Shown here: piece after piece, positions 1 through 64,000 of the stretch
Position numbering within the stretch: position 1 is the first letter of the stretch
How the letters are laid out: each line of letters begins with the position of its first letter
Source: a bacterium
GTDB lineage: Bacteria; Patescibacteriota; Patescibacteriia; UBA9570
Assembly (NCBI GenBank): GCA_030698395.1
Contig: JAUYKW010000018.1
Span: forward strand, 44,726 to 108,725
Reading direction: 5' to 3'
DNA: 64,000 bases
Program-made: the position numbers and the translations under genes
The notes under the pieces: generated by a model
Databases searched by the model: none
Told to the model about the DNA's origin: nothing
Seen by the model: the letters and a program-made list of their open reading frames with translations, nothing else

Positions 1-311
1 TCGGTTACAGTACCAACAGTGGAACGAGGATTATGAGTAGTTGTTTTTTGATCTATAGAGATAGCAGGAGATAGTCCATCGATTCTGTCTACATCTGGTT
101 TATCCATTAAACCTAAAAATTGACGCGCATATGCTGATAAACTTTCTACATATCTACGTTGTCCTTCAGCATAAATTGTATCGAAAGCCAATGAAGATTT
201 ACCAGAACCTGATAAACCTGTAATTACAACTAATTTGTTTCGCGGAATGTCTATTGAGACATTTTTTAAGTTATGAACTCTCGCGTTTTTTATTGAAATC
301 GCATCTTCCAT
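1..311 (-). CDS. uvrA: Excinuclease ABC subunit A (UvrA), N-terminal fragment; gene runs off the left window edge
   Basis: Absent from the ORF track because it is truncated. My reverse-complement translation from ATG 311-309 reads [67 protein letters not shown]. This is the canonical UvrA N-terminus with Walker [10 protein letters not shown]. Confidence 0.9.
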
Positions 312-400
312 GATTTAGAAAAACATGTTTAACTAATTTGAACTCGAGTAGTATATATGAATATTTAATCTACGTCAAGGTGGTATACTAAGAGGAGCTT

Positions 401-1681
401 ATGACTAGCAAGGTAAAAAAACAATTAGCAACATTACCACAAAAGCCAGGAATTTATTTGTTTAAAAATTCTATTGGTAATGTACTTTATGTAGGTAAAG
501 CGAAGTCTTTAAGTAGCCGAGTTCGATCATACTTTAGACAGCATAATGATTTGAATGAAGCTAAACAAATTATGGTACGGCAAATTGTTGATGTAGATTG
601 GATAGAAACAAAAACTGAATCTGATGCCATAATTTTAGAAGATAAGTTGATCAAAGATTATCAACCTAGATTTAATGTATTAGCAAAGGATGATAAAAGT
701 TTTTTGTATATTCATATAACGGATGAGAAGTTTCCTCAGGTACTAGCAGTACGGAGACCAAATCTTCGTAAAGCTGGAATATTTTATGGACCATATCCAT
801 TTGCTCGTAGTATTAGAGAAGTTCTAAAATTATTACATAACATTTTTCCATATCGGACTTGTAAAAATTTACCAAAAAAGGCTTGTTTAGAATATTACAT
901 TTATAAATGTAAAGCACCGTGCATTAATAAGATTTCAGAATCAGATTATCAAGCATTGATATATGATGTGTTAGCTTTTTTTGAAGGTAGAAATACTTTA
1001 GAGCTAGAATCAAGATTGGAAGAAATGATGCAGGTAGCTTCTGAAGATAAAAAGTTCGAAGATGCAGCAAAGTATCGTGATCAGTTAAAAGCAATAAAAA
1101 AGCTGCGTTCATTTCAAAAAACTCCACGTGAGTATTTAACTGATTATTACCAATTTAAGGCTATCGATCCTGATTTAGGCCTTCAACAGCTACAGGATGC
1201 TCTGGTTTTGCCAGCTCAGCCAAAGAGGGTAGAAGTTTATGATATTTCAAATATCCAAGGAACATATGCGGTTGGATCGATGGTGGTGTTTATTGATGGA
1301 TTGCCAGCTAGGAGTGAATATCGGAGATTTAAAATTAAAACTGTCCAAGGTGCAGATGATTATAAAAGTTTGCAAGAAGTGGTTAGACGGCGATTAAAAA
1401 GAGATTGGCCAAAACCAGATTTAGCTATCATGGATGGAGGTAAGGGGCAATTAAATGCTGTAAAACATTTTTGGCAAGATCATGACGTATCAGTTGTTGC
1501 TTTAGCCAAGAAAAGAGAAGAGCTATTTCTACCTGATCAAGCGATACCAATTACAATGGAAGCTGGTAGTCAGGGATTATTTCTAATTCAAAGAATGCGT
1601 GATGAAGCGCATCGTTTTGCCATCACTTATTATCGTAAATTGCACTCTAAATCAATGCGAGCTAATACCACTAAAAGCTAG
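401..1681 (+). CDS. uvrC: Excinuclease ABC subunit C (UvrC), short form (426 aa) apparently lacking the C-terminal (HhH)2 domain
   Basis: GIY-YIG N-terminus (GIYLFKN..VLYVGKAKSLSSRVRSYF). UVR motif (FEDAAKYRDQLKAIKKL). RNase H-like endonuclease region (VYDISNIQG..MDGGKGQLN..DEAHRFA). SD AGAGGAG at 391-397. Confidence 0.85.
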   Translation: MTSKVKKQLATLPQKPGIYLFKNSIGNVLYVGKAKSLSSRVRSYFRQHNDLNEAKQIMVRQIVDVDWIETKTESDAIILEDKLIKDYQPRFNVLAKDDKSFLYIHITDEKFPQVLAVRRPNLRKAGIFYGPYPFARSIREVLKLLHNIFPYRTCKNLPKKACLEYYIYKCKAPCINKISESDYQALIYDVLAFFEGRNTLELESRLEEMMQVASEDKKFEDAAKYRDQLKAIKKLRSFQKTPREYLTDYYQFKAIDPDLGLQQLQDALVLPAQPKRVEVYDISNIQGTYAVGSMVVFIDGLPARSEYRRFKIKTVQGADDYKSLQEVVRRRLKRDWPKPDLAIMDGGKGQLNAVKHFWQDHDVSVVALAKKREELFLPDQAIPITMEAGSQGLFLIQRMRDEAHRFAITYYRKLHSKSMRANTTKS

Positions 1682-3044
1682 GGGGAGTAGCTGGTGGAGT
1701 ACCACTTGGTGTTGATGGAATTATTTCCGGAGAATTTGTTGGAGTAGGAGGAATTGGACCTGATGGGGGAATTCCCTGAGTAGGTGCTTGTGGTTGTTGT
1801 GGCAGTGTAGGTTCTAATATTTCAGGGGTAGTAGGAGGATTATCTTGAGTTGGTGGTATAGGTTGTTGAATTGTAGCTGTTTCATCAGCTAGAGTATTTG
1901 CAATCGATGGTTCAGCTTCGAAGGCTGGTGCCATTTCTAAGGAAGCTAAGTCGGTTGCATTAATACCGGTTTGGATTAGTTCAGCATCTGAAATATGAAT
2001 TGCATCTATACCAATTCCAATAACTATGCCATTTTTATCTTGAGAACGATATATTTTTGCATCCGAAGCTAACGAGGCGTTTAATTCTGGTTGTTCTAGA
2101 GTTTTTAATTTGTCTGTAATTGATGAGGGCTCAGTGGTGAGTGTAGATTTAACAGCTGGAGATTCAGTTTTTTGCGGTAGCATGTGCAAGTCTTCTGTTG
2201 TGATGTCAGCATCAGTTACTTCTGTCGGAGAAAAATGTACAGATCCAGTAGCATGTTCAATTAGTAATCCCATTTCGGGTGTGGCATATACTTGAGCACC
2301 GGAAACGACAGTGTTTGCAACTGCCGGATTAGTATCGGAGAATTTTTTATTAAGAATTTCTATAATTTGCTCTGGCGTTAATGACTCTCGCTCTTTCTCG
2401 AGTGGAGTAACAGGCGATTCGGGTGCTTCTTCAATTGGTGAAATAGCTGGTGTGTTCGAAGTTGCTGGAGGAATGGAACCAGATTTATCAATGGTAGGAG
2501 TTGGTTGTTCATCTGTTGAGTTGACTTCAACAGGATGAGGTTTAATAAATTCTAAATCTTTAAAGATGTCTTCACTTTTTTCTGGATCGGTTTTAATTTG
2601 TGTTCGAGCTTCTTGAATTTTCTTTATTTGGTTATTTAGTTTACCCTCATTACTTTCCATGAAGCCGGTTTGTTCAATGAGCTTCTTTAGTTTATCAATT
2701 AAGCCGGTTTGTTCAGAATTAATACTTTCTAATTCAGAGATTAGTTTTTCTTCTGCACTATCCAATTTAGCCAAATAATCGACAGTCGTATCGGATGGTA
2801 CATCTTGAAGGGGTATTACTTGTGGTTTTAGAGATTCTCCAGGATTTTCTACTGGTGTCGATGTTGTCATGGGTTCAGGAGATGTTGTATCAGATTCTGA
2901 AGTAGGTGTTACTGGATTAGTTGTAGCTGAAGCAGTATTCACAAAAGGAAGTGTGATAGCTGGTCCAGACGTTGGAGTAGTTGAATTATCGTTGGGTGTA
3001 CCCATTGGTTGAGGAGGTACTGGATTTGAGGTTGATTCATTCAT
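1671..3044 (-). CDS. Hypothetical Pro/Thr/Ser-rich disordered protein with a central coiled-coil segment
   Basis: ORF-track frame 1671..3083. The 3083 start is TTG, so I prefer ATG at 3044 (MNESTSNPVPP). Low-complexity P/T/S termini flank the heptad-like segment LDSAEEKLISELESINSEQTGLIDKLKKLIEQ. No TM segment or catalytic motif seen. Confidence 0.6.
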   Translation of the reverse strand: MNESTSNPVPPQPMGTPNDNSTTPTSGPAITLPFVNTASATTNPVTPTSESDTTSPEPMTTSTPVENPGESLKPQVIPLQDVPSDTTVDYLAKLDSAEEKLISELESINSEQTGLIDKLKKLIEQTGFMESNEGKLNNQIKKIQEARTQIKTDPEKSEDIFKDLEFIKPHPVEVNSTDEQPTPTIDKSGSIPPATSNTPAISPIEEAPESPVTPLEKERESLTPEQIIEILNKKFSDTNPAVANTVVSGAQVYATPEMGLLIEHATGSVHFSPTEVTDADITTEDLHMLPQKTESPAVKSTLTTEPSSITDKLKTLEQPELNASLASDAKIYRSQDKNGIVIGIGIDAIHISDAELIQTGINATDLASLEMAPAFEAEPSIANTLADETATIQQPIPPTQDNPPTTPEILEPTLPQQPQAPTQGIPPSGPIPPTPTNSPEIIPSTPSGTPPATPPSF

Positions 3045-3104
3045 AATTAATATAATAATAGCATTTTTTTTAAGAAAAATCAAGTTGAAATATTTTAGAA
3101 ATAC

Positions 3105-3129
3105 AAAAAAGTGGAGCGTTAAACCCCAC
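3105..3129 (-). terminator. Candidate intrinsic terminator downstream of the 828-aa gene
   Basis: The minus strand reads GTGGGGTTTAACGCTCCAC followed by TTTTTT. The stem GTGG(G)G/C(T)CCAC spans 3111-3129 and the A-run at 3105-3110 is the T-tract on the minus strand. Confidence 0.55.
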
Positions 3130-3169
3130 TTTTATAATTTGATTTAGTTATTTATTATTTTTTAATGCT

Positions 3170-5656
3170 TTAAACTGTAGCATTTGCATCAGGATGTTTA
3201 AGAGTTGGCAGTTCAGCTGATATTCTATCAACATTCTTTTCAGCTTCAGCATCTCTTGAGGCCTGAGCTATATCTCCGATTTTTCCAAAAGACATATATT
3301 CAGTAGGAAGTTCATCGTTTGCTACTGATTGCAGACCCTCTAAGGCTGTTTGGATATTTAACTGACCTGCATCTGCTAATGCCTCGGATAGTTGTGGTAA
3401 ATTGATATATTCAACCCCTGCATAATTACCTGGTTCGCCAGATAATATGTAAACACCCTGAGCATTTTGTGCAGTTGTGCCTTCTGGTAATCGAATATCA
3501 ATTAATCTTCCTTGTGCTGGCAAATCTACAAGCATGCGACGCAGATTGTCATTACTAGTTGCGAACTTTTTAGCTAAAGCATTTTTAATTTCGCTTACAT
3601 TATGTTCTCTCGTTTTTACTGCTTCAGTTTTTTCCGTTCCAGCTTCTGCATACGCTTTTTCTTCTGCTGCTTCAATCTGTTCAGACATGCGGGAATACTT
3701 ATTGTCTACACTTGGTGTTTGAACTGTTTCATTTCTGGCCGCTATGGAATCTTGAACGGATTTTGGTAAAGGTATACCAGATAAAGTAGCTTCTAGTTCC
3801 CAGGCATTTTCCATATTAGCATTTGCTTCATTACTAGCTTTTGTGGCTATTGATATTTTTTTATCAAGCGTAGCTAAAGCTTTGCGTAGTGCTCTGCCTT
3901 TTAGCGTTTCTGATTTTTCTAAGTTTGCTCTTTCAACAATTAAGTTACTTTCTATTTGTGAAGCTTTAATAAATGTGTTGGCAGCTTCCATAGATGCTTG
4001 AGATGCTTGTTCTATTGCTGCATTATCGGCATCTTCATTTGTTCTTGATAGTGTTTCAACGAGTTCTTGAGAGCCAGCAACATTGGCTTCAGCTTCTTTA
4101 ATACCAGCCTGAGTATCACGACTAATTTTTTCAAATAACTTGGCTCTTCCTTTTTCATCTGTTTTTCCTGCAAGGAAACGTTGATTTACTTCCCCAATCT
4201 TATCTGATCGTGCATCAAGTAAAGTTTTTAACTTCGCTTGTGCTTGTTCTAAACTTTGTTGAGCAGGCTCTAGAGCAGCGGATTTTTCTGCAGGCGTCAT
4301 TTGTTCCATTGGACGCATTGGTGTAATCATATCTTTAGCCAAAGCAGGGCTGTTTATTGTTACATCATATACGCTTTTGTCTGTTGTGAATCTAAAATCT
4401 TGTTTTTGTCTTGGCGAAAGTTTCGATGCACCTAGTGCTGTTTGTTCATATTCATCACGGAGTGCTCTCTGTTCATGTATATCCGATGGTGTTAGAGGAT
4501 TCATTGCCTCTCCATATTTAACTGGAGCTAGACCTTCTCCTTGTTTAAAAAATTCTTGTTCAACATCGTCACCAGCAAGTTCGCTAATGGCTTTTTCTGT
4601 TTGTTTATCTTCTACTTTTTGAATTTCAACTCCAAAATCACCTAAGTTAATAACTAGGCCACGAGCTCCATCAATTCTGCCATCATATTCTTCATTTATT
4701 TTTGCAATTGCCCGTTTAATCTCAGCGTCATTTAGTTTATCTGTATCAATTTCTGCAATTGCGATTGCCTTAGCATCCATAATTTGTTTGAGTTCTTCTT
4801 GAGCATTAGCAAGAGCTTTGGTTTTTTCTGCAGGTGTCATTTCTGGTTTATTAAAGTCCATGCGAGTTCTTGCTCCAGTACCGGATTCACCAACTTTTAT
4901 ACTATACGGGCTAGCTTGGCTTGATGTTGCAGTCTCTGTTCGTTGTAACTTAATACCACCACTAGCTGTGCGCATATAGAATTCATCTGCCATGTCATTG
5001 ACAATACTGGTCATGCCTGAATCTTGCATATGAGACATCTTCCACATGCTTTGGAATAACTTATTTTGATGTTCTGGGTCAGTAGAGGTTGCAATAGCTT
5101 CTCTTAATTTTCCTACAGCTTCTTGAATACGTTGTAGTTTAGTTTCTTGTCTGGTAAATAAACCAACACGTTCTGCTAGGCGTGTTACTTGAGCTCTTAG
5201 TACACTACGTTGCTCATCCATGGCTTCGTGTCGATTGCTAACAATCGTTTCTAATATTTTTAAGCTGTTAACCATGTGCTCTGCGCTAAGTAATCCTTCT
5301 GGTTTTTCAGCTGTAGCTTCTGCATCTTCATTAGGCAAATCTGAATAATCAACATCACTCATAGGTGTTTGGTAATTTCTAGCTTCAGGAATTCTATTAT
5401 AAGTTACCACTCCTTGGTCTTCTGGTTCTCCAATGTGTTGATCTAAATCTAACATTATGTCATCACTTGGGTCGTGGGAAATGTTTGGTAGTTGAGTTCT
5501 ATCTATTGGTGTTGTGGGGGCATTGTTATCTATATTGTCATCACCTGTATCTTCAAAACGTTCTGCGCCAGATAAAGGTAAGCCAGCATTATTTTCTATT
5601 TTTTTGGCTGGTAGATCTCTTTTATTTATTGGGTCTGTTCTTTCTCTTGCAACCAT
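3170..5656 (-). CDS. Hypothetical 828-aa Glu/Ala/Lys-rich coiled-coil protein with internal repeats
   Basis: Long uninterrupted ORF with an acidic disordered N-terminus and extended heptad-like stretches. A repeated MTPAEK-x-ALxxAQ module occurs at aa 272-290 and 452-470. No enzymatic motif, TM segment or signal peptide recognised. Confidence 0.65.
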   Translation of the reverse strand: MVARERTDPINKRDLPAKKIENNAGLPLSGAERFEDTGDDNIDNNAPTTPIDRTQLPNISHDPSDDIMLDLDQHIGEPEDQGVVTYNRIPEARNYQTPMSDVDYSDLPNEDAEATAEKPEGLLSAEHMVNSLKILETIVSNRHEAMDEQRSVLRAQVTRLAERVGLFTRQETKLQRIQEAVGKLREAIATSTDPEHQNKLFQSMWKMSHMQDSGMTSIVNDMADEFYMRTASGGIKLQRTETATSSQASPYSIKVGESGTGARTRMDFNKPEMTPAEKTKALANAQEELKQIMDAKAIAIAEIDTDKLNDAEIKRAIAKINEEYDGRIDGARGLVINLGDFGVEIQKVEDKQTEKAISELAGDDVEQEFFKQGEGLAPVKYGEAMNPLTPSDIHEQRALRDEYEQTALGASKLSPRQKQDFRFTTDKSVYDVTINSPALAKDMITPMRPMEQMTPAEKSAALEPAQQSLEQAQAKLKTLLDARSDKIGEVNQRFLAGKTDEKGRAKLFEKISRDTQAGIKEAEANVAGSQELVETLSRTNEDADNAAIEQASQASMEAANTFIKASQIESNLIVERANLEKSETLKGRALRKALATLDKKISIATKASNEANANMENAWELEATLSGIPLPKSVQDSIAARNETVQTPSVDNKYSRMSEQIEAAEEKAYAEAGTEKTEAVKTREHNVSEIKNALAKKFATSNDNLRRMLVDLPAQGRLIDIRLPEGTTAQNAQGVYILSGEPGNYAGVEYINLPQLSEALADAGQLNIQTALEGLQSVANDELPTEYMSFGKIGDIAQASRDAEAEKNVDRISAELPTLKHPDANATV

Positions 5657-5714
5657 ATATTTGATAGTTAAAGAATAGTGATTTTATTTGAATTTTTTAT
5701 TTTTGATTAATATA

Positions 5715-5742
5715 AGTATAGCAGAAATTTGAATTTTGTCAA
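5715..5742 (-). promoter_or_regulatory. Sigma70-like promoter for the 828-aa gene
   Basis: Minus strand: TTGACA (5742-5737), 16-nt spacer, TATACT (5720-5715). It lies about 55-60 nt upstream of ATG 5656. Confidence 0.5.
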
Positions 5743-5835
5743 GTAAAATAAGGCTTTTTGTATTATTTTTTATGGATTTTAAATGCTTATTACTTATATC
5801 AATTATTAGTAACATATTTGTATGATGATTAGACC

Positions 5836-5864
5836 TTGACAAATTGTAATATATCGGTGATAAT
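5836..5864 (+). promoter_or_regulatory. Near-consensus sigma70 promoter at the left edge of the GC-rich island
   Basis: TTGACA (5836-5841), exactly 17 nt spacer, GATAAT (5859-5864). The context TTAGAC-N-TTGACAA matches the secG promoter context at 11255-11268 in 13 of 14 positions. Confidence 0.65.
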
Positions 5865-6018
5865 GTTCTGTCCTCTTCGTTATGGAGGGGTCTGGTTCTT
5901 ACGGCACTCTATGTCGTTGGCGCCACGCTCTTTTTTACTAGACCGGTTTAGGATAATGCCCTATTCCAAATCGTCGTGCTTTTTCGACAAATCCTTAACT
6001 CACCACAAGGGAGATAAC
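5865..6018 (+). promoter_or_regulatory. Long GC-rich 5' leader / possible cis-regulatory or small RNA element upstream of the island ORF
   Basis: About 150 nt lie between the -10 box and ATG 6019. Pairings seen: CCTC 5872-5875 with GAGG 5885-5888, GGTCT 5889-5893 with AGACC 5940-5944, and GTCG 5973-5976 with CGAC 5985-5988. Palindrome TGGCGCCA 5918-5925 is followed by T6 at 5931-5936. Confidence 0.4.
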
Positions 6019-6987
6019 ATGACTGCGCAAGTCATTCCTTTCCCTAGCGGTGGAAGCCGGTCAGGGAAACAAGATATCTATGCTGAGATTCGGCCAAGCC
6101 AATCTCGGCTACAACAACATCGTCAAACCACAATGCAGGTAATTACGGGGACTGAGTGGACGGAACAATACCTCCACCCCCAGAACGTACGCGTGGAGCT
6201 GCCCCAACGTGGGGATGCAGAGCTCTTCGTGACAGTACACGTTCACATCCCGGCAATTCGTGGCCGGCTCCAGATTGGAGCGCAGGCGCTTGAACCGGGT
6301 AGACGACCCAGTGGTTGGGTGATGGCACAGGTAGAGGTGAGCGATCTTCGGCACCACCTCGTGTATGGACCAAGATACAAGAAGGTTCAGTATACGGTGC
6401 GACATGCCTTGGATGGCACTCACATGACCTTCCGGGTCAAGGTGGATCAATTCCCCTTCGGTCAGGCACAGGTGGTGCTTTGGTGGGTAGGCAAGAACGC
6501 CAACACCGATGGCATTTTCGTGCAGGCCAGGGAGATACCAGCTCTGACCTTGTCGACGAACGACCCTACAAGAACGATCACGCCTACGGGAGCGGTCGAT
6601 CGAACGGGAAAGGTCGTCGATAGCAACGTTGTAGTCGAGACCCACAGGTACGCATCCGGGTTTTTAACCGACTTCATCATCAACCTCCCGCACATGGATG
6701 GACAACAACATCCTGGTGTACCGCGGGTTCTCCCACGGCTGGACAAGGTGAACGTGCAAAAGGTGAACGTGCAAGACGGCACGTTGACGGTGATTGACCA
6801 ACTCACTGGCTCTGCCAAGGTGTACGACCATATCGTCTTTACGTGCGAGCGTTCAGACGAGGCTACACACCTCCGGTTCAGAGTCGAGGGGATGGACGCA
6901 ATTCCTGTCGGGTCCGAAGAGCTGGTCCTAGAATGGAGATCGACGTCTCTGGGTGGTTACTACATCCAGGTGATCGTTGATCGCTGA
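6019..6987 (+). CDS. Orphan 322-aa protein of the GC-rich island; beta-rich, with two tandem homologous halves; function unknown
   Basis: ATG 6019 is preceded by SD AAGGGAGA (6007-6014). The frame stays open across the whole island. Other-frame ORFs here are GC-rich shadow ORFs. A repeated motif is visible: THMTFRVKVDQFPFGQAQVVLWWVG versus THLRFRVEGMDAIPVGSEELVLEWRS. Confidence 0.7.
   Translation: MTAQVIPFPSGGSRSGKQDIYAEIRPSQSRLQQHRQTTMQVITGTEWTEQYLHPQNVRVELPQRGDAELFVTVHVHIPAIRGRLQIGAQALEPGRRPSGWVMAQVEVSDLRHHLVYGPRYKKVQYTVRHALDGTHMTFRVKVDQFPFGQAQVVLWWVGKNANTDGIFVQAREIPALTLSTNDPTRTITPTGAVDRTGKVVDSNVVVETHRYASGFLTDFIINLPHMDGQQHPGVPRVLPRLDKVNVQKVNVQDGTLTVIDQLTGSAKVYDHIVFTCERSDEATHLRFRVEGMDAIPVGSEELVLEWRSTSLGGYYIQVIVDR
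6745..6774 (+). repeat. Perfect 15-bp tandem duplication inside the island ORF
   Basis: AAGGTGAACGTGCAA at 6745-6759 is repeated exactly at 6760-6774. It is in frame and gives KVNVQKVNVQ. Confidence 0.95.
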
Positions 6988-6999
6988 AATGTCCAGCAT

Positions 7000-7077
7000 G
7001 GAAGTGAGAGGTACTGCGTACAACGCAGGACTTGAAACGTCGTCGCACATCAACTGCTGACTACCTCTCCATCTTCC
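7000..7077 (+). other. Nested hairpin element immediately 3' of the island ORF
   Basis: Outer stem: GGAAG 7000-7004 with CTTCC 7073-7077, and GAGAGGTA 7006-7013 with TACCTCTC 7062-7069. Inner hairpin: CTGCGT 7014-7019, loop ACA, ACGCAG 7023-7028. No T-tract follows. Confidence 0.6.
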
Positions 7078-7166
7078 CCTTAATCTTATAAATTATGTTT
7101 TAGACTTTTTTGTTTGTAAGTAACACAAAAGTTGAAAGCAGAATTTGTTTCTTTTAGAATCGCTAA

Positions 7167-8093
7167 CTAAGTTATTTTTAAGAGCATTACGAATTGCTCG
7201 AATGCAGAAAAATATTTCTTCGGACGTAATGTTGTATTTTGGTATTCCAACATTACTTCTATCATATAATCATCATGTGTAAACAGAACTACTCGTGATG
7301 GAGAGCTGGTTGTTGTTTCTAACATTAATCCATTTCGTTGGGAGATTTCTGGAATTGATTCAAGAATGTTAGCATTAATATATTCTGGTCTGTATTTTTT
7401 AATCCAATCAAGTGTTGTAACAGTGTCATTTTCTGCTAGTGATATTGTAAGGCTAGCACTTTCTCGATCCTTTGTTTGTAATTTTATTTTGTCTGGACCG
7501 ACTGTATTTACTTCAAAATAGTCTTCATACTCAATCGATAACTCTCCAGCATTAGTATTGAATTGTCTTTCTTGCATTGCTACCGGGTGAGTTATTTTTC
7601 CGTAGGATATATTTTCATCATATGCAGACACCATATTAATATGAGAGCTATATACAACAACTAATACCATAAAACCAATTACAACTAACGCGCAAGCGCT
7701 AAAGAAATGTTCGCCAAAACTTAACTTATTAATTTTAGATTTTTCTTCAATAGTTATTACAGGTGTTTCATTGTCACTCTCAATAGATTCAATGGGTGCA
7801 ACAGAATCGATACTTTCTATCGGTGAAATTGGTTCTAATTCTAATTTTTCAACTATGGACTGTTTTTCTGGAACTGGTTTTGATTTCTTTTGTACTTTTT
7901 TCTTAGCAACAGGTTTCTTAACAACAGTCTTTTTTGTAGTAATTTTTTTAGGTGCTTTTTTAACGGCAATGCTTTTCTTCTTTTTATTAGCTGTAACCTT
8001 TGTTACTTTAGTCGGGGCTTTGGCTTTATTCTCTTTTGCCTTGCTGACTTTAGTATTTTTTGGTTTGCTTATTTTTTTTGTTATTTTTGCCAT
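7167..8093 (-). CDS. Hypothetical bitopic membrane protein with a polycationic Lys-rich N-terminal tail
   Basis: By my count, 31 of the first 77 residues are Lys (AKKxP/KKxV repeats, histone-H1-like). This is followed by a PIESI(D/E)S repeat, one TM helix (FFSACALVVIGFMVLVVVYSS) and a ~160-aa C-terminal domain. Confidence 0.6.
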   Translation of the reverse strand: MAKITKKISKPKNTKVSKAKENKAKAPTKVTKVTANKKKKSIAVKKAPKKITTKKTVVKKPVAKKKVQKKSKPVPEKQSIVEKLELEPISPIESIDSVAPIESIESDNETPVITIEEKSKINKLSFGEHFFSACALVVIGFMVLVVVYSSHINMVSAYDENISYGKITHPVAMQERQFNTNAGELSIEYEDYFEVNTVGPDKIKLQTKDRESASLTISLAENDTVTTLDWIKKYRPEYINANILESIPEISQRNGLMLETTTSSPSRVVLFTHDDYMIEVMLEYQNTTLRPKKYFSAFEQFVMLLKIT

Positions 8094-8138
8094 GGTTTAA
8101 TATTATATTCCTCCAAATAAAAATATATTATAGCGAAG

Positions 8139-10208
8139 CTACATTTTTTCTACAAGTTTTTCTGGAATATCTGCAATAAATCTAGAAGCACTTACAATTT
8201 TTGTAGTACCAAACACAGTTCGCTGATTAGCATAAATAAGATATGCTCGTTCACGGGCGCGGGTTAATGCCACATAGCATAGACGACGCTCTTCCTCCAT
8301 TTCTAGTGGTTGGAATAAACTTCTGGCATGTGGAAATAGCCCTTCTTCCATACCTGCAACGAATACGTTATTGAATTCTAAACCTTTAGCAGCGTGTACA
8401 GTCATCATAGTGACTGCATTGGTGCTTTCGTCAACATCATCTTGATCTGAAATGAGAGCAACTTCTTCTAAGAAAGAGTTGATGCCAGCTTGACCAGGTA
8501 AATGATCGAATTTTTTGGTAACTGATTTTAATTCTTCAATATTTTCTATGCGACGTTGATCTTCTGATAGCTTTGGTGAGAATTGATCAGTGTAGCCGGT
8601 TTTGTCTGCAATCATAGTTAGTAAATCAGACGGAGTTTTTTCTGGAGCTGCCGCAATAATTTCTTGCATGGTTTTTTGAAAATTTAAAAAAGCTAGCCTT
8701 TGCTTTTCTCTTAAGGGTGGTAATTTGGTTTCAGATAATTCAACAAAGGTTGCTTCATTATCTCTGCAGGCTTGTTCTATTTTTAGCCAGCTATTTCTGC
8801 CTAATGATCTGGCAGGTATATTATAAATTCGTTCTAAACTTACCCAGTCAGCCGGATTAGCTACTACTTTCATATAAGCGATGAAATCCTTAATTTCTTT
8901 GCGCTCGTAAAATTTAATACCACCGATTAAACGATAAGGGATATTGTATTTCATGAAAGTTTCTTCTAGAGCACGTGATTGAGCATTGGTTCTATATAAA
9001 ATCACATACTCAGCAAGGTTGATATCTCGTTTTTGCCTTTTAATAACTTCTTCTAGAGCTAGATCCACTTTGTAATCTTTGAAAGTTTGACTTTTCATAA
9101 TTTTATCCAAAATGGACTCATCGGCTTCTGCTATTTGAATAGGGGTATATGAAATATCGTCATTGTCTTTTGGTTCGTTATTGTCCGAAAAATCAAATAT
9201 CTCTCTGATAATGAATTCTCCTTCGAGTTGTTCGTTTTCTACCTCTTTTACGACAATTTTATGTCCCCTGTCATTATCCGTCCAAAGAACCTTTTCCTTT
9301 TGAGAGGTATTATATTTAATAACTTCGTTGGCTGCTTCTAAAATACGTTTGGTGGATCGATAATTTTGTTCTAGTAGCACAACAACTGCATCTGGGTAAT
9401 CATCTTCGAAGTCTAGAATATTTTGTAAATTAGCTCCTCGCCATGAGTAGATGGACTGAAAGTCATCTCCTACTACACAGATATTATGATGCTTATCAGC
9501 TAATTGGTGGACTAATGTATATTGAGCATGATTAGTATCTTGATACTCATCAACCAAGATGTATTTAAATGCTGCTTGGTATTTTTTTAATACTTCTGGA
9601 TGTTCCTGAAAAAGTTTTACTGTTAATTGAATCAAATCATCAAAATCAAGTGCATTATTTCGTTGTAATTCCCCTTGATATTTACTATAAACATGAGCAG
9701 CAGTTTTTTCGATAGTTTCACTTGCCTCAGCTTCGTATGCACTAACATCCTTTAAATCATTTTTTGCACTCGATATCATGTATTTAATTATTTTAGGTGC
9801 GATTACTTTAGTATCGTATCCTAAATCTTTCATACATTTTTTAATCAAGGAATCACTATCCGATGCATCGTAGATGACATAATTAGTATCGTATCCTAAG
9901 ATTTCAATTTCTCGTCTTAAAATTTGTACACAAATTGAATGGAATGTACCTACTACCGGTAATTTTTTTACTTTGCCTTTAAGTAACTTTTGTAAGCGAT
10001 CTTTAATTTCTCCAGCAGCTTTGTTTGTGAATGTTACTGCTAAAATATTCCATGGCTTAACATCTTCCGTTGCAATAATGTAAGCAATCCGATGAATTAA
10101 GGTTTTGGTTTTTCCAGAACCAGCTCCAGCTAAAATTAAAAGGGGTCCATTAGTTTGTTGGACCGCTTTGCGTTGTCTATCGTTTAGAGGGGCTAGTAAT
10201 ATATGCAT
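8139..10208 (-). CDS. pcrA: ATP-dependent DNA helicase PcrA/UvrD (SF1)
   Basis: Motifs LAGAGSGKT, VDEYQDTN, QNYRST and VHAAKGLEF. The track start at 10247 is TTG. ATG at 10208 gives the typical N-terminus MHILLAPLNDRQRKAV. Confidence 0.9.
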   Translation of the reverse strand: MHILLAPLNDRQRKAVQQTNGPLLILAGAGSGKTKTLIHRIAYIIATEDVKPWNILAVTFTNKAAGEIKDRLQKLLKGKVKKLPVVGTFHSICVQILRREIEILGYDTNYVIYDASDSDSLIKKCMKDLGYDTKVIAPKIIKYMISSAKNDLKDVSAYEAEASETIEKTAAHVYSKYQGELQRNNALDFDDLIQLTVKLFQEHPEVLKKYQAAFKYILVDEYQDTNHAQYTLVHQLADKHHNICVVGDDFQSIYSWRGANLQNILDFEDDYPDAVVVLLEQNYRSTKRILEAANEVIKYNTSQKEKVLWTDNDRGHKIVVKEVENEQLEGEFIIREIFDFSDNNEPKDNDDISYTPIQIAEADESILDKIMKSQTFKDYKVDLALEEVIKRQKRDINLAEYVILYRTNAQSRALEETFMKYNIPYRLIGGIKFYERKEIKDFIAYMKVVANPADWVSLERIYNIPARSLGRNSWLKIEQACRDNEATFVELSETKLPPLREKQRLAFLNFQKTMQEIIAAAPEKTPSDLLTMIADKTGYTDQFSPKLSEDQRRIENIEELKSVTKKFDHLPGQAGINSFLEEVALISDQDDVDESTNAVTMMTVHAAKGLEFNNVFVAGMEEGLFPHARSLFQPLEMEEERRLCYVALTRARERAYLIYANQRTVFGTTKIVSASRFIADIPEKLVEKM

Positions 10209-10305
10209 AGCGGATGATAGAATACCACATTTTTTGCAGTGATACAATTTTTCTATATTTTACTAAATTTGTAACCAAGTTGTATTTTTGTGGTAACATT
10301 ATTCT

Positions 10306-11223
10306 ATGCAAGACTTTATAATAAAAACTTCAACCGGAGACGAAATTGAGGTTTATGCTGAACAGTTAGTTAAAAAAAGCAATCAAGGAACAATCGTTGC
10401 CGGTAAACATTTAGGAACCAATGAAGATGTGGTAGTAAAAATATCTCATCCTTTTTCTTTGATTAATGATACAGATCATACAGCTGGTGATAAGACTCAT
10501 GTATTAAGAGAATTAGAGATTTTACCACAGCTGTCTGGAGTTGATGGTATTCCAAAATTCATCGCATCTCATAAGCTGGTTGAGCCAGGAAAAAATGAAC
10601 GATATATTTTTGCAATGTCAAAAGTTAATGGGATTGATTTTGAAGAACGGCGGAAGCAAGATACGGAGCGAAGATTAACATGTGCGGAGGCGACAGATTT
10701 ATTAAAGCAAGTTGGATTAATTTTACAGCAAGCACATGAGCGGGATATTATTCATCGTGATTTAAAATTGAGTAACTTTATGATTTCACCGGATGGTAAG
10801 ATTTCGATAGTGGATTGGGGTACAGCTAAACATATTAGTCAGCCAAAAGATTCTTTTAGCGGTAGTACGCCAGATCATACTGTTATAGGAACGGTGCAAT
10901 TTGTTTCTTACGAACAGATAACTGGTCAGAAGCTAGATCAACGAACAGACATTTATTCACTTGGAGCAGTTACAGCATTGTTACGTTATGGGCCAAAAAT
11001 TAGTCAACGTTACGTGATTGATGAACAAGGTACGGTAACACAGCGCGAGAAAGGAAAGATAGCGAAAGCAGTTGCCGCTCGCGAAACTTTAAAATATGAA
11101 CTGTTTCCTAAGCCTGAAGATGACTGTGAACGTACTTTGCAGGCTGTACTTAAAAAAATGACAGATCCGGATAAGGAGAAGCGTTTTCAGTCAATGAGAG
11201 CAATGATTGAGGCAATTTCTTGA
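10306..11223 (+). CDS. Stand-alone Hanks-type Ser/Thr protein kinase domain (atypical)
   Basis: Catalytic loop HRDLKLSNF, DWG in place of DFG, VVVKI lysine, and a degenerate Gly-rich loop. No TM, PASTA or other sensor domain. Confidence 0.75.
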   Translation: MQDFIIKTSTGDEIEVYAEQLVKKSNQGTIVAGKHLGTNEDVVVKISHPFSLINDTDHTAGDKTHVLRELEILPQLSGVDGIPKFIASHKLVEPGKNERYIFAMSKVNGIDFEERRKQDTERRLTCAEATDLLKQVGLILQQAHERDIIHRDLKLSNFMISPDGKISIVDWGTAKHISQPKDSFSGSTPDHTVIGTVQFVSYEQITGQKLDQRTDIYSLGAVTALLRYGPKISQRYVIDEQGTVTQREKGKIAKAVAARETLKYELFPKPEDDCERTLQAVLKKMTDPDKEKRFQSMRAMIEAIS

Positions 11224-11261
11224 TATATGTTGACGATGATAAAAGTGCATAATTTTAGACG

Positions 11262-11290
11262 TTGACAATATATAACTAATATTGTAGTAT
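11262..11290 (+). promoter_or_regulatory. Sigma70-like promoter upstream of secG
   Basis: TTGACA (11262-11267), 17-nt spacer ending in TG, TAGTAT (11285-11290). ATG at 11306. Confidence 0.55.
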
Positions 11291-11305
11291 CACTACGTTC
11301 AATTT

Positions 11306-11530
11306 ATGGATCTTAATATCGTAATTTTAATAGCACAGATCATAGTTTCCATTTTAATGGTTGTTGTGATATTGATGCAACAAAAAGGTGCAGGCTTGGG
11401 CTCGGCTTTTGGTGGTGGTGATGCAGTGTACACAACTCGGAGAGGACCAGAAAAGTTTATTTTCAATTCAACTATAATTTTAGCAGTATTATTCCTTGGT
11501 CTAAGTATAGTAGCCTTTTTTCTGCAGTAA
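11306..11530 (+). CDS. secG: Preprotein translocase subunit SecG
   Basis: 74 aa with two TM helices flanking the Gly-rich loop MQQKGAGLGSAFGGG, which is typical of SecG. Confidence 0.8.
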   Translation: MDLNIVILIAQIIVSILMVVVILMQQKGAGLGSAFGGGDAVYTTRRGPEKFIFNSTIILAVLFLGLSIVAFFLQ

Positions 11531-11538
11531 AGTAATTT

Positions 11539-13308
11539 ATGCCAAATAAGAATCGACGAGAGCGGGCAAGCCGACTTGTTGTGGGAGTATCTAAAAAGAA
11601 GATGCCTTCACTAGGACAGCTCCGCTACATTAATAATTTATTATCAGGTAAAGAAAGAATAATCATTGGATTGAGTTTTTTATTTTTTTTCCTGTCTATT
11701 ATTTTTATTGGGTCTTATCGTTATTTATCAACTACAGAAGTGCAACCAAAGATTGGTGGAGAATACATAGAAGCAGTGGTTGGACATCCGCAATATATTA
11801 ATCCAGTATTATCACAGACCAATGACGTTGATTTGGATATTTCTAAATTATTGTATTCTGGATTATTTATTCGGACCAAGGTTCAGCGTCTAGAACCTGA
11901 TTTAGTGAGCGATTATGAAATTTCAGAAGATCAACTAACATATACATTTTATTTACGAAGAGATGCATATTGGCATGATGGTGAGGCGTTAACTGCTAAT
12001 GACGTAATTTTTACAATACAATCAATTCAAGATCCAAATTATCAGAGTCCTTTAGAACCAAGTTTGCGTGGTGTAGAGGTAGTTAAAGTTGATGACTATA
12101 CATTAACTTTAACATTGAAAGAACCATTTGCTCCTTTCTTATCTAGCTTAACATTCGGTATTTTGCCGGAACATATTTGGTTTAATGCCTATAAAGGATC
12201 GGTACAAAATATTACATTGTCAGAATATAATGTGAAACCTATTGGATCCGGACCCTTCGTGTTTGATAAATTAGTAAAAGATAGTGCTGGAGTACTAAAA
12301 TCTTATACAGTAGTGCCATTTGAAAAATATTATGGAAAACATCCATATCTAGAAAGCGTTACTTTTGTTTTTACACCAGACTTAATAAGTGCTACAGAGT
12401 TATTGCGTCGGAAGGAAGTTGATGCTGTAGCTTTTATCTCACCAGATCAAAAGTTAGAGCTACAAAAACAACATAAACAATTACAATATTACAATTTGAA
12501 ATTGCCTCAGTATACAGCCTTATTTTTTAATCAGGAACATTCCGATATATTAGCTAGAGATGAGGTAAGACAAGCAATTGTGTGGGGTGTAGATCGTGAT
12601 TCAATGATAGAACAGGCATTGCAAGGAGATGGAGAGCCAATTTTCACACCAATTTTAAAAGGGTACATTGGACATAATGATGATATTGAAAAATATGGCT
12701 TTGATATTGCTAAGGGAATAGAAATATTGGAAGAAGGTGGCTGGATACTGGAGGATGGTACTGAATTTAGAACTCGTAAGGACGAAACTTTAGAATTTGG
12801 AATTGCTACGGTGAATCAAGATGAATTCTTAAAAACTTTAGAGATTTTAAAAGAGAATTGGACAAAAATGGGCATAAAGGTTACTGTAGATGTGTATGAG
12901 CCGGAGGATATTCATGAGCAAATCATAAAGCCACGTAAATACGAAGCATTACTATTTGGAGAGATTGTTGGTGTTGATCCAGATCCATACGCATTCTGGC
13001 ATTCAACTCAAATGGAGCATCCTGGGTTAGCATTATCTATTTTTTATCAAAAAAATATTGATGATTTGCTAGAAACTGCACGTAAAGAAAGTGATGAAGA
13101 AGAACGACGATTAAAATACTTACATTTCCAGAATATTTTAGCTGAAGAGTTACCGGCAATTTTCCTTTATAATCCATACTATACTTATGCAATCCATCGA
13201 GATGTGCAGGGTGTAGATCCACAATATATTACTACTCCGGCTGATAGATTTGCTGATATATCCAACTGGTATAGAAAAACTGAACGGGTAAAGAATACGG
13301 ACTCCTAA
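11539..13308 (+). CDS. ABC-transporter family-5 (Opp/Dpp-like) solute-binding protein, membrane-anchored
   Basis: 589 aa. A basic N-terminus and TM anchor (IIIGLSFLFFFLSIIFIG) replace a lipobox. SBP_bac_5-like body (YTFYLRRDAYWHDGEALTANDV). No cognate permease or ATPase is adjacent. Confidence 0.7.
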   Translation: MPNKNRRERASRLVVGVSKKKMPSLGQLRYINNLLSGKERIIIGLSFLFFFLSIIFIGSYRYLSTTEVQPKIGGEYIEAVVGHPQYINPVLSQTNDVDLDISKLLYSGLFIRTKVQRLEPDLVSDYEISEDQLTYTFYLRRDAYWHDGEALTANDVIFTIQSIQDPNYQSPLEPSLRGVEVVKVDDYTLTLTLKEPFAPFLSSLTFGILPEHIWFNAYKGSVQNITLSEYNVKPIGSGPFVFDKLVKDSAGVLKSYTVVPFEKYYGKHPYLESVTFVFTPDLISATELLRRKEVDAVAFISPDQKLELQKQHKQLQYYNLKLPQYTALFFNQEHSDILARDEVRQAIVWGVDRDSMIEQALQGDGEPIFTPILKGYIGHNDDIEKYGFDIAKGIEILEEGGWILEDGTEFRTRKDETLEFGIATVNQDEFLKTLEILKENWTKMGIKVTVDVYEPEDIHEQIIKPRKYEALLFGEIVGVDPDPYAFWHSTQMEHPGLALSIFYQKNIDDLLETARKESDEEERRLKYLHFQNILAEELPAIFLYNPYYTYAIHRDVQGVDPQYITTPADRFADISNWYRKTERVKNTDS

Positions 13309-13409
13309 TAAATATAAAATATAACTTTGATAGCAGAGGGACTTCGCTAATGTCTCTGCTGTCGTAATTAATAAAGTACTAACAAATAATTGTTAGTTTA
13401 AGAATAAAT

Positions 13410-15218
13410 ATGATAAAAAAATCAGACAAAACATACAGATCAAATGAAGCAGATACAAGGAAGCGAAAAGCGCGAACACTGCAAAGAACGGTAAGTAAAA
13501 GATCCGGTGGTAGAAAAACATTAAGTATTAATGGTTACCAAGGACCAACAAATAAACGTTCAAAATTACGTGTTGCCATTGTAGGTGGCGCAGAAGAAGT
13601 AGGAAGAAACATGACCATGGTTGAATACGGTAATGATATCGTATTGATTGATTGTGGTTTACAGTTTCCAGAAGAAGATCAACCGGGTATTGATTACATC
13701 ATCCCAAATGTTTCTTATCTAAAGGGACGAGAAAAAGATGTAAAGGGTATTATAATTACTCACGGTCATTATGATCACATTGGTGGTATTCCACATATTT
13801 CACCAGTTCTTCACCATCCTCCAATTTATGGTACGAAATTAACTAATGGAATAATTAACAAGCGTCAGGATGATTTTCCTGATAAGGGTAAATTAGATTT
13901 ACGGGAAATTGATCCTGAGAAATCTATTCAACTTGGTATTTTTAACATCGAATTTTTTCGAGTGAATCATAACATCCCTGATTGCGTTGGTATTATTGTA
14001 CATACACCCGAAGGTACATTAGTTCATACTGGAGATTTTAAATTTGACCTTCAACCAATCATGGATGAAGTTACTGATTTTGCAAAGATTGCAAATATTG
14101 GTAAGCAAGGTGTATTAGCTTTGTTGTCCGATTCTACAAATGCTCCTTCACCAGGACATCAGTTATCTGAAAGTAAAATTGGCTTAACACTTGATGAAAT
14201 ATTTAGTAAGTCTACTGGACGAATTATAGTTGGAACATTTGCTTCGTTGTTAAATCGTTTACAGCAAGTAATCTGGATTTCTGAAAAATACGGTCGTAAA
14301 GTAGTTGTAGAAGGATATAGCATGAAGAGTAATATTGAAATATCTCATAAGTTGGGATATTTGAAAGTTAATCCAAAAACATTAATTTCACCAAAAGAAG
14401 CTTTGAAGTTACCAGATGATAAGGTAACTATCATGTGTACTGGTGCTCAAGGAGAGAGTAATGCTGCTTTGATGCGGATTGCAAATCGTGAGCATAGATT
14501 TTTCAAGATTGCTCAAGGAGATACAATAATCTTTTCTTCTTCAGTTATTCCTGGAAACGAAAGAACAGTACAGCGATTGAAAGATACTCTTTTAAAGGAA
14601 GGTGCACATGTAATTCATTATGAAATGATGGATGTTCATGCTGGTGGTCATGCTAAAGCTGAAGATTTGAAATTACTATTCAGATTGTTAAATCCAAAAT
14701 ACATTATCCCTGTGGAAGGAAATAGATTCTTATTAGAAGCTTCAAAAGGTATAGCGAAAGAGTTGGGTTGGACAGATGAGACCGCCTTAGTAACAACTAA
14801 CGGACAAATCATTCAATTTTCTGGTGGCGAAGGTAAGTTACTGAAAGAAAAAATTCCAACTGATTATGTAATGGTTGATGGATTAGGTGTTGGAGATGTA
14901 CAAGAAATTGTATTACGTGATCGACAGTTAATGAGTGAGGACGGAATGTTTGTGATTATCGTTACTATTAAGAAACAAACTGGAGAATTAATCGGTAGTC
15001 CAGATATTATTTCTCGTGGTTTCGTGTACATGAAAGATGCAAAGCATTTAATTGAGGATGCTCGTAGTCAAGTAAAGAAAATATGTGCTAAGAATAATCC
15101 AGAGAATGCATCAAATCCTATGTGGTTGAAGAATAAGTTGCGAGATGATATGGGTCAGTTCTTATTTCAAAGAATTCAAAGACGACCAATGATTCTGCCA
15201 GTTGTGGTAGAAGTTTAA
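13410..15218 (+). CDS. rnj: Ribonuclease J (metallo-beta-lactamase/beta-CASP) with a basic N-terminal extension
   Basis: HGHYDHIGG motif, beta-CASP region and conserved C-terminal domain. About 50 aa of Lys/Arg-rich sequence lie ahead of LRVAIVGG. Confidence 0.85.
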   Translation: MIKKSDKTYRSNEADTRKRKARTLQRTVSKRSGGRKTLSINGYQGPTNKRSKLRVAIVGGAEEVGRNMTMVEYGNDIVLIDCGLQFPEEDQPGIDYIIPNVSYLKGREKDVKGIIITHGHYDHIGGIPHISPVLHHPPIYGTKLTNGIINKRQDDFPDKGKLDLREIDPEKSIQLGIFNIEFFRVNHNIPDCVGIIVHTPEGTLVHTGDFKFDLQPIMDEVTDFAKIANIGKQGVLALLSDSTNAPSPGHQLSESKIGLTLDEIFSKSTGRIIVGTFASLLNRLQQVIWISEKYGRKVVVEGYSMKSNIEISHKLGYLKVNPKTLISPKEALKLPDDKVTIMCTGAQGESNAALMRIANREHRFFKIAQGDTIIFSSSVIPGNERTVQRLKDTLLKEGAHVIHYEMMDVHAGGHAKAEDLKLLFRLLNPKYIIPVEGNRFLLEASKGIAKELGWTDETALVTTNGQIIQFSGGEGKLLKEKIPTDYVMVDGLGVGDVQEIVLRDRQLMSEDGMFVIIVTIKKQTGELIGSPDIISRGFVYMKDAKHLIEDARSQVKKICAKNNPENASNPMWLKNKLRDDMGQFLFQRIQRRPMILPVVVEV

Positions 15219-15260
15219 GATCCTTTCCTGTCTGTAAAAATGTAGGGTCAGTATTTGAAA

Positions 15261-15296
15261 AGTAGAAACGTAGCATGCTACGTTTCTACTTTTTTA
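15261..15296. terminator. Strong (potentially bidirectional) intrinsic terminator after rnj
   Basis: Perfect 30-nt palindrome AGTAGAAACGTAGCATGCTACGTTTCTACT (15261-15290), followed by TTTTTT and preceded by GAAAA. Confidence 0.85.
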
Positions 15297-15315
15297 TTTA
15301 TGCTATAATACAAAT

Positions 15316-16296
15316 ATGAAAAAACGTATATTATCAGGAGTACAACCAACTGGAGCATTACATTTAGGTAATTATATTGGTGCTTTAAGACAATGGGTTG
15401 ATCTACAGCATGAAACAGATGCATATTTTTGTATCGTTGATTATCATGCTATTACCGTGAAACAGGATACTCAGGAATTGTATGATAATATTCATTCATT
15501 AGCAGCCATGTATGTGGCAGTAGGTTTAGATCCATCAAAAGTTACTTTATTCAAGCAATCTGATGTGTCGGCTCATACTGAGTTGGCATGGATTTTGAAT
15601 AATTTCACTCACATGGGAGAGCTACAGCGTATGACGCAGTATAAGGATAAAGCAAAGGGAAACGGTAAACAAACTGTTGGCCTGTTTACATATCCAGTAT
15701 TAATGGCAGCAGATATTTTGTTGTACCAACCGCACATGGTTCCAGTGGGTGAAGATCAAAAGCAACATGTTGAATTGACTAGGAATATAGCTCAGAGATT
15801 TAATAATAGATTTAGCGAAACTTTTCGTGTACCAGATGTAATGCATCCAAAAGACGGAGCAAGAATTATGAGTTTGGATGATCCTAATACCAAGATGAGC
15901 AAAACGGGATCTTCTCAGTGGGGATACATTGCTCTAAGTGATGCTCCAGATGTAGTGATGAAAAAAATTAAGAAGGCAGTAACTGATTCAGGTAGTACGA
16001 TAGAAGCATCTGCTGATAAACCAGCATTAACAAATTTATTAGTTATATATTCAGCAGTTTCCGGAAAAACAGTTGGTGAGTTAGAAGAATTGTATCATGG
16101 TCAGGGTTATGGAAAATTTAAGAAAGAATTAGGTGAAGCTATAGTTACTTGGTTAGAGCCGATTCAAGAACGATATCACGAGTTAATACAGAATTATGAT
16201 GAGTTACAGGCAATTCTTAAACAAGGTCAGGAACGAGCCTCAGTTGTAGCGCAGGTCACCTTGGATGATGTAAAAACAAAGATCGGAGTTATTTAG
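15316..16296 (+). CDS. trpS: Tryptophan--tRNA ligase
   Basis: Class I signatures GVQPTGALHLGNY and KMSKT. The size (326 aa) is typical of TrpRS. Confidence 0.9.
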   Translation: MKKRILSGVQPTGALHLGNYIGALRQWVDLQHETDAYFCIVDYHAITVKQDTQELYDNIHSLAAMYVAVGLDPSKVTLFKQSDVSAHTELAWILNNFTHMGELQRMTQYKDKAKGNGKQTVGLFTYPVLMAADILLYQPHMVPVGEDQKQHVELTRNIAQRFNNRFSETFRVPDVMHPKDGARIMSLDDPNTKMSKTGSSQWGYIALSDAPDVVMKKIKKAVTDSGSTIEASADKPALTNLLVIYSAVSGKTVGELEELYHGQGYGKFKKELGEAIVTWLEPIQERYHELIQNYDELQAILKQGQERASVVAQVTLDDVKTKIGVI

Positions 16297-16297
16297 T

Positions 16298-17575
16298 ATG
16301 ATTTTAATTTTGGGATTAGGTAGCTATCCCCAAGGCAGTGGCACATCAGCTGCATTATTTTTAGCTAAACAAGGGCATGAACTTGTAGTGACTGACTTAA
16401 AAACAGCTAATCAACTTCATCAACCAACTTTACGTAAGTTGAAAGCATTTTCTAATGTTACATTAGTATTAAGAAAACATCGCAAGCAGGACATTAAGCG
16501 AGCAAAATTAATTGTCAGAAATCCTGGTGTACCAGATTGGTCACCTTTTATTGAATATGCTCATCAATTAAAGAAGCCTATTACAAATGATGTGGGATTA
16601 TTCCTGGATGCTTTACGAGAAAGGTACTCACATGCAGAGGTTCCTGTAATTGGTATAACTGGTACCAGAGGCAAGAGTACAACTACTGCGATTATGGGTG
16701 ATGTGTTTAAAACTCATTTTGGAGAGCAGACTATTCATGTTGGTGGAAATATTGGAAAATCCCCATTAACTTTTTTGCATCATATTAAGTCTAGACATAT
16801 TGTGATATTAGAATTATCTAGTTGGCTTTTACATGATTTGCACAAACCTAGATTTACGGTAACAGTGATGACAAATCTTTTGCGTGATCATATGAATTAT
16901 TATCCATCCATGACTTTGTATCGCAAAGATAAAGAAAGAATTTTTTTAGGCCAAACTGCTGATGAATATGCGATTGTTAATCAGGATGACGTGATAGTAC
17001 AAAAAATGGCCAAGCATACTAAAGCATCAGTAATAAGTTTTCAAAAGGAGCGAGTGGCTGGCATGAAGTTATTGGGAGAGCATAATCAATATAATATTGG
17101 CGCTGCAATTGAAGTAGCGAAACTATTTAATATTCCAACAACTACAATTGAGAGAGTTATTAAGAATTTTTCTGGAATAGCTAATCGGTTAGAACAAATC
17201 AGAGTATATAAAAAACGAGAATTCTATAATGATACGACTGCAACTACTCCAGATGCAACTATAGCGGCATTAAGATCGTTCAAGAAAAAGGTTATTCTAA
17301 TTGCGGGCGGTAACACCAAACGATTATCCTTGAAAGATTTAAATAAGGAGATCGTTGGCGGAGTAAAGAGTTTAATTTTACTTCCAGGAAATGCAACAAA
17401 TCAATTTCCAGCTGGTATTGAGGTAGCAACTATGAAACAAGCTGTACATACTGCGTGGAATTTATCAAAACAAGGAGATATTATTTTATTATCTCCGGGT
17501 GTAACTTGGTTACCAAAAATGAACGAGTTTGAGCGTGGCAAGCTATTCGTTCGTGAGGTTAAAAGATTAAAATAA
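16298..17575 (+). CDS. murD: UDP-N-acetylmuramoyl-L-alanine--D-glutamate ligase (MurD-like Mur ligase)
   Basis: P-loop GITGTRGKSTT, Mur ligase middle and C-terminal domains, and a Rossmann-like N-terminus. It is convergent with murI. Confidence 0.7.
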   Translation: MILILGLGSYPQGSGTSAALFLAKQGHELVVTDLKTANQLHQPTLRKLKAFSNVTLVLRKHRKQDIKRAKLIVRNPGVPDWSPFIEYAHQLKKPITNDVGLFLDALRERYSHAEVPVIGITGTRGKSTTTAIMGDVFKTHFGEQTIHVGGNIGKSPLTFLHHIKSRHIVILELSSWLLHDLHKPRFTVTVMTNLLRDHMNYYPSMTLYRKDKERIFLGQTADEYAIVNQDDVIVQKMAKHTKASVISFQKERVAGMKLLGEHNQYNIGAAIEVAKLFNIPTTTIERVIKNFSGIANRLEQIRVYKKREFYNDTTATTPDATIAALRSFKKKVILIAGGNTKRLSLKDLNKEIVGGVKSLILLPGNATNQFPAGIEVATMKQAVHTAWNLSKQGDIILLSPGVTWLPKMNEFERGKLFVREVKRLK

Positions 17576-17576
17576 T

Positions 17577-18320
17577 TTAGGCAACTGGTAGATGAGTGTG
17601 TTTTTCTACTTCACGTAGAAAAGATTTCTTATCGCCACTACATTCAAAAATGTATTTTGGTTCTGTTTGAGGATCTTCAAGTTTTTCTTTGCGCATTATT
17701 CGTAGTACATGCCTAGTCACAGCTTCATTGGAATCAAGAATGATGACGTCTGGTCCAAATTTATTTTGCAATTTTCCTTTTATTAAAGTGTAATGCGTGC
17801 AACCAAGAATTAATACATCTGCTGTTTTGGCATCTATAGTACATTTATTTAACAATTCATCTTGTTTCGCATCATCTCCGTACTCAACGGCGTCAGCTAA
17901 GCCACTGCAAGAAACTTTTATAATTTCGCAGTTTCCTGCAAAGCGACCAATTAGTTCTGAAATATATTTAGCTGATACTGTTGATGTTGTTGCTAGTAAA
18001 GCAATTTTTTTGGTTTGAGAAATATGAGCTGCTGTTTTAATAACTGGAACAACCGCGATAATTGGTATTTTAATATTTTCGCGATAATACGCTAGATCAT
18101 TTACCGAAGCAGTATTACAAGCGATCACTAGTAAGGAACATTTCTTTTCTAATTTTTTTAAACCAGCTAGAGTGATTTTTCTAATTTCTTCCATGCTACG
18201 ATCACCGAATGGAAAATATTTAGTATCACCAAAATAGAAGATACTTTCTTGAGGAAGTACTTGAATAATGGTATTAAATATACCTAGTCCGCCAATACCT
18301 GAATCGTAAATTCCTATCAT
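17577..18320 (-). CDS. murI: Glutamate racemase
   Basis: Motifs DSGIGGL, ACNTAS and GCTHY, with the two catalytic Cys. Confidence 0.9.
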   Translation of the reverse strand: MIGIYDSGIGGLGIFNTIIQVLPQESIFYFGDTKYFPFGDRSMEEIRKITLAGLKKLEKKCSLLVIACNTASVNDLAYYRENIKIPIIAVVPVIKTAAHISQTKKIALLATTSTVSAKYISELIGRFAGNCEIIKVSCSGLADAVEYGDDAKQDELLNKCTIDAKTADVLILGCTHYTLIKGKLQNKFGPDVIILDSNEAVTRHVLRIMRKEKLEDPQTEPKYIFECSGDKKSFLREVEKHTHLPVA

Positions 18321-18330
18321 GTGTTTATTA

Positions 18331-19167
18331 TTAGGGCACGCGATTGAATAAAATAGCTGATATTGTAATCAGTACTACGGAGAATATTACCAGAATTCCT
18401 ATATCTATCAATACTGTTGGATATATATTGAATACAGAGAACGATAATTTATTAATGGCATCTATGGGAATGTCTTGATTTATCAGTACTATTCTGCGCA
18501 TGCCATCAACTGCATAACTAGCAGGATTTAGCTTTACTAGCGGATTCATCCAAGCTGGAACTTGTCCTAATGGAAAAAGTGCGCCGGATAAGAAGAACAT
18601 GGGCATGTTTACGAAGTTTACTACATATTGAAAAGCTTCTTGATTATCGAAGAATGAAACCATTACCATACCAATTGATGTGAGAGCGAATGCTACTAGC
18701 CAAATCATCGGAATTAGCAGGACAACCATCGTAAGAGTAAGGTGAACGCCAATAAAGGGAGCAAGGATTAGAATTAGCGTACCTTGAATTGCTGAAGTTG
18801 AGGCTGCACCTAATGCTCTGCCAATTACTATTGTAGAACGGGGGACTGGAGCTACTAAAATTTCTTTTAGAAAACCAAATTCTTTATCTTTAACGGTGCT
18901 CAGGGCAGAAAAAATTGCATTGAAAATTAAACTCATAGCGATAACTCCAGGGAAGATGAATTGTATATAATCAACGCCACTACCATTTGTCATGCTTTGG
19001 CTAGATCCACTTAATGACGATGCCATGCCACCACCAAAAATGAACAGCCATAGCATGGGCATAGTTAAACCTACTAACGCTCTAATTCTATTACGCCAAT
19101 AATGTAACAAATCTCTTTTCCAAAGAATTAGCGCTACGTTGGTATATTTTTTAACAGTATTCATCAT
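18331..19167 (-). CDS. ABC-2 type exporter permease
   Basis: 278 aa, six predicted TM segments, ABC-2 family layout. It lies directly downstream of the ATPase gene. Confidence 0.7.
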   Translation of the reverse strand: MMNTVKKYTNVALILWKRDLLHYWRNRIRALVGLTMPMLWLFIFGGGMASSLSGSSQSMTNGSGVDYIQFIFPGVIAMSLIFNAIFSALSTVKDKEFGFLKEILVAPVPRSTIVIGRALGAASTSAIQGTLILILAPFIGVHLTLTMVVLLIPMIWLVAFALTSIGMVMVSFFDNQEAFQYVVNFVNMPMFFLSGALFPLGQVPAWMNPLVKLNPASYAVDGMRRIVLINQDIPIDAINKLSFSVFNIYPTVLIDIGILVIFSVVLITISAILFNRVP

Positions 19168-19172
19168 ATTTT

Positions 19173-19985
19173 TTAGTGTGCAGGACCAGTTGGTCTTTGA
19201 GATCGTTGGCGGTTTTCTCCACTTAACTCATCATCTCGGATACCATGGCCGGTTGCTTCTAGAAACACCTGATTCATTGTTGGTACATTATATTTATCTT
19301 TTAGTTTAGCAGGAGTATCAAGATCAATTATTTTCCCTGAATCAATAATGGCAATGCGATCGCAATTTTCAACTTCATCAAGATAGTGAGTTGTAAGAAA
19401 AATTGTCATTTTATGTTCCCGCCGAACTTTATTAATATACTGCCAGATGTGTTCACGTGTTTGCGGATCTAGACCTAGAGTTGGTTCATCAAGAAATAAC
19501 ACTTCCGGAAAATGCATTAAACCGCGAGCGATCTCCAAGCGACGTTTCATACCTCCAGAAAATTGTTCAACAACAGAATGCGCCCTATCATCTAATTCAA
19601 CCATTTTGAGTAAGTGCGTTATTTGTTCTTTTCTTTGTTCTTTCGACATGCCATATAAAGTTCCGTGAAAATTCAAGTTTTCATATGCAGTGAGTTTTAT
19701 ATCTAATGTAGTATCTTGAAAAATGATACCAACCTTTTTTCTTACTTCATCTCTTTCTTTTATAATGTCATGGCCAGCAACTTTAGCACTTCCACCTGTA
19801 GGATTTAGCAAAGTTGTTAGCATCGAAATAGTTACACTTTTTCCAGCTCCGTTTGGACCAAGAAAGCCAAATAGTTCTCCAGGATTTACAGAAAATGAGA
19901 TACCATCTACTGCTTTTAGTATTTTGGCATTTTTCCCTTTAATCTTAAAAGTACGAGATAAATTCTCAACTTGTATAGTAGACAC
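19173..19985 (-). CDS. ABC transporter ATP-binding protein (DrrA/ABC-2 type)
   Basis: Walker A GPNGAGKS, signature SGGMKRRLEIA and Walker B LFLDEPTLGLD. Confidence 0.85.
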   Translation of the reverse strand: MSTIQVENLSRTFKIKGKNAKILKAVDGISFSVNPGELFGFLGPNGAGKSVTISMLTTLLNPTGGSAKVAGHDIIKERDEVRKKVGIIFQDTTLDIKLTAYENLNFHGTLYGMSKEQRKEQITHLLKMVELDDRAHSVVEQFSGGMKRRLEIARGLMHFPEVLFLDEPTLGLDPQTREHIWQYINKVRREHKMTIFLTTHYLDEVENCDRIAIIDSGKIIDLDTPAKLKDKYNVPTMNQVFLEATGHGIRDDELSGENRQRSQRPTGPAH

Positions 19986-19989
19986 GATA

Positions 19990-21537
19990 CTATTGTTTAT
20001 CAGTGATAATTAAATTTTTCCCAGTCATTTCTACTGGTGGTTCTTCTCCTAACAGATAAAGTATAGTTGATGCACAATCTTGGAGTGTTCCATTGTCGCG
20101 TAATTTTGAATGTCTATTTTCTTCGTCTACCAAAATGAATGGAACAAACGAATCTGTATGGAAGGTATGTGGGCAATCCCATTCTTCATCCCACATAAGT
20201 TCGGCATCACCATGATCTGCTGTAATGATAATGACACCATTATGTTTGCGAATTTCAGTATATATTTCTGCTAGTGCCATATCAATTGCTTGTACGCCAA
20301 GGATAGCTGCATCTTTGTTTCCAGTATGTCCTAACATATCAGCATTTGGGAAGTTCATAAAGTAAGTATCAAAAGCCTGTGCTTGTAAATGCTTCACTGC
20401 TTCCTTCGCAATGTTAGCTGCTTGCATTTCTGGCTTTAAATCGTAAGTAGCAACTTTGTCGGATGGAATTAATATTCGTTCTTCACCAGCAAATGGATTT
20501 TCTCGCATAACATTGAATATTTTTGTCATGTATACCCACTTTTCTGTTTCGGTTAATCTTAATTGACTGTATTTACGATCACTTAACACTTCTCCCAAAA
20601 TATTTTTTACTTCTAGTTCAGTTCTTTCTAAGGCAGTAGGTGTTTTCATGTCTGCATAATATTTACTCATGCCAACATAATGTATCTTTGGCCAGTTGCG
20701 TCGTTCAAAATGTTCAAAATCATCTTCAATGAGAGCTTTGGTTATCTCAATTTCTCTATCAACACGAAAATTAAAATTAATAACTACATCATTTTCTTGA
20801 ATTGTGCCAGCTGGATCAATTAGTGTTGGTTGGATGAACTCATCAGTTTCACCTCGGCTATATGCATCGCTAATACCCATGTGAATATTTTGAGCTTCTT
20901 GCAATCCTTCACCTAAGACCAGTAGTTTGTAGGCAGCTTCTATTCTTTCCCAACGATTATCACGATCCATTACCCACCAACGTCCTTGGAGGGAAGCGAT
21001 GGTACCTACACCGGCTGTAGCTATTTTATTTTCTAGCTTGTGAGCAAATTTTGAAACTGATTTTGGTGGTACATCTCTACCATCACTAATTACATGTACA
21101 AAGACATTTGCGATATCATATTCCTTCGCGATGTCTAATAATTCATGACAAGCTCTATCATACGTGTGCACGCCACCATCCGATAATAATCCCATTAGAT
21201 GTAAACGGCCATTACCTTGAGAGGCTTTGGTCATAGCTTCTACGATTGCTGTATTTTTACGCAGACCTCCGCTTTCAATTGCACTCAATAGTTGCATTTG
21301 AGGTAATAGTAAATTTCGTCCAGCACCCATAATGAGGTGTCCCATTTCAGTTGAGCCCGGATGTCCATTTGGTAATCCAATATGTGGACCAGCTGCACCA
21401 ATTGGTTTATTAGGATAGTTTGCGAGGAAGAAATCAATTTGCGGTGTATCTGCTAAAAAAATTGCATTATGTGCATCATCAGTACCAATGCCCCAGCCAT
21501 CTAGGACAATAAACATTATTGGTCGCTTTGCTTTCAT
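19990..21537 (-). CDS. gpmI: 2,3-bisphosphoglycerate-independent phosphoglycerate mutase
   Basis: N-terminal IVLDGWG, phosphoserine region, and C-terminal ADHGDAE metal site. 515 aa. Confidence 0.85.
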   Translation of the reverse strand: MKAKRPIMFIVLDGWGIGTDDAHNAIFLADTPQIDFFLANYPNKPIGAAGPHIGLPNGHPGSTEMGHLIMGAGRNLLLPQMQLLSAIESGGLRKNTAIVEAMTKASQGNGRLHLMGLLSDGGVHTYDRACHELLDIAKEYDIANVFVHVISDGRDVPPKSVSKFAHKLENKIATAGVGTIASLQGRWWVMDRDNRWERIEAAYKLLVLGEGLQEAQNIHMGISDAYSRGETDEFIQPTLIDPAGTIQENDVVINFNFRVDREIEITKALIEDDFEHFERRNWPKIHYVGMSKYYADMKTPTALERTELEVKNILGEVLSDRKYSQLRLTETEKWVYMTKIFNVMRENPFAGEERILIPSDKVATYDLKPEMQAANIAKEAVKHLQAQAFDTYFMNFPNADMLGHTGNKDAAILGVQAIDMALAEIYTEIRKHNGVIIITADHGDAELMWDEEWDCPHTFHTDSFVPFILVDEENRHSKLRDNGTLQDCASTILYLLGEEPPVEMTGKNLIITDKQ

Positions 21538-22910
21538 GAATCTTTTCTAATGATTGCTAAAATTTCATCTGTTTTAGCTCGCATGGTTTCTTCGTTGATA
21601 GATTCTAAATTTAGTCGTAATACAGATTCGGTGTTAGATGGTCTAACGTTGAACCAATAATCTTCATATTCAACCGTGATGCCATCTAGTTTAGATATAC
21701 TTTTGGCATCTGCTTCATAAATTTCTAAAAGTTTATTCATTATGCCCTCTTTATCTTTAACTGCAGAATTAATCTCTCCAGAATGAGCATATTTTCTGTA
21801 TGGTCGAACCTGATCTGCTACTGATTCTTCTTTACGGCTAAAGAATTTAAGAAGCATCATTGCTACAATAACAGGTGTTTCAAATACACCGAGTTCTGTA
21901 CGCATAAAAAAGTGTCCAGATGATTCGCCAGCAAATGCAGCCCCTTCTTTAATGGCTTGATCTTTAATAAAAGAATGACCAACCTTTGTAACAGATGGCT
22001 TTCCTCCGGCTGCTTCTATCATATCGCGAGTGATACGACCGGGTCGGATATCATAACAAATAGTAGAATTTGGTTCGCGTTCTAGCACTAGTTTTGCAAC
22101 CAATCCTCGAATGATAGCTGGTTCAATCATATTCCCTTCATTATCGATAAAGAATATTCTATCACCGTCTCCATCTGTTGCAATTCCTAAATCTGCACCT
22201 TCCTCAACTACACGTTTCATTAAGTCTTGATTATTTTCTTCTTTGAATGGATCTGCTTCATGCGCCGGCATATTACCATCGAGCTCAAAATTCATTTCAA
22301 TAAGTTCACATGGTAGGTGAGAGAACATGGCTCGAACATATGTACTTCCCATTGCATTTGCACAATCAGCAACAATCTTAAATGGGCGAATTCCTTCAGT
22401 ACCAACCCAATCAACTTCGAATTTTGTATGTTCTTCTACAATGCCACTTTGTTCTTCAACGTTGCCACCAGCAGTTGGTGCAGCGAAGTTATCAGCAATT
22501 ACTGTATCTCTGATCTCAGCAATACCATTTTCCATGCTTACAGGCTTTACTCCGGCACGCACAAATTTTAAACCATTAAATTCTTTTGGATTATGTGATG
22601 CAGTTACCATGATGCCACCATCGTAGGCATACTTTGCCACAGCATAATAAAAAGCTGGCGTAGATACGATGCCAACGTGCATAACGTGTAAGCCCTCATC
22701 AGTAAGCCCAGCTATTACTTGATCTTTAAGTGACGGTGATGACAAACGCATATCTTCACCTACTGCAACTGTAAGTAGTTTACCTGCGTTTTCTTTTTTT
22801 AAAAGCTGCGCATATGCTCGAGCAGTTTTATATGTAACTTCTTCGGTTAGTTCAGATCCGTAAATTCCACGAATGTCGTATGCTTTATAAATGTTACTTG
22901 CTACTTCCAT
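21534..22910 (-). CDS. Phosphomannomutase/phosphoglucomutase (alpha-D-phosphohexomutase)
   Basis: Active-site TASHNPKEFNG, metal loop GIATDGDGDR and sugar loop GESSGH. There is a 4-nt overlap with gpmI. Confidence 0.8.
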   Translation of the reverse strand: MEVASNIYKAYDIRGIYGSELTEEVTYKTARAYAQLLKKENAGKLLTVAVGEDMRLSSPSLKDQVIAGLTDEGLHVMHVGIVSTPAFYYAVAKYAYDGGIMVTASHNPKEFNGLKFVRAGVKPVSMENGIAEIRDTVIADNFAAPTAGGNVEEQSGIVEEHTKFEVDWVGTEGIRPFKIVADCANAMGSTYVRAMFSHLPCELIEMNFELDGNMPAHEADPFKEENNQDLMKRVVEEGADLGIATDGDGDRIFFIDNEGNMIEPAIIRGLVAKLVLEREPNSTICYDIRPGRITRDMIEAAGGKPSVTKVGHSFIKDQAIKEGAAFAGESSGHFFMRTELGVFETPVIVAMMLLKFFSRKEESVADQVRPYRKYAHSGEINSAVKDKEGIMNKLLEIYEADAKSISKLDGITVEYEDYWFNVRPSNTESVLRLNLESINEETMRAKTDEILAIIRKDS

Positions 22911-24258
22911 ATTTTGATTTTAAAAATAAGACGATTGCTCCCGTAGCCCAAATAATGCCAAGTGCATTAACAAAAGTGCCAATAAAATTGTAAGGAAACG
23001 GAATGCTACCAAGAATTGTAGTTATTAAATAAAAAATAGTTATACCTACAACCATGGATAAATAAATATTTTTTTGCTTTGGTAATATTATTTTTCCAAT
23101 AGCTAATCCAACATAAATTTTTGCTAGAAATACTGTTGTTCCAAATATCAATACGCCAAGAATACTGAGGGGAATTCCAATTAAGGAAAAAAGCAACATA
23201 GCAATTATTAAAGGAACTATAACCACGTAACCAAAGCCCCAGGCAAAACAGATTCCAGCTTTAGATAGCATTAGTTTTTTTACGGCTAGTGATTTTTCTT
23301 TCAGTACTACTAAAACAACTACACCTAACATTATGTAACCGAGCAAGCTAATTATTTTCCTAAGAAAAAACCACACGGTAAAACGAGATTTTTGTTCTTT
23401 CGGTTCTACTAAGGGAGGTGAATATGATTCTGTACCATTTATATGTGCCGCCGGATCAATTGTTGCATGGTTTGCAGATGAATAAAGTACGTCCCCACTA
23501 ATTTTTGCAGTTTCATTTATTATTAGATTGTTTACACTTTGAAAATATACATCGTTACCAATAGTACCGTTGATAGTTGCATTACCTATACTGCCCGATA
23601 GCTTTCCATTAATAACTCCATTTAATGTTAAGTCTCCAGCTTGTATTATGGCATCACGACTAATAACTGCACCTTTTTTTAGGGTGACTTTTCCTGCAGC
23701 CACAGTAAGGCTTCTATTTATATCTTCATTGATAATTACATTGTTACCACCAACTCTAAGATCCCCATCTACTGGAGCATTGATAGTTACGTTGGCTCCA
23801 ACAGCCATTAAATCTCCATCAACTATTCCATTAATGGTTACATTGTTGCCGATTACAATTACGTCACTTTTAAAATGACCAGTAACATCGATTGTTTCGC
23901 TAGCTACAAAATAAACGTCTTCATATATCTTTAAAGTAGATATATTTGGTGTTTCATCTAAAAATGATGTAGTGTCAATATTTTTCTCTAGTTCTGGAAA
24001 TCCTGAATTAATAACTTCTTCCGAGGCAGGCTTGGCAAGTTGTGCAGCTAGTTGACCAGTAGCAGTTTCTTGGTCTGCGGAAAAATCATCTGTCAGTAGC
24101 GCTGCATCAGCTTTAGAGAACGAAAAAAACAGTACGCTTACAACGAGTACTGCTCCAAAGGTGAATAATAATGGGAGTGCTTCTCGAAACTCTTTCATTT
24201 TCATAACCGGTATACTATACAGAATTTGTTCGATTTTGGCAAGCACTAATAAGGCCAT
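22894..24258 (-). CDS. Membrane protein with a bactofilin-like (polymer-forming, beta-helix) repeat region and a C-terminal multi-TM domain
   Basis: Repeats NVTINGIVDGDL / NVTINAPVDGDL / LTLNGVINGKL / ATINGTIGNDV lie between an N-terminal TM helix and about 5 C-terminal TM helices. The start is uncertain (24258, 24204 or 24198). Confidence 0.55.
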   Translation of the reverse strand: MALLVLAKIEQILYSIPVMKMKEFREALPLLFTFGAVLVVSVLFFSFSKADAALLTDDFSADQETATGQLAAQLAKPASEEVINSGFPELEKNIDTTSFLDETPNISTLKIYEDVYFVASETIDVTGHFKSDVIVIGNNVTINGIVDGDLMAVGANVTINAPVDGDLRVGGNNVIINEDINRSLTVAAGKVTLKKGAVISRDAIIQAGDLTLNGVINGKLSGSIGNATINGTIGNDVYFQSVNNLIINETAKISGDVLYSSANHATIDPAAHINGTESYSPPLVEPKEQKSRFTVWFFLRKIISLLGYIMLGVVVLVVLKEKSLAVKKLMLSKAGICFAWGFGYVVIVPLIIAMLLFSLIGIPLSILGVLIFGTTVFLAKIYVGLAIGKIILPKQKNIYLSMVVGITIFYLITTILGSIPFPYNFIGTFVNALGIIWATGAIVLFLKSKYGSSK

Positions 24259-24300
24259 TTTTAGGGCTAAAAAAGCACCAATTCTAGCAATAAAATATGG

Positions 24301-24996
24301 TTATTTTTTCGCGATAGTGATGATGTTTCTACCTAACTTTTGATCAGTTTTTTCGTTATTTGTAGAGTAGAAGTTGTCAGCATTTTTCCATGATGCATCA
24401 TCTAGCAGTTCATTTAGTTCAGGAATTGTGAAACCATGATAATAACGTTCTGCTAACACTTCTCCTTGTTCGTTTTTCCAAGGAACGATTGCATCACCAT
24501 TTTCGAATTCATTTGGAACATTCGTAAAGTAGTCAGGTAATGCTGGTTGATATAAATTCCAGTTCATCATAAATAAAGAACCTCCCGGTTTAGTAACTCG
24601 GGACATTTCCTGTAAAGCTTGAAGACGATATTTTTTCGATGGAATGTGCTGTAAGCTTGCAATCGCGATAGTGACATTGAACTCCTCATTGGCAAAAGGA
24701 AGTTCCAGCATGGATCCTTGAACTAGTTTAATATCAGGGTATAATTTCTTACCTTCCGTGATTAGTTTTTTTGAGACATCAAGGCCAGTATAGTAACCCT
24801 TGATTTTTTCTATAATTTCCGCTAGTCTGCCATTGCCACAACCAACGTCCAATACTTGATCTTCCGGTTTTACTAACTTATGAAGTAGTTGAAATTCCGG
24901 CCAATCATGTTGACGAGTTTGAGAAAAGTGTGGCGCAATTAAATTATAATCACTTTCAACTTTTTTTATCAATTTTTGAGCAAATGAATCAAGCAT
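24301..24996 (-). CDS. Class I SAM-dependent methyltransferase
   Basis: Motif I VLDVGCGNGR and post-I/II motifs. 231 aa. Confidence 0.75.
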   Translation of the reverse strand: MLDSFAQKLIKKVESDYNLIAPHFSQTRQHDWPEFQLLHKLVKPEDQVLDVGCGNGRLAEIIEKIKGYYTGLDVSKKLITEGKKLYPDIKLVQGSMLELPFANEEFNVTIAIASLQHIPSKKYRLQALQEMSRVTKPGGSLFMMNWNLYQPALPDYFTNVPNEFENGDAIVPWKNEQGEVLAERYYHGFTIPELNELLDDASWKNADNFYSTNNEKTDQKLGRNIITIAKK

Positions 24997-26534
24997 TACG
25001 GGACATTATTAATAAATCTATAAATCGTAGCGTAAGTGACGTTTTAAGTTTGCGGAGTGTAAAAGCAGAGGTGGCAAAAGAGTATGGCATCCATATGCCT
25101 ACTAATGCTAACATATTGTCCGAATACAAAACAATGATAGAGCAGGGCGATGCAGAGGAGGATATGATATTTATGCAGGTATTGCAAGTGAGAAGTATTC
25201 GTACTCTTTCTGGAATTGCTCCTATTACAGTACTTACTAAGCCTTATGCGTGCCCAGGTAAATGCATATATTGTCCATCTGAAGCGAATATGCCCAAGAG
25301 CTATATTGATACTGAGCCAGGTGCTATGCGGGCGTTGGCTTTAAAATTTGATCCTTATGAACAAGTTAGCAAACGTTTAACTGCCTTAGAAAGAAATGGC
25401 CATATTCCAGAAAAGTGTGAGTTGTTAGTTTTGGGTGGCACTTGGTCATCTTATCCGCATGATTATCAAGAGTGGTTCATGAAACGTTGTTATGATGCTT
25501 TTAATGAGGAGGAGTCTGAGACTTTGGCAGAAGCGAAAATTAAAAATGAAACTGCTAAATACCGAGTTATCGGATGTACATTAGAAACTCGCCCGGATTT
25601 TATTACAGAGGAAGAAGTAAAACGCTTACGATGGTTTGGCGCAACTCGAATGCAGATAGGAGTTCAATCTTTAAATAAACATGTATTAGAGCTGAATCGG
25701 AGAGAACAAACGAATGAACAAGTCCAAGTAGCTACGAAGCTTTTAAAAGAGGCAGGAATAAAAATTTCGTATCATATGATGCAAAATTTACCAGGCTCTA
25801 CTCCAGAAGGTGATTTACAGGATATTAAAACAATTTTTTCTGATCCTGGATATCAGCCTGATCATATAAAAGTGTATCCATGTGTAGTGGTTAAGTCTGC
25901 TCCGTTGTATCGACATTGGAAAGCTGGAAGATATAAATCTTATTCCCGAGAAGTGCTTACTGATTTGCTGATCAAGATTAAAAATGAAGTTCCATATTAT
26001 TGTAGGATTGAGCGTTTAGTACGAGATATTCCAGAAAATTCTATTGAAGGTGGAAATACCGTTACAAATCTACGACAAATGATGCAAGATAAGGGCGCAC
26101 AGTGTAATTGCATTCGTTGTCGAGAACCGCGCGCTGATACAACAGGAATAGAAGATGCAAAAATGTATGTTGATGAATACGAATCTGCTGACGGTGTTGA
26201 ATATTTTATTTCATTAGAAAATGATGATCGGACAAAGTTATTTGGCTTCGTGCGATTACGTTTACAAGATCGAGAACAACATTGGCTGGAAGAGTTGCAA
26301 GATTGTGCAATTATTCGAGAGTTGCACGTGTATGGTCAGTTGGTTCCAGTGGCAGCAAAAGGTAAGGCAGTTCAACACAAGGGCTTCGGTCGTAAGTTGA
26401 TGGTTGCCGCAGAAAAGATTGCTCAAGAACAAGGTGCTAAAAAAATAGCAGTAATTGCCGGAGTTGGAGTGAGAAAGTATTATGAAAAATTGGGTTATCA
26501 GTTAGATCAGGAATACATGATAAAATCACTTTAG
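24984..26534 (+). CDS. elp3: Elp3-like radical SAM / GNAT acetyltransferase (tRNA wobble-uridine modification family)
   Basis: Radical SAM CxxxCxxC (CPGKCIYCP) plus a C-terminal GNAT motif QHKGFGRKLM. The track start at 24930 is GTG. ATG at 24984 keeps the conserved N-terminus. Confidence 0.75.
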   Translation: MNQALRDIINKSINRSVSDVLSLRSVKAEVAKEYGIHMPTNANILSEYKTMIEQGDAEEDMIFMQVLQVRSIRTLSGIAPITVLTKPYACPGKCIYCPSEANMPKSYIDTEPGAMRALALKFDPYEQVSKRLTALERNGHIPEKCELLVLGGTWSSYPHDYQEWFMKRCYDAFNEEESETLAEAKIKNETAKYRVIGCTLETRPDFITEEEVKRLRWFGATRMQIGVQSLNKHVLELNRREQTNEQVQVATKLLKEAGIKISYHMMQNLPGSTPEGDLQDIKTIFSDPGYQPDHIKVYPCVVVKSAPLYRHWKAGRYKSYSREVLTDLLIKIKNEVPYYCRIERLVRDIPENSIEGGNTVTNLRQMMQDKGAQCNCIRCREPRADTTGIEDAKMYVDEYESADGVEYFISLENDDRTKLFGFVRLRLQDREQHWLEELQDCAIIRELHVYGQLVPVAAKGKAVQHKGFGRKLMVAAEKIAQEQGAKKIAVIAGVGVRKYYEKLGYQLDQEYMIKSL

Positions 26535-26657
26535 ACCAAAAATTCATTAATTTGAGGACTATTATAGTATTTGGTAGGGGTGGAATTGCATAGCTAGTAA
26601 TAAGATATTTATCTGTGCTACAATAGGGATGAATTAATCATTTATTCATAAATTTTC

Positions 26658-27899
26658 ATGTTAGAACACCTCAAAAAACAGGATCCAGACTTAGCTGGAT
26701 ATATCGAAGGGGAGCTAGAGCGACAGCGAACTAATTTAGAGTTGATTCCTTCGGAAAATTTTGTATCTCCAGCAGTATTAGAAGCTTTAGGTAGTATTTG
26801 TACGAATAAATATTCGGAAGGTTATCCAGGAAAGCGTTATTATGGTGGTCAGGAATGGATCGATAAAATTGAACAGTTAGCAATTGATAGAGCAAAGGAC
26901 ATATTTCAAGCCGAACATGTGAACGTTCAGCCGTTATCTGGTGCACCAGCAAATTTGGCTGTATATACAGCGCTATTAGAACAAGGAGATACGGTATTAG
27001 GAATGGATCTTTCACATGGTGGTCATCTTACTCATGGTCATCCGGTTACATTCATGGCTAAGGTGTACAATTTTGTTCGTTATAAGACAGGTGCTGATGG
27101 CTTGATTGATTTTGATAATTTACGGGAGATGGCTTTAGAGCATAAACCAAAAATGATTCTAGCTGGTTTCTCTGCTTATTCTCGAGATTTAGATTATGCT
27201 AAGTTCAAGGAAATTGCTGATGAAGTAGGAGCTCTTACGATGGCTGATATTGCTCATATTTCTGGATTGATCGCTGCTGGAGAATTAAATAATCCAGTGC
27301 CACATTTTGATGTTGTATCTACCACCACTCATAAGACTTTGCGTGGTCCTCGGGGTGGCATGATTATGTGCAAAGCAAAACATGCCAAAGCGATTAATAA
27401 AGCAGTATTCCCAGGATTGCAGGGTGGCCCACATGAAAATCAGATTGCAGCTTTAGCAGTTGCTTTAGGTGAAGCTCAACAGCCAGAGTTTAAAGATTAT
27501 GCTGCTCAAATTCGGAAGAATGCAAAAGTATTGTGTAATAAATTGCAAGAAGCTGGATTGAAAATAATGTTTGGAACTACTGATAATCATCTTATTTTGG
27601 CAGATGTTACACCGCTTGGAATTACAGGTAAGATCGCGCAGACAGTTTTAGATGAAGCTCGCATGACACTTAATATGAATATGATTCCGGATGATCCACG
27701 ATCACCAATGGATCCATCTGGTATTAGGTTAGGTACACCCCCTGTCACAACCCGCGGAATGAAAGAACCGGAGATGGAGCAAATTGCTGAGATGATGATC
27801 CGTGTTTTAACTAATCATGAAGACGAGTCTGTAAAAGAGGAAGTTCGGCAGGAAGTGAAAGCTTTAACCGATAGATTTCCACTTTATCCAGGCATGTAA
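26658..27899 (+). CDS. glyA: Serine hydroxymethyltransferase
   Basis: LIPSENF, SHGGHLTHG and the PLP-lysine motif TTTHKTLRGPRGG. Confidence 0.95.
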   Translation: MLEHLKKQDPDLAGYIEGELERQRTNLELIPSENFVSPAVLEALGSICTNKYSEGYPGKRYYGGQEWIDKIEQLAIDRAKDIFQAEHVNVQPLSGAPANLAVYTALLEQGDTVLGMDLSHGGHLTHGHPVTFMAKVYNFVRYKTGADGLIDFDNLREMALEHKPKMILAGFSAYSRDLDYAKFKEIADEVGALTMADIAHISGLIAAGELNNPVPHFDVVSTTTHKTLRGPRGGMIMCKAKHAKAINKAVFPGLQGGPHENQIAALAVALGEAQQPEFKDYAAQIRKNAKVLCNKLQEAGLKIMFGTTDNHLILADVTPLGITGKIAQTVLDEARMTLNMNMIPDDPRSPMDPSGIRLGTPPVTTRGMKEPEMEQIAEMMIRVLTNHEDESVKEEVRQEVKALTDRFPLYPGM

Positions 27900-27905
27900 A
27901 ATATA

Positions 27906-28958
27906 ATGGCATTACAGTTAGGAATTGTTGGTCTACCAAATGTTGGAAAATCTACATTATTCAAAGCACTTACCAAGCAACAAGTTGAAGCTAGCAACTA
28001 TCCTTTTTGTACTATCGATCCAAATGTAGGGTGCGTTTCTGTTCCTGATGAACGTTTAGAAAAATTACGGAATCTTTCTCAATCAGAAAATATTATTCCG
28101 GCTGCTATTGAATTTGTGGATATTGCCGGACTAGTTGCAGGCGCACATAAAGGTGAGGGCTTAGGAAATAAGTTTTTAGCAAATATTCGAGAGGTAGATG
28201 CAGTTGTGCAAGTAGTGAGAAATTTTACTGATGAAAATGTTACGCATGTACATAACGATGTGAATCCAAAAAATGATATTGAAGTGATTAATTTAGAATT
28301 AATCATGGCTGACGTTCAGTTATTGCAAAGCCATTATCAAAAAGTAGAAAAAAAAGCAAAGGGGCAAGATAAAGAAGCGATGCAAGAAAAAGCTGTAATA
28401 GAGAAGGTACTACCAATTTTAGAGGGTGGCGTGATGGCAAACACAATTGTATTAGATCCAGAAACTGAAGAACCATTTATTAAACATTTAAATTTACTCA
28501 CCCGCAAACCATTTCTATATGTAGTGAATGTTGATGAAGGAGAAACTGTTACACCCATTGAAGGGGCAGTGGTAATATCTGCAAAGATTGAAGCCGAGCT
28601 TACGGAATTATCAGACACTGAAGCAAAAGAGATGATGGATGCTTTGGGAATGGAATCTACTGGTTTGAATAAACTCATTCAAGCAGGGTATAAACTTCTT
28701 AATTTGATATCATATTTCACAACTGGAGAAAAAGAAACCAGAGCTTGGACCGTTGAACGTGGTGCTTTGGCGCCTGAAGCAGCTGGAGTTATTCATTCTG
28801 ATTTTGAGGAAAAGTTTATTAGAGCGGAGGTTATTGGTTGGGAGAAGTTGTTAGAGGCTGGAAGTTGGAGCTCTGCAAGAGATAAGGGTTGGCTGAGAAT
28901 GGAAGGCAAGGAATATGAGACTCAGGATGGAGATGTGATGGTATTTCATCATTCTTAA
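27906..28958 (+). CDS. ychF: Ribosome-binding ATPase YchF (Obg-like)
   Basis: G1 motif GIVGLPNVGKSTLF, a coiled-coil insert, and a C-terminal TGS-like domain ending DGDVMVFHHS. Confidence 0.9.
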   Translation: MALQLGIVGLPNVGKSTLFKALTKQQVEASNYPFCTIDPNVGCVSVPDERLEKLRNLSQSENIIPAAIEFVDIAGLVAGAHKGEGLGNKFLANIREVDAVVQVVRNFTDENVTHVHNDVNPKNDIEVINLELIMADVQLLQSHYQKVEKKAKGQDKEAMQEKAVIEKVLPILEGGVMANTIVLDPETEEPFIKHLNLLTRKPFLYVVNVDEGETVTPIEGAVVISAKIEAELTELSDTEAKEMMDALGMESTGLNKLIQAGYKLLNLISYFTTGEKETRAWTVERGALAPEAAGVIHSDFEEKFIRAEVIGWEKLLEAGSWSSARDKGWLRMEGKEYETQDGDVMVFHHS

Positions 28959-28961
28959 AAA

Positions 28962-30827
28962 ATGAATAAAAAAAAATATCAAGCTAAATTTGATGCTTTC
29001 ATAAAAAGGCATCCATTATTGTTACCAGTTATTGTTTCAGTTTTATGTGGATTGGTGTTATTAATTATTGCATTAAAATCTAGTGGTTCAGATTGGTTTT
29101 TTTCGGAGGTGTTAGCGGAGACAATCTATTCAGCAATTGTCTATCATCATGAGTTTCCATTTTTTTCTTACTTTCTAAATGGTGGAACACCTTTTATTCA
29201 AGATCCACAAGGGCCATTATTATCTATTAGTACGTTATGGATTTTGATATTTGGGCCTTGGGGTGGCTTAAGATTTGCCGCATTTTTTTGGGGATTTATC
29301 GGTACCTTTTCCTGCTGGGGGTGGCTAAGACCTAAATTAGGAAGTGGGCCAGCGTTAGTTTCTGCTACTGCCTGGATTTTGAGCATGGGTTTCTTTTGGC
29401 GTTTAGTAGTTGGTCACGATATGTTCTTGTGGCACTTAGCATTACCATTATTTTTAATAGTTATTGAAAAGTTAATATTTAAACCAACATGGAAGAATAG
29501 TATATTACTTGGATTGCTAACTGGATTATTTATCCTCGGACCATCATTACATTCACTTTTATATTTTATTATCCCAGCTGTAGTAATCTGGTACGTGGTG
29601 TTGTTGGTTGGTAATCACAAAAGAATAGCTATTAAGAATATATTTCTATTTTCAGCAATGGCTATTGTTATAGCATTAGCAATTGCATCACCAAAAGTTG
29701 CTGCATGGTCACGGCTAGATATGGTGAGAGAGACACAGAGTGAAAGTGCAATGTATTTAAAGGATGCTTTAATATCAATTGTTGACACTCAAGTTAGATC
29801 TGATCGTGGGTATTTGCTGGACGAGAAGTATGAGCGGGAAAGTTGGGGTATTTGGGAAAGTAATGTTGCCGCAACACCAATAATTCTTACATTAGCAATA
29901 TTAGCGCTTTTCATAGTAGCTTTCAAAAAAGAAAAACCAAATAGTTTGTTCATTTTTTCTATTACACTGTTTTTTGTAGGATTATTTATTGCGACAAACT
30001 CTTGGTTTTGGCAAGTATTTAGAGAATTATCGAATGGTAGTTTTAGGGTATCAGGCAGATTTTTAGGATTAGCTAATTTTTCAATAATTATCTTAGCGGG
30101 TATCGCAACAAAGTATTTGACAGGAATTGTCTCAAAAAAAATTCCTCATTTATCTGCAATTTTTATATTATCAACATTTGTTTTTAGTGCATTACTGATC
30201 TATCAAGCGAGCGTGACATTATCACCATATGTAAGTTCTGGAGGTAATATCCTTAAGCCAATCACAGCTATCTGGAATCATTCAAAAAAGAAAACTGACT
30301 CACCCATGTTAACAGGAGTAAATCATTATTATTATGATCAGGAGATAGAAGCAAATCAAATTAGTTCTGGTAACCTATATTTATTATATGGTCATAAAAT
30401 AATTGGAGATTCTGTTTCTGAAATACCTCTTGATGATTTTATGAAGATATTACCGAATAAAGATATAGAAATTCCAGTCTCACCAGAATTATCACCAGAT
30501 CGTTTAGAAGTATTTCATACTAAATTAGTGATTAGTAATTTACAGCCATTGGAAGAAGTAAACATCAGATTAAAGGTTGCACCATTAGGACAGGAAATTA
30601 TCACAGAACCTAGCGGGGCTAATATCACATTAGAGGAAAATGCAGGCACAATGACATTAATTAATAATGAGAATTACTTAATAGAAAAAATTACGATAAA
30701 ACCAAAGTCTCCTGTACCAGTAATAGCATGGATAGTGTCAATATTAACGTTAATAGCCTCTATAGGCTATCTAGTGGCCAAATCTGGAATTAGTGCTAGA
30801 ATAAGGTTTCAAAAAAATAAGGCATAA
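28962..30827 (+). CDS. Large polytopic membrane protein (621 aa), unknown; first gene of the glycan locus
   Basis: About 12 hydrophobic segments, then a ~190-aa soluble region and a terminal TM helix. It starts 3 nt after the ychF stop. Confidence 0.5.
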   Translation: MNKKKYQAKFDAFIKRHPLLLPVIVSVLCGLVLLIIALKSSGSDWFFSEVLAETIYSAIVYHHEFPFFSYFLNGGTPFIQDPQGPLLSISTLWILIFGPWGGLRFAAFFWGFIGTFSCWGWLRPKLGSGPALVSATAWILSMGFFWRLVVGHDMFLWHLALPLFLIVIEKLIFKPTWKNSILLGLLTGLFILGPSLHSLLYFIIPAVVIWYVVLLVGNHKRIAIKNIFLFSAMAIVIALAIASPKVAAWSRLDMVRETQSESAMYLKDALISIVDTQVRSDRGYLLDEKYERESWGIWESNVAATPIILTLAILALFIVAFKKEKPNSLFIFSITLFFVGLFIATNSWFWQVFRELSNGSFRVSGRFLGLANFSIIILAGIATKYLTGIVSKKIPHLSAIFILSTFVFSALLIYQASVTLSPYVSSGGNILKPITAIWNHSKKKTDSPMLTGVNHYYYDQEIEANQISSGNLYLLYGHKIIGDSVSEIPLDDFMKILPNKDIEIPVSPELSPDRLEVFHTKLVISNLQPLEEVNIRLKVAPLGQEIITEPSGANITLEENAGTMTLINNENYLIEKITIKPKSPVPVIAWIVSILTLIASIGYLVAKSGISARIRFQKNKA

Positions 30828-30830
30828 TCT

Positions 30831-31592
30831 ATGGATATAAAAGTATCAGTAATACTTCCAACTTATAATGAAAAGGATAATATTGGAGATTTAGTATTGG
30901 CCATTGATAAGGAAGTTCAAGCTAGTAAAGAAATTATTGTGGTTGACGACGATTCTCCAGATGGGACGTCTCAAATAATTCAAAAGATGATCGATCAGCA
31001 TCAGGTGCTTAATTTAAGATTGATTACAAGAAAACAAGATAAGGGATTAACCAATAGTATTTGGGAAGGAATTCAGCAAGCACATGGTGAGATTGTGCTA
31101 TGGATGGATTGTGATTTTTCAATGCCTCCAAAAGATATACCTCGTTTATTAAAGAAAATTGATGAAGGTAATGATGTTGCAGTTGGTTCTCGTTTTGTGA
31201 AGGGTGGAAGCTTTAAAGAAGATACGTCAGATTCAGAAGATTCTTGGTTGGCAGTTGTGCTTAGTAGATTGATGAATGTATTTATTCGCATGATGTTAGG
31301 TAGAGATTTTAAGGATTATACGAGTGGTTTTATTGCTATTAAACGAAGCATCTTTGATAAGATAACTCTTACTGGAGATTATGGAGAATATTTTATAGAT
31401 TTGATTGTGCGAGCTAAATTATTCAATTTTAAAATTATTGAAATTCCATATACATGCTTACCCCGTGAAAAAGGTGAGTCTAAGACTGGTAGTAATTTAT
31501 CTGATTATATTAAGCGTGGCAGTAAATACGTTTGGGTGACTTTAAAGCTTTTTAAATTAAGGATGAAGTATAAGTTTTTTAGAATTGTGTAG
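30831..31592 (+). CDS. GT2 glycosyltransferase, polyprenol-phosphate hexosyltransferase (Dpm1/GtrB)-like
   Basis: VSVILPTYNEKDNI, VVDDDSPDGT and DCDFSMPP (DxD). Confidence 0.75.
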   Translation: MDIKVSVILPTYNEKDNIGDLVLAIDKEVQASKEIIVVDDDSPDGTSQIIQKMIDQHQVLNLRLITRKQDKGLTNSIWEGIQQAHGEIVLWMDCDFSMPPKDIPRLLKKIDEGNDVAVGSRFVKGGSFKEDTSDSEDSWLAVVLSRLMNVFIRMMLGRDFKDYTSGFIAIKRSIFDKITLTGDYGEYFIDLIVRAKLFNFKIIEIPYTCLPREKGESKTGSNLSDYIKRGSKYVWVTLKLFKLRMKYKFFRIV

Positions 31593-31596
31593 GACT

Positions 31597-32181
31597 ATGG
31601 TTTTACCATTAAAAAAAGAAAGTATTTCAAAAGTAGTAGATCTTCATAAGCAAGTATTGGGACACACTCTAAACGCTAGAATAGGTTCATGGTTTTTAGA
31701 GAAATTATATGAAGAGACTATGCTAGCAAAAGAAAATGGTAGGTGCTTTGTCTCGTTTGAGGATGAAAAAGTTGTTGGCTTTGTTAGTATTTGTTTAGAT
31801 TATGAAGCTCTCAGTTCACGAATTATGAGTTCATTAACATTGGTACAAAAAATTAAGGTAAGCATTTTTATGGGAAGTCATTTTTGGTTAATACCAGATT
31901 TTTTCAAGAAGCAATTGTTCTCTAGATACATAAAAGCAAATATGCCACAGCCATATCCTATGGTATTAACAATTGGTGTAGATTCTAACCAACAGGGTAA
32001 TGGGATTGGTAAACAATTGATGCATGAGGTAAAAACTAGCTTTCGTAAGCATAATTTAACAGAATTTTATCTAGATACAGAAGAAACAAACGAACAGGCT
32101 ATCGGATTTTATAAGAAAATTGGTTTTGATGAGATTGCCAGGAAATACGGCAACGTAGTTTTGCAATATAAATTGAACTGA
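31597..32181 (+). CDS. GNAT family N-acetyltransferase
   Basis: Acetyl-CoA motif QQGNGIGKQLM. ATG at 31597 lies 5 nt after the GT2 stop. The track TTG start at 31585 is rejected. Confidence 0.7.
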   Translation: MVLPLKKESISKVVDLHKQVLGHTLNARIGSWFLEKLYEETMLAKENGRCFVSFEDEKVVGFVSICLDYEALSSRIMSSLTLVQKIKVSIFMGSHFWLIPDFFKKQLFSRYIKANMPQPYPMVLTIGVDSNQQGNGIGKQLMHEVKTSFRKHNLTEFYLDTEETNEQAIGFYKKIGFDEIARKYGNVVLQYKLN

Positions 32182-33440
32182 TGAGCATTGGTAAGAGAGA
32201 AATTAAAAAGGAGCATCTTCCGATTATAGTATTGGTTGCATTTAGTATCTTGGTGCAGTTAGCAATCTTGCCAAATTTTGGTTCTTTAGATACTAATGCA
32301 TTTATTAGAGTTGTTGATACAGTGGAGGCTTTTGGATTAAAACAAGGGTATGCAATTTATAATTTAGTGTATCCGCCACTAAGCTCCATCTTTGCATATG
32401 GTATTCATTTGATAATTCCGCTTTATTCTTTTATGCCTAAGCATCTACAGGTATTGGCTATAAAAGTGGGTTTGGCAATATTTCATTATGGTTTCCTAGC
32501 TTGTATATTATTGTTTCATAGAAAAAATAAAAAGTTATCTTGGTTCGCAGCAACAAAAGAAACAATTCCTATTTTATTGAACATTGCATTGATTGAGTCT
32601 ACGTTTATTATAGGATCATTTGATATTCTTTTGGCCATTCCGTTATTTTTTGCTTTTTATTTTGTATATAAGAAAAAGTTTTTTTGGTCTGGTTTTTTTC
32701 TCGCCACCGCTTTTTGTACTAAATTATTGCCGATTCTTTTAATTCCAGCTTTTTTAGTTTTCTTTTCATCGAAATTGTCGAAGGAAAAAATTACCCTTAA
32801 TTGGAGAGCGGTAAATTTATTTTTTCTGGGTATGTTAGTTGTAGTTGTACCTTTAGTGGCGTATTTTGGTTATCCGGAGATTAGAGAAATATTTGTAAAA
32901 TCATCAGTTCATAGTGATAAGTTGTCAGCGGCTTTTAATTTTAATAGAATAGTTCGTGAATTATTTATGCCGGAGAATATAACTACGCCGGCTATTTACT
33001 ATTTTGGTCGAGGAGTATTCTTTCTAACCTCAGCATTTTTACTAATAAGATTATGGATGAGTCCAAAGAATATTCAAAATCTACTATATACTAGCATTGG
33101 AATAATCATAACTTATTTTACTTTTCTTGCTGGCGTGCATCAGAATCATATTTTTCCGGCACTAATCTTTGCTATCCTCTTGGTGATGTATAACAAAAAT
33201 AGCATAAATATGTTTATTTATTATTCTATCACTGCAATAGCCTTTATAAATTGGTTCGCACCTTATGGGTTTGGATATTTTGAAACTGTTGAATATACCG
33301 GAATTAGATATTTGTGGCAGCTTCCAGTTACTACCATTGGTTTGATATATGCTTTGTTAAGCTTGCTTACTGTTTTCTTTTTTGGGGGATATATGTGGTT
33401 GGTGTTACGACCAAAATTCTTCAGGCAGACTGAGAAATAA
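32181..33440 (+). CDS. Polytopic GT-C-like membrane glycosyltransferase (DUF2029/GT87-like)
   Basis: 419 aa, more than 10 TM segments, with a YPPLSS motif in the first external loop. TGATG overlap with the GNAT gene. Confidence 0.4.
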   Translation: MSIGKREIKKEHLPIIVLVAFSILVQLAILPNFGSLDTNAFIRVVDTVEAFGLKQGYAIYNLVYPPLSSIFAYGIHLIIPLYSFMPKHLQVLAIKVGLAIFHYGFLACILLFHRKNKKLSWFAATKETIPILLNIALIESTFIIGSFDILLAIPLFFAFYFVYKKKFFWSGFFLATAFCTKLLPILLIPAFLVFFSSKLSKEKITLNWRAVNLFFLGMLVVVVPLVAYFGYPEIREIFVKSSVHSDKLSAAFNFNRIVRELFMPENITTPAIYYFGRGVFFLTSAFLLIRLWMSPKNIQNLLYTSIGIIITYFTFLAGVHQNHIFPALIFAILLVMYNKNSINMFIYYSITAIAFINWFAPYGFGYFETVEYTGIRYLWQLPVTTIGLIYALLSLLTVFFFGGYMWLVLRPKFFRQTEK

Positions 33441-34530
33441 GTTTCATTTGTTCACAAACATAATCAATCTGTTCATCTGTGATTGCTAGACCAGAAGGTA
33501 AATATAGGCCATGTTTTGCTATGTAATCCGTGTTGGGGTAGGATCCAATATCCCCGTAAGTATTTATTAGTACTGGCTGATCTGTTGGCGAGTAAAAGAA
33601 ATCTCTAGTATCAATATCTACTTCTTTTAGCTGTGTTCGGACTTCGTCTTTAGTTTTGCCAAATTCCTCTTCAATTAAAATTGCATACATCCAAAAAACA
33701 TTTTTATTTTTCGGAAGTGTGGTTGGCAACTTAATACCTGGAATATCTTTTAGTACGCTATTATACCTTTCTGCCATCTGATTCTTCTTTTCAATATATT
33801 CATCAATATGCTGAAGTTCCCCGCATCCTATTGCAGCTTGCATATTAGTCATTCTATAGTTATAGCCAACGTGTTCATGGATGAATCTTGTATCAGAGTG
33901 ATAGAGATCTTTTAATTTTCTAGCTTTTTCAGCAATTGCATCGTCATTTGTTACTACCATACCGCCTTCTCCAGTAGTGATTATTTTATTTCCATAAAAA
34001 CTAAAACATGCAATGTCGGACATGCTTCCACAAATTCTTCCTTTGTAGGTTGCACCATGAGCTTCAGCAGCATCTTCAATTACGATCAAATTATGTTTCT
34101 GGGCAATTTCTAATATTGGATCCATATCGCAGGAATGGCCATAGATATGAACGGGCATTATTGCTTTGGTATTTTTGGTAATTTTTTCTTCAAGTTTAGC
34201 TGGATCTAAATTATATGTTTCTAATTCACAATCTACAAAAACTGGTTTAGCCCCAGTGTACATTACTGCAAATATTGTTGCGATCATTGTAAACGCAGGT
34301 ACGATTACTTCATCTCCAGGTCCAATATTCATTGTGAGTAAGGCAGTGTGTAATGCTGTTGTTCCATTATTTGTAGTAATGGCGTGCTTAACACCAAGAT
34401 AAGATGCGAACTTGTTTTCGAATTCTTCTACAAATTTTCCAGCAGATGAGATCCAACCTGTTTCTACTGCTTCTAATATATTTTTTTTTGCTTCTTCTGA
34501 TATCAGCGGTTCATTAACGGGTACACGCAT
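33421..34530 (-). CDS. DegT/DnrJ/EryC1/StrS-family PLP-dependent sugar aminotransferase
   Basis: NGTTALHTAL, and SFYGNKIITTGEGGMV containing the PLP lysine. 369 aa. Confidence 0.85.
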   Translation of the reverse strand: MRVPVNEPLISEEAKKNILEAVETGWISSAGKFVEEFENKFASYLGVKHAITTNNGTTALHTALLTMNIGPGDEVIVPAFTMIATIFAVMYTGAKPVFVDCELETYNLDPAKLEEKITKNTKAIMPVHIYGHSCDMDPILEIAQKHNLIVIEDAAEAHGATYKGRICGSMSDIACFSFYGNKIITTGEGGMVVTNDDAIAEKARKLKDLYHSDTRFIHEHVGYNYRMTNMQAAIGCGELQHIDEYIEKKNQMAERYNSVLKDIPGIKLPTTLPKNKNVFWMYAILIEEEFGKTKDEVRTQLKEVDIDTRDFFYSPTDQPVLINTYGDIGSYPNTDYIAKHGLYLPSGLAITDEQIDYVCEQMKLISQSA

Positions 34531-34533
34531 ATA

Positions 34534-34950
34534 TTAATCCATAAATATTTTAGCTTTCTTATCTCCAGGATATGGGCCTTGTTTGATTTCAATGATTCTA
34601 CATTTACTTAACATTTTAAATGAATGACCGCCAGCAACGAATAGTGCAAAATCTCCTTTATTTAGTTTAACTTTTTTTAGTACGGTCCAATCATTGCGGT
34701 AAATAGTAGCTTCAACACTGCCCTTTTCAATGTAGAGAAATTCTTGAGTAGTGGATACATTGTATTTTAAGCTTGGATGTCGATGAGGTTTTACTTTGTG
34801 ACCTTTAGGATGTTCTAATAGACCAACTTGAAGCGGGTAATTTTGTGGAGTTAAAAAACGCACTCCATCAGCCTTCATGTCTGCGGAATAAATTAAGGCG
34901 TAGACTTTTTTCCCCTCTGTAATTTCGTTTACTGCTTTCATTTGATGCAA
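34534..34950 (-). CDS. Cupin-fold WxcM/FdtA-like sugar 3,4-ketoisomerase (putative)
   Basis: 138 aa with His-containing cupin strands (HPKGHKVKPHRH). It lies immediately upstream of the DegT gene in the same operon. Confidence 0.5.
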   Translation of the reverse strand: MHQMKAVNEITEGKKVYALIYSADMKADGVRFLTPQNYPLQVGLLEHPKGHKVKPHRHPSLKYNVSTTQEFLYIEKGSVEATIYRNDWTVLKKVKLNKGDFALFVAGGHSFKMLSKCRIIEIKQGPYPGDKKAKIFMD

Positions 34951-35073
34951 GTATTAATTGAAAATCAGATTATATTATAGGTTCAAAGTACGGGGGAGTC
35001 AATTATTGAAGAATTTCATTATCATTGTTTTTTTTAACCTTTGTCTATATAATAAAGCCTCATTGAAATAATT

Positions 35074-35496
35074 ATGAAACAGTTTATTAGTCAGTTTGTA
35101 AAATTTTGTATTACGGGAACAATCAATGCTGGCATTGATTTCTTAGTATATTTAGGGTTAACGCGCTACTTTGATTTTTGGGAAAATCGTTTAGTCATGG
35201 CCACCGGAGTTGCGTTTGTGATAGCAAATATCAATAGTTATATCATGAATAAATACTGGACATTTCGAGATCCTAACGGTAGGCACAAAATACAATATCC
35301 AAAATTCTTTGCAGTTTCATTGGTTGGTTTAGCAATAAACTTAGCTGTCTTTTATTATCTAGTTCATGTATTAATGATAGACGACATTCTTAGCAAGGTA
35401 ATAGTTGCAGCAATTGTATTAGTATGGAATTTTTTCGCGAATAAATTTTGGACTTTTATTAAGCCAAAAAAAGATTTATTGGAATCTAAAAGTTAA
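35074..35496 (+). CDS. GtrA-family membrane protein (polyprenol-linked sugar translocation)
   Basis: 140 aa, 4 TM segments. N-terminus QFVKFCITGTINAGIDFLVY and C-terminal NKFWTF motifs. Confidence 0.75.
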   Translation: MKQFISQFVKFCITGTINAGIDFLVYLGLTRYFDFWENRLVMATGVAFVIANINSYIMNKYWTFRDPNGRHKIQYPKFFAVSLVGLAINLAVFYYLVHVLMIDDILSKVIVAAIVLVWNFFANKFWTFIKPKKDLLESKS

Positions 35497-36615
35497 TTAG
35501 CCTTGATAGGTTAGAAATAGTATTTTACGTACTACTCGTGCTTCTGGTCGGGAGTAAAAAATTGGTTCATGAAATTGTGAGTAGTTTAGTTTTGTATAAT
35601 ATTTTGCCAGCGGTAATGTCAAAGTATCATCATGTCTGCGCCATGCTGGTACAGCCAATACTATTCTGGCTTGAGGAGCAAGAATATCTGTAAGTGCTAG
35701 AAATGTTTCTTCATATAACTTGATCATTTGGCGATGAACTTTATCTGTTTTCTTTGGTCGCAGCGGTCCCAGATATCCTTCAGCGACAACTCTATTTATT
35801 GACTCTTTTCCTAAAATATTTTTAATATCCTTAACATCACTAACATGTAATGGAATTTTTGGTAGGTTTAACCATGCCAGATTATCTGTTGTGTCTAAAA
35901 TACTTTTCTTCGAAATGTCGGAACCTATTACATTTTTGTAGCCTGATAATAGAGCTTCCTGCAATATAGTGCCTGATCCGCAAAAGGGATCTAGAATAGT
36001 ATCATCTAAATTTGGTTGTGAAATATTTATCATCATTCTAGCGATTTTTGGTGGGAGCATTCCAGAATGATGATCTCTTTGTGGTCTGCCGTAATCTCGT
36101 TTTGAAAAATCTCTGAATGGTTGTACTGAGGTGGTGCGAGCTAATAAAATACTCTTATTATAAAGCACTAAACAAAAATCTGTTTGGTTATCTAACAAAT
36201 GTTCTTTTTGTACAATTACAGAAGACAGCGCTGGTTCTTTACTACTAACATATCTAATTGATTTACCGGTAGCTCTGACTTCTTTTTTCCAGTCTATCCC
36301 TATGCGTTCTAATTTTTTTGCGTAATGCTTTACTATATTATCGGTCATGGCATTTTCTCCTGCATAAACACTAAAACCAAACCTAATTTTATTTTCTCCT
36401 GTTAAGTATTTTTTAAAAATATCCAAGCCCGCTAAATCACGGGATATTTCATCAACGACTGTACATATTTTTATGGTACCTCCTAAGATATTAATGTCTA
36501 CATCATTAGAAAGTTCTGCTATATTTCCGCCAGACCATTTTTTCAAAACATTAAGTGATTCTAATTCTAATGCTGAGAGATCTGGTGTAGTACCAAGAAT
36601 TGCTATTTGTTTCAT
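35497..36615 (-). CDS. Putative RNA (guanine-N2/adenine-N6 type) methyltransferase, UPF0020/Trm11-like
   Basis: Motif ILDPFCGSGTILQEA with an N-terminal THUMP-like region. ATG at 36615 forms an ATGA overlap with the epimerase stop. The track start at 36636 is rejected. Confidence 0.55.
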   Translation of the reverse strand: MKQIAILGTTPDLSALELESLNVLKKWSGGNIAELSNDVDINILGGTIKICTVVDEISRDLAGLDIFKKYLTGENKIRFGFSVYAGENAMTDNIVKHYAKKLERIGIDWKKEVRATGKSIRYVSSKEPALSSVIVQKEHLLDNQTDFCLVLYNKSILLARTTSVQPFRDFSKRDYGRPQRDHHSGMLPPKIARMMINISQPNLDDTILDPFCGSGTILQEALLSGYKNVIGSDISKKSILDTTDNLAWLNLPKIPLHVSDVKDIKNILGKESINRVVAEGYLGPLRPKKTDKVHRQMIKLYEETFLALTDILAPQARIVLAVPAWRRHDDTLTLPLAKYYTKLNYSQFHEPIFYSRPEARVVRKILFLTYQG

Positions 36616-37550
36616 ATACGATTGTTTTGATACCATGAGGCAAATTTATTTAAACCTTCTTCTAGACTTGTAGTTGGTTTAAAGTTTAAAAGTTTTTTTG
36701 CTTTATCTATATTAGCGTATGTTTGATGAACGTCACCTGGTTGCATGCCAACCTGTTTAATGATTGCAGTTTTACCAGTAACTTTTTCTACAGTAGCAAT
36801 GAAATCATTTAACGAGATTGGTTCATTATTTCCTAGGTTGATAATTTCATAAGGAAATGGATTTTCTACGGCAGCTTTTACACCCTGTACTATGTCTGCT
36901 ATGTAAGTATAATCTCTACTAGTATTTCCATCACCAAATTTTATAATTTCCTTTTCTTTTAGAATTTTTTCTGTAAATAGATATGGAGCCATGTCTGGCC
37001 TACCACGTTCACCATATACTGTGAAGAATCGTAGGATGGTAGTTTGAATGTTGTGCAAATGATGATTGGTATAAAGCATTAGTTCAGCTGCTCGTTTTGT
37101 AGCTGCATATGGAGAAATCGGCTCATTAACATTTACATCTTCTGAAAAAGGCACTGTCGTAGTATCTCCGTAAACCGCGGAAGTTGATCCGAAGATAAAA
37201 CGATTTACATTATATTCCATCGCTAACTTTGCTAAATTTGTTGTGCCTAGTAAATTTACTTTCGCATATAAATCTGGTTCTAGCAAAGATGATCGGACAC
37301 CTGCACGAGCTGCCAAATGAATTATCAGATCAAATTTATGATCTTTAAATATTTCAGTTAGAGCTGTAGAATCTGTAACATCAACTTGATAAAATTTTTC
37401 TGGTCGTAATAATGCTAAATTTTCTTTTTTGAATTCTGGATTATAGTAATCATTAATATTATCAATAATTACAACGTTATGATCAGCTTGTAGAGCTTCT
37501 ACTATATGAGAGCCAATGAAACCAGCGCCTCCGGTTACTAATATATTCAT
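36612..37550 (-). CDS. NAD-dependent sugar-nucleotide epimerase, UDP-glucuronate 4-epimerase-like
   Basis: GGAGFIGSH, catalytic YAATKRAAE, and RFFTVYGERGRPDMA, which is typical of UDP-GlcA 4-epimerases. Confidence 0.6.
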   Translation of the reverse strand: MNILVTGGAGFIGSHIVEALQADHNVVIIDNINDYYNPEFKKENLALLRPEKFYQVDVTDSTALTEIFKDHKFDLIIHLAARAGVRSSLLEPDLYAKVNLLGTTNLAKLAMEYNVNRFIFGSTSAVYGDTTTVPFSEDVNVNEPISPYAATKRAAELMLYTNHHLHNIQTTILRFFTVYGERGRPDMAPYLFTEKILKEKEIIKFGDGNTSRDYTYIADIVQGVKAAVENPFPYEIINLGNNEPISLNDFIATVEKVTGKTAIIKQVGMQPGDVHQTYANIDKAKKLLNFKPTTSLEEGLNKFASWYQNNRI

Positions 37551-37582
37551 ATTAAATTTTTATCCATTACTTCCATATTCTA

Positions 37583-37831
37583 TCACCTTTTCTTAATAAC
37601 GAGCATCATAATACCAGCTATCATCGATAAAGCAATACTAAACCATGTAAATGCCCATGCAGCAAAAGCTCTTTGGTGAGCTAAAATTTGATCTTCATAA
37701 TATGGATCTCCTAATAGAGTGGTATCTTGCAAGGTGGCTAAATAGATAATATAAATAGCAGTTAGCGCAATTAGTGCAGTGATTACCCACATAATAGATG
37801 AAAAAATCTTATTTTTAAGGTTTGAGGTCAT
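37583..37831 (-). CDS. Small 2-TM membrane protein, unknown
   Basis: 82 aa with two hydrophobic helices. It overlaps the upstream gene end by 17 nt, which suggests co-translation. Confidence 0.45.
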   Translation of the reverse strand: MTSNLKNKIFSSIMWVITALIALTAIYIIYLATLQDTTLLGDPYYEDQILAHQRAFAAWAFTWFSIALSMIAGIMMLVIKKR

Positions 37832-39383
37832 AAATAACGTATGATGTATTTTCGTAAATAACAGGATAATATTCTGATTTGTTTGTACTCCAGATACTTT
37901 TATAAACCGGTGAATCTTTACTAATAATGAAGTAACTAATACCTAGCTCAGCAATATTGGATGTATTTCTTTCGTTTTTTGGTTTAGCAATAATAGTATA
38001 CATTGCATGAAGTCTTTGATAAGTTGGGTTTTCTGGTTGATTGATAATTTCGGAAAATGGAGAAGATGGATTAAGAACATTAAATTTTTGTATATCACGA
38101 TGATTTAAACTGTACCATGGGTAATAAATAGTATGGCCAGAGTACCATAATGGAGCATGGAGAATTTCTTGATTAGTTGCGCTTTGGACACCTAATAACC
38201 TGCCAGTATGATTCGTATCATCTAGCCATTCAAGCGCTTCAGCAAAACCATCATGTGGTCGATAGCGGAAAGACCACCCTTCGATATCATCTTTCATAAA
38301 CACTACGGCATGAGTTGCTTGTGCACCTACAATTAAAACTGCAAACAAGACAAATACAATAGGTGTAAATTTTAAATACTTTCGTAATTCTACTAAGCCG
38401 AAACTTGCAAAAATAGCCAGACTTATCCAAGCAAAAGGAATGAATCTGTTAGGTAGGATGCCAATTCCAAACAATGGTAGGTGGCCTAGAATTATAGGTA
38501 CTAGCAACATGATTAGAAGTAACCATTTTATTTGTTTAGTTATTTTTGATAAACCAAAAACTAAACCAACTCCTGCTAGCATTGTAATTAAGTATCCCCA
38601 AATTGCTGGATGATCCCAAATTGGATGATAAAAACCAGGCAGACTATTATTTATGAAGTAGCCGATCATACCTTTGATAGACACAGGAAATATAGCTAAT
38701 GTAAAATCAAGCACTAAAACAATAATTCCAGTAGTAATTAGACCAATTTTTATTTTCCATGATTTTATATAAAAAAGAACAAACCATGAGGAAAATACAA
38801 TTGCCGCAATGCCGAAAGATAAATCATGAACGAGAGCTAGTAGGCTAAATGGTGACAAAGCAAAAGCGATCCATCGATGTTGCTGTTTAGTGATGGCCAA
38901 AATAGCAAAAATAATACAAAAAATAATTAGCATATAACCAAATAGATTTTGCGGAGTCAAAACTAATGACCTTATTAGAGCAGGAGACAAAGCAGAAAAT
39001 AATCCAGCAAATAGAGCAATGGTTGGAGATTTACTTAATAACCAGCCTATTAACCAAACTCCTACAACGCATGCCAAAAAAGCTAGACCACCTGTTAATA
39101 ATAATAGATGATGACTTTGGATGGGCAATATTTTTAATAATCCTGCATGGATGATTTGTAGAACAGGATAGGTAGATGGTCGCCAACACATTTCATAACT
39201 ATTTCCGGTTAATGAATAAGTACTGAACTCACCGGTTTCGGCTAATACTTTGGCTCCGCAGGCTAATCCACTAGCATCTGGCGTGATGGCAAAATCATTC
39301 CAATATAGTGATATGAAAACTAAAAATATAGCCACTATTGCTACAATACTTAAGCTGAGGGTGATTTTTAATTTTTTATTCAT
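37815..39383 (-). CDS. Large polytopic membrane protein (522 aa), GT-C/O-antigen-polymerase-like, unknown
   Basis: About 11 TM segments followed by a ~150-aa C-terminal soluble domain. It is the first gene of the minus-strand operon that diverges from the 39384-39643 region. Confidence 0.45.
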   Translation of the reverse strand: MNKKLKITLSLSIVAIVAIFLVFISLYWNDFAITPDASGLACGAKVLAETGEFSTYSLTGNSYEMCWRPSTYPVLQIIHAGLLKILPIQSHHLLLLTGGLAFLACVVGVWLIGWLLSKSPTIALFAGLFSALSPALIRSLVLTPQNLFGYMLIIFCIIFAILAITKQQHRWIAFALSPFSLLALVHDLSFGIAAIVFSSWFVLFYIKSWKIKIGLITTGIIVLVLDFTLAIFPVSIKGMIGYFINNSLPGFYHPIWDHPAIWGYLITMLAGVGLVFGLSKITKQIKWLLLIMLLVPIILGHLPLFGIGILPNRFIPFAWISLAIFASFGLVELRKYLKFTPIVFVLFAVLIVGAQATHAVVFMKDDIEGWSFRYRPHDGFAEALEWLDDTNHTGRLLGVQSATNQEILHAPLWYSGHTIYYPWYSLNHRDIQKFNVLNPSSPFSEIINQPENPTYQRLHAMYTIIAKPKNERNTSNIAELGISYFIISKDSPVYKSIWSTNKSEYYPVIYENTSYVIYDLKP

Positions 39384-39487
39384 GCGAAACAGACTGTGTT
39401 ATTTTACGTATATAATTAAGTCTTGAATATTAGCACTATAGCGCACGTTGGTCGATATTGCCTTATATTGTTATCCTTCTATTAGAT

Positions 39488-39528
39488 TTGAGATGATTGA
39501 GATCTATAAATATGACAATAATGACAAT
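39488..39528. promoter_or_regulatory. Two pairs of 9-bp-phased direct repeats in the divergent control region of the glycan locus
   Basis: TTGAGAT at 39488-39494 and 39497-39503. ATGACAAT at 39512-39519 and 39521-39528. Confidence 0.35.
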
Positions 39529-39643
39529 TAATTATAACATGATCAATTAAGCTGGTTTAGTATAATATAATATCATTATCTCTTGCAAATATTGAGAAAA
39601 TGTGGTTTTCTTAACGATACATTAGTAAAAATTAAGTAAATTC

Positions 39644-40306
39644 ATGAAATCAATAGCAGTAATACCGGCATATAATGAAGAGATTCATTTACAAGAAGTG
39701 TTAGATAAAGTTAGGTCATATGTATCTCAAGTTATTGTGATTGATGATGGTTCATCAGATAGTAGTTTTGAGATCGCAGATAGTATGGGTGGCCAGGTAA
39801 TCGCTCTTCAGCATGAAATAAATTTAGGAAAGGGAGCAGCTCTAAAGACTGGATGTGACGCTGCCAAAAAGTTGGGTGCAGATTATATAATATGTATGGA
39901 TGCGGATAATCAGCACAAGCCAGAGAGTATACCAAAATTTCTAGATGCATTAGTAGATGAAGATATTGATATAGTATTCGGAGCAAGACAGTTTAATAAA
40001 GATATGCCATTTATGATGTTTATGGGAAATAGAGTTTTATCGGTAATTATTAATAAACTTTTTCATATTTTTGTTCACGACACTCAATCTGGCTATCGGG
40101 CGTTTACAGTTGATGCTTATGATAAGTTGAAATGGGAGAGTAGTGGATATGAGGCAGAAACCGAAATGATTGTTCGAGCCAGTGAGTATCATTTAAAATA
40201 TGCAGAGGTAGATATTGATACTATTTATCATGATGACTATAAAGGGACTACAGCAATAGACGGGATCAAGATATTACTTCAAATAATTAAGTGGAAACTT
40301 CTATGA
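39644..40306 (+). CDS. GT2 glycosyltransferase (polyprenol-phosphate glycosyltransferase-like)
   Basis: AVIPAYNEE, VIDDGSSD and MDADNQH (DxD). Confidence 0.75.
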   Translation: MKSIAVIPAYNEEIHLQEVLDKVRSYVSQVIVIDDGSSDSSFEIADSMGGQVIALQHEINLGKGAALKTGCDAAKKLGADYIICMDADNQHKPESIPKFLDALVDEDIDIVFGARQFNKDMPFMMFMGNRVLSVIINKLFHIFVHDTQSGYRAFTVDAYDKLKWESSGYEAETEMIVRASEYHLKYAEVDIDTIYHDDYKGTTAIDGIKILLQIIKWKLL

Positions 40307-40650
40307 CAAATATTCAAATAGTAGCATCAATTTTTGGCTTAGCTATGATATATATGACGTTTTTGCAGTATAAACGAGGAGCGTTCAATAGATATCAATT
40401 TGTTATTTGGGTAGTATTATTTCTTAGTTTTGTAATTGTAATTTGGTTGCCGGATAAGTTTAATTTTATAACGGAACGTTTAGGTATTTCACGCGCATTT
40501 GATTTATTTTCTATCATTGCTTTTGTTATCATATTGTTTCTTACATTTCATAATTATTTATTAATAACGAGGATAGAAAAGAGATTAGAAACTAAAGTTC
40601 GAGAAAAAACTTTAACGAAAGTAGATTCATTTAAGGATAAACAACAATAA
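40303..40650 (+). CDS. Small 3-TM membrane protein coupled to the GT2 gene (DUF2304-like arrangement)
   Basis: ATG at 40303 forms an ATGA overlap with the GT2 stop. The track GTG start at 40291 is rejected. Three hydrophobic helices and a basic C-terminal tail. Confidence 0.4.
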
Positions 40651-40660
40651 TAAAATTTTT

Positions 40661-41710
40661 ATGAAAAAAGCATTACTAATTGGAATCACAGGACAAGACG
40701 GATCTTACTTAGCAGAACTATTATTAGACAAAGGCTATGAAGTTCATGGTACAATGCGGAGATCTAGCCAATTTAATACTGGACGAATTGATCACTTGTA
40801 TAAGGATCCACATTTAAATGGAGTAAGACTTTTTTTACATTATAGTGATTTAACTGATGGAAGTAATTTAGCTAGATTAATTAGAGAAATTAAACCAGAC
40901 GAAATTTATAATTTAGGTGCTCAAAGTCATGTGCGGGTTAGTTTTGATATTCCGGAATATACAGCTATGGTGACTGGATTAGGAACGCTTAAAATTTTAG
41001 ATGCGATTCGCGATGTAAAAAAGGATACAAAGTTTTATCAAGCATCAAGTTCAGAGATGTTTGGTTTAGTACAGGAAGTACCACAAAAAGAAGATACGCC
41101 TTTTTATCCAAGATCACCATATGCAGTGGCTAAAGTTTATTCATACTGGATTACTAGAAATTACCGGGAAGGATATGATCTTTTTGCTAGTAATGGTATT
41201 TTGTTTAATCATGAATCACCCCGACGTGGAGAAACATTCGTAACTAGAAAGATAACCAGAGCTTTATCTAAGATAAAATTGGGCATCGATAAAAAATTGT
41301 ATTTGGGCAACATGGATGCAAAACGTGATTGGGGATATGCTCCTGATTATGTTGAAGCTATGTGGATGATGATGCAACAAGATAAACCAGATGATTATGT
41401 AATAGCAACTGGGGAAACTCATTCAGTGCGAGAGTTTGTAGAAGTTGCTGCAAAATGTTTGGATATTGATGTTATTTGGGAGGGTAAGGGAGTTGATGAG
41501 AAAGGCTATAATAAAAAAACGGGAGAGGAAATTGTTAATATAGATCCTAAATATTTTCGACCAACTGAGGTTGATTTATTAATTGGTGATTATTCCAAAG
41601 CTAAGAAAGATTTAGGTTGGGAACCGAAAGTTACTTTTAAAGAGCTAACTCAAATCATGATAGATGCGGATTACGATTATTATGTACGCGAGAAAGGACA
41701 TATAAAATAG
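40661..41710 (+). CDS. gmd: GDP-mannose 4,6-dehydratase
   Basis: [28 protein letters not shown] and NHESPRRG. Confidence 0.92.
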
Positions 41711-41711
41711 T

Positions 41712-42641
41712 ATGGATAAAAATGATAAAATATATATTGCTGGACACCGAGGATTAGTTGGTAGTGCGATAGTACGAAAGTTGGAAGCAGAGGGTTTTAC
41801 TAACATTATTAAGCGTACTAGAAAAGAATTAGATTTAGTAAATCAAGCAGCCGTTACAGAATTTTTTGCTACTGAAAAACCAGATTATGTATTTTTAGCT
41901 GCAGCTAAAGTAGGTGGCATTAATGCTAACGATATTTATCCTGGTGATTTTATTTATCAGAATTTACAGATTCAGAATAACATTATTAGTAATGCTAAAG
42001 AAGTTGGAGTTAAGAAATTATTGTTTTTAGGCAGTAGCTGTATTTATCCTAAATTGTCTAAGCAGCCAATGAAAGAAGAGTATCTTTTAACAGGAACTTT
42101 AGAGCCAACAAATGAACCGTATGCTATAGCAAAGATTGCTGGTATAAAAATGTGTCAATCATACAATAAACAATATGGGACGAATTTTATCTCTGTGATG
42201 CCGACAAATTTATTTGGTTTTAATGATAACTTTGATTTAGAAAAATCACATGTACTACCAGCATTATTACGAAAAATTTATGAAGCAAAAAAAAATAATC
42301 AATCCACTGTTACGGTTTGGGGAACAGGAAAGCCACGTCGTGAATTTTTGTTTGTTGACGATTTAGCTGATGCAGTTTATTTTTTGATGCAGAACTATGA
42401 TGAGGATGAAATAGTAAATATTGGCACTGGTGAAGATATTATGATTTCAGAGTTAGCAGAATTGATTAAGAAGGTAATAGGTTTTGAAGGCGAAATTGTA
42501 TATGACGCAAGTAAACCTGATGGAACTCCGCGAAAATTATTAGATGTAAGTAAATTAAATGGACTTGGTTGGAAAGCAGATACTTCGCTTGAGGACGGTA
42601 TTAGAAAAACTTTTGAATGGTTTCAGGCTAACTTGCCTTAA
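41712..42641 (+). CDS. fcl: GDP-L-fucose synthase (GDP-4-keto-6-deoxymannose 3,5-epimerase/4-reductase)
   Basis: [17 protein letters not shown] and YAIAKIAG. It lies directly after gmd. Confidence 0.9.
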
Positions 42642-42643
42642 AT

Positions 42644-43414
42644 ATGAAGGTATCTATAATTACACCTTCATATAATCAGAAAAATTTTATTGCCCAAACA
42701 ATAGAAAGCGTTATTAATCAGCGTGGTGATTTTGAGTTGGAGTATATTATTATTGATGGTTCATCTACTGATGGATCAATTGATATTATTAAAAAGTATG
42801 CAGCAATGGATGCTAGAATAAAATGGCTTTCTGAAGAGGATCGTGGGCAATCACATGCAATCAATAAAGGATTAAAAATGGCTACTGGTGATATAGTTGC
42901 TTATTTGAATTCGGATGATGTTTATCTAAAAGATGCTTTAAAAAAATTAGTGGCAGAATTTTCCAAACAGAAAGACTTAAAATGGTTATATGGTGGTTGT
43001 AATATCATAGATGAATCTGGAGATGAAACACGAGGCATAATAACAAAATATAAAGAGTGGCTAGGAAAAAAATATTCGTATAACAAACTATTAGTAGTGA
43101 ATTTTATTAGCCAGCCAGCAGTTTTTTGGCGACGGGATTTATTAGATGAAATTGGATTTATCAATGAAGATGAGCACTTAGTTATGGATTATGAATATTG
43201 GTGCAGACTTGGCAAGAAGTACCAACCTTATAAGCTAACAGATAACATAGCTGCGTTTCGTTCGTATACTGATAATAAAAGTAGCCAAGGTTTTGTAAAG
43301 CAATTTAAGCGAGAAGCACAAATAGCTAAAAAATATTCCAATAGTTTTATATTAAACATTTTGCATTTGATACACGTAGGAGGAATAATTATGATTTATA
43401 AAATAATTTCTTAG
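42644..43414 (+). CDS. GT2 glycosyltransferase
   Basis: VSIITPSYNQ, IIDGSSTDGS and YLNSDD (DxD). Confidence 0.8.
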   Translation: MKVSIITPSYNQKNFIAQTIESVINQRGDFELEYIIIDGSSTDGSIDIIKKYAAMDARIKWLSEEDRGQSHAINKGLKMATGDIVAYLNSDDVYLKDALKKLVAEFSKQKDLKWLYGGCNIIDESGDETRGIITKYKEWLGKKYSYNKLLVVNFISQPAVFWRRDLLDEIGFINEDEHLVMDYEYWCRLGKKYQPYKLTDNIAAFRSYTDNKSSQGFVKQFKREAQIAKKYSNSFILNILHLIHVGGIIMIYKIIS

Positions 43415-44578
43415 ATGAAAATTCTTCAGGTTATTCCATATTTTGTGCCGGCCTTTAGTTATGGCGGTCCTATCCAGACATGTTTAGTTATATCTCAGCA
43501 CATGGTTAATAATGGCCATGAGGTAACTGTTGCTACAACAGATACTCTTGATGGTAAAGAGAGAATATATTTTCTAAATGAGGATATCGATGGAATTAGA
43601 GTTGTGAGGTTTCGGAATGTAAGTAATTCAATTGCAAAAAAAACTAATTTATTTTTGCCGATAGGTTTTAGAAAATGGTGTAAAGATAATATAAAACAAT
43701 TTGATATTATTCATTGTCATGATTTTTTTACGTACCAAAATATTGTAGTTAGGTACTATGCAAAGAAATATCACATTCCTTTCATAATTCAACCACATGG
43801 ATCTTTAGAGGATGTGCGATTACAGGCTAGGTTTGGTTTTATAAAAAGATTTTTTATTCGAAAAGTTCTTTTTTTATTATTAGAAGCTAAATATGTTATT
43901 GCTCTAACTAAAGCAGAACAACTGACAATAAATAAGATTGATTCAAATGCAAATGTTTCAATTGTACCAAATGGCATTAATTTGGATCAGTATTATGATG
44001 TTCAAGAAATTAATTTGCATGCGAAATATAATTTACCTGCAGATACAAAGTTAATTTGTTTCTTAGGAAGAGTACAATACATCAAGGGATTAGATCATTC
44101 CTTATTAACACTTAAGCATCTAGTTGGTAAGGTGGCATTTCATTTTTTTATTATCGGACCCAACGAAGGTGATGAACAACAACGATTAGAGAATATAATT
44201 AAAGAAGATAATTTAGAAAAATTTGTTACTTTTGTAGGATTATTATCTGGAATGGAAAAGAAGCAATTTATTAAATCATGTGATTCATTTTTAATGTTAT
44301 CACGCAGTGAAGGATTGCCAATATCTATTTTAGAAGCTGCGGCCGTTGGTTTACCGACTATGATTTCATATGAGTGTCATGTTCCAGAATTAGCAGTTTT
44401 AAATGCTGGGTACGAAGTTGATAAGATTGATTATGTTAATAATGCAAAAATACTCAAGAATTTTTTTGATTCTTCTGATATTTCAGATAACATGCGGATG
44501 CAAGCAAGGGCAGTAGTTGCGGATAAATTTTCCGTCCCAAAGATGGTAACCAAAATAAAGTCTTTATATCAGGATTAG
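43415..44578 (+). CDS. GT4 (GT-B fold) glycosyltransferase
   Basis: N-terminus MKILQVIPYF..YGGP and the C-terminal E-x7-E region SEGLPISILEAAAVGLP. Confidence 0.8.
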   Translation: MKILQVIPYFVPAFSYGGPIQTCLVISQHMVNNGHEVTVATTDTLDGKERIYFLNEDIDGIRVVRFRNVSNSIAKKTNLFLPIGFRKWCKDNIKQFDIIHCHDFFTYQNIVVRYYAKKYHIPFIIQPHGSLEDVRLQARFGFIKRFFIRKVLFLLLEAKYVIALTKAEQLTINKIDSNANVSIVPNGINLDQYYDVQEINLHAKYNLPADTKLICFLGRVQYIKGLDHSLLTLKHLVGKVAFHFFIIGPNEGDEQQRLENIIKEDNLEKFVTFVGLLSGMEKKQFIKSCDSFLMLSRSEGLPISILEAAAVGLPTMISYECHVPELAVLNAGYEVDKIDYVNNAKILKNFFDSSDISDNMRMQARAVVADKFSVPKMVTKIKSLYQD

Positions 44579-46554
44579 CTATCTGGCGTATTTATTTTTT
44601 TGGTACCGTATATTGTACGGTATTTTTTGTGATTGAATTTGTAGAGCATCCATTGTGTTCGGTTGCCAATTCTCTGTTCATCTACTTTGGTAAATGCTAA
44701 AGGGTATTTATCTAATACCTTGTAAAATTCTTGGAGATCTTTTTGATTATTACTATTATTTAGGATCCAGTAATAATTAATTCCATTTTTACGTAACTTA
44801 TTTGTGAGTAGTTCATTTGGTTTGATGGTGAAATATCTTTGTTGGTAATTTGTGTCGAATGTTCTAATAAGGGCTACAGCGTGATTATTACGAATTTGTA
44901 TATCTGAGGAATAGTATTGAGTTTCATAGAAATGAGCATTACTAGCTATTAAACCATTATTAGATGCATTTTTTAATGAGTCTGTAGCGGTAGGTGCGCC
45001 ATAATCATATCCGTAAGTTGCTAAGGACAACTTGTTATTAAAATAAAAAGGAGCCATTTTTAAACAGAGTAAGGTAATTATTATTAATCCGAGGATGGGG
45101 TATTTCTGTTTGAGTTTTATCTTTGGGAATAATATGACTCCTATTAAGAGAATCACAAAAAGTGCAATAAAAATTATCGGTTTATAAGTTAATAGAGTTG
45201 CAAGAAATGAGGCATTTGCTAGTGCACTACCATATACAAGATCTTTGATATCAAACCAATACAAAATTACAAAAAATATAAATACTGATGAAAATATAAT
45301 TGATTGTCGTTTGGAGAATTTTGTTAGTATTTGGCGAGCGGCGAGAAATGTAAAGTAAATAATACAAACTAATATTGGCAATGTAACTCGGAAACCAATA
45401 ATGCTTTCAGCCTCATGATAATTCAGATAAACGAATACGAGGAGTAATGTCATCATTACAATGTCTGGTCGTATTTTACTATAATGTTTTTTAAAATTGT
45501 TAAATATTCGCTTTGCACTTATCCAAATCCCTAGAGATGTTAAAGGTAAAATAAAAATATTTAAATCTTGCTCGGAAAAATTATAAGAATAAATCAACCA
45601 AAGTTTTTGAAAGAAGTTAGCAGGTGCGCGTTGAATTTGAGATTCAACTAATCCTGTTGGAATTTCTCTTGAGTATTCCGCAATAGCAATTTTAGATTGG
45701 CTTAATTCACTTATTAGTGGAGTATCAGATGGGCTAAGAGAAAGAATTTGATCCAGCACAGAAAAAATAAGTTTGTTGATGAAAATGTATATATCACCAA
45801 ATACAAAACGAAGAAGATTTTCATATAAGCGGGGATATGGCAACATGTTAAAATCTAGTAATAGTATCGTTGCAATAAAAGTAGGGAAGGCAATTATTAA
45901 AGATTCTTTTATGATATATAATATTTTATATGATATTTCTTTATTTATTTTCCAAGAGTCTAGTATAGTAATTGTAAAAATCATTGGAGCAGCCAGCAAC
46001 AAATAGTAATCTTTTATCAACATTAGCAACAATAGGCCAAGACCAATTTGATATGCTTTGGCTTTTTTTGCCAGTAAGTAGACTAGGAAAGTAAATGCAA
46101 AAGTTGCTGGAATGTCTAGCATTAAACGAACCGAGAATATCCAAAAACCTGGAATTAGTAATAAGATAAAAAGAAACCACTTGCGTCTTTCCTTTTTAAT
46201 GTCTAAATGATTAGTAAGTAAATAAAGGGATATTATAAATCCAGCAGCGAAGATAAAAATTGGAATTCTATATTCAGTTAGAGTCTGAGGATTTGTGATT
46301 AGATTGTATAAAAATGCTACAAACGCCACTAAAAATGTATGCTCTGTATTAATGTTATACCAGGAAATTTCTCCATTAAATGCACCTTTGAAAGCGTTAA
46401 CAATGTTTGCATAGATATACTCATCAGGTGTGGGCCATATCCAGTTATTTAAAAGGGCAAGAAATATTAAGGAAAATAATAAAAAAAATATCAAGGTAGA
46501 ATGTTGTTTGAGGAATTTTACTAGTTGTTGTATTATCTTCATTTTATATCTCAC
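44575..46554 (-). CDS. Large polytopic GT-C glycosyltransferase, ArnT/PMT (GT39/GT83)-like
   Basis: 659 aa, about 13 TM segments, with a first-loop motif WPTPDEYIYANIV (DE-x-x-Y type) and a C-terminal soluble domain. Confidence 0.45.
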   Translation of the reverse strand: MRYKMKIIQQLVKFLKQHSTLIFFLLFSLIFLALLNNWIWPTPDEYIYANIVNAFKGAFNGEISWYNINTEHTFLVAFVAFLYNLITNPQTLTEYRIPIFIFAAGFIISLYLLTNHLDIKKERRKWFLFILLLIPGFWIFSVRLMLDIPATFAFTFLVYLLAKKAKAYQIGLGLLLLMLIKDYYLLLAAPMIFTITILDSWKINKEISYKILYIIKESLIIAFPTFIATILLLDFNMLPYPRLYENLLRFVFGDIYIFINKLIFSVLDQILSLSPSDTPLISELSQSKIAIAEYSREIPTGLVESQIQRAPANFFQKLWLIYSYNFSEQDLNIFILPLTSLGIWISAKRIFNNFKKHYSKIRPDIVMMTLLLVFVYLNYHEAESIIGFRVTLPILVCIIYFTFLAARQILTKFSKRQSIIFSSVFIFFVILYWFDIKDLVYGSALANASFLATLLTYKPIIFIALFVILLIGVILFPKIKLKQKYPILGLIIITLLCLKMAPFYFNNKLSLATYGYDYGAPTATDSLKNASNNGLIASNAHFYETQYYSSDIQIRNNHAVALIRTFDTNYQQRYFTIKPNELLTNKLRKNGINYYWILNNSNNQKDLQEFYKVLDKYPLAFTKVDEQRIGNRTQWMLYKFNHKKYRTIYGTKKINTPDS

Positions 46555-46586
46555 TAGAAGCAGGCTTTATTATATAAAAAAGTCTA

Positions 46587-47450
46587 TTATCTCACCAATT
46601 TGAACGGGGATAGAATAGCTACTTTTGTAATTTTTATAGCATGAAATCCAATAAGTAGGACAATATGCTTTATTTTGTAGTATTGGTTGGGACAATTCTT
46701 TAATAAATATTTAATCATATAAATCATATTGCTGTGTGATTTTATATGAAAGGCATCATCAAAAGCTTGTTTGAGAGTTGGGTTTTTTATCCTAGATTCA
46801 ATTCCTGATTTAATCCCAGTATCGTGAGAAACAGCATCATAAGATACCACCATTTTAAAACCAGCCCTTTTTACTTGCAGAAAAAAATCATAATCTGATA
46901 GATAATGGGGAAAGCGTTTATAATCAAAGGCAACTTTAGAAAAAACTTCTATCGGTAGGAGCGTGAATCTGCCTGTCATTACATCAATCTGTCCATCATA
47001 AACACCATTTTCTTGAATTGGTATCAGAGGATATGTTCTGGTTTTCCATTTAGCTACATGCCCGCCACTAATTATTTTTCCCGTGGAATTTTTTATTGCT
47101 GCAGCAACGACAGCTCTATTATACTTCAAGCTAGTTTGATAGCAGATTTCTAAAGCATCTTTTTCTGGAAAGTGATCATTGTTAGCAAACAGAATGAAAT
47201 CTTCCGGTTGAGCTTCTTTTTTTATATACTCAACCCCCATAGCCATGGTTCTTGTCCAGAAAACGTCACCCTTAGTAGATAGTATTTTTACTTTTGGAAA
47301 ATGTTTTTTTATTGCTTCAACCGAACCATCTGTTGAAGCATCATCAACTACCACAATTTCAAAATCTTGCATTGTTTGGCTATAAATTTTTTCTATAAAC
47401 TTGAGCGTAGTGTCTCGACGATTATAAATGGCTGTTAATACATAAATCAT
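46587..47450 (-). CDS. GT2 glycosyltransferase
   Basis: TAIYNRRD and VVVDDASTDGS. 287 aa. Confidence 0.75.
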   Translation of the reverse strand: MIYVLTAIYNRRDTTLKFIEKIYSQTMQDFEIVVVDDASTDGSVEAIKKHFPKVKILSTKGDVFWTRTMAMGVEYIKKEAQPEDFILFANNDHFPEKDALEICYQTSLKYNRAVVAAAIKNSTGKIISGGHVAKWKTRTYPLIPIQENGVYDGQIDVMTGRFTLLPIEVFSKVAFDYKRFPHYLSDYDFFLQVKRAGFKMVVSYDAVSHDTGIKSGIESRIKNPTLKQAFDDAFHIKSHSNMIYMIKYLLKNCPNQYYKIKHIVLLIGFHAIKITKVAILSPFKLVR

Positions 47451-47462
47451 AATTGATACAAT

Positions 47463-48635
47463 CTATTCAGAAAGTTCTAATAAATTATCAGCAAAGGCTT
47501 TGATGGTGAATTTCTGTTGGGAGCGTAGATAGTTACTTTCCAAAATTTTTGTTCGTTCAGTATCATCAAGATTTAAACAGAAAAGTATTTTTTCTATCAT
47601 GGATTGTTGATTTCCTTGCTGAAAGATAAATCTATCATCTCCTACAACTTCAGGGATTGCTCCATTGTTACTTCCAAGAATTAATGTTTTCGTCATCATA
47701 GCTTCAACCAAAACTCTTCCAAATAATTCATAGAAGTCTCTCTTTCCTTTATTAGTAGGCAAAATAAGTAAATCAATTATATTATATAGATATACTAGAC
47801 GATCGTAATCTTGGGCACCTAACATAAAGCAACGTTTTTCTAATTTATGTTCTGTAATGTATTTTTTACATTTCATAATATATTCTTCATTCCCATCACC
47901 AGCCACTACAAATGAAACATGTTCTGGTAAATCAGCTAATGCTTGAATTATATTCAATACTCCTTTTTCAGGAACAACTCGGCCAACAAAGCCGAGAATA
48001 TATTTTTGATCAAAAATAATTTCCTGCTTTAACTTTTTTACGAGTTTTGCACTTGATAAGTTAAGAGGTTTAAATTGAGCGGGGTCACTACTCCAGTAAA
48101 CAGTTTTAACTTTATTGCCGATTGGTAAAGCTTTCTTAATTCTTTCTTCTTGGCCATGGTTACGGGCTACAAATCTATGGGCAAATAACTTATTAAATTT
48201 TAAAAGTATTCTAACAGGCCATGGTAGGTAGCTGGAATCTTCAAAATATTTTGCCTGACTCCAGGTAACAATACGATATCGTTTAAAGAAGAGTAATTTG
48301 TAAAGAACTACAAAGAACGTATCGAATGTAAAGGTTTCATCGGTTACAATTATTATATCTGGATTATGTTGCATGATAGCCAAAGGTAAGGCTGGGAAGT
48401 ATCCAGATAATAGATACGTTTTTTTTCTGAATAATTTTCCCGGAATGTACTCAACATTATTAATCGTTTTACGTTCCAGAAAATATTGTGGCTGATATCC
48501 ATTGGTATATTGCACTTCTTTTGGTAAAACTACTTTTACCTCAAATCCAGGTCGATTTCCTATTTCACTAAAAAAATCTTGAAATTGGTGATTTGCCCCG
48601 TAATGGCTTAAGAATAGAATTTTTGTGATATCCAT
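47463..48635 (-). CDS. GT4 (GT-B fold) glycosyltransferase
   Basis: C-terminal FGRVLVEAMMTKTLILGSNNGAIPEVV. ATG at 48635 (MDITKILFLSH) is preferred over the TTG at 48683. Confidence 0.75.
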   Translation of the reverse strand: MDITKILFLSHYGANHQFQDFFSEIGNRPGFEVKVVLPKEVQYTNGYQPQYFLERKTINNVEYIPGKLFRKKTYLLSGYFPALPLAIMQHNPDIIIVTDETFTFDTFFVVLYKLLFFKRYRIVTWSQAKYFEDSSYLPWPVRILLKFNKLFAHRFVARNHGQEERIKKALPIGNKVKTVYWSSDPAQFKPLNLSSAKLVKKLKQEIIFDQKYILGFVGRVVPEKGVLNIIQALADLPEHVSFVVAGDGNEEYIMKCKKYITEHKLEKRCFMLGAQDYDRLVYLYNIIDLLILPTNKGKRDFYELFGRVLVEAMMTKTLILGSNNGAIPEVVGDDRFIFQQGNQQSMIEKILFCLNLDDTERTKILESNYLRSQQKFTIKAFADNLLELSE

Positions 48636-48784
48636 AAATTGCCTACTATTTTCATTGTAGCTTTGTGTATGGTAACAGAACAATGATATGAGGACAATAT
48701 CATGGATACATTATCATTGCCTTGTCACACAGCTATATTTTCAGTATAATATCGACAACTTTATATAACTCCAAATTCAACTGC

Positions 48785-49573
48785 ATGAGCCTCATTTCGC
48801 ATCTAGCAACAGTTGCAAAGCCAAGTAATGTTTTGGAAAGCATTAAGAGTATCAAGTTATCGTCCCAATATTCGATTAAGGGGGACTATAAACGGATATA
48901 TCTATATCATATTCGAAAAACTGGTGGAACAAGCTTAAACCACATGTTTTTATCTCTAGGTGGTAGAGATGGCAGAGATGTTTATCGAGAGATGATGCAA
49001 AAGCCTAATCATCGAATAATTAGTAGCAATAAGGTATTTGCTGGTTTTAACCACAGTATAATTAAAAGGGGTAATTATTATTATGCTTTTTCTCATGAGC
49101 CAATGCATGAAGTTGTGATTCCTGATAAAACCTTTACTGTTACTTGTGTACGAGATCCCTTAGAAAGAGTTGTGTCTCATTATAAAATGTTGATTGAAAT
49201 GAAACAGGATAATGCAAAACATCCGGGAATGCAAAAACAAAGTAAATGGCTAGGAAATAGTTTTGAAGATTTTTTAAAGAATATTCCAAAAAAGTTTTTA
49301 TTAAATCAGTTATACATGTTTTCAAAGGAATATAGTATAGACGAAGCTACTACTAATATTGTATCTTGTTCACATTTTTTCTTCACAGAAAATTTTTCGC
49401 AAGGTGTTGCTGGGTTATCCGATAAGTTAGGAATTCAACTGCAAGCTCTTCATACTCGTAAGACCCCAAGTAGCATTATGGTTACAGAAAAAGAGCAAGA
49501 TCAGCTACGAGAAATGTTGGAACCTGAATATATTTTATATAAAAAATTATCACAAATAAAAGAATCAGCTTAA
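48785..49573 (+). CDS. Sulfotransferase (Sulfotransfer_2-like)
   Basis: 5'-PSB loop YHIRKTGGTSL and 3'-PB motif VRDPLERVVSHY. ATG at 48785 is preferred over the TTG at 48722. Confidence 0.65.
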   Translation: MSLISHLATVAKPSNVLESIKSIKLSSQYSIKGDYKRIYLYHIRKTGGTSLNHMFLSLGGRDGRDVYREMMQKPNHRIISSNKVFAGFNHSIIKRGNYYYAFSHEPMHEVVIPDKTFTVTCVRDPLERVVSHYKMLIEMKQDNAKHPGMQKQSKWLGNSFEDFLKNIPKKFLLNQLYMFSKEYSIDEATTNIVSCSHFFFTENFSQGVAGLSDKLGIQLQALHTRKTPSSIMVTEKEQDQLREMLEPEYILYKKLSQIKESA

Positions 49574-49575
49574 TT

Positions 49576-50316
49576 ATGAATGTTTTTAATATACCCTCAG
49601 TTATTTGGAAGAGAGTTAATAACAAAGTATATGGTTTACTAGGTAAAGATCCATTAACCAAGGAGAAAATTTATCAAGTTAAGACTGAACGAATCGGTAC
49701 AAATTATGGTGGCTGGGTGATTCCAGCAAATTATCTAACTAAAGATTCAGTTTGTTATTGTGCAGGCGTTGGTGAAGATGTTAGTTTTGATTTGGGTATA
49801 ATTAAAAAATATGTTTGTAAAGTTTATGCTTTTGATCCTACGCCACGCGCGCAAGAATACATAGAGAAAAATGTTGAGCCAGATCCAAATTTTGTTTTTG
49901 TGGACGTTGGTTTATGGGATGAAGACACCACCATGAAGTTTTATTCTCCAAAAAATCCAGATCATGTCTCACATTCGATTGTGAATCTACAGAAAACTGA
50001 TACTTATTTTGAAGCAAAGGTAAAAAGATTATCGACTATTATGAGAGAGTTACAGCATGATAAATTATCTTTATTAAAGTTAGACATTGAAGGTGCTGAG
50101 TATAAAGTGTTAGATTCTTTAGTAGATGATAAGGTTGATATTGATATATTATGTATCGAATTTGATGAGGGGCATACTAAAATGGACAATGATTATAAAT
50201 CTCGAATCAAAGGATCGTTAGAAAAACTTTTTGCCATGGGTTACGTGATGATAGATGTTGATCAGAGTTGTAATTACACCTTGATTAAAGAGAATATGTT
50301 AAGAGAATTGGCTTAG
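49576..50316 (+). CDS. FkbM-family SAM-dependent methyltransferase
   Basis: The hallmark LKLDIEGAEYKVL and a CAGVGEDVSFD nucleotide-binding region. Confidence 0.7.
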   Translation: MNVFNIPSVIWKRVNNKVYGLLGKDPLTKEKIYQVKTERIGTNYGGWVIPANYLTKDSVCYCAGVGEDVSFDLGIIKKYVCKVYAFDPTPRAQEYIEKNVEPDPNFVFVDVGLWDEDTTMKFYSPKNPDHVSHSIVNLQKTDTYFEAKVKRLSTIMRELQHDKLSLLKLDIEGAEYKVLDSLVDDKVDIDILCIEFDEGHTKMDNDYKSRIKGSLEKLFAMGYVMIDVDQSCNYTLIKENMLRELA

Positions 50317-50319
50317 AGC

Positions 50320-51570
50320 ATGAAAGTTGCACAGTTGAGTACAATGGATATCAAAGGAGGTGGCGGTTCTATGGCCGCCTATCGCTTGCATACTGCTTTG
50401 CGTGCTAACAATGTAGATTCTTCACTATTGGTAAAATTCAAATATAGTGATGATAAAAATGTAATCGGTAAACATCCGACTAACGAGTTAGTAAGAAAAA
50501 TTAGTTCGTTCAGTTCATTTATGGATGAAATTCCTGGTAAATTTTCTAACTCGCCTGATACGGTGTATCGTTCGAGTGCATGGTATCCGGATGGTGTGGC
50601 ACGAAAGTTAAAAGAGTTGAATCCTGACGTAATAAATCTACATTGGATTAATGGTGGCTTTGTGCGATTGGAATCTCTTGCTAAGTGGCAAGGGTCAATT
50701 GTATGGACGATGCATGATATGTGGGCATTTTGTGGCACAGAGCATTACACTAGTGATCAACGTTATCAAGAGGGATATTTAAAAACAAATCGACCAGCTG
50801 GAGAATCTGGATTTGATGTAAATCGTTGGACGTGGCAACGAAAACAAAAGGCATGGTCTACACTAACTGATCTAGTTGTAGTAACACCTAGTAAGTGGTT
50901 AGCAAGTTGTGTTCGAAAAAGTGTATTGTTCAAGAATTATCGAATTGAAGTAATTCCAAATAGTGTTAACCAAGAAATTTTTAAACCACAAGAAAAGATT
51001 GTGTTACGAAAGAAACATAATATAAATCCACAGAGTAAACTTATTTTGTTTGGCGCTGGAAATACTGCTAGTCCAAGAAAGGGAGTGGATTTACTAAAAA
51101 AAGCATTAAAAAAATTAAGTGTTAATGCTACACATAATTATATTGAGTTAGTAGTTTTTGGTAAGTATCAGCCAGAGGATTACAGTGATATTAATTTACC
51201 AATTAAGCATTTAGGTCATGTTGCTGGAGAGTCTGAGATTGCAGAAATATATTCTATGGCCGATGTATTTGTTGCTCCGTCCCGCCAAGATAATCTACCA
51301 AATACAATTGTAGAGGCTTTAGCTTGTGGAACACCATGTGTGGCATTTAATATTGGCGGCATGCCAGATATGATTGATCATCAAAATAATGGGTATTTAG
51401 CTAAAGCATTTGATGTGGATGAATTAGCTGCTGGAATTGTTTGGGTATTGGAAGATAAAGAACGATGGCAGAAGCTTTCTAGTCAATCTAGAATTAAGGC
51501 TGAAAATAATTATACATATTCAGAGCAAGCAAAAAAATATAGTGAACTTTATCAAAGCATCACTGTTTAA
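50320..51570 (+). CDS. GT4 (GT-B fold) glycosyltransferase
   Basis: PSRQDNLPNTIVEALACGTPCVAFNIGGMPDMI (E-x7-E region). Confidence 0.8.
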   Translation: MKVAQLSTMDIKGGGGSMAAYRLHTALRANNVDSSLLVKFKYSDDKNVIGKHPTNELVRKISSFSSFMDEIPGKFSNSPDTVYRSSAWYPDGVARKLKELNPDVINLHWINGGFVRLESLAKWQGSIVWTMHDMWAFCGTEHYTSDQRYQEGYLKTNRPAGESGFDVNRWTWQRKQKAWSTLTDLVVVTPSKWLASCVRKSVLFKNYRIEVIPNSVNQEIFKPQEKIVLRKKHNINPQSKLILFGAGNTASPRKGVDLLKKALKKLSVNATHNYIELVVFGKYQPEDYSDINLPIKHLGHVAGESEIAEIYSMADVFVAPSRQDNLPNTIVEALACGTPCVAFNIGGMPDMIDHQNNGYLAKAFDVDELAAGIVWVLEDKERWQKLSSQSRIKAENNYTYSEQAKKYSELYQSITV

Positions 51571-51582
51571 GGAGTTGTCTTT

Positions 51583-52479
51583 TTATTGACCTGCCTTATA
51601 TATAGCGTATCGATCAGCTAACCAATTTTGGGGAGATTGTTTTTTTGGTTGGAGTTTAGCTAGCTCGGATAAGATAGATTCAATATTATATCCAAGGAGG
51701 GATAATTTTTCTGAGTCTAATGAACGTAGATATTTTTTTGCGTACTGTATACGTAAATTTGTATTGAATGTAGTTTTCCATTTTTCTAATGACTTATTCT
51801 GTACCTGTTTTTCTTTAGCTATATAGGGATCTCCCATGGTGCCATGAAGTTTTTCTTTTTGAATATTTTGGATCATATTTGAATTGAATGGTATTTCTAG
51901 ATAGTTACAAATCTTCTCTGTAACTTCGCTTGATTTTTCTACTAACTCTTCATATTTAATTAATATACTTTTTTCTTTCAGCAATTCATATCCATCACTC
52001 AGGAGATGTGGACCTTCATACAGATCTGTATTTGAAGGTTTTACATTTAATTTACCAAAGTTCCATGTTTCAATCACTGAAGCTAATGTTGCCAAAGGAT
52101 TTCTGCCTAAAAAAATAAATTTTGCCTCAGGAAATAATTTTGCTATTTCTGGAATAATAAAATAGTAACGAGGAGTTTTATCAAGAAAATATTTTTCATT
52201 GTCACAAGCTGAACTATATATGTCAGTGACAAATTCTTTTAATGACTTATCATAAGAAAACATTTTTTTTGGAAGTTCTGAAAAAAAATCTTGTAGCGCT
52301 TGACGACAAACTTCCTTATCGTAATCTACTGTTAGATCATTTTGTTTTTTTGGATATAGGAGTGGTAACAATATCCATGGTTCAGATACAGAACAAATTT
52401 CTGGATGAGACATTAATATTTTCTGCAGTAAAGTTGAACCAGAACGAGGTGTGGAAAAGAGGAAGATTAAATTATCCAT
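51583..52479 (-). CDS. Sulfotransferase (Sulfotransfer_1/3-like)
   Basis: 5'-PSB loop STPRSGSTLLQKIL and 3'-PB-like FLGRNPLATLAS. 298 aa. Confidence 0.65.
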   Translation of the reverse strand: MDNLIFLFSTPRSGSTLLQKILMSHPEICSVSEPWILLPLLYPKKQNDLTVDYDKEVCRQALQDFFSELPKKMFSYDKSLKEFVTDIYSSACDNEKYFLDKTPRYYFIIPEIAKLFPEAKFIFLGRNPLATLASVIETWNFGKLNVKPSNTDLYEGPHLLSDGYELLKEKSILIKYEELVEKSSEVTEKICNYLEIPFNSNMIQNIQKEKLHGTMGDPYIAKEKQVQNKSLEKWKTTFNTNLRIQYAKKYLRSLDSEKLSLLGYNIESILSELAKLQPKKQSPQNWLADRYAIYKAGQ

Positions 52480-53491
52480 TTTTTCTAATTAATTTGCTAT
52501 AAGCTAGAGCTAACATATCTTGAAGTTGAGTTTTTTTACAAGAAATTATTCTTCGACGTAAATCATTTGGTATTACTTGCTGAATATCATCTTGCTCATT
52601 TAATTCTTGTATTTCAGCAACATAATCTTTATTTTTTTCGTAGAGTATATCAGCGTATTCTGTTCTATCAGATAGCTTTGGATTATTATGTTCCTCAGGC
52701 CACTTTAAAAGTTGTTCTTGCAATTTAAAATAAAGTTTAACTTTTTCACTAGTTCGTAAACCATTAGTCCCAATTGGATGCCATGGGTGTGCCGTGTATG
52801 TGTCTGTAAGTACAGCTCCTTTGCTGTTAGCGGCCATTTCCAATCTGATACTGACATCTTCTCCAATTTTGGATAGAGAAGTACTCCAAAGAGGATTAGT
52901 GTCATATCCTTCTATTATATCCCAATACTTTCTTGCCGCGGATATCATTGGTCCAAAATTTCGGCGGGGTGGAAATAATTCAGGTTGTCTATATTTTGTT
53001 GGGCAAGTTGCTAGCACAGATGCTAGATCGTTGTTAGCATTTTGCCATTCCTTAAAGGATGCCCCAGCTGGGTATTGAGCCATTCTACGAAACGCATTAA
53101 ATACTTTGTACTTTCCTTGTTGATGATGCTTTGTTAGCACAGTTAGAAAGTCTTTAGGTAGAAGTTGATCTCCATCCATTACTGAAATTATATCGCCTTG
53201 AGATGCCGCTATGCCAGCATTATTACATTTTGATAAGTGATAAGCTTCAGTATTAACATTCTCGTCCAAATAAATTATCTTGATATTCATTTGGTCTTTA
53301 ACTTCTTTATGGCGATCGAACAGCGATTTTAATCCCTTTTTGTGATTATACTTATCGGCAAATTCACGGCTTCTTTGTTCAACATAAATAAGTTCAAAAT
53401 TATTCCTAGGGAAATCTTGATTTAGTAGACCATTAATTAGATGAAAAAAATTACGATAACTCGAGTCCCAACTAATGATAGAGTGTAACAT
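52472..53491 (-). CDS. GT2-like glycosyltransferase (divergent)
   Basis: GT-A-like N-terminus (FELIYVEQRS) and DxD candidate VMDGDQ. 8-nt overlap with the downstream sulfotransferase gene. Confidence 0.45.
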   Translation of the reverse strand: MLHSIISWDSSYRNFFHLINGLLNQDFPRNNFELIYVEQRSREFADKYNHKKGLKSLFDRHKEVKDQMNIKIIYLDENVNTEAYHLSKCNNAGIAASQGDIISVMDGDQLLPKDFLTVLTKHHQQGKYKVFNAFRRMAQYPAGASFKEWQNANNDLASVLATCPTKYRQPELFPPRRNFGPMISAARKYWDIIEGYDTNPLWSTSLSKIGEDVSIRLEMAANSKGAVLTDTYTAHPWHPIGTNGLRTSEKVKLYFKLQEQLLKWPEEHNNPKLSDRTEYADILYEKNKDYVAEIQELNEQDDIQQVIPNDLRRRIISCKKTQLQDMLALAYSKLIRKNG

Positions 53492-53495
53492 ATAG

Positions 53496-54467
53496 TTATT
53501 TTATATCAGTCAACCAAGCTCTTACAAGTTTGATTTCGTCGTTGGATACAAATCCATTTTTATGAAGAGCAGTGTAAACAATTTCTAAGTTTTTCAATAA
53601 ATCTTTACCTAGTTTTATATTTTGAAGTAATTCAATGATTGGTTTAGTGTTTTGATATACTTCAACTTCATCAGCAAAATCTTTCATTAAGTTGTGAGCA
53701 TTTCTTTCTTGGTAAACAGTTGCCTCAGTAAAACCTAAATGCATGCCATGTAGCCACATAATATGTTGTGCCAGATAACCTCTTAGAATATCAGTAAATC
53801 TAAAACTAACAGTTGCGGGGAGATATAATAATGGAAATGCTTTTTTTTGCCAGAAAGTATTTTGCGAATTAAACGGACAGTAACACTTTTTTGGTAAATG
53901 AATACTTTTTTTTCGATCGAATTTGGTAGTGTCGTTAAAGACTAAGCGATAAATGGCATCAACATCTGGATCTGTATCAGCTAAACCTTGCCATGCTCCA
54001 ATACTAGTTAATTTAGAATGTTGTTTTAACTTGCTCTTATTTTTTGTTTGAATGAGGTCTAACGGGTATCCTCGTGGCCAAATTAATTTCTTTGAAAAGT
54101 AATTGTATACATTATAATATTTGTCTTTTGTCTCTATACTTCTTTTGCTAGTAAAATCTGGACACTTCCAATGTTTGTATGGCAGATTGTCGTCATCTGT
54201 ATCATAGATAATATCTGCTCCTTGACGCATTGCATAAATATACCCGATGTTTTTTCTAGTATAGTGGTTATAAGGACTGTAGCGAACAAATTCGTAGCCT
54301 AGTTTTTTTTGATCTTGAACTGAAAGGAAGGTTAAGTTTTTTGAACTTTTAATTTGTGGAGTTTTTTTATCTCCAACAAGAACAACGTGCCAATCTGGAA
54401 TTTTTTCAAAAGCTTTTACCGCTTTAGTTCTGTCGTTAATGCTAGTTATGACTATGAATTTTTTCAT
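53496..54467 (-). CDS. Putative glycosyltransferase, DUF288/STELLO-like
   Basis: The N-terminal pattern KKFIVITSINDRT..WHVVLVGDKKTP and a DTDDDN motif resemble that family. The call is from memory only. Confidence 0.35.
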   Translation of the reverse strand: MKKFIVITSINDRTKAVKAFEKIPDWHVVLVGDKKTPQIKSSKNLTFLSVQDQKKLGYEFVRYSPYNHYTRKNIGYIYAMRQGADIIYDTDDDNLPYKHWKCPDFTSKRSIETKDKYYNVYNYFSKKLIWPRGYPLDLIQTKNKSKLKQHSKLTSIGAWQGLADTDPDVDAIYRLVFNDTTKFDRKKSIHLPKKCYCPFNSQNTFWQKKAFPLLYLPATVSFRFTDILRGYLAQHIMWLHGMHLGFTEATVYQERNAHNLMKDFADEVEVYQNTKPIIELLQNIKLGKDLLKNLEIVYTALHKNGFVSNDEIKLVRAWLTDIK

Positions 54468-55675
54468 GATAGTTGCGTAATTTTATAATCAGTTGGAGGA
54501 CAAGATCCTAAGACATCTCTGCGCGACACAATAAAAGGATCAATTACACTAGTTGGTTGCATTTCAAAGAATAATAATTGTGGACGGTAAAAAATTCCTG
54601 TATCAAGCAGTCCCAGCCCTAAGCTAATGCTGTAATTTCCGGGTGGAAGATTTGTATCTTCAGCAGAAATTTCAAGTTTATGTTTTCCTTTAGGAATGGC
54701 ATCTATTTTTGCTGTAACTGTCATGATGCGTGCTAACTGACTGTTAAATATTTGGATACCAACTCTAATATTATTGAGTTCTTTATCGGTGTTATTAGTT
54801 ACTAGCAACTCTGTAATCAGAGGCTTGCTGTACTGCATTTGGGACAATCTAATTTGTTCAATAGTAAAGTTTTTGATTTTTGTATCAAACGGACCAGTTC
54901 CTGATTCTTGAGAATTTGTCAGGCGTAGATATTCTTGAACAGCTTTGTCTGTATCTGCGATCGTTACAATTTTTCCTTGATTCAGCACAACGCATGATTT
55001 ACATAAGCTTTGAATTGCTCCCATATTGTGGCTAACAAAAATGATAGTGCGACCATCTTCTTTTGTTACTTCATCCATTTTGCCAAGGCACTTTTTTTGA
55101 AACTGGGTATCACCAACAGCTAGTACTTCATCTACTAAAAGAATCTCTGGTTCTAGATGGGCAGCTACAGCAAATGCTAAACGCACGCGCATCCCACTAG
55201 AATATCTTTTTACTGGGGTGTCTAAGAATTTTTCTACTTCTGCGAATTCAACAATTTCATCAAACTTTTTTGAGATTTCTCTTTTTGTCATGCCCAATAC
55301 AGCTCCATTTAGAAATACATTTTCTCGGCCAGTTAATTCTGGATGAAATCCAGTGCCAACTTCCAATAAGCTAGCAACTCTGCCACGTAAAGTTATTTTA
55401 CCAGTGGTTGGTGATGTGATGCGGGACAATACTTTTAATAGGGTACTTTTACCAGCTCCGTTACTACCGATTAATCCTATTACTTCACCTTTCTCTATAG
55501 AAAAATTTATATCTTTAAGTGCCCAGAATGTTTCTCGATGGGATTCTTTGTTTGTGAACCATTTTTTTGGATTTAAAGATTTAGCAATTACATCACGTAA
55601 AGCTACATAGGGTTCCATTTCCCCTAGTTGATATTGTTTTGAAATATTTTCAGCTAGAATTACAGGTTTGGACAT
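54464..55675 (-). CDS. wzt: Polysaccharide ABC exporter ATP-binding protein (Wzt/TagH type) with a C-terminal extension
   Basis: GSNGAGKSTLLK, SSGMRVRLAFA and LLVDEVLAVGD. About 150 extra C-terminal residues are beta-rich. Confidence 0.8.
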   Translation of the reverse strand: MSKPVILAENISKQYQLGEMEPYVALRDVIAKSLNPKKWFTNKESHRETFWALKDINFSIEKGEVIGLIGSNGAGKSTLLKVLSRITSPTTGKITLRGRVASLLEVGTGFHPELTGRENVFLNGAVLGMTKREISKKFDEIVEFAEVEKFLDTPVKRYSSGMRVRLAFAVAAHLEPEILLVDEVLAVGDTQFQKKCLGKMDEVTKEDGRTIIFVSHNMGAIQSLCKSCVVLNQGKIVTIADTDKAVQEYLRLTNSQESGTGPFDTKIKNFTIEQIRLSQMQYSKPLITELLVTNNTDKELNNIRVGIQIFNSQLARIMTVTAKIDAIPKGKHKLEISAEDTNLPPGNYSISLGLGLLDTGIFYRPQLLFFEMQPTSVIDPFIVSRRDVLGSCPPTDYKITQLS

Positions 55676-55679
55676 AATT

Positions 55680-56501
55680 TTATACTACATCTGCGAACTT
55701 TTGTTCGGTTTTACGGAAATAAAATAAGCCTACAATAAATAACAATATTGAAATACCTATAGACATGGCTAGACTTTCTAGATTAATTGGCGTATTTCCA
55801 ATAATGATGGCACGAGCGTTTTCAATTACACCAGACATTGGATTAAGATTTAGAATCCATTGGTATTTCTCGCCAGCAATTTTTGCGGGATAAATTACGG
55901 GTGTTAAAAAAAGTAGCATTTGAATAAAAAACGGAATAATATATCGGACATCACGATATTTTACATTTACTGCTGATAGAAATAATCCCATACCTAAACT
56001 AGTGAAGTAGGTAATGAGAATCAATATTGGAATAAGAAATAGACTAATTGGTTTAGGGACGAATTGATAATAAAACATCATGGCACAGAGGATGGAGCTG
56101 GCAATTAAGAAATCAATAAAAGCAACAATTACTGTTGATGATGGTAATATTAATCTTGGAAAATAGATTTTTTTGATCATCTCTTGATCAGATACTAAGC
56201 TACCGCTAGCACTTGATAGTGCTTGTGAGAAAAAGAGCCAGAAAACTAAACCAACATAAACAAATATTGGATATGGAGCACCGCTAGAATCTATTTGAGC
56301 TAGGTTTCCAAAAAAGACTGTAAAAATTACCATACTTATGATAGGTACAAAAAAAGCCCACAATATTCCAATGGCTGTTTGTTTGTATCTTACTTTTACA
56401 TCTCTAAGTGCAAGAAAGTAAAAGAGATCTTTATATTGGAGCATTTCCCGGAAGTCTATCCGTAGCCAGCTACGTTTTGGTAGGATAATTGTTTCTTTCA
56501 T
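55680..56501 (-). CDS. wzm: Polysaccharide ABC exporter permease (Wzm/TagG, ABC-2 type)
   Basis: 273 aa with six TM segments and the ABC-2 pattern. It lies directly upstream of wzt. Confidence 0.8.
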   Translation of the reverse strand: MKETIILPKRSWLRIDFREMLQYKDLFYFLALRDVKVRYKQTAIGILWAFFVPIISMVIFTVFFGNLAQIDSSGAPYPIFVYVGLVFWLFFSQALSSASGSLVSDQEMIKKIYFPRLILPSSTVIVAFIDFLIASSILCAMMFYYQFVPKPISLFLIPILILITYFTSLGMGLFLSAVNVKYRDVRYIIPFFIQMLLFLTPVIYPAKIAGEKYQWILNLNPMSGVIENARAIIIGNTPINLESLAMSIGISILLFIVGLFYFRKTEQKFADVV

Positions 56502-56575
56502 TTACGAAGAATATTTATAATTGAGCAGGCATACTCTACTATTTTTAAGGGTATAAGTCAACAAGTTTTATTAGT

Positions 56576-57586
56576 CTATGCTTTTTCCAGAAATACAATA
56601 AAGCTCTCTCCTTTGCCGGCTTTATCGCGTATCCGCCATGCTGGAATGGTGAAGTAACTATTCAATAATGCTAGAACTCTCAAACTGAATTCTTTGAAAC
56701 TTAAGTATTTAATATATTCTAATGTATTCATGTTCTTAGGACGCGGTTGCCAGATGGTTTCTTTGTTTCCCAGTGATACTCGTTCTTTTTTATTGGTAAG
56801 ATATTGTAATGCAACCCAACCCATTGGAGTGGTAGTTTCGGATTTAAGAACTTTGAATCCAGTTTCTTTAGCCAGAACATTTATACTTTTTTGTGAAAAA
56901 AAATTTACGTGATATGGAATGTGCCAGTTAATCCATTTTTTTTCGGTTCGCTTTGCATTTGCACTTTCTATATTTGGTGTACTAAGAATTATTTTACCAC
57001 CAACCTTTAATTTTTTTGATATTTTGATTAAAAAATCTTTAGGATCAGGTATATGTTCTATTAACTGACTCATTGTGATGAAATCAAAGAAATCATCAGG
57101 GTAAGGCATTGTGTCTATGTCGCCAAAATGTATTTCTAAATTTAGTTCGTCTGCAATTGGTTTTATATTTTTATCTAGTTCTGTTCCGTATGCATCACCA
57201 CCAAGTTTAGTAATTTCTAAAAGAGATACTCCGTTTCCGCAACCTATATCCAAAACTTTGCTACCAGCAGTTATATAACTATGACATTTATTTTTTTCTC
57301 CTTGTAGATTGTTTTTGTCGCTATTTGGTTTTCTAGAGAAATTATCAGCAGTTGCTTTTACATCATCAGCAGTCATTGCTTTTCTGGGATAATAATCTGT
57401 ATAAATACTTTCTAATACTTCACTAGATGGAATTGGGTTAATTTCAGCAAAGTTACATGATGAACATTTATTCACTGAGTATTGTTCAGGGTATCCATAA
57501 CGATCATCATGCATTTCATTGTACAGGAGTGTCGTCGGAGATTTGCATATTTTGCAGTATAATACTGCATTTTCTTCACTTAGCAT
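56576..57586 (-). CDS. Class I SAM-dependent methyltransferase with an N-terminal Cys4 zinc ribbon
   Basis: CKICKS...CSSC ribbon and motif I VLDIGCGNG. It is the first gene of the wzm-wzt operon. Confidence 0.7.
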   Translation of the reverse strand: MLSEENAVLYCKICKSPTTLLYNEMHDDRYGYPEQYSVNKCSSCNFAEINPIPSSEVLESIYTDYYPRKAMTADDVKATADNFSRKPNSDKNNLQGEKNKCHSYITAGSKVLDIGCGNGVSLLEITKLGGDAYGTELDKNIKPIADELNLEIHFGDIDTMPYPDDFFDFITMSQLIEHIPDPKDFLIKISKKLKVGGKIILSTPNIESANAKRTEKKWINWHIPYHVNFFSQKSINVLAKETGFKVLKSETTTPMGWVALQYLTNKKERVSLGNKETIWQPRPKNMNTLEYIKYLSFKEFSLRVLALLNSYFTIPAWRIRDKAGKGESFIVFLEKA

Positions 57587-57749
57587 GCTTTATTGGGTTG
57601 AAAAGATTCAATAGTTATCATGTATAGATCGCTTGTAACTAGATTAGTCTACAATTTTCATTATCTAGCGTCAATTGCCAGCTCTTGACTGAAAATATCC
57701 TTTTTGTTACTGTTTGTTCACTAAATAAATAATACTTCTACTCTTTAAT

Positions 57750-57791
57750 CCATATTATAGGAGCGAGATCATATCGCGACGCTATAATGGG
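57750..57791 (+). promoter_or_regulatory. Imperfect hairpin in the rpsF upstream region (also contains a TATAAT box)
   Basis: CC-ATTATAG (57750-57760) pairs with CTATAAT-GG (57782-57790), and inner GCGA pairs with TCGC. TATAAT at 57783-57788 could instead be the -10 box, 29 nt before ATG 57817. Confidence 0.3.
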
Positions 57792-57816
57792 TAGTTGTTA
57801 AGAACAATACAATACA

Positions 57817-58470
57817 ATGATACAACACTATGAACTTATGTTCATTATACCTGGTTCTATTGATGCGGCTGCAGTTAAGCCCGTTCAGGAGCGAGTATTT
57901 GAACTAATCAAGCAAGCTAACGCTACTATGTCTAGTCAGTATGACATGGGACGGCGAAAATTAGCATACAAAATTAAACAGCAAACATATGGCCATTACT
58001 ATGTGTTGCAGTTTGATGCAGAAGCAGAAGTAATAAAAGATTTGGATACTAAATTACGACTCGATCACGAGATTTTGCGTTATATGTTAGTTAAGGGAAA
58101 GCCTTTGACTAATGAACAATTGAAAGCGATGATTGAGGAGCCAGAAAAGGAAGAAGTGGAACCGGCAGAGGAAATGAGCGACATATCAGGCGCACTCCCT
58201 GCGGAGCCACAGGTGCAAGTACAACCAGTTGTAAAATCTGCAACAGAGGTTAAGGTTGAAGCAGAGCCTGTTACAGAAGTAGCAGAGCCAGAAACTGTAA
58301 CAACTGAAGTTGTGGAAGAATCTATTGTTACAGAGGTTGCTGAACCAGAAGTAGCGGAATCAACTCCAACTCCAGAATCAGAGGTTATGAAATCAAAATT
58401 AACTATGGAAGAACTGGATAAAAAATTGGAAGATATTCTAGGTGATACTGATTTAGAATCACAATTATAA
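57817..58470 (+). CDS. rpsF: 30S ribosomal protein S6 with a long acidic C-terminal extension
   Basis: N-terminus YELMFIIP..RRKLAYKI..GHYYVLQF is S6. About 110 extra residues are rich in E/V/T/P, with TEVAEPE repeats. Confidence 0.85.
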   Translation: MIQHYELMFIIPGSIDAAAVKPVQERVFELIKQANATMSSQYDMGRRKLAYKIKQQTYGHYYVLQFDAEAEVIKDLDTKLRLDHEILRYMLVKGKPLTNEQLKAMIEEPEKEEVEPAEEMSDISGALPAEPQVQVQPVVKSATEVKVEAEPVTEVAEPETVTTEVVEESIVTEVAEPEVAESTPTPESEVMKSKLTMEELDKKLEDILGDTDLESQL

Positions 58471-58506
58471 CTTAGTAACAAAACATAACTACTAAATTAC
58501 AAATAT

Positions 58507-58944
58507 ATGGATCTTAATAAAGTAATGATAATTGGTAGAATTACCAAAGATCCAGAAGTGCGTACAATTACTTCTGGACAAACTGTTGCATCGTTCTCTA
58601 TTGCAACAAATCGACAGTGGAAAGACCAATCTGGCCAAAAACAAGAAAAAGCAGAATTTCATAATGTTGTTGCTTGGAGAAAATTGGCTGAGATAATCCA
58701 ACAATATGTAAAAAAAGGATCAAAAATTTACATAGAAGGTAGATTAGAAACTCGTTCTTGGGATGATCCTCAGGGAGTGAAAAAATATCGTACAGAAATT
58801 GTTGCTGATAATATGATCATGCTTGATTCAAAAGGATCAGTAGCCAATACAGGTGGAGGATCTGTTCCTGCACCATCTATTGCCCCAGAGCCAGCTGTTG
58901 AAGATCCTGGAGAAGAAATCACAGTTGAGGATATTCCATTCTAG
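58507..58944 (+). CDS. ssb: Single-stranded DNA-binding protein
   Basis: OB-fold N-terminus MDLNKVMIIGRITKDPEVR, EFHNVVAWRKLAE, and an acidic tip ending EDIPF. Confidence 0.9.
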   Translation: MDLNKVMIIGRITKDPEVRTITSGQTVASFSIATNRQWKDQSGQKQEKAEFHNVVAWRKLAEIIQQYVKKGSKIYIEGRLETRSWDDPQGVKKYRTEIVADNMIMLDSKGSVANTGGGSVPAPSIAPEPAVEDPGEEITVEDIPF

Positions 58945-58962
58945 AAATTAATATATATAACA

Positions 58963-59196
58963 ATGAGACCACAAAAAAGAAAAAATAGAAAAAAGCGAGA
59001 TCCACTAGATATTAGTATCGATGATATTGATTACAAAAATGTTGCAGTACTAAGAAAAGTTGTATCAAATTACTCAAAAATTTTACCAGCAAAACGTACG
59101 GGTGCAAGTTCTAAGATGCAACGTAAATTTGCTAAGGAAATTAAGCGAGCTCGCACCATGGGTTTATTGCCATTTATTCCATTCATTAAGAAGTAG
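58963..59196 (+). CDS. rpsR: 30S ribosomal protein S18
   Basis: 77 aa and basic, with IDYKNVAVLRKVVSNYSKILPAKRTG. It sits in the conserved rpsF-ssb-rpsR order. Confidence 0.9.
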   Translation: MRPQKRKNRKKRDPLDISIDDIDYKNVAVLRKVVSNYSKILPAKRTGASSKMQRKFAKEIKRARTMGLLPFIPFIKK

Positions 59197-59199
59197 GGT

Positions 59200-59757
59200 A
59201 TGTTAAACATGAGTGACATCAAAATGGGGAAGGTTGTCGATATGGATGGCGCTCCCTTTCAGGTGATGAATACCGATCATTTGCAAATGGGCCGAGGTAG
59301 TGCAGTATTGCGTACAAAATTACGTAATTTAATTGATGGTTCTGTTCGTGAGCATACATTTAAATCTGGAGATAAAATTGAGGAAGCTGATTTATCACGG
59401 ATGCGAGCGAGCTTTCTTTATCGAGAGGATGATCAATTTCATTTTATGAATAATGAAAATTACGAGCAGTTCGCATTTGATCTTGAACAGATTGGAGAAA
59501 TCTCTAATTTTGTAAAGGAAGGTGAGGATGTTGATGTAATGAGTTTTAATGGTAATCCAGTAACTATTACAATACCTACAAAGGTAGAGCTTAAAGTAGT
59601 TGAATCTCCTCCGGGAATAAAAGGTGATTCTGCAGCTAATGTTACTAAACGAGTAAAGTTAGAAACAGGTTATGAAATTCCAGTACCATTATTTGTAAAA
59701 CAAGATGATATAATCAGAGTGAATACTGAGACTGGAGAATACGTAGAGCGAGTGTAA
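59200..59757 (+). CDS. efp: Elongation factor P
   Basis: 185 aa with the loop MGRGSAVLRTKLRNL and three-domain length. The start could be 59200 or 59209. Confidence 0.88.
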   Translation: MLNMSDIKMGKVVDMDGAPFQVMNTDHLQMGRGSAVLRTKLRNLIDGSVREHTFKSGDKIEEADLSRMRASFLYREDDQFHFMNNENYEQFAFDLEQIGEISNFVKEGEDVDVMSFNGNPVTITIPTKVELKVVESPPGIKGDSAANVTKRVKLETGYEIPVPLFVKQDDIIRVNTETGEYVERV

Positions 59758-59785
59758 TTTATATCCGAGCATAGAAAAATATAAT

Positions 59786-59815
59786 AAAGGCGCTAATATT
59801 TGCGCCTTTATTACT
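59786..59815 (+). terminator. Candidate intrinsic terminator after efp
   Basis: AAAGGCGC (59786-59793), 8-nt loop, GCGCCTTT (59802-59809), then ATTACTTT. Confidence 0.6.
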
Positions 59816-59846
59816 TTATATTTCATATTATGCTAAAATTATTGAT

Positions 59847-61271
59847 ATGAAAAAAACAAAAATTGTCTGTACAATCGGACCAGCATCAGAGAATAAAATA
59901 GTATTAGAAAAAATGGCGCGAGCCGGAATGAATGTTGCTCGGCTTAATTTTTCGCACGGTACATATGATAATCATAGACTGTTGATTAAGAATATTCGGG
60001 ATATGGCAAAAAAAGTTGGGACACCAATTGCAATTATGCAAGATTTGCAAGGGCCTCGCATTAGGGTTGGTGATGTACATAAAGATGGTATTGATATATT
60101 AAGAGGAGAAAAAGTAGTATTGGTTCCTGAGAAACTGATTAACTATAAATTATTAGTTACTGGTGATGATAAAATTATTCCGATTGGATATCAAGATTTA
60201 CATAAGTATGTAAAAGTTGGTGGACACGTTCTAATTAGTGATGGTCTGATAGATATTAAAGTAAATAAGGTTAAAGATGGATTTATTCATGGTAAAGTTA
60301 TCAAACCTGGTATTATTTTGTCTCATAAAGGAATTAATTTACCAGGTACGTTAATTGAAGCTGAGGTAATCACAGCTAAAGATAAAAAGGATTTAATATT
60401 TGGTCTATCACAAGGAATTGATTTTGTTGCCCTTTCATTTGTGAAGGATGCAGCAAACGTAATAGCATTGAGAAAATTATTAGGTAATAAAGATGTTCAA
60501 ATAATATCAAAGATAGAACGCAAAGAAGCATTGAATAATTTCGATGAAATTTTAGAAGTTACAGATGGTGTGATGGTTGCTCGGGGAGATTTAGGTATTG
60601 AGATTCCACCAGCTGATGTACCATTAGCTCAAAAAGATATGATTCAGAGATGTATGCTAGTTGGTAAGCCTGTTATTGTAGCAACACAAATGTTGGAATC
60701 AATGATGTTAAATCCACGACCAACCAGAGCTGAAGTTTCAGATGTTGCTAACGCAGTAATTGATCATACAGATGCAGTGATGCTTTCTGGTGAGTCTGCT
60801 TATGGTAAATATCCGGTAGAGTCCGTGCAGATGATGGCGGATGTTATTAAAAAAACAGAAGCTTCTAGATTTGACGATTTACCTGGACATTACTTAAAAA
60901 TTACTCATCCTAATATTCAAGATTCAATATCTATTGTAGCCTATGATTTAGCATTGCAAGAAGATGTGAAAGCTATTGTGGTAAATTCTCTTTCTGGTAG
61001 AGCTGCGCGCATGGTTGTTCGGCATCGTCCGGAAACAACTATTGCAGTATTGACTAATAACCAGAGAACTCAAAATAAACTTGCTTTGTCTTGGGGGATT
61101 CAAGCATTACTATTACCTAAGTGCAAAACTTTGGATGAGTTGATTCGTAAATCGGTTACTTTAATGAAAAATAGTAAATTAGTTAAAGCGGGAGATAATA
61201 TTGTATTGGTATCCGGACATCCAGTAGGAACATCTGAAGGGGTTAACATGGTAAAACTTCATTCAATATAA
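59847..61271 (+). CDS. pyk: Pyruvate kinase
   Basis: KTKIVCTIGPAS, NFSHG, MVARGDLGIEIP and ATQMLESM. Confidence 0.92.
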   Translation: MKKTKIVCTIGPASENKIVLEKMARAGMNVARLNFSHGTYDNHRLLIKNIRDMAKKVGTPIAIMQDLQGPRIRVGDVHKDGIDILRGEKVVLVPEKLINYKLLVTGDDKIIPIGYQDLHKYVKVGGHVLISDGLIDIKVNKVKDGFIHGKVIKPGIILSHKGINLPGTLIEAEVITAKDKKDLIFGLSQGIDFVALSFVKDAANVIALRKLLGNKDVQIISKIERKEALNNFDEILEVTDGVMVARGDLGIEIPPADVPLAQKDMIQRCMLVGKPVIVATQMLESMMLNPRPTRAEVSDVANAVIDHTDAVMLSGESAYGKYPVESVQMMADVIKKTEASRFDDLPGHYLKITHPNIQDSISIVAYDLALQEDVKAIVVNSLSGRAARMVVRHRPETTIAVLTNNQRTQNKLALSWGIQALLLPKCKTLDELIRKSVTLMKNSKLVKAGDNIVLVSGHPVGTSEGVNMVKLHSI

Positions 61272-61432
61272 AAAAACAGCTAGAAGCTAGATATTAAAAT
61301 TCATTATCTATTGGGTGATTTTTTTATGTTCTACGGAGAACAATCAATAATTTATTTATTTTCTGATTAAGGATAAAAAACTACTAAGATTAGTACATAA
61401 TAGATTCTATCCACCGTTGTTGTGTATATAAG

Positions 61433-61461
61433 TAGACAATAGTACGCGGTTTTTATATAAT
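61433..61461 (+). promoter_or_regulatory. Sigma70-like promoter upstream of ppsA
   Basis: TAGACA (61433-61438), 17-nt spacer, TATAAT (61456-61461). About 65 nt before ATG 61529. Confidence 0.5.
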
Positions 61462-61528
61462 ACGCCTTAGTGTGTCCATATCGAAAATGGACTTTTATTT
61501 ATCTCGAATAGTAAACAGAATAAAGATT

Positions 61529-63967
61529 ATGGCAGACAATAAGCAAACAGATTACATTCTATGGTTTAAAGATCTTGGTATTGAAGATGTACCTTTAGTA
61601 GGCGGAAAAAATGCATCCTTGGGTGAGATGTATCAAAACATGGCTGAAAAAGGAGTTGCAGTACCAAATGGCTTTGCTATTACTGCATATGCATATGAGC
61701 ATTTCTTAGAAGAAACAGGTGTGAAACAGCAAATTGTTGATATTTTGGCTACGTTAGATACTGCGGATTTAAGAAACTTGCAGGAGCATGGCCTAAAAGT
61801 AAGAGAAGCTATATTACGAGCAGAATTACCAGATGATTTGAAAACAGCAATTGAGAAAGCTTATAAAGAAATGACTGAGTTAGAAGGAAATGGTGAGAAT
61901 ATGGATGTAGCAGTGCGGAGCTCTGCAACAGCAGAAGATATGCCAGATGCTTCATTTGCAGGACAACAAGAAACATTCTTAAATATTCGTGGTGGTTTTG
62001 AGGTTATTGAAGCTACAAAAAAATGTATGGCATCACTTTTTACAAATCGAGCAATTTCTTATCGGCATGATAAGGGATATGATCAGTTTAATGTTTCTTT
62101 ATCTGTTGGTGTACAAAAGATGGTGCGAGCTGATGAAGCTGGTTCTGGTGTAATGTTTACAATTGATACAGAATCTGGTTTTCAAAACGCTGTGTTGATA
62201 AATGCATCGTGGGGATTAGGTGAAATGGTTGTACAAGGTAAAGTTGAGCCAGATGAGTACTATGTTTATAAACCAACATTAAAAGAAGGATCTACCAGAA
62301 ATGATGATGACACGCTAAATTTTAAGTATCGTCCAATAGTTGCGAAGAGCCTTGGTAATAAAGAAGAAAAAATGATTTACAGCTTAGAAGGTAACGATCC
62401 TGTGAGAGAGGTGCCAGTAGCAGAGGAAGATAGAAAGAAATTTGTTCTAACTGATGACGAAGTATTGCAATTGGCATACTGGGCATGTTTAATCGAGGAT
62501 CATTATGGCAAACCAATGGATATTGAGTGGGCCAAGGATGGTATCACTGAAAAGTTATATATCGTACAAGCCAGACCAGAGACTGTACATGCACAGGTTG
62601 AAGGAAATATATTGGAAGAGTACGAAATCCATGGTAAAGGTGAAATATTAACTGAAGGTGTATCAGTGGGATCAAAGATTGGTCAAGGTAAAGTACATGT
62701 GTTAAAAGATGCATCAGAAATTCATGATTTTAAAGAAGGTGAAGTATTAGTAACAGAAATTACTGATCCGGATTGGGAGCCAATCATGAAAATCGCATCT
62801 GCCATTGTTACAAATTCAGGTGGTAGAACTTCTCATGCAGCAATTGTGTCTCGTGAGTTAGGTATTCCAGCAGTTGTAGGAACTAAAGATGCAACCATGG
62901 TATTAAAGACTGGCCAAGAAGTAACAGTCTCTTGTGCTGAAGGTGAGAAGGGATTTATTTACGATGGTAATGTTCCTTATGATATAAAGAAAACAGATTT
63001 GGGAGATCTAAGGCCACCGAAAACTGACATTATGCAAATTGTGGGAGATCCATCACGGGTGTTTGATTTTTCCATGATTCCAAATCGTGGCGTTGGTTTG
63101 GCTCGTTTAGAAATGATTATCCTTAATGCTATTAAAGTTCATCCATTAGCATTACTTAAATTTGATGAGCTAGAAGAGGAAGAAGTAAAAAAAGAAATAA
63201 CTGAGCTAACTCGTAACTACGAAAAGAAGGAAGATTTCTTTATTGATCAATTAGCATTAGGAGTGGGAAGAATTGCTGCGGCTTATGCTCCACATCAGGT
63301 GATTGTGCGTATGTCGGATTTTAAATCTAATGAATATGCAAATTTGATTGGTGGAAAGCAATTTGAACCACATGAAGAAAATCCTATGCTAGGTTGGAGA
63401 GGAGCTTCTCGTTATTACTCTGAAGAATATAAAGATGCTTACATCTTAGAGTGTAAAGCGATGAAGATTGTGCGTGAAGAAATGGGATTAACTAACATGA
63501 AATTGATGATTCCTTTTGTGCGCACTCCAGAAGAGGGCCAAAAAGTTATTGATATTCTGGCTGAAAATGGTTTGAAGCAAGGAGATGGTGGGCTAGAAAT
63601 TTACATGATGTGCGAGATACCATCAAATGTACTTTTAGCTGAAGAGTTTATTAAAATCTTTGATGGTTTCTCAATCGGATCAAATGATCTTACTCAACTT
63701 ACATTAGGCTTAGATCGTGATTCTGGATTAGTAGCTCATATCTATGATGAGCGTAATGAGGCTGTAAAGAAGTTGTTAGGACAAGCTATCGATGTAGTTC
63801 ACGCTGCTGGTAAGAAGATTGGTATTTGCGGGCAAGCACCATCTGATTTTCCAGAAATTGCTGAGTTTTTAGTTGATAAGGGAATCGATACTATATCTGT
63901 CACTCCTGATACTGGATTAAAGACATGGCTTAACGTAGCAGCTTACGAAGAAAAAGTCGGCAAATAA
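61529..63967 (+). CDS. ppsA: Phosphoenolpyruvate synthase (pyruvate, water dikinase)
   Basis: ATP-grasp N-terminus (GGKNASLGEM), swivel-domain phosphohistidine GGRTSHAAIVSRELGIPAVVG, and C-terminal PEP-utilising ICGQAPSD. ATG at 61529 is preferred over the GTG at 61472. Confidence 0.92.
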   Translation: MADNKQTDYILWFKDLGIEDVPLVGGKNASLGEMYQNMAEKGVAVPNGFAITAYAYEHFLEETGVKQQIVDILATLDTADLRNLQEHGLKVREAILRAELPDDLKTAIEKAYKEMTELEGNGENMDVAVRSSATAEDMPDASFAGQQETFLNIRGGFEVIEATKKCMASLFTNRAISYRHDKGYDQFNVSLSVGVQKMVRADEAGSGVMFTIDTESGFQNAVLINASWGLGEMVVQGKVEPDEYYVYKPTLKEGSTRNDDDTLNFKYRPIVAKSLGNKEEKMIYSLEGNDPVREVPVAEEDRKKFVLTDDEVLQLAYWACLIEDHYGKPMDIEWAKDGITEKLYIVQARPETVHAQVEGNILEEYEIHGKGEILTEGVSVGSKIGQGKVHVLKDASEIHDFKEGEVLVTEITDPDWEPIMKIASAIVTNSGGRTSHAAIVSRELGIPAVVGTKDATMVLKTGQEVTVSCAEGEKGFIYDGNVPYDIKKTDLGDLRPPKTDIMQIVGDPSRVFDFSMIPNRGVGLARLEMIILNAIKVHPLALLKFDELEEEEVKKEITELTRNYEKKEDFFIDQLALGVGRIAAAYAPHQVIVRMSDFKSNEYANLIGGKQFEPHEENPMLGWRGASRYYSEEYKDAYILECKAMKIVREEMGLTNMKLMIPFVRTPEEGQKVIDILAENGLKQGDGGLEIYMMCEIPSNVLLAEEFIKIFDGFSIGSNDLTQLTLGLDRDSGLVAHIYDERNEAVKKLLGQAIDVVHAAGKKIGICGQAPSDFPEIAEFLVDKGIDTISVTPDTGLKTWLNVAAYEEKVGK

Positions 63968-64000
63968 AATTACAAATAACGGATAGAAAAGTAGCGACAT

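What the first reader, a model, noticed from the sequence alone, without database searches (positions are those of the whole stretch)
5836..7080. Sharp-edged ~1.2 kb GC-rich island with its own promoter and one orphan gene, between two AT-rich minus-strand genes
The base composition changes abruptly here. I count 38/60 G+C in 6241-6300, against 13/60 in 5701-5760 and 19/60 in a typical housekeeping stretch (14041-14100).

The sequence is AT-rich up to about 5864 and again from 7081. Nothing else in the 64 kb looks like this.

The block carries one long plus-strand ORF (6019-6987), antiparallel to both neighbours. The ORF track shows four long overlapping shadow ORFs here, as expected for foreign GC-rich coding DNA.

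I see no integrase, transposase, tRNA or obvious target-site duplication, and I recognise no catalytic or family motif in the protein.

The left edge carries the best promoter match in the window. Its TTAGAC-N-TTGACAA context matches the secG promoter in 13 of 14 positions. That argues for a resident, expressed insertion rather than an assembly chimera.

One hypothesis is a gene captured from a high-GC donor, for example a host or partner organism if this is an episymbiont.
Basis: partly seen in the sequence, partly recalled or inferred. Interest (0 to 1): 0.85.

Follow-up and report, generated by a model that had tools for sequence, protein, structure and literature searches.

The report
Conserved GC-rich, heavily folded orphan gene
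The GC-rich block is real, but it is not a freshly captured foreign gene: it is a gene specific to one bacterial lineage that related genomes keep at the same spot, always far more GC-rich than the genome around it, apparently because its messenger RNA is under selection to fold very tightly.

Summary
The GC island runs 5868-7079 at 54% GC, against 34.6% for the rest of the window. It carries one ORF on the + strand, 6019-6987, of 322 aa with GC3 0.62; the 49 other ORFs have GC3 0.24±0.03.

Seven of the eight related lineages sampled (Kerfeldbacteria-like Patescibacteria, PcrA 52-69% identical) carry an antiparallel GC island in the same slot: PcrA, Lys-rich membrane protein, [island], coiled-coil protein, UvrC/UvrA. 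Each island is 13-19 GC points above its genome.

These islands share four things:
- a consensus promoter that ends where the GC rise begins
- a hairpin at the 5' end of the transcript
- an invariant leader motif, GCCCUAUUCC, in six of the eight lineages that carry an island (this genome included)
- a structured 3' UTR that starts right after the stop codon

The one lineage with an empty slot sits inside the clade, so it lost the island.

The protein has no Pfam, PDB, PHROG or PADLOC match, evolves fast, and is predicted to be all beta-strand at low confidence. In this genome it is an old tandem duplication of the single domain seen in relatives.

All eight coding regions fold far better than versions with shuffled synonymous codons (z -3.8 to -7.3). 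Controls, including GC-matched ones, give -2.0 to +2.2.

Best reading: a resident gene whose GC richness is maintained for mRNA structure. Its function is unknown.

The parts
5868..7079 (+). GC-rich island, which equals the predicted transcript body (54% GC against 34.6% background)
   Evidence: Change points and z = 8.3; composition profiles; only outlier run in the window.
5836..5864 (+). Sigma-70-type promoter TTGACA-17-GATAAT. It is AT-rich, host-style, and ends 3 nt before the GC rise.
   Evidence: 11/12 match. The same TTGACA(A/T)(A/T)TT-17-TAnnnT layout sits in front of every related island. 13/14 identity with the secG promoter context.
5869..6018 (+). Structured 5' leader of about 150 nt
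   Evidence: Leaders of all related islands begin with a hairpin at the predicted +1, followed by a second hairpin. W's leader on its own is not significantly structured (z = -1.3).
5872..5890 (+). 5'-terminal hairpin P1 (CCUC...GAGG)
   Evidence: Found by the terminator-like scan. Counterparts GUCCCC..GGGGA and GUUCCGGA..UCCGGAAC sit at the same place in relatives, with different sequences keeping the same pairing.
5958..5967 (+). Invariant leader motif GCCCTATTCC, 51 nt upstream of the ATG
   Evidence: Unique exact match in the window. CCCTATTCC occurs once in each of L046, L047, L050, L052, L053 and L054, always in the island leader on the gene strand.
6009..6013 (+). Shine-Dalgarno GGGAG, 5 nt before the ATG
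   Evidence: Read directly from the sequence. GGAG/GAGG lies at the same place in relatives.
6019..6987 (+). Coding sequence: 322-aa protein, predicted all-beta at low confidence, with no signal peptide or hydrophobic N-terminal stretch. NCBI calls only the C-terminal 221 aa (MDP3970694.1), starting at 6322.
   Evidence: ORF; coding-type GC1/2/3; ORF length P < 1/3000; synonymous-shuffle folding z = -5.05; NCBI record; AlphaFold2 predicts strands only but at pLDDT 36-44.
6172..6528 (+). Domain 1 (aa 52-170). This is the part that aligns with the single-domain relatives.
   Evidence: BLASTP of W aa 86-169 against L052 aa 68-145, E = 5e-4; Smith-Waterman z = 5.9; hhalign P = 0.0035.
6625..6984 (+). 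Domain 2 (aa 203-322), an old tandem duplicate of domain 1
   Evidence: Smith-Waterman score 73 against a null of 29±5, z about 8-10. 25% identity over about 120 aa. No similarity is left at the DNA level.
7000..7077 (+). 3' UTR four-way junction: outer stem 7000-7004/7073-7077, closing stem 7006-7013/7062-7069, and three hairpins. It ends in a C/U-rich tail.
   Evidence: z = -3.5 to -3.65, with 0 of 200 shuffles as stable. L047, L050 and L052 have the same design (closing stem plus three hairpins, right after the stop). L048, L053 and L054 have a simpler GAGG..CCUC stem. In L050 against L052 this is the best-conserved piece, 92% identical.
5715..5742 (-). Divergent promoter of the neighbouring 828-aa gene (context only). 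It shares the CTTGACAAA -35 context.
   Evidence: TTGACA-16-TATACT with TG, 11/12; inverted repeat I12.

Best explanation
**What it is.** This is a resident transcription unit, most likely inherited vertically, that is specific to a Kerfeldbacteria-like clade of Patescibacteria. It is not a recent insertion.

**Anatomy.** A consensus sigma-70 promoter fires at the left edge of the GC rise. The RNA opens with a terminal hairpin, then a leader carrying the conserved element GCCCUAUUCC and a good ribosome-binding site. It encodes a fast-evolving protein, probably cytoplasmic and all-beta. Relatives have one domain of about 140-195 aa; this genome has two domains from an old tandem duplication. 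The RNA ends in a stable multi-branched 3' structure directly after the stop codon.

**Why it is GC-rich.** The GC richness is a maintained property of the transcript. Synonymous codons are arranged so that the whole mRNA, coding part included, forms much more secondary structure than its composition or its protein sequence requires.

**Inferred mechanism.**
- The 5' hairpin and the 3' junction would shield the RNA ends from exonucleases. RNase J is encoded in this window.
- The GC-rich, base-paired body would offer few single-stranded AU-rich sites for endonucleases.
- The result would be a long-lived and/or translationally gated mRNA.

**What is shown and what is inferred.** Shown: the anatomy, its conservation, the excess of predicted folding, the domain duplication, and the loss in one lineage. 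Inferred: mRNA stability or translational gating as the purpose. The protein's function is unknown.

**Confidence by step.** About 0.9 that it is a resident, clade-conserved gene rather than a recent insertion; about 0.6 that the GC richness is maintained for RNA structure; about 0.35 that the purpose is mRNA stability or gating. The overall figure of 0.6 refers to the second step.
For: **Same slot in relatives.** The order PcrA, Lys-rich membrane protein, antiparallel GC island, coiled-coil protein, UvrC(-), UvrA holds in L047, L048/L049, L050, L052, L053, L054 and L056.

**Shared promoter, leader and 3' UTR.**
- Promoter, 5'-terminal hairpin and leader layout are shared.
- CCCTATTCC occurs once per locus, always in the island leader.
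- The 3' UTR design is shared except in L056.
- In L050 against L052 the 3' UTR is 92% identical, with one compensatory GGUC/GACC to GGCC/GGCC change.

**It is protein-coding.**
- GC1/2/3 is coding-type in all members.
- ORF length: P < 1/3000 in W and .009-.11 in the others.
- In a DNA-only alignment, indels are 3+3 nt in the coding part but 11, 3, 2, 12, 1, 1 and 5 nt in the UTRs.
- dN/dS is about 0.44.

**Protein links between lineages.** Smith-Waterman z is 5.9 for W-L052, 10.3 for L052-L048, 6.5 for L052-L053, 7.1 for L052-L054 and 22 for L048-L054. BLASTP gives E = 5e-4 and hhalign P = 0.0035. A family HMM ranks the W ORF first of 287 six-frame ORFs, with two domains matched.

**Excess folding.**
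- Whole transcripts score z -4.6 to -7.6 against dinucleotide shuffles; seven neighbouring genes score -1.6 to +2.5.
- Coding regions against synonymous-codon shuffles score z -3.8 to -7.3, with 0 of 80 shuffles as stable in all eight. Six local controls score -0.56 to +0.22 and ten GC-matched controls -1.97 to +2.18.
- The sense strand is more stable than the antisense strand in 8 of 8.

**Residence over a long time.**
- Flanking genes have saturated synonymous sites, pS .69-.79.
- Island GC tracks host GC with a constant offset of +13 to +19 points.
- The empty lineage L055 is nested next to L048 and L054, with PcrA 76% identical.

**Background from the literature.** 5'-terminal stem-loops stabilise bacterial mRNAs (review PMC3997798 and the work it cites). 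More structure in a coding region lengthens functional mRNA half-life (PMC6883848).
Against: - There are no expression data, so the transcription start and the RNA ends are predictions.
- The structure evidence is thermodynamic. With eight very divergent sequences there is almost no formal covariation: only one compensatory pair was seen.
- Protein homology between W and the family is weak. The proteins of L047 and L056 are not significantly similar to the others. These two are tied in by position, orientation, composition, promoter, 5' hairpin and excess folding; L047 also has the leader motif and the 3' junction.
- W's 5' leader alone is not significantly structured (z = -1.3).
- Reduced synonymous divergence is seen in only one pair (L050-L052, pS .43) and not in L048-L054 (pS .64). 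It could reflect a more recent exchange.
- Other unrelated small GC-rich genes sit near PcrA in relatives (L048 12484-12852 and L055 7602-7919). Foreign GC-rich DNA therefore does land in this neighbourhood.
- Only nine lineages were sampled.
- AlphaFold2 models are unusable (pLDDT 36 and 44).
Confidence: 0.6

Rival explanations
1. The slot is re-seeded again and again from a GC-rich mobile pool. The unit would live on an unknown phage or plasmid of about 55-60% GC and replace the resident copy by homologous or site-specific recombination. It would then look GC-rich everywhere because it never stays long enough to drift towards the host's composition.
For: - GC1/2/3 of the genes looks like the equilibrium of a genome of about 55% GC.
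- L050-L052 have lower synonymous divergence than their flanks.
- Other small GC-rich genes occur near PcrA in relatives.
- Presence and absence both occur: L055 is empty.
Against: - No integrase, transposase, tRNA, terminal repeats or att-like duplication.
- No homologue in phage or plasmid records, viral contigs, or the large protein sets.
- The two closest host pairs have the two most similar islands.
- Island GC follows host GC.
- The promoter is host-style.
- This reading does not explain the folding excess over synonymous shuffles and GC-matched genes.
Confidence: 0.12
2. One reading: a gene recently captured from a high-GC donor and inserted between two native genes of this genome.
For: - Extreme compositional contrast with sharp edges.
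- Amino-acid usage typical of GC-rich organisms: K 2.8% against 7.8% in the other ORFs, and R 7.7% against 3.9%.
- No homologues found.
Against: - Equivalent islands with the same leader motif, promoter layout and 3' UTR design sit in the same slot in relatives down to 52% PcrA identity.
- The empty site is a derived loss.
- The internal domain duplication is old: 25% amino-acid identity and no DNA similarity.
- No mobility marks.
Confidence: 0.04
3. A local GC-biased mutational or repair process, such as biased gene conversion at a recombination hotspot or a targeted mutator, keeps this fast-evolving gene GC-rich. RNA structure would be a by-product.
For: - The gene is the fastest-evolving protein gene of its neighbourhood: pN .45 in L048-L054 against .05-.28 in flanking genes.
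- Differences between L050 and L052 are spread almost evenly over the three codon positions (.28/.22/.33).
Against: - The edges coincide with the transcript (promoter -10 to the 3' structure), not with a recombination tract.
- A composition-only process does not explain why native codon order folds 23-44 kcal/mol better than synonymous shuffles.
- It also does not explain why GC-matched ordinary genes lack this signal.
- No template-like repeat of the kind used by diversity-generating retroelements was found in the window.
Confidence: 0.08
4. It is a large structured non-coding RNA gene, and the ORF is incidental. GC-rich islands in AT-rich genomes are classically RNA genes.
For: - The island equals the predicted transcript.
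- Whole-transcript folding z is -4.6 to -7.6.
- The most conserved piece in the closest pair is non-coding: the 3' UTR at 92%.
- Purifying selection on the protein is only modest.
Against: - A sense-strand ORF spans the island in all eight lineages. W has 323 codons, P < 1/3000.
- Three-base periodicity in GC.
- Indels in the ORF preserve the frame; indels in the UTRs do not.
- A Shine-Dalgarno sequence precedes each start.
- There is protein-level similarity, and an internal duplication visible only at the protein level.
- No Rfam family matches.

A second, non-coding role of the RNA is not excluded.
Confidence: 0.05
5. Assembly chimera: a fragment of a co-assembled GC-rich organism was spliced into the contig.
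For: Only the compositional jump.
Against: - An independent Logan assembly gives identical sequence across both junctions.
- Equivalent islands lie at the same place in seven other lineages from different samples and assemblers.
- The host-type promoter abuts the island.
Confidence: 0.01

Closest known systems
Horizontally acquired genomic islet carrying an orphan gene (a compositional outlier gene)
   Same: A sharp GC and codon-usage contrast with the genome, a single orphan ORF, and amino-acid usage typical of GC-rich organisms.
   Different: It is present at the same slot across a clade whose flanking genes have saturated synonymous sites. Promoter, leader and 3' UTR are shared across the islands. 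There are no mobility genes, tRNA or repeats. Its GC tracks host GC. The empty site is a secondary loss.
Long-lived bacterial mRNAs protected by 5'-terminal stem-loops and stable 3' structures (ompA, papA and aprE leaders; review PMC3997798), and highly structured coding regions that lengthen functional half-life (PMC6883848)
   Same: A hairpin at the predicted +1, a stable structure at the 3' end, and extra base pairing throughout the coding region.
   Different: In those examples the stabilising elements are confined to the UTRs and the genes are not compositional islands. Here the whole coding region is 13-19 GC points above the genome, and the folding excess is conserved across a gene family. 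No half-life has been measured here.
GC-rich structured RNA genes in AT-rich genomes (rRNA, tRNA, RNase P RNA and large non-coding RNAs such as OLE, GOLLD and ROOL). That a GC contrast can be used to find RNA genes is from my own knowledge.
   Same: The GC island coincides with a transcript, and predicted folding is strong.
   Different: A conserved, frame-preserved ORF with a ribosome-binding site. No Rfam match at gathering or at permissive thresholds.
Single-stranded RNA phage or satellite-virus coat-protein genes with structure throughout the RNA (resemblance only; my own knowledge)
   Same: About 0.6-1.2 kb of RNA, one ORF for a 140-195 aa beta-rich protein, pervasive structure that includes the coding part, and a multi-branched 3' end.
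   Different: It is encoded in chromosomal DNA behind a host promoter. No sequence or structural homology could be shown. There is no replicase, and no evidence that the RNA is packaged.
Type I toxin mRNAs (hok-like): stable, highly folded mRNAs
   Same: A compact, strongly folded and presumably stable mRNA with its own promoter.
   Different: The product is 140-322 aa and not a small hydrophobic peptide. No antisense RNA was identified, and no conserved pairing between the 5' and 3' ends was found.

Membership tests
Recently acquired genomic island (horizontal transfer) | Composition or codon usage deviates from the genome | tested here: met
   54% against 34.6% GC; GC3 .62 against .24±.03.
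Recently acquired genomic island (horizontal transfer) | Absent from the same site in related genomes (empty site is ancestral) | tested here: not met
   Present in 7 of 8 related lineages. The one empty lineage (L055) is nested beside lineages that carry it.
Recently acquired genomic island (horizontal transfer) | Mobility marks: integrase or transposase, tRNA target, flanking direct repeats | tested here: not met
   No tRNA. No terminal direct or inverted repeats. The neighbours that gave a family match are housekeeping genes; the others gave none.
Recently acquired genomic island (horizontal transfer) | Identifiable donor or homologues elsewhere | tested here: not met
   Only self among 5.8 billion clusters and 1.84 billion representatives. 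Nothing in phage or plasmid records, viral contigs or metagenome contigs.
Integron gene cassette | Promoterless ORF followed by an attC site (RYYYAAC ... GTTRRRY) next to an integron integrase | tested here: not met
   The unit has its own promoter. By eye, no GTTRRRY core at the right edge (sequence). No integrase among the neighbours.
Known structured RNA families (Rfam 15, including RNase P RNA, tmRNA, 6S, OLE, GOLLD, ROOL, HEARO, group I and II introns, riboswitches) | Covariance-model match | tested here: not met
   No hit at gathering scores in the window or five related loci. None on the islands at E up to 5-10.
tRNA or tmRNA gene (for the cloverleaf-like 3' element) | ARAGORN-detectable cloverleaf with an anticodon arm and T loop | tested here: not met
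   No tRNA or tmRNA in the window or loci. The hairpin loops are 3, 7 and 7 nt, with no T-loop sequence.
Protein-coding gene (as opposed to a non-coding RNA) | Conserved ORF, three-base periodicity, frame-preserving indels, ribosome-binding site | tested here: met
Any described protein family (Pfam, NCBIfam, PHROGs, PADLOC, PDB sequences) | Significant profile match | tested here: not met
   Best hits have E of 0.076 or worse.
Target gene of a diversity-generating retroelement | A template repeat of about 100-150 bp matching a variable region, and a reverse transcriptase nearby | tested here: inconclusive
   No repeat of any island segment elsewhere in the 64 kb. The window's ORFs were not all screened for a reverse transcriptase, and the rest of the genome is not available.
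Type I toxin-antitoxin | Small (under about 60 aa) hydrophobic toxin plus an overlapping antisense RNA | tested here: not met
   The product is 322 aa here (140-195 aa in relatives), with no hydrophobic N-terminal stretch seen by eye. Antisense RNA was not tested.
Stabilised or 'superfolded' mRNA (works-like claim) | More secondary structure than composition and protein sequence require, with protective 5' and 3' terminal structures | tested here: met
Stabilised or 'superfolded' mRNA (works-like claim) | Long measured half-life or high protein output | not testable with these tools
   Needs RNA-seq, rifampicin chase or reporter assays.

The most novel reading that the evidence does not exclude
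The transcript is more than a messenger. The unit would be a self-contained RNA-protein module in which a compact, nuclease-resistant RNA of 0.6-1.2 kb is bound or packaged by the small beta-sandwich protein it encodes. That would make it a domesticated capsid-like or satellite-like element, or a dual-function RNA, kept in the chromosome of these ultra-small bacteria, which are presumed to live as symbionts. This would explain three things together: the structure throughout the RNA, the multi-branched 3' end, and the fast-evolving protein with a mildly basic N-terminus.
Probability: 0.08. Interest if true: 0.9.

Novelty: new variant of a known kind. Interest (0 to 1): 0.6.

Why it matters
Compositional islands are routinely read as recent horizontal transfer. 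Here an island 13-19 GC points above its genome persists at one chromosomal slot across a clade whose flanking genes have saturated synonymous sites. Its synonymous codons are arranged to build RNA structure.

If this holds, it is a clear natural bacterial case where selection on mRNA folding, not ancestry, sets the base composition of a whole gene. It would be a caution for island-based detection of horizontal transfer in Patescibacteria and other AT-rich genomes.

It also defines three new things that can be tested:
- a new protein family
- a new 5' leader element (GCCCUAUUCC)
- a new 3' four-way-junction element

It gives a concrete way to ask how organisms with very few ribosomes and an RNase J-based decay system keep particular messages alive.

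Tried and rejected
**Homology searches that found nothing**
- Pfam, PHROGs, NCBIfam, PADLOC and PDB sequence searches on the protein, and on a six-member family alignment where the tool allowed it.
- Two whole-database protein searches returned only the protein itself.
- tblastn against phage and plasmid records, and scans of viral and metagenome contigs, found nothing.

**Structure prediction**
- AlphaFold2 on the full protein gave pLDDT 36, and on the two-domain alignment pLDDT 44. Both are too poor, so no fold search was run.

**Finding relatives**
- The genome-contig scan with PcrA returned only 36-48% relatives and no close genome.
- Relatives were reached instead through PcrA homologues and exact-protein look-ups.
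- One look-up (L057) ended right after PcrA and gave no information.

**RNA searches**
- A specific DNA pattern combining promoter, 5' hairpin and leader motif gave 13 metagenome hits and 1 viral hit. All were chance matches in unrelated contexts.
- Rfam in permissive mode gave nothing on the islands.

**Ideas rejected**
- A rod-like fold or a conserved pairing between the 5' and 3' ends: the predicted pairs are mostly local, and the long-range closures are weak and not conserved.
- My first by-eye impression of family-wide protein homology was not borne out by most pairwise tests with W. It is now supported only by W-L052, the profile comparison and the HMM ranking.
- A MAFFT alignment of the 3' elements is not structure-aware and has only three independent sequences. 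No covariance model was built.
- Integron cassette, tRNA-like gene, type I toxin and diversity-generating retroelement target were considered; see the membership tests.
Full report

Yes. It is 54.1% GC against 34.6% for the rest of the window. No other 1.2-kb stretch of the 64 kb exceeds 40.5% (z = 8.3).

The + strand ORF 6019-6987 is antiparallel to both neighbours. Its GC1/2/3 is .635/.412/.616. The other 49 long ORFs have GC3 of .241±.026, so it lies at z = 14. Its protein is poor in K, N and I and rich in R, G and V. Four shadow ORFs of at least 60 aa overlap it.

A stop-free run of 323 codons was never reached in 3000 shuffles of the island. There is no tRNA, no Rfam hit and no terminal repeats.

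The promoter TTGACA-17-GATAAT lies at 5836-5864. It ties with five other sites at 11/12, so it is not the single best in the window.

The promoter ends 3 nt before the GC change point, so the island begins at about the predicted transcription start. GGGAG sits 5 nt before ATG 6019.

**2. It is not a chimera.**

An independent Logan assembly of run SRR13727534 has a 14.3-kb contig that carries the island and both junctions at 100% identity. The NCBI record (MDP3970694.1, locus tag Q8P90_03265, contig 112,874 nt) annotates only the C-terminal 221 aa.

**3. The protein is an orphan by search, but so are its neighbours.**

- Pfam, PHROGs, NCBIfam and PADLOC give nothing for the protein.
- Searches of 5.8 billion clusters and of 1.84 billion representatives return only the protein itself.
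- Phage records, plasmid records, viral contigs and metagenome contigs give nothing.
- The adjacent, compositionally native 308-aa Lys-rich membrane protein also finds only itself. Its syntenic counterparts in relatives are only 19-28% identical to it.

This lineage is thinly sampled and its clade-specific proteins evolve fast.

The island protein contains an internal duplication: aa 52-170 against aa 203-322. The Smith-Waterman score is 73 against a null of 29±5, with 25% identity. No similarity remains at the DNA level, so the duplication is old. AlphaFold2 gives only low-confidence all-beta models, pLDDT 36 and 44, so no fold search was attempted.

**4. Relatives change the interpretation.**

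The PcrA helicase two genes away identifies the host as a Kerfeldbacteria-like member of the Patescibacteria. Its nearest relatives are 64-69% identical. I fetched the contigs that encode those PcrA proteins.

The gene order is conserved: secG ... PcrA, a Lys-rich membrane protein of about 300 aa, X, coiled-coil protein(s), UvrC(-), UvrA. In seven of the eight other lineages, X is an antiparallel GC-rich island of 550-800 nt. It is 54-62% GC against 39-45% for the locus. The coordinates are:

| Locus | Island |
|---|---|
| L047 | ~7540-8327 |
| L048 | ~14020-14599 (L049 is the same) |
| L050 | ~13230-13965 |
| L052 | ~6450-7182 |
| L053 | ~10940-11696 |
| L054 | ~5935-6520 |
| L056 | ~11255-11960 (PcrA only 53% identical to W) |

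The eighth lineage, L055, has an empty slot: the Lys-rich gene is followed after 10 nt by the coiled-coil gene. L055's PcrA is 76% identical to those of L048 and L054, which both carry the island. To every other lineage it is 67% identical or less. The empty site is therefore a secondary loss.

**5. The islands are one family of transcription units.**

*Promoter and leader.*
- Each island has a consensus promoter, TTGACA(A/T)(A/T)TT-17-TAnnnT.
- At the predicted +1 comes a terminal hairpin. Different sequences keep the same pairing: GUCCCC...GGGGA, GUUCCGGA...UCCGGAAC, or CCUC...GAGG in W.
- A second hairpin follows.
- In W, L047, L050, L052, L053 and L054 the invariant GCCCUAUUCC lies 40-80 nt before a Shine-Dalgarno sequence and the start codon.
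- CCCTATTCC occurs exactly once in each of those loci, always there and on the gene strand.
- L048 has the variant UUCCAUUCCCC. L056 lacks the motif but keeps the promoter and a CCCCGCAAGGGG hairpin.

*3' UTR.*
- Directly after the stop codon, W, L047, L050 and L052 fold into a four-way junction. A closing stem beginning GAGG/GGGG encloses three hairpins and is followed by a C/U-rich tail.
- L048, L053 and L054 have a simpler GAGG...CCUC stem.
- L056 has an ordinary terminator.
- Folding z for these eight 3' UTRs runs from -0.95 to -4.5; six of the seven structured elements score -2.0 or lower (L048 is -0.95), and L056's terminator scores -2.4.

*Proteins.* The links are real but thin.
- Smith-Waterman z: L050-L052 96, L048-L054 22, L052-L048 10.3, L052-L054 7.1, L052-L053 6.5, W-L052 5.9.
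- BLASTP of W aa 86-169 against L052 aa 68-145 gives E = 5e-4.
- The profile-profile comparison gives P = 0.0035.
- An HMM built from six relatives ranks the W ORF first of 287 six-frame ORFs and matches it in two places.
- The proteins of L047 and L056 are not significantly similar to the rest. They are tied in by position, orientation, composition, promoter, 5' hairpin and excess folding; L047 also has the leader motif and the 3' junction.

So W carries a two-domain, tandemly duplicated member of a family that has one domain elsewhere. That accounts for its 1.2 kb against about 0.6-0.8 kb in relatives.

**6. Is it really coding?**

Yes, by four lines of evidence.
- All members show coding-type GC periodicity.
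- A sense ORF spans each island, with P from .009 to .11 per locus and below 1/3000 in W.
- In a DNA-only alignment of L050 and L052, the coding part has two indels of 3 nt each. The UTRs have indels of 11, 3, 2, 12, 1, 1 and 5 nt.
- dN/dS is about 0.44-0.48.

It is the fastest-evolving protein gene of the neighbourhood. In L048-L054 its pN is .45, against .05-.28 for flanking genes, while the hosts' PcrA is 89% identical.

**7. Why is it GC-rich?**

Between these genomes the synonymous sites of flanking genes are saturated (pS .69-.79). A passively carried foreign gene would long since have drifted to the host's composition. Instead, every island sits 13-19.5 GC points above its host, and island GC follows host GC (Spearman 0.79, p = 0.02). 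Something is actively maintaining the GC content.

The transcripts also fold much better than chance.

| Test | Islands | Controls |
|---|---|---|
| Whole transcript against dinucleotide shuffles | z -4.6 (W), -6.3, -5.2, -6.6, -5.8, -7.6, -4.8, -5.9 | seven neighbouring genes, -1.6 to +2.5 |
| Coding region against synonymous-codon shuffles (protein and codon usage fixed) | z -3.8 to -7.3; 23-44 kcal/mol lost; 0 of 80 shuffles as stable in all eight | six local genes, -0.56 to +0.22 |
| Same test on GC-matched genes (50-63% GC) from unrelated bacteria | not applicable | ten genes, -1.97 to +2.18 |

In W, 150-nt windows are almost all negative across the island. The peaks are at the start codon region (-3.9) and at the 3' element (-5.0). 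The background is -0.09±1.08.

The sense strand is more stable than the antisense strand in 8 of 8. This favours an RNA-level constraint on the mRNA, although strand composition could contribute. The predicted pairs are mostly local, and there is no conserved closure between the 5' and 3' ends.

In the closest pair, the first 75 nt of the 3' UTR are 92% identical. The coding part is 72% identical and the 5' UTR 61%. One compensatory GGUC/GACC to GGCC/GGCC change is visible.

**8. Most likely mechanism.**

Shown: a conserved unit made of a strong promoter, a 5'-terminal hairpin, a conserved leader element, a ribosome-binding site, a structured GC-rich coding region and a stable 3' junction.

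Inferred: this is an armoured mRNA.
- 5'-terminal stem-loops protect bacterial mRNAs from decay that starts at the 5' end (review PMC3997798 and the ompA, papA and aprE work it cites). RNase J is encoded at 13410-15218 of this window.
- Stable 3' structures block 3' exonucleases (my own knowledge).
- A more structured coding region lengthens functional half-life (PMC6883848, shown in eukaryotic cells).
- The leader element, and the Shine-Dalgarno pairings I read in the leader sequences of some members (L053, L054), suggest that translation may also be gated.

The protein is probably cytoplasmic and all-beta. It has no signal peptide or hydrophobic N-terminal stretch by eye, and the fold prediction is of low confidence. 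Its function is unknown. Its speed of change would fit a conflict or interaction interface.

My confidence in each step is:
- about 0.9 that this is a resident, clade-conserved gene and not a recent insertion
- about 0.6 that the GC richness is maintained for RNA structure
- about 0.35 that the purpose is mRNA stability or translational gating

**9. Rivals.**

- Recurrent re-seeding from a GC-rich mobile pool, 0.12. In its favour: the gene's composition looks like a 55% GC equilibrium, one pair has low synonymous divergence, and other small GC-rich genes lie near PcrA in relatives. Those are L048 12484-12852, a 122-aa ORF with a Tat/lipobox-like N-terminus at 65-68% GC, and L055 7602-7919, an RHH-like gene.
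- A local GC-biased mutational or conversion process, 0.08.
- A non-coding RNA with an incidental ORF, 0.05.
- Recent capture from a high-GC donor, 0.04.
- Assembly chimera, 0.01.

None of the composition-only models explains the excess folding over synonymous shuffles and GC-matched genes.

**10. Comparison with known things, and novelty.**

It works like a stabilised or 'superfolded' mRNA, and it looks like a horizontally acquired islet, but it fails the defining tests for a recent island. It matches no Rfam, Pfam, NCBIfam, PHROG, PADLOC or PDB family.

I know of no described bacterial gene family that stays a compositional island across a clade because of structure throughout its mRNA, and one literature search turned up nothing relevant. 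I therefore rate it a new variant of a known kind.

The most novel reading not excluded is an RNA-protein module in which the protein binds or packages its own compact RNA, like a domesticated satellite or capsid gene. I give that probability about 0.08.

**11. Limits.**

- There are no expression data.
- The structure evidence is thermodynamic, with almost no covariation.
- Only nine lineages were sampled.
- Protein links to W are weak.
- The AlphaFold models are unusable.
- The rest of the genome was not examined.

Noticed in passing
window 6019-6987 (NCBI start at 6322): The public annotation (MDP3970694.1, Q8P90_03265) calls only the last 221 aa. ATG 6019 has GGGAG 5 nt upstream and sits at the family-typical distance from the leader motif, so the deposited gene model is probably truncated. 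The Logan gene call of 374 aa probably starts too early.
   Followed up: partly
L048 12200-12900 (same as L049 5800-6450): These relatives have a second island of 65-68% GC between PcrA and the Lys-rich gene. Its + strand 122-aa ORF (12484-12852) starts MDPTRRDLFALGGVTVVALLLPGC, which looks like a twin-arginine signal plus lipobox. It is unrelated to the family studied and has no PADLOC hit.
   Followed up: partly
L055 7602-7919 (-): In the lineage that lost the island, a 58% GC gene of 105 aa lies between a RelB/YafQ pair and PcrA. By eye it looks like a ribbon-helix-helix protein (no family search supports this). It is another small GC-rich gene in this neighbourhood.
   Followed up: partly
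window 1671-3083 and 3170-5656 (-); L047 8472-10810; L050 14073-15305: The genes downstream of the slot encode Pro/Thr-rich coiled-coil proteins with a shared C-terminal motif (...SDAELIQ...). They number one or two per genome and range from about 250 to 830 aa. They have no Pfam match and, like the Lys-rich membrane protein, appear specific to this clade and fast-evolving.
   Followed up: partly
PcrA homologues P0021, P0025, P0087, P0090, P0091, P0092 and P0103: Several close PcrA relatives are 900-1100 aa long and carry Hint/intein Pfam domains. Inteins therefore interrupt PcrA in some members of this clade, but not in this window.
   Followed up: no
window 5829-5842, 11255-11268 and 5735-5743: The island promoter, the secG promoter and the divergent promoter of the 828-aa gene share an extended -35 context, (TTAGACS)TTGACAA. 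This may be the signature of strong promoters in this organism. The TTAGAC part is not conserved in the relatives' island promoters.
   Followed up: partly
window 401-1681 (+); L053 14510-17344: UvrC is short here, 426 aa against about 600 usually, and the same holds in most relatives. In L053, UvrA is split into two ORFs of 400 and 539 aa, which could be a frameshift or an assembly error.
   Followed up: no
L047 3897-4485; L055 6974-7509: Toxin-antitoxin pairs (PhdYeFM/PemK and RelB/YafQ) are inserted at variable places just upstream of PcrA in relatives. The region around PcrA is a variable spot for small accessory genes.
   Followed up: no

What the first reader, a model, noticed from the sequence alone, without database searches (positions are those of the whole stretch)
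5836..6018. Consensus promoter followed by a ~150 nt structured GC-rich leader containing a terminator-like U-tract
TTGACA-17-GATAAT predicts a transcription start near 5871. The coding start (SD AAGGGAGA 6007-6014, ATG 6019) is about 148 nt further on.

Most genes in this window have spacers of 0-60 nt, so this leader is unusually long.

Several pairings are visible in the leader:
- CCTC 5872-5875 with GAGG 5885-5888.
- A long-range GGTCT 5889-5893 with AGACC 5940-5944. This encloses the GC palindrome TGGCGCCA (5918-5925), which is followed by CTC+T6 (5928-5936).
- GTCG 5973-5976 with CGAC 5985-5988.

The order promoter, structured RNA, U-tract, gene is typical of riboswitches and attenuators. 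It also matches RNA-antitoxin (type III TA-like) or other RNA-plus-protein modules, although I see no tandem RNA repeats. All stems are short, so this is only a candidate.
Basis: partly seen in the sequence, partly recalled or inferred. Interest (0 to 1): 0.55.

Follow-up and report, generated by a model that had tools for sequence, protein, structure and literature searches.

The report
Conserved structured leader of GC-rich gene
The flagged stretch is the promoter and 5' untranslated leader of a small, GC-rich, heavily folded gene unit that sits at the same chromosomal spot in a group of related AT-rich Patescibacteria; its RNA ends are conserved while its protein changes fast, and it is not a riboswitch or a conserved attenuator.

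Summary
The promoter is one of only six 11/12 matches in the window. The 155 nt between the -10 hexamer and the ATG lie in the longest intergenic gap.

The leader is the 5' edge of the only GC-rich island in 64 kb (about 5870-7079, 55% GC against 35%). I first read this island as recent foreign DNA. It is not. Seven relatives (UvrD 65-69% identical) carry a positional counterpart between the '308-aa' gene and the next gene.

Shared features:
- a TTGACA promoter
- a helix starting 6 nt after the -10 hexamer
- a near-invariant CCCUAUUCC word opening a C-rich, G-poor tract
- an SD and start codon
- a fast-evolving ORF with GC3 of about 0.6
- a branched 3' element closed by a covarying stem

Synonymous sites change 2-5 times slower than in UvrD, and amino acids 5-10 times faster. 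All eight ORFs fold better than synonymous shuffles.

The hairpin plus U6 lies in a stretch with no counterpart in L055, the relative whose leader is most readily aligned by eye. Six of eight leaders have no U-run. Rfam finds nothing.

Best reading: a 5' UTR for mRNA stability and translational control, from an undescribed RNA/protein unit of unknown function.

The parts
5836..5864 (+). Sigma-70-type promoter, TTGACA-17-GATAAT.
   Evidence: It scores 11/12. It is one of six such sites in the window. A TTGACA -35 hexamer with a 17-18 nt spacer is present in all seven relatives with sequence there.
5715..5742 (-). Divergent 11/12 promoter for the 828-aa gene, TTGACA-16-TATACT with an upstream TG. 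Its -35 region forms a perfect 9-nt inverted repeat with the + strand promoter.
   Evidence: (repeat I17).
5870..5892 (+). P1, a stem-loop at the very 5' end. Its core is CCUCUUC 5872-5878 paired with GGAGGGG 5884-5890. It starts 6 nt after the -10 hexamer.
   Evidence: -9.4 kcal/mol, z = -3.3. Every homologous leader pairs its first 1-3 nt. On a hand-fitted arm alignment, 93% of cells pair, 5 of 9 pairs change on both sides, and 0 of 500 shuffles match the score.
5885..5936 (+). Window-specific imperfect hairpin followed by U6 (5931-5936). It looks like a terminator, but the pairs next to the U-tract are weak G-U pairs.
   Evidence: -20.4 kcal/mol, z = -4.0; alternative registers. It was not picked up by the terminator scan. 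Homologues have no counterpart.
5958..5967 (+). Near-invariant word GCCCUAUUCC.
   Evidence: CCCTATTCC occurs exactly once in the island of each relative except L048/L049, which have TTCCATTCC and TTCTATTCC. It occurs once among the 50 other loci fetched. In the window the only other match at up to one mismatch is at 25399.
5959..6006 (+). C-rich, G-poor half of the leader (C 35%, G 8%), running from the word to the SD.
   Evidence: The same asymmetry holds in all eight leaders: C 35-53% and G 0-12% over 27-65 nt.
5976..5988 (+). The identical 13-mer occurs in the L047 leader, but there it lies upstream of the word.
6001..6052 (+). Hairpin that buries the SD (6007-6014) and the AUG (6019-6021) against codons 6-12. 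It is extended by the long-range pairing 5940-5949 with 6053-6062.
   Evidence: -22.7 kcal/mol, z = -4.3. z = -2.9 against synonymous shuffles. P(unpaired) is 0.04 at the AUG. The boundaries were chosen after seeing the fold.
6019..6987 (+). ORF of 322 aa. It is predicted all-beta (low-confidence model) and contains an internal repeat.
   Evidence: GC by codon position is 0.63/0.41/0.62, against host GC3 of about 0.22. Internal repeat E = 7e-7. All-beta but pLDDT 36. No relative among 1.84e9 cluster representatives. Start 6019 is supported by the SD and by the N-terminal alignment with the family. NCBI annotates only the last 221 aa.
7000..7077 (+). 3' element: closing stems GGAAG/CUUCC and GAGAGGUA/UACCUCUC around three hairpins. 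The island ends at 7079.
   Evidence: -31.3 kcal/mol, z = -5.05. L047 and the L050/L052/L057 group fold on their own into the same architecture; L048, L058 and L055 have reduced versions. The closing stem is 100% paired and 8 of 9 pairs change on both sides, on hand-fitted arms. This is the best-conserved stretch of the L050/L052 locus, at 92-97% identity.

Best explanation
The region 5836-6018 is the promoter and 5' untranslated leader of a lineage-specific transcription unit. The unit runs from promoter through leader, fast-evolving ORF and structured 3' element. It has been inherited at one chromosomal position in a Kerfeldbacteria-like clade of Patescibacteria.

The leader most likely acts after transcription has started, through three features.
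1. A stem-loop begins at the first transcribed nucleotides, so the RNA has essentially no single-stranded 5' end. In other bacteria this protects mRNA from decay that depends on the 5' end (RNase J, RNase E). This step is inferred.
2. A C-rich, G-poor, largely unpaired tract opens with the near-invariant word CCCUAUUCC. It would serve as the landing site for an unidentified trans-acting factor or for the ribosome. This step is inferred.
3. The SD and start codon are paired with the first codons of the ORF, so translation would be held low until that hairpin opens. This is predicted for this window, and also in the minimum-energy folds of four of the seven other leaders.

At most it causes some premature termination. 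It is not the conserved mechanism.

The GC-richness of the leader belongs to the whole transcript and appears to be maintained by selection on RNA folding or on synonymous sites, not by recent foreign origin.
For: The island is real.
- An independent Logan assembly of run SRR13727534 matches window 1-9659 at 100% identity with no gaps. That stretch includes both island junctions.

Conserved position.
- UvrD relatives at 65-69% identity keep the gene order RNase J, SBP_5, SecG, UvrD, '308-aa' gene, [unit on the opposite strand], next gene, UvrC, UvrA.
- In each the unit is GC-rich: 50-60% against 39-45% for the locus.
- L059 has the same flanking genes but no unit.

Vertical descent.
- Similarity among the island ORFs follows the UvrD groups: L050/L052/L057 form one group and L048/L058 another.

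Shared leader anatomy.
- A TTGACA promoter, with the first helix starting 6 nt after the -10 hexamer in all eight.
- The word CCCTATTCC once per island.
- A C-rich, G-poor 3' half of the leader in all eight.
- All eight leaders fold better than shuffles, z = -1.6 to -3.7.

SD occlusion.
- In this window the hairpin has -22.7 kcal/mol and P(unpaired) of 0.04 at the AUG.
- The SD pairs with early-ORF pyrimidines in the minimum-energy folds of the window, L047, L048, L055 and L057.

Selection at the RNA level.
- Island GC3 is 0.58-0.64, against 0.25-0.44 for UvrD.
- For L050 against L052, dS is 0.22 in the island and 1.10 in UvrD, while dN is 0.11 and 0.022. The other pairs behave alike, and dN/dS is 0.46-0.76.
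- Mean local folding energy against synonymous shuffles gives z = -1.8 to -5.1 in all eight island ORFs, against -0.1 to -1.8 in UvrD control segments.

Against an attenuator.
- Six of eight leaders have no U-run, and Rfam finds nothing.
Against: - No transcript ends are mapped, so the transcription start is only a promoter prediction.
- Only eight sequences are available (six distinct for P1), and they come from three or four lineages.
- The helix counts rest on arms that I extracted from each sequence's own fold. Unrelated hairpins treated the same way would also score well. The argument therefore rests on position: the same place in the transcript in every genome.
- MAFFT could not align the leaders or the 3' tails globally.
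- No single secondary structure around the conserved word is shared. It sits in a loop in L050, L052 and L047, and is paired with upstream G-runs in the window, L055 and L058.
- A search for a conserved pairing partner of the word gave no consistent target.
- SD occlusion is not seen in the minimum-energy folds of L050 and L052, and in L058 the SD pairs with leader sequence upstream rather than with the ORF. Such occlusion is common in GC-rich RNA.
- After correcting for choice of boundaries, single hairpins in this window are not exceptional.
- The low dS could also reflect recent exchange of the unit among relatives.
- Protein similarity between this window's ORF and the other seven is weak: hhalign E = 0.058, and pairwise identity of 20-31% over aligned columns, which is in the same range as other between-group pairs. 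Orthology rests on position and on the non-coding features.
Confidence: 0.55

Rival explanations
1. Dual-function or mainly non-coding structured RNA. The conserved product is the folded RNA itself, with its 5' helix, conserved word, structured body and branched 3' element. It would act as a scaffold, decoy or ribonucleoprotein component. The ORF would be secondary or under diversifying selection, and the 'leader' would be one end of that RNA rather than a regulator of the ORF.
For: - The non-coding ends are conserved while the protein is not. Between L048 and L058, UvrD is 89% identical and the island protein 36%, yet P1 and the 3' element stay near-identical.
- The 3' tail is the best-conserved stretch of the L050/L052 locus, at 92-97% identity.
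- Synonymous sites change 2-5 times slower than in UvrD.
- All eight ORFs fold better than synonymous shuffles.
- GC3 stays near 0.6 in hosts whose own GC3 is 0.25-0.44.
Against: - An intact ORF with an SD and a start codon is kept in all eight genomes.
- GC1 > GC3 > GC2 is a coding pattern.
- dN/dS is below 1 in all four pairs, at 0.46-0.76.
- A weak shared protein pattern exists, with invariant G12, L152 and W154.
- No partner or function for the RNA is known.
Confidence: 0.22
2. The hairpin plus U6 is a conditional intrinsic terminator, working as a riboswitch or as a protein- or RNA-mediated attenuator that decides between a short RNA of about 65 nt and the full-length mRNA. A variant is that the promoter mainly makes a separate small RNA that ends at 5936.
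For: - The promoter, P1, hairpin and U6 are in the right order.
- The hairpin has -20.4 kcal/mol and z = -4.0.
- L047 also has a hairpin followed 4 nt later by U5, within the shared 13-mer.
Against: - Only about 15-19 nt lie upstream of the hairpin, which leaves no room for an aptamer.
- P1 and the hairpin can form together, so they do not make an antiterminator/terminator pair.
- The three pairs next to the U-tract are G-U, G-C and U-G. The terminator scan did not call the site.
- The host's clear terminators look different.
- Six of eight leaders have no U-run.
- Rfam finds nothing.
- The downstream gene is not a metabolic or transport gene.
Confidence: 0.1
3. The leader is passive foreign DNA. 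On this view the island is a recent horizontal acquisition (a moron-like cassette) or an assembly chimera. The leader would be the donor's intergenic region, and the hairpin plus U6 the terminator of the donor's upstream gene.
For: - GC3 jumps sharply to 0.62 against 0.22, with a clean right edge at 7079/7080.
- The ORF has no homologue in 5.8e9 or 1.84e9 proteins.
- Other GC-rich, foreign-looking genes occur in relatives (L048 12100-12890; L059 5602-5919).
Against: - An independent assembly gives the identical sequence.
- Seven relatives carry the same unit at the same site with shared non-coding features, and it diverges in step with UvrD.
- The promoter, P1 and the word are conserved.
- No terminal repeats, target duplication or mobility genes were found.
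- No match in phage, plasmid, viral or metagenome collections.
Confidence: 0.05

Closest known systems
5'-terminal stem-loop mRNA stabilisers (E. coli ompA 5' UTR; 5' stabilisers in B. subtilis aprE and ermC leaders). Recalled from established literature, not from a tool.
   Same: - The helix begins within 0-2 nt of the predicted first transcribed nucleotide.
- It is kept through sequence change: CCCC/GGGG, UUCCGG/CCGGAA and CCUCUUC/GGAGGGG.
- The host encodes RNase J a few kb away, at 13410-15218.
   Different: - No half-life data exist and the start site is not mapped.
- Here the helix is only one part of a longer leader with a conserved sequence word.
- The whole mRNA is GC-rich and folded, which is not a feature of those examples.
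IS200 left end: a terminator hairpin that blocks incoming transcription, then a stem-loop that hides the tnpA ribosome-binding site, then a small ORF and a structured right end. Recalled from literature.
   Same: The order of parts in this window is the same: hairpin plus U-tract, then an SD-occluding hairpin, then an ORF (140-190 aa in most relatives, 322 aa here), then a structured 3' end, all within 0.7-1.2 kb.
   Different: - No Y1/HUH transposase domain in any of the eight proteins.
- There is one copy per locus, at a fixed syntenic site, diverging with the host.
- The U-tract hairpin is not conserved.
Riboswitches and terminator-based attenuators.
   Same: A long structured leader between promoter and SD. 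In this genome it contains a hairpin followed by U6.
   Different: - No Rfam match.
- No conserved multi-helix core.
- No room for an aptamer upstream of the hairpin.
- The terminator is absent from most homologues.
- The gene class is unrelated to metabolism.
GC-rich intergenic islands that mark structured non-coding RNAs in AT-rich genomes (the GC-IGR search logic of the Breaker laboratory). Recalled from literature.
   Same: A sharply bounded GC-rich stretch in an AT-rich genome. It coincides with a transcription unit and has conserved structured ends.
   Different: - The island carries a conserved open reading frame with a coding-type GC pattern and dN/dS below 1.
- No described RNA family matches.

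Membership tests
Metabolite riboswitch (transcriptional) | Match to a described aptamer family. | tested here: not met
   Rfam 15 gives no hit at gathering score in the window or in four homologous loci. At E up to 10 only spurious snoRNA and miRNA hits appear.
Metabolite riboswitch (transcriptional) | A conserved multi-helix aptamer core upstream of the expression platform. | tested here: not met
   Only P1 (about 20 nt) precedes the hairpin. Across eight leaders only one word of 9-10 nt is near-invariant, and the middle part differs in length and fold.
Intrinsic-terminator attenuator | A stable hairpin followed directly by a U-tract inside the leader. | tested here: met
   Hairpin 5885-5933 or 5889-5929 followed by U6, -20.4 kcal/mol. 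The base of the stem is weak, and the terminator scan did not call the site.
Intrinsic-terminator attenuator | The terminator, and a competing antiterminator, are conserved in homologous leaders. | tested here: not met
   Six of eight leaders have no run of four or more U. P1 and the hairpin can coexist in the minimum-energy fold.
Type III toxin-antitoxin (RNA antitoxin) | Tandem direct repeats of the antitoxin RNA upstream of the toxin gene. | tested here: not met
   The repeat finder reports no tandem family in 5600-7400. The ORF has no PADLOC or Pfam match.
5'-terminal stem-loop mRNA stabiliser | The helix engages the first nucleotides of the transcript. | tested here: inconclusive
   The helix starts 6 nt after the -10 hexamer in all eight leaders. 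However, the start site is predicted, not mapped.
5'-terminal stem-loop mRNA stabiliser | The helix is maintained by compensatory change. | tested here: met
   93% of cells pair, 5 of 9 pairs change on both sides, and 0 of 500 shuffles match the score. The alignment is hand-fitted and has six distinct sequences.
5'-terminal stem-loop mRNA stabiliser | Removing the helix shortens mRNA half-life. | not testable with these tools
   Needs rifampicin-chase or reporter experiments.
IS200/IS605-type insertion sequence | Encodes a Y1 (HUH) transposase or TnpB. | tested here: not met
   No Pfam, NCBIfam or PHROG domain in any of the eight proteins. An HVH triplet occurs only in the window's protein.
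IS200/IS605-type insertion sequence | Multiple copies, or variable insertion sites. | tested here: not met
   One GC-rich island in 64 kb. There is one unit per locus, always at the same syntenic site.
Recently acquired genomic island or moron | Atypical composition. | tested here: met
   GC 55% against 35%, and GC3 0.62 against about 0.22.
Recently acquired genomic island or moron | Absent from close relatives, or found at other sites; a donor homologue or mobility signatures exist. | tested here: not met
   The unit is present at the same site in seven relatives and diverges in step with UvrD. No terminal repeats. No donor in any collection searched.

The most novel reading that the evidence does not exclude
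The island is a previously undescribed class of Patescibacteria RNA unit. It would be a vertically inherited, persistently GC-rich transcript whose fold is under selection along its whole length: the 5' helix, the CCCUAUUCC word, synonymous-site constraint through the ORF, and a branched 3' element built from a stem that pairs an SD-like strand with an anti-SD-like strand. The RNA would act in its own right as a scaffold, decoy or ribonucleoprotein partner, while also encoding a rapidly diversifying small beta-rich protein. The flagged leader would then be one functional end of that RNA.
Probability: 0.25. Interest if true: 0.8.

Novelty: new variant of a known kind. Interest (0 to 1): 0.62.

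Why it matters
Patescibacteria (the candidate phyla radiation) have tiny genomes, few known regulators and almost no described regulatory RNAs.

This unit keeps its RNA ends, its folding and its GC content for longer than synonymous sites in the neighbouring UvrD gene take to saturate. Over the same span its protein becomes unrecognisable. That pattern points to function at the RNA level, or to an arms-race protein under tight post-transcriptional control.

It gives a concrete object for two follow-ups:
- searching Patescibacteria genomes with covariance models of the 5' leader and the 3' element
- testing 5'-end protection and translational occlusion in organisms that rely on RNase J

It also carries two practical warnings:
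- A GC-rich ORFan island in an AT-rich metagenome-assembled genome need not be recent horizontal transfer or an assembly chimera.
- Gene callers disagree on this ORF, giving 221, 322 or 374 aa.

Tried and rejected
Searches that found nothing.
- Rfam at gathering score and at E up to 10, on the window and on homologous islands.
- Homologues of the window's ORF by word-indexed and exhaustive HMMER: only the protein itself.
- IMG/VR, JGI metagenomes, INPHARED phages and PLSDB plasmids.
- Exact leader DNA patterns in metagenome and viral collections.
- Pfam, PHROGs, NCBIfam, PADLOC and PDB for the window's protein or the family.
- Literature searches for the run accession, for Kerfeldbacteria non-coding RNA, and for Patescibacteria GC-rich structured RNA: nothing relevant.

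Searches that were unhelpful.
- AlphaFold on the single sequence gave pLDDT 36, so I ran no fold search.
- The GTDB scan with UvrD returned only distant bacteria, with best-segment identity mostly 36-44%.
- The 828-aa neighbour has no relatives.

Hypotheses I held and then dropped.
- Recent horizontal transfer or an assembly chimera. Dropped after the independent assembly and the syntenic homologues.
- Terminal inverted or direct repeats, an integron attC site, or an IS element. Dropped because no repeats were found.
- An in-frame N-terminal extension from 5836 or 5863. Dropped because GC1 is 0.34-0.41 there and the translation does not look protein-like.
- A 75-aa ORF over the 3' tail in L050. 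Dropped because it is frameshifted in L052 and L057 although the nucleotide sequence is conserved.

Analyses that failed or were inconclusive.
- Global MAFFT and RNAalifold on the leaders and the 3' tails gave no usable alignment and no consensus structure.
- The search for a conserved base-pairing partner of CCCUAUUCC, including the SD and the 3' element, found no consistent partner.
- The motif-like words in L059 and in UvrC of L050 are chance matches.
Full report
1. THE OBSERVATION

The promoter TTGACA-17-GATAAT (5836-5864) scores 11/12. Only six sites this good exist on the two strands of the 64-kb window. Four are intergenic. The other three intergenic sites lie 11-59 nt upstream of a start codon on the right strand; this one lies 155 nt upstream. 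The gap 5657-6018 (362 nt) is the longest of 52 gaps, whose median is 5.5 nt. So a strong promoter followed by an unusually long leader is real.

The hairpin next to the T6 run (5885-5933) has -20.4 kcal/mol and z = -4.0, but I chose its boundaries after seeing the fold.

2. THE LEADER IS THE EDGE OF AN ISLAND

The window is 35% GC. Only one stretch exceeds 46% for more than 200 nt. It runs from about 5870 to 7079 at about 55% GC, with a sharp right edge at CATCTTCCCC|TTAATC.

The stretch holds the 147-nt leader, an ORF at 6019-6987 (322 aa) and a 92-nt tail. The ORF has GC by codon position of 0.63/0.41/0.62, against host GC3 of about 0.22. It has a strong SD, a single long open frame, and an internal protein repeat with E = 7e-7.

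The only match in 5.8 billion proteins and in 1.84 billion cluster representatives is the protein itself. NCBI annotates it as 221 aa in a record titled 'MAG: bacterium'. It has no Pfam, PHROG, NCBIfam or PADLOC domain. It has no match in viral, phage, plasmid or metagenome DNA.

The surrounding genes are ordinary chromosomal genes: UvrC, UvrD, a Ser/Thr kinase, SBP_5 and RNase J.

At this stage recent horizontal transfer or an assembly chimera looked most likely. An independent Logan assembly of run SRR13727534 matches window 1-9659 at 100% identity, island and junctions included. That argues against an artefact of one assembler.

3. THE TURN: THE ISLAND IS CONSERVED AT ONE POSITION

The best UvrD matches that carry a source name come from Patescibacteria, several of them Candidatus Kerfeldbacteria. 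The closest relatives are 64-68% identical by BLASTP.

Their contigs keep the local gene order: RNase J, SBP_5, SecG, UvrD, '308-aa' gene, [X], one or two lineage-specific genes, UvrC, UvrA.

At [X], on the strand opposite UvrD, seven distinct genomes carry a GC-rich stretch of 0.6-0.8 kb. These are L047, L048 (near-identical to L049), L050 (the same sequence as L053, and as L054 where they overlap), L052, L055, L057 and L058. The stretch is 50-60% GC where the locus is 39-45%. L059, at 63% UvrD identity, has the flanking genes adjacent and no unit.

Read on the island strand, all of them share the following:
- a TTGACA -35 hexamer with a 17-18 nt spacer
- a transcript that would begin with GUCC or GUUCC, 6 nt after the -10 hexamer
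- the word CCCTATTCC, exactly once per island (L048 and L049 have TTCCATTCC and TTCTATTCC); it occurs once among the 50 other loci
- an SD and an ATG or GTG start
- an ORF of 138-192 aa
- a structured tail

Similarity among the island ORFs follows the UvrD groups: L050/L052/L057 at 84, 61 and 57% identity, and L048/L058 at 36%. The unit has therefore diverged together with its hosts.

4. WHAT IS CONSERVED IN THE LEADER AND WHAT IS NOT

(a) A helix at the very 5' end.
- Every leader pairs its first 1-3 nucleotides. The window, L055, L047, L048 and L058 do so as a short hairpin. The L050/L052/L057 group does so as the closing helix of a 55-nt domain (z = -2.3 to -4.1).
- The arms differ: CCUCUUC/GGAGGGG, CCCCC/GGGGG, CCCCAUA/UGUGGGG and UUCCGGA/UCCGGAA.
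- On an alignment of the arms, 93% of cells pair, 5 of 9 pairs change on both sides, and no shuffle out of 500 reaches the score.
- Caveat: I took the arms from each sequence's own fold, and there are only six distinct rows.

(b) The conserved word.
- The word (G)CCCUAUUCC opens a tract of 27-65 nt that reaches the SD. The tract is C-rich (35-53%) and G-poor (0-12%) in all eight leaders. The 5' half of each leader is G-rich.
- No single fold around the word is shared. It lies in a hairpin loop in L050, L052 and L047, and pairs with upstream G-runs in the window, L055 and L058.
- No consistent long-range partner was found.
- A sequence-specific contact with a protein, an RNA or the ribosome fits this better than a structural role.

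(c) Occlusion of the SD and start codon.
- In the window, CACCAC-AAGGGAGA-...-AUGACU pairs with codons 2-12. The hairpin has -22.7 kcal/mol, z = -4.3 against dinucleotide shuffles and -2.9 against synonymous shuffles. P(unpaired) at the AUG is 0.04.
- The pairing of 5940-5949 with 6053-6062 extends it. The segment 5871-6130 folds with z = -3.97.
- The minimum-energy folds of L047, L048, L055 and L057 also pair the SD with early-ORF pyrimidines. Those of L050 and L052 do not, and in L058 the SD pairs with leader sequence upstream instead.

(d) Not conserved.
- The GGTCT/AGACC pairing, the TGGCGCCA palindrome and the hairpin plus U6 are not shared.
- Compared by eye with L055, the U-tract lies in a window-specific stretch of about 30 nt.
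- Only the window and L047 have any run of four or more U.
- The terminator scan did not call the site.
- The host's clear terminators are simple A-tract/GC-stem/T-tract hairpins.
- P1 and the long hairpin can form together, so they are not an antiterminator/terminator pair.

All eight leaders fold somewhat better than shuffles, with z from -1.6 to -3.7.

5. THE REST OF THE UNIT

The 3' tail is the best-conserved part. Between L050 and L052 it is 92-97% identical. UvrD is 81-91%, the island ORF 81-91% and the leader 73-81%.

A 75-aa ORF was called over the tail in L050. It is frameshifted in L052 and L057, because one hairpin is 13 nt in L050 and 12 nt in the others, yet the nucleotide sequence is conserved. 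The conservation is therefore at the RNA level.

Folded one at a time, the tails of the window (7000-7077), of L050 and L057 (L052 has the same closing-stem sequence), and of L047 all give a closing stem around three hairpins. L048, L058 and L055 have reduced versions (z = -2.5 to -5.7).

The closing stem always starts at or just after the stop codon. It pairs a purine-rich, SD-like strand with a CCUC-rich strand. There are five sequence versions:
- GAGAGGUA/UACCUCUC (window)
- GGAGGGUAG/CUACCCUUC (L050/L052/L057)
- AGGAGGUGG/CCACCUCCU (L055)
- GAGGCAGG/CCUGCCUC (L048, L058)
- AGGGG/CCCCU (L047)

All 48 cells pair, and 8 of 9 pairs change on both sides. The same hand-fitting caveat applies.

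The ORF behaves oddly in three ways.
- GC3 is 0.58-0.64 in all eight, whatever the host GC3 (0.25-0.44).
- For L050 against L052, island dS is 0.22 against 1.10 in UvrD, while island dN is 0.11 against 0.022. The other three pairs go the same way. dN/dS is 0.46-0.76.
- Mean local folding energy is lower than in synonymous-codon shuffles in all eight (z = -1.8 to -5.1). UvrD control segments give z = -0.1 to -1.8.

The proteins share only a faint pattern, with invariant G12, L152 and W154 and a C-terminal hhLxW. The window's protein matches the profile of the other seven only at E = 0.058. Its orthology therefore rests on position and on the non-coding features.

6. INTERPRETATION

Shown:
- The flagged region is the promoter and 5' UTR of a conserved, vertically inherited unit.
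- Its non-coding ends are under purifying selection.
- Its composition and folding are maintained.

Inferred:
- The 5' helix protects the transcript end.
- The C-rich tract with its near-invariant word is a recognition or standby site.
- The SD/AUG hairpin keeps translation low.

The riboswitch, attenuator and type III toxin-antitoxin readings fail their defining tests (see the membership table). The passive foreign DNA reading is refuted by the homologues.

A stronger reading is not excluded: the folded RNA itself may be the main product, with the ORF secondary or diversifying. It would explain the synonymous constraint and the conserved ends.

What the unit does is unknown. Its neighbours are DNA-repair genes and lineage-specific proteins that carry no domain annotation.

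7. LIMITS

- No transcript data are available.
- There are eight sequences from three or four lineages.
- The helix alignments are hand-fitted, and automatic alignment failed.
- The low dS could partly reflect exchange of the unit among relatives.

Noticed in passing
window 5870-7079: This is the only GC-rich island in the 64-kb window (55% against 35% GC). Gene callers disagree on its ORF: NCBI aa from ATG 6322, Logan aa from ATG 5863, and the SD plus the family alignment support 322 aa from ATG 6019.
   Followed up: yes
window 7000-7077: A branched 3' element lies just after the stop codon: a closing stem around three hairpins, z = -5. The same architecture recurs in relatives with different sequences. 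It is the most conserved part of the unit.
   Followed up: yes
window 5715-5742 (-) and 5836-5864 (+): Two back-to-back 11/12 promoters have -35 regions that form a perfect 9-nt inverted repeat (TTTGTCAAG and CTTGACAAA). These are the only two copies of that 9-mer in the window. This hints at shared control of the island gene and the divergent 828-aa gene.
   Followed up: partly
window 5976-5988; L047 leader (about 8241-8253, minus strand): The identical 13-mer GTGCTTTTTCGAC occurs in both leaders but on opposite sides of the CCCUAUUCC word. These two are the only leaders with U-runs.
   Followed up: partly
L050 about 13110-13250 (minus strand), and the matching stretch in L052: Beyond the branched 3' element, the tail in the L050/L052/L057 group continues for about 150 nt as a pyrimidine-rich stretch full of CUUC and CCUC words. 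It is 92-97% identical between L050 and L052. L057 was not checked for this stretch.
   Followed up: no
L048 12100-12890 (+ strand), and the matching stretch in L049: A second, unrelated GC-rich island (up to 68% GC) lies directly after UvrD. It encodes a Tat/lipoprotein-like ORF with a TTG start (TRRDLFALGG...LLPGCAN) behind a leader of about 350 nt that contains CCCATTCC-like words.
   Followed up: partly
L059 5602-5919 (minus strand): A GC-rich 105-aa ORF upstream of UvrD looks, by eye, like a ribbon-helix-helix (CopG-like) protein; I ran no domain search on it. This genome lacks the island unit. GC-rich small genes seem to recur in this clade.
   Followed up: no
window 6019-6987 (protein residues 120-170 and 269-318): The window's protein contains an internal duplication (E = 7e-7). 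This explains why it is about twice the length of its counterparts in relatives.
   Followed up: partly
window 48722 and 24930-24996: Two further 11/12 promoter-like sites fall on the mechanically listed start codons: the TTG at 48722, and the overlap of the ORFs 24301-24996 (-) and 24930-26534 (+). The true starts are probably further downstream.
   Followed up: no
window 1-64000; gaps 11224-11538, 37551-37814, 39384-39643, 40307-40660, 58945-59199: No tRNA gene and no Rfam family was found in 64 kb. Several other intergenic gaps of 250-350 nt were not examined.
   Followed up: no

Follow-up and report, generated by a model that had tools for sequence, protein, structure and literature searches.

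Phage morons are defined by a deviant GC content and by the possession of their own promoter and terminator (PMC3594210). The locus described here is a compositional island of an uncultivated, AT-rich bacterium, located at positions 5855 to 7079 of a 64,000-nucleotide stretch of DNA (the window, i.e., the whole stretch that was analyzed), and it resembles phage morons in several respects. A single ORF is preceded by its own predicted promoter and followed by a structured 3' end, and the GC content is sharply deviant (GC3 of 0.62 vs 0.19 to 0.31 in the other ORFs), with edges at 5855 and 7080. The island has unrelated genes on either side, and no housekeeping role is obvious for its product. 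In contrast to morons, however, the island lies outside any recognizable prophage, its neighbors being uvrC, pcrA, and genes specific to the lineage that match no phage family, and its 3' element is a four-way junction and not a simple intrinsic terminator. Because the defining prophage context is absent, we do not file the island as a moron and refer to it only as moron-like.

With integron gene cassettes, the island shares the organization as a ~1.2-kb unit with a single gene (often an orphan), a foreign composition, and a folded 3' element. In contrast to these cassettes, it comes without an integrase, an array, or attC core sites (GTTRRRY / RYYYAAC), and it is equipped with a long leader and a predicted promoter of its own, both of which are usually missing from cassettes. 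Both attC motifs are absent on either strand in the region 6960-7170, as is GTTRRRY in 5780-5920. With these core motifs missing, no recombinase among the window ORFs scanned, and no repeat of the 3' element in the window, the integron cassette reading was rejected.

Two further comparisons concern the protein product. One half of it, as modeled, would form a nine-strand sandwich of ~125 residues, which, along with the tandem arrangement of the two halves, is reminiscent of Ig-like (Greek-key, E-set) domains. Jelly-roll and double jelly-roll capsid proteins likewise have a flexible arm at the N terminus and then two beta-rich halves of comparable size, but the island protein has no jelly-roll proteins among its top structural matches, no accompanying viral genes, and no viral homologues in IMG/VR, INPHARED, PHROGs, or BFVD.

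The island gene is real and intact, has predicted expression signals, is internally repeated, and has no relatives in the databases searched. The reading that we favor, with a probability of about 50%, is that the island is a recently acquired, horizontally transferred, moron-like single-gene unit that encodes a soluble tandem beta-sandwich binding protein.

Gene structure and predicted expression signals

The island and its immediate surroundings include the following features:

1671-3083, minus strand: flanking gene, 470 aa
3170-5656, minus strand: flanking gene, 828 aa
5836-5864, plus strand: predicted sigma-70-type promoter, TTGACA-17-GATAAT, 11/12 matches in a consensus scan
5855-7079, no strand: compositional island, from likelihood change-points at 5855 and 7080 and GC profiles
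5870-6018, plus strand: leader of ~148 nt, GC 0.47, folded against shuffles
6008-6013, plus strand: Shine-Dalgarno sequence AGGGAG, with a 5-nt gap to the start codon ATG 6019
6019-6987, plus strand: coding sequence of the orphan protein, from the ORF list, coding signature, start-codon analysis, and protein properties
7000-7077, no strand: four-way junction directly after the stop codon, folded as RNA and as DNA on both strands
7167-8093, minus strand: flanking gene, 308 aa

The ORF at 6019-6987 is a genuine coding sequence because of its codon-position bias and the distribution of stop codons, and also because the product contains an internal repeat that exists at the protein level and is specific to this frame (see below). 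The GC contents at the three codon positions are 0.64, 0.41, and 0.62, and first positions are rich in G (0.35) and poor in T (0.12). Across the island, there are 2 stops in the ORF frame versus 9 to 23 in the other five frames, and the ORF frame contains 378 open codons. The product is a protein of 322 aa and 36.2 kDa with a pI of 7.95, in which inspection revealed no signal peptide and no transmembrane helix. Three ORFs of 102 to 178 aa overlap the gene in other frames or on the other strand (6109-6645 and 6462-6818 on the minus strand and 6315-6623 on the plus strand); they show neither self-similarity nor coding support and are of the kind expected in stop-poor GC-rich sequence.

Three start calls for this gene are in conflict, giving products of 221, 374, and 322 aa. 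No stop codon interrupts the reading frame between 5836 and 6019, and the coding signature, seen in the codon-position composition, is clear from 6019 onward. The in-frame stretch 5863-6018 has a noncoding look, with T at 0.42 and G at 0.15 of the first codon positions. We take 6019 as the start because AGGGAG is located 5 nt upstream and because the preceding stretch resembles noncoding DNA. Starts at TTG 5836 or ATG 5863 were rejected, as the codon-position composition speaks against them and the resulting ORF would overlap the promoter. The 374-aa product comes from the Logan gene table, presumably with ATG 5863 as the start, whereas the NCBI call is the 221-aa version starting at M102, which probably truncates the protein by 101 residues. 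The practical gain from this comparison is a corrected annotation of the island gene.

The predicted promoter has its -35 hexamer in AT-rich, host-like DNA and its -10 element at the island edge. Since the GC change-point at 5855 falls inside the spacer, this promoter may be a hybrid of host and inserted DNA. The transcript is predicted to start near 5870-5872. A second promoter, also with 11/12 matches, is found on the minus strand at 5715-5742, back-to-back with the first one at a distance of ~95 bp; it faces the 828-aa host gene, while the plus-strand promoter faces the island gene.

The leader contains a 5'-proximal hairpin (5872-5890), followed by a second hairpin and a run of six U residues. 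Its structure is modest, with folding z-scores of -1.4 for the whole leader and -2.0 for the first hairpin, and no known RNA family was identified in it, the Rfam matches being at chance level. The layout of a type III toxin-antitoxin system was considered and dropped, as the leader has no tandem repeat array.

Within the island, strong structure is confined to the 3'-terminal 80 nt, which contain the four-way junction; elsewhere, the sliding z-scores are mostly between 0 and -2. In this junction, closing stems of 5 bp and 8 bp enclose three hairpins with loops of 3, 7, and 7 nt, all 25 pairs are of the Watson-Crick type, and there are no linker nucleotides. The z-scores for its stability are -4.4 (plus strand) and -3.6 (minus strand) for RNA and -4.2 on both strands for DNA. 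It does not include a canonical hairpin-plus-U-tract terminator and does not match any Rfam family. A tRNA or tmRNA reading of 7000-7077 was rejected because ARAGORN finds nothing in the window and the junction has no linker nucleotides. This element probably serves as the transcript 3' end or as a stabilizer. The entire 64 kb is devoid of tRNA genes and of Rfam families that reach the gathering threshold. The promoter, long leader, Shine-Dalgarno sequence, ORF, and structured 3' end would together make the island a self-contained transcription unit.

The encoded protein

A sequence-only reading of this DNA had noted that the protein has no recognizable motif, and the database searches bear this out: no motif, catalytic or otherwise, was found in Pfam, NCBIfam, PHROGs, PADLOC, or PDB sequences. 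The Pfam scan returned a single line, Lipid_bd, with an E value of 0.076, which is not good enough to pass the threshold, and no sequence family of the Ig-like clan from Pfam or NCBIfam passes the threshold either. A word-indexed search of 5.8 billion clusters and an exhaustive phmmer search of 1.84 billion representatives each retrieved only the protein itself. A two-row profile of the internal repeat had no match among the 5.8 billion clusters or in the PDB sequences, and there was no match in IMG/VR (searched with the protein and with the alignment of its halves), in the JGI metagenomes, or, using tblastn, in phage (INPHARED) and plasmid records. Thus, the profile searches against Pfam, PDB, and metagenomic clusters that had been proposed as a check on that reading produced no family that explains the protein. 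That the host lineage is barely sampled can be seen from the 828-aa neighbor, which is of native composition and is likewise an orphan with no relative in the 5.8 billion clusters, and from the fact that the best relatives of PcrA among the GTDB representatives and JGI metagenomes are only ~45% identical. Orphan status alone is, accordingly, unremarkable.

The coding sequence contains the following internal repeats:

6376-6525, plus strand: repeat copy 1, residues 120-169 (YKKVQYTVRHALDGTHMTFRVKVDQFPFGQAQVVLWWVGKNANTDGIFVQ), from local alignment, shuffles, and codon-position test
6823-6972, plus strand: repeat copy 2, residues 269-318 (YDHIVFTCERSDEATHLRFRVEGMDAIPVGSEELVLEWRSTSLGGYYIQ), from local alignment, shuffles, and codon-position test
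6740-6769, plus strand: 15-nt in-frame tandem duplication, KVNVQ KVNVQ, 87% identical, from the repeat search

Residues 120-169 and 269-318 align with a local BLOSUM62 score of 73, compared to 29 ± 5 for shuffled sequences (z ~9, 0 of 500 shuffles). The two peptides quoted in the sequence-only reading as related ends of the two halves are both present, at residues 125-169 and 272-317, and on their own score 67, versus 18 ± 3.6 for shuffles (0 of 2,000), so that the self-alignment proposed there as a check shows significant similarity of these segments. The self-similarity score is 73 in the ORF frame and 27 to 38 in the other five frames. Codon identity between the copies at positions 1, 2, and 3 is 0.45, 0.55, and 0.33, identical residues are often encoded by different codons, and there is no repeat at the DNA level between the two copies. 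Owing to these codon-position identities, the differing codons, the frame specificity of the similarity, and the lack of a DNA-level repeat, the internal repeat is best read as an old duplication, the copies of which have since evolved as protein.

For the N-terminal parts of the halves, the alignment scores are no better than chance (z-scores of -0.7 in local and -1.0 in semiglobal alignment). The best of their 130 ungapped registers is 146, and the register of the repeat is 149-150, a proximity that would arise by coincidence in ~7% of cases; this is the sole hint of a duplication of the whole half. The description of the protein as an internally duplicated two-domain one is therefore supported for the last ~50 residues of the halves, which are related, but finds no support in their N-terminal parts. 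The short KVNVQ KVNVQ duplication, located in the second half, looks like the result of recent replication slippage.

Structure prediction for the full-length protein from the single sequence yielded an AlphaFold model consisting entirely of strands, with a pLDDT of 36, which makes it unusable. A model of the half that contains repeat copy 2 (residues 196-322 aligned with residues 50-172) is borderline, with a pLDDT of 58.5 and a pTM of 0.54; it has nine strands and no helix of at least 4 residues. The protein is thus probably all-beta as modeled, in line with the earlier description of it as beta-rich, although the confidence of the models that consist of strands is low to borderline. In Foldseek searches of the half model against PDB and BFVD, the best E values were 4e-3 to 5e-3, with TM scores of ~0.4. 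Every one of the top matches is an Ig-like sandwich and, in many cases, a binding module; among them are PD-L2, the IL-18-binding protein, myomesin, adaptin ears, and accessory domains of glycosidases. These matches hint at an Ig-like sandwich fold for the halves. No jelly-roll capsid protein is among the top matches from PDB and BFVD, and the idea of a capsid-like fold, which was among the options in the sequence-only reading, gains no support from the fold matches of the half model. There are also no viral genes nearby. The options would thus tentatively narrow to an Ig-like binder in preference to a jelly-roll capsid protein. Disorder of the N-terminal ~40 to 55 residues, suggested in the same reading, is consistent with their composition; the tail (residues 1-55) is mildly basic, with a pI of 8.3.

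These observations allow us to outline how the product might work. It would be a soluble, nonenzymatic, and probably cytoplasmic protein, in which a flexible N-terminal tail of ~55 residues precedes two beta-rich halves of ~120 to 130 residues each. The halves would most likely be Ig-like beta-sandwiches that descend from an old tandem duplication, with their similarity surviving only in the last ~50 residues of each. Such a protein can be expected to act by binding a partner, either protein or nucleic acid, and not by catalysis. If it resembles phage morons and other genes that are imported singly, it would most plausibly take part in a conflict between the host and a virus or another mobile element, with a role in exclusion, blocking, or sensing, for example. 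The Ig-like fold, the binding function, and the conflict-related role are what we infer from the models and from these parallels.

Composition, neighborhood, and origin of the island

The island is foreign in composition. Its GC content of ~0.48 to 0.59 contrasts with 0.18 and 0.23 in the intergenic DNA flanking it on the left and on the right, respectively, whereas the mean for the 64-kb window is 0.35 (standard deviation of 0.043 in 300-nt windows). Windows of 300 nt with GC above 0.46 are found only across 5832-7153, which makes this region the sole outlier in the 64 kb. The GC3 range of 0.19 to 0.31 given above was obtained from the 49 other ORFs with 150 codons or more. The codon usage of the island gene is badly mismatched to the host: its codon adaptation, referenced to the host, is 0.39, compared to 0.64 to 0.75 for 34 host ORFs. 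The untranslated regions of the island are GC rich as well (0.47 and 0.52), and since they and the synonymous sites share the same composition, selection on the amino acid sequence cannot be the cause of the deviant GC content. An SD-like 4-mer is found upstream of 4 of the 49 host ORFs, with the starts taken crudely as the first ATG. Because GC3, codon adaptation, the GC content of the untranslated regions, and the use of a Shine-Dalgarno sequence all contrast with the host, the island appears to be a recent import with little amelioration, and a recent horizontal transfer is what its composition points to.

Several host genes have a TATAAT-like box 5 to 10 nt before the ATG, e.g., those at 15316, 52472-53491 (minus strand), 54464-55675 (minus strand), and 59847, which suggests that host mRNAs are leaderless or have very short leaders.

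The island is intergenic, situated between divergent and convergent host genes, in a neighborhood that comprises uvrC and pcrA with three lineage-specific ORFs between them. The flanking proteins of 470, 828, and 308 aa are Pro/Thr-rich, coiled-coil-like, or Lys-rich with one transmembrane segment. None of the three has a significant match in Pfam or PHROGs, and those of 828 and 308 aa have no match in PADLOC. The window ORFs that were scanned include no integrase, transposase, recombinase, or phage gene, the rest being housekeeping genes. Direct and inverted repeats at the island edges are limited to 6- and 7-mers, and a shared 6-mer is expected in ~90% of shuffles; a transposon with terminal inverted repeats and target site duplications was discarded, as the edge repeats are at chance level. 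There is no second copy of any part of the island in the window or in viral contigs. On the right flank, ATTATGTT by eye resembles the XerD arm of a dif-like XerCD site, but this candidate was also discarded because the palindromic partner arm of ATTATGTT is missing, again by eye.

PcrA-anchored scans of the GTDB representatives and JGI metagenomes yielded no match above ~45% identity, and neither an empty site nor an island-free relative was detected. Exact-protein look-ups found one further contig, which is identical to the window: an independent Logan assembly of SRR13727534, possibly built from the reads that also gave the MAG, shows 100% identity to window positions 1-9659, with both junctions included. 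The locus is therefore not an assembler-specific artifact.

Other explanations of the island have to be weighed against horizontal acquisition of a moron-like unit. The strongest of them, although unlikely in our judgment, is a stranded viral structural gene (for a capsid, tail, or decoration protein), either as the relic of a virus or from a virus of a GC-richer host. A flexible, mildly basic N-terminal tail followed by all-beta domains would fit such a protein, orphan status is typical of viral genes, and Ig-like domains are common on phage virions. However, there is no match in PHROGs, BFVD, phage genomes, or viral contigs, the fold matches are Ig-like and not jelly-roll, the window contains no other viral gene (the neighbors having no significant PHROG matches), and virion modules are not organized as a lone gene with its own promoter. 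Another explanation would have the gene as the cargo of an undescribed mobile cassette without a recombinase of its own, for which the 3' four-way junction would be the insertion site, recognized in trans. The junction is positioned exactly at the right edge of the island and is stable as single-stranded DNA on both strands (z of -4.2), and the edges are sharp with a single gene inside. The absence of a second copy in the window or viral contigs, of attC core sites, of terminal inverted repeats or target site duplications above chance, and of a recombinase among the window genes scanned makes this quite improbable, the more so as a 3' stem structure is equally expected of a plain transcript end. 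We would give similarly long odds to the broader speculation that the protein founds a family not seen before, perhaps with a new beta fold, and that the unit is a minimal recombinase-less cassette that uses its 3' DNA junction, or else is the sole surviving gene of a virus group that infects this lineage.

The remaining explanations question the transfer or the gene itself. An assembly chimera, in which 1.2 kb from another organism was joined into the contig, would account for the extreme contrast in composition. Chimeras do occur in metagenome assemblies, and the two assemblies of this locus may go back to the same reads. Still, two different assemblers follow an identical path through both junctions, the presence of the same host contig on both sides would call for two independent mis-joins, and the insert is a complete gene unit that fits an intergenic gap exactly, with a promoter in front of it and its neighbors undisrupted, so that a chimera appears very improbable. 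Even less can be said for a native gene that was inherited vertically and keeps its unusual composition through selection: in a lineage sampled so poorly, native genes are orphans, too, but the GC3 value stands far apart from those of the other ORFs, both untranslated regions deviate, and the Shine-Dalgarno usage is unlike that of the host. Structured noncoding RNAs are the classic GC-rich islands of AT-rich genomes, and the GC-rich stretch runs from close to where transcription is predicted to begin up to a structured 3' element, as it would for a large RNA in which the ORF is incidental. Yet the codon-position composition is of the coding type, the 378 codons are open, the internal repeat shows up in the protein of the ORF frame and nowhere else, the folding z-scores are unremarkable across the body, and there is no Rfam family. 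A noncoding RNA, the least probable of these explanations, was rejected on these grounds.

If the favored reading, a recently acquired moron-like unit, is correct, the island would be a clean and very recent case of an intact foreign gene in a small AT-rich genome, one that keeps donor-type signals (a long leader and a Shine-Dalgarno sequence) in a host that mostly does without the latter. Because these donor-type signals are kept, the island could be useful as a marker of DNA uptake and of the donor. The protein would then represent a new sequence family of tandem beta-sandwich domains. In its general nature, the island is a further horizontally acquired orphan gene, a familiar class, and the understanding of the known systems is unchanged by it.

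Elsewhere in the window, and unrelated to the island, the ORF at 35497-36636 (minus strand) contains DNA-methylase and UPF0020 methyltransferase domains and may encode a methyltransferase that is either an orphan or a component of a restriction-modification system.
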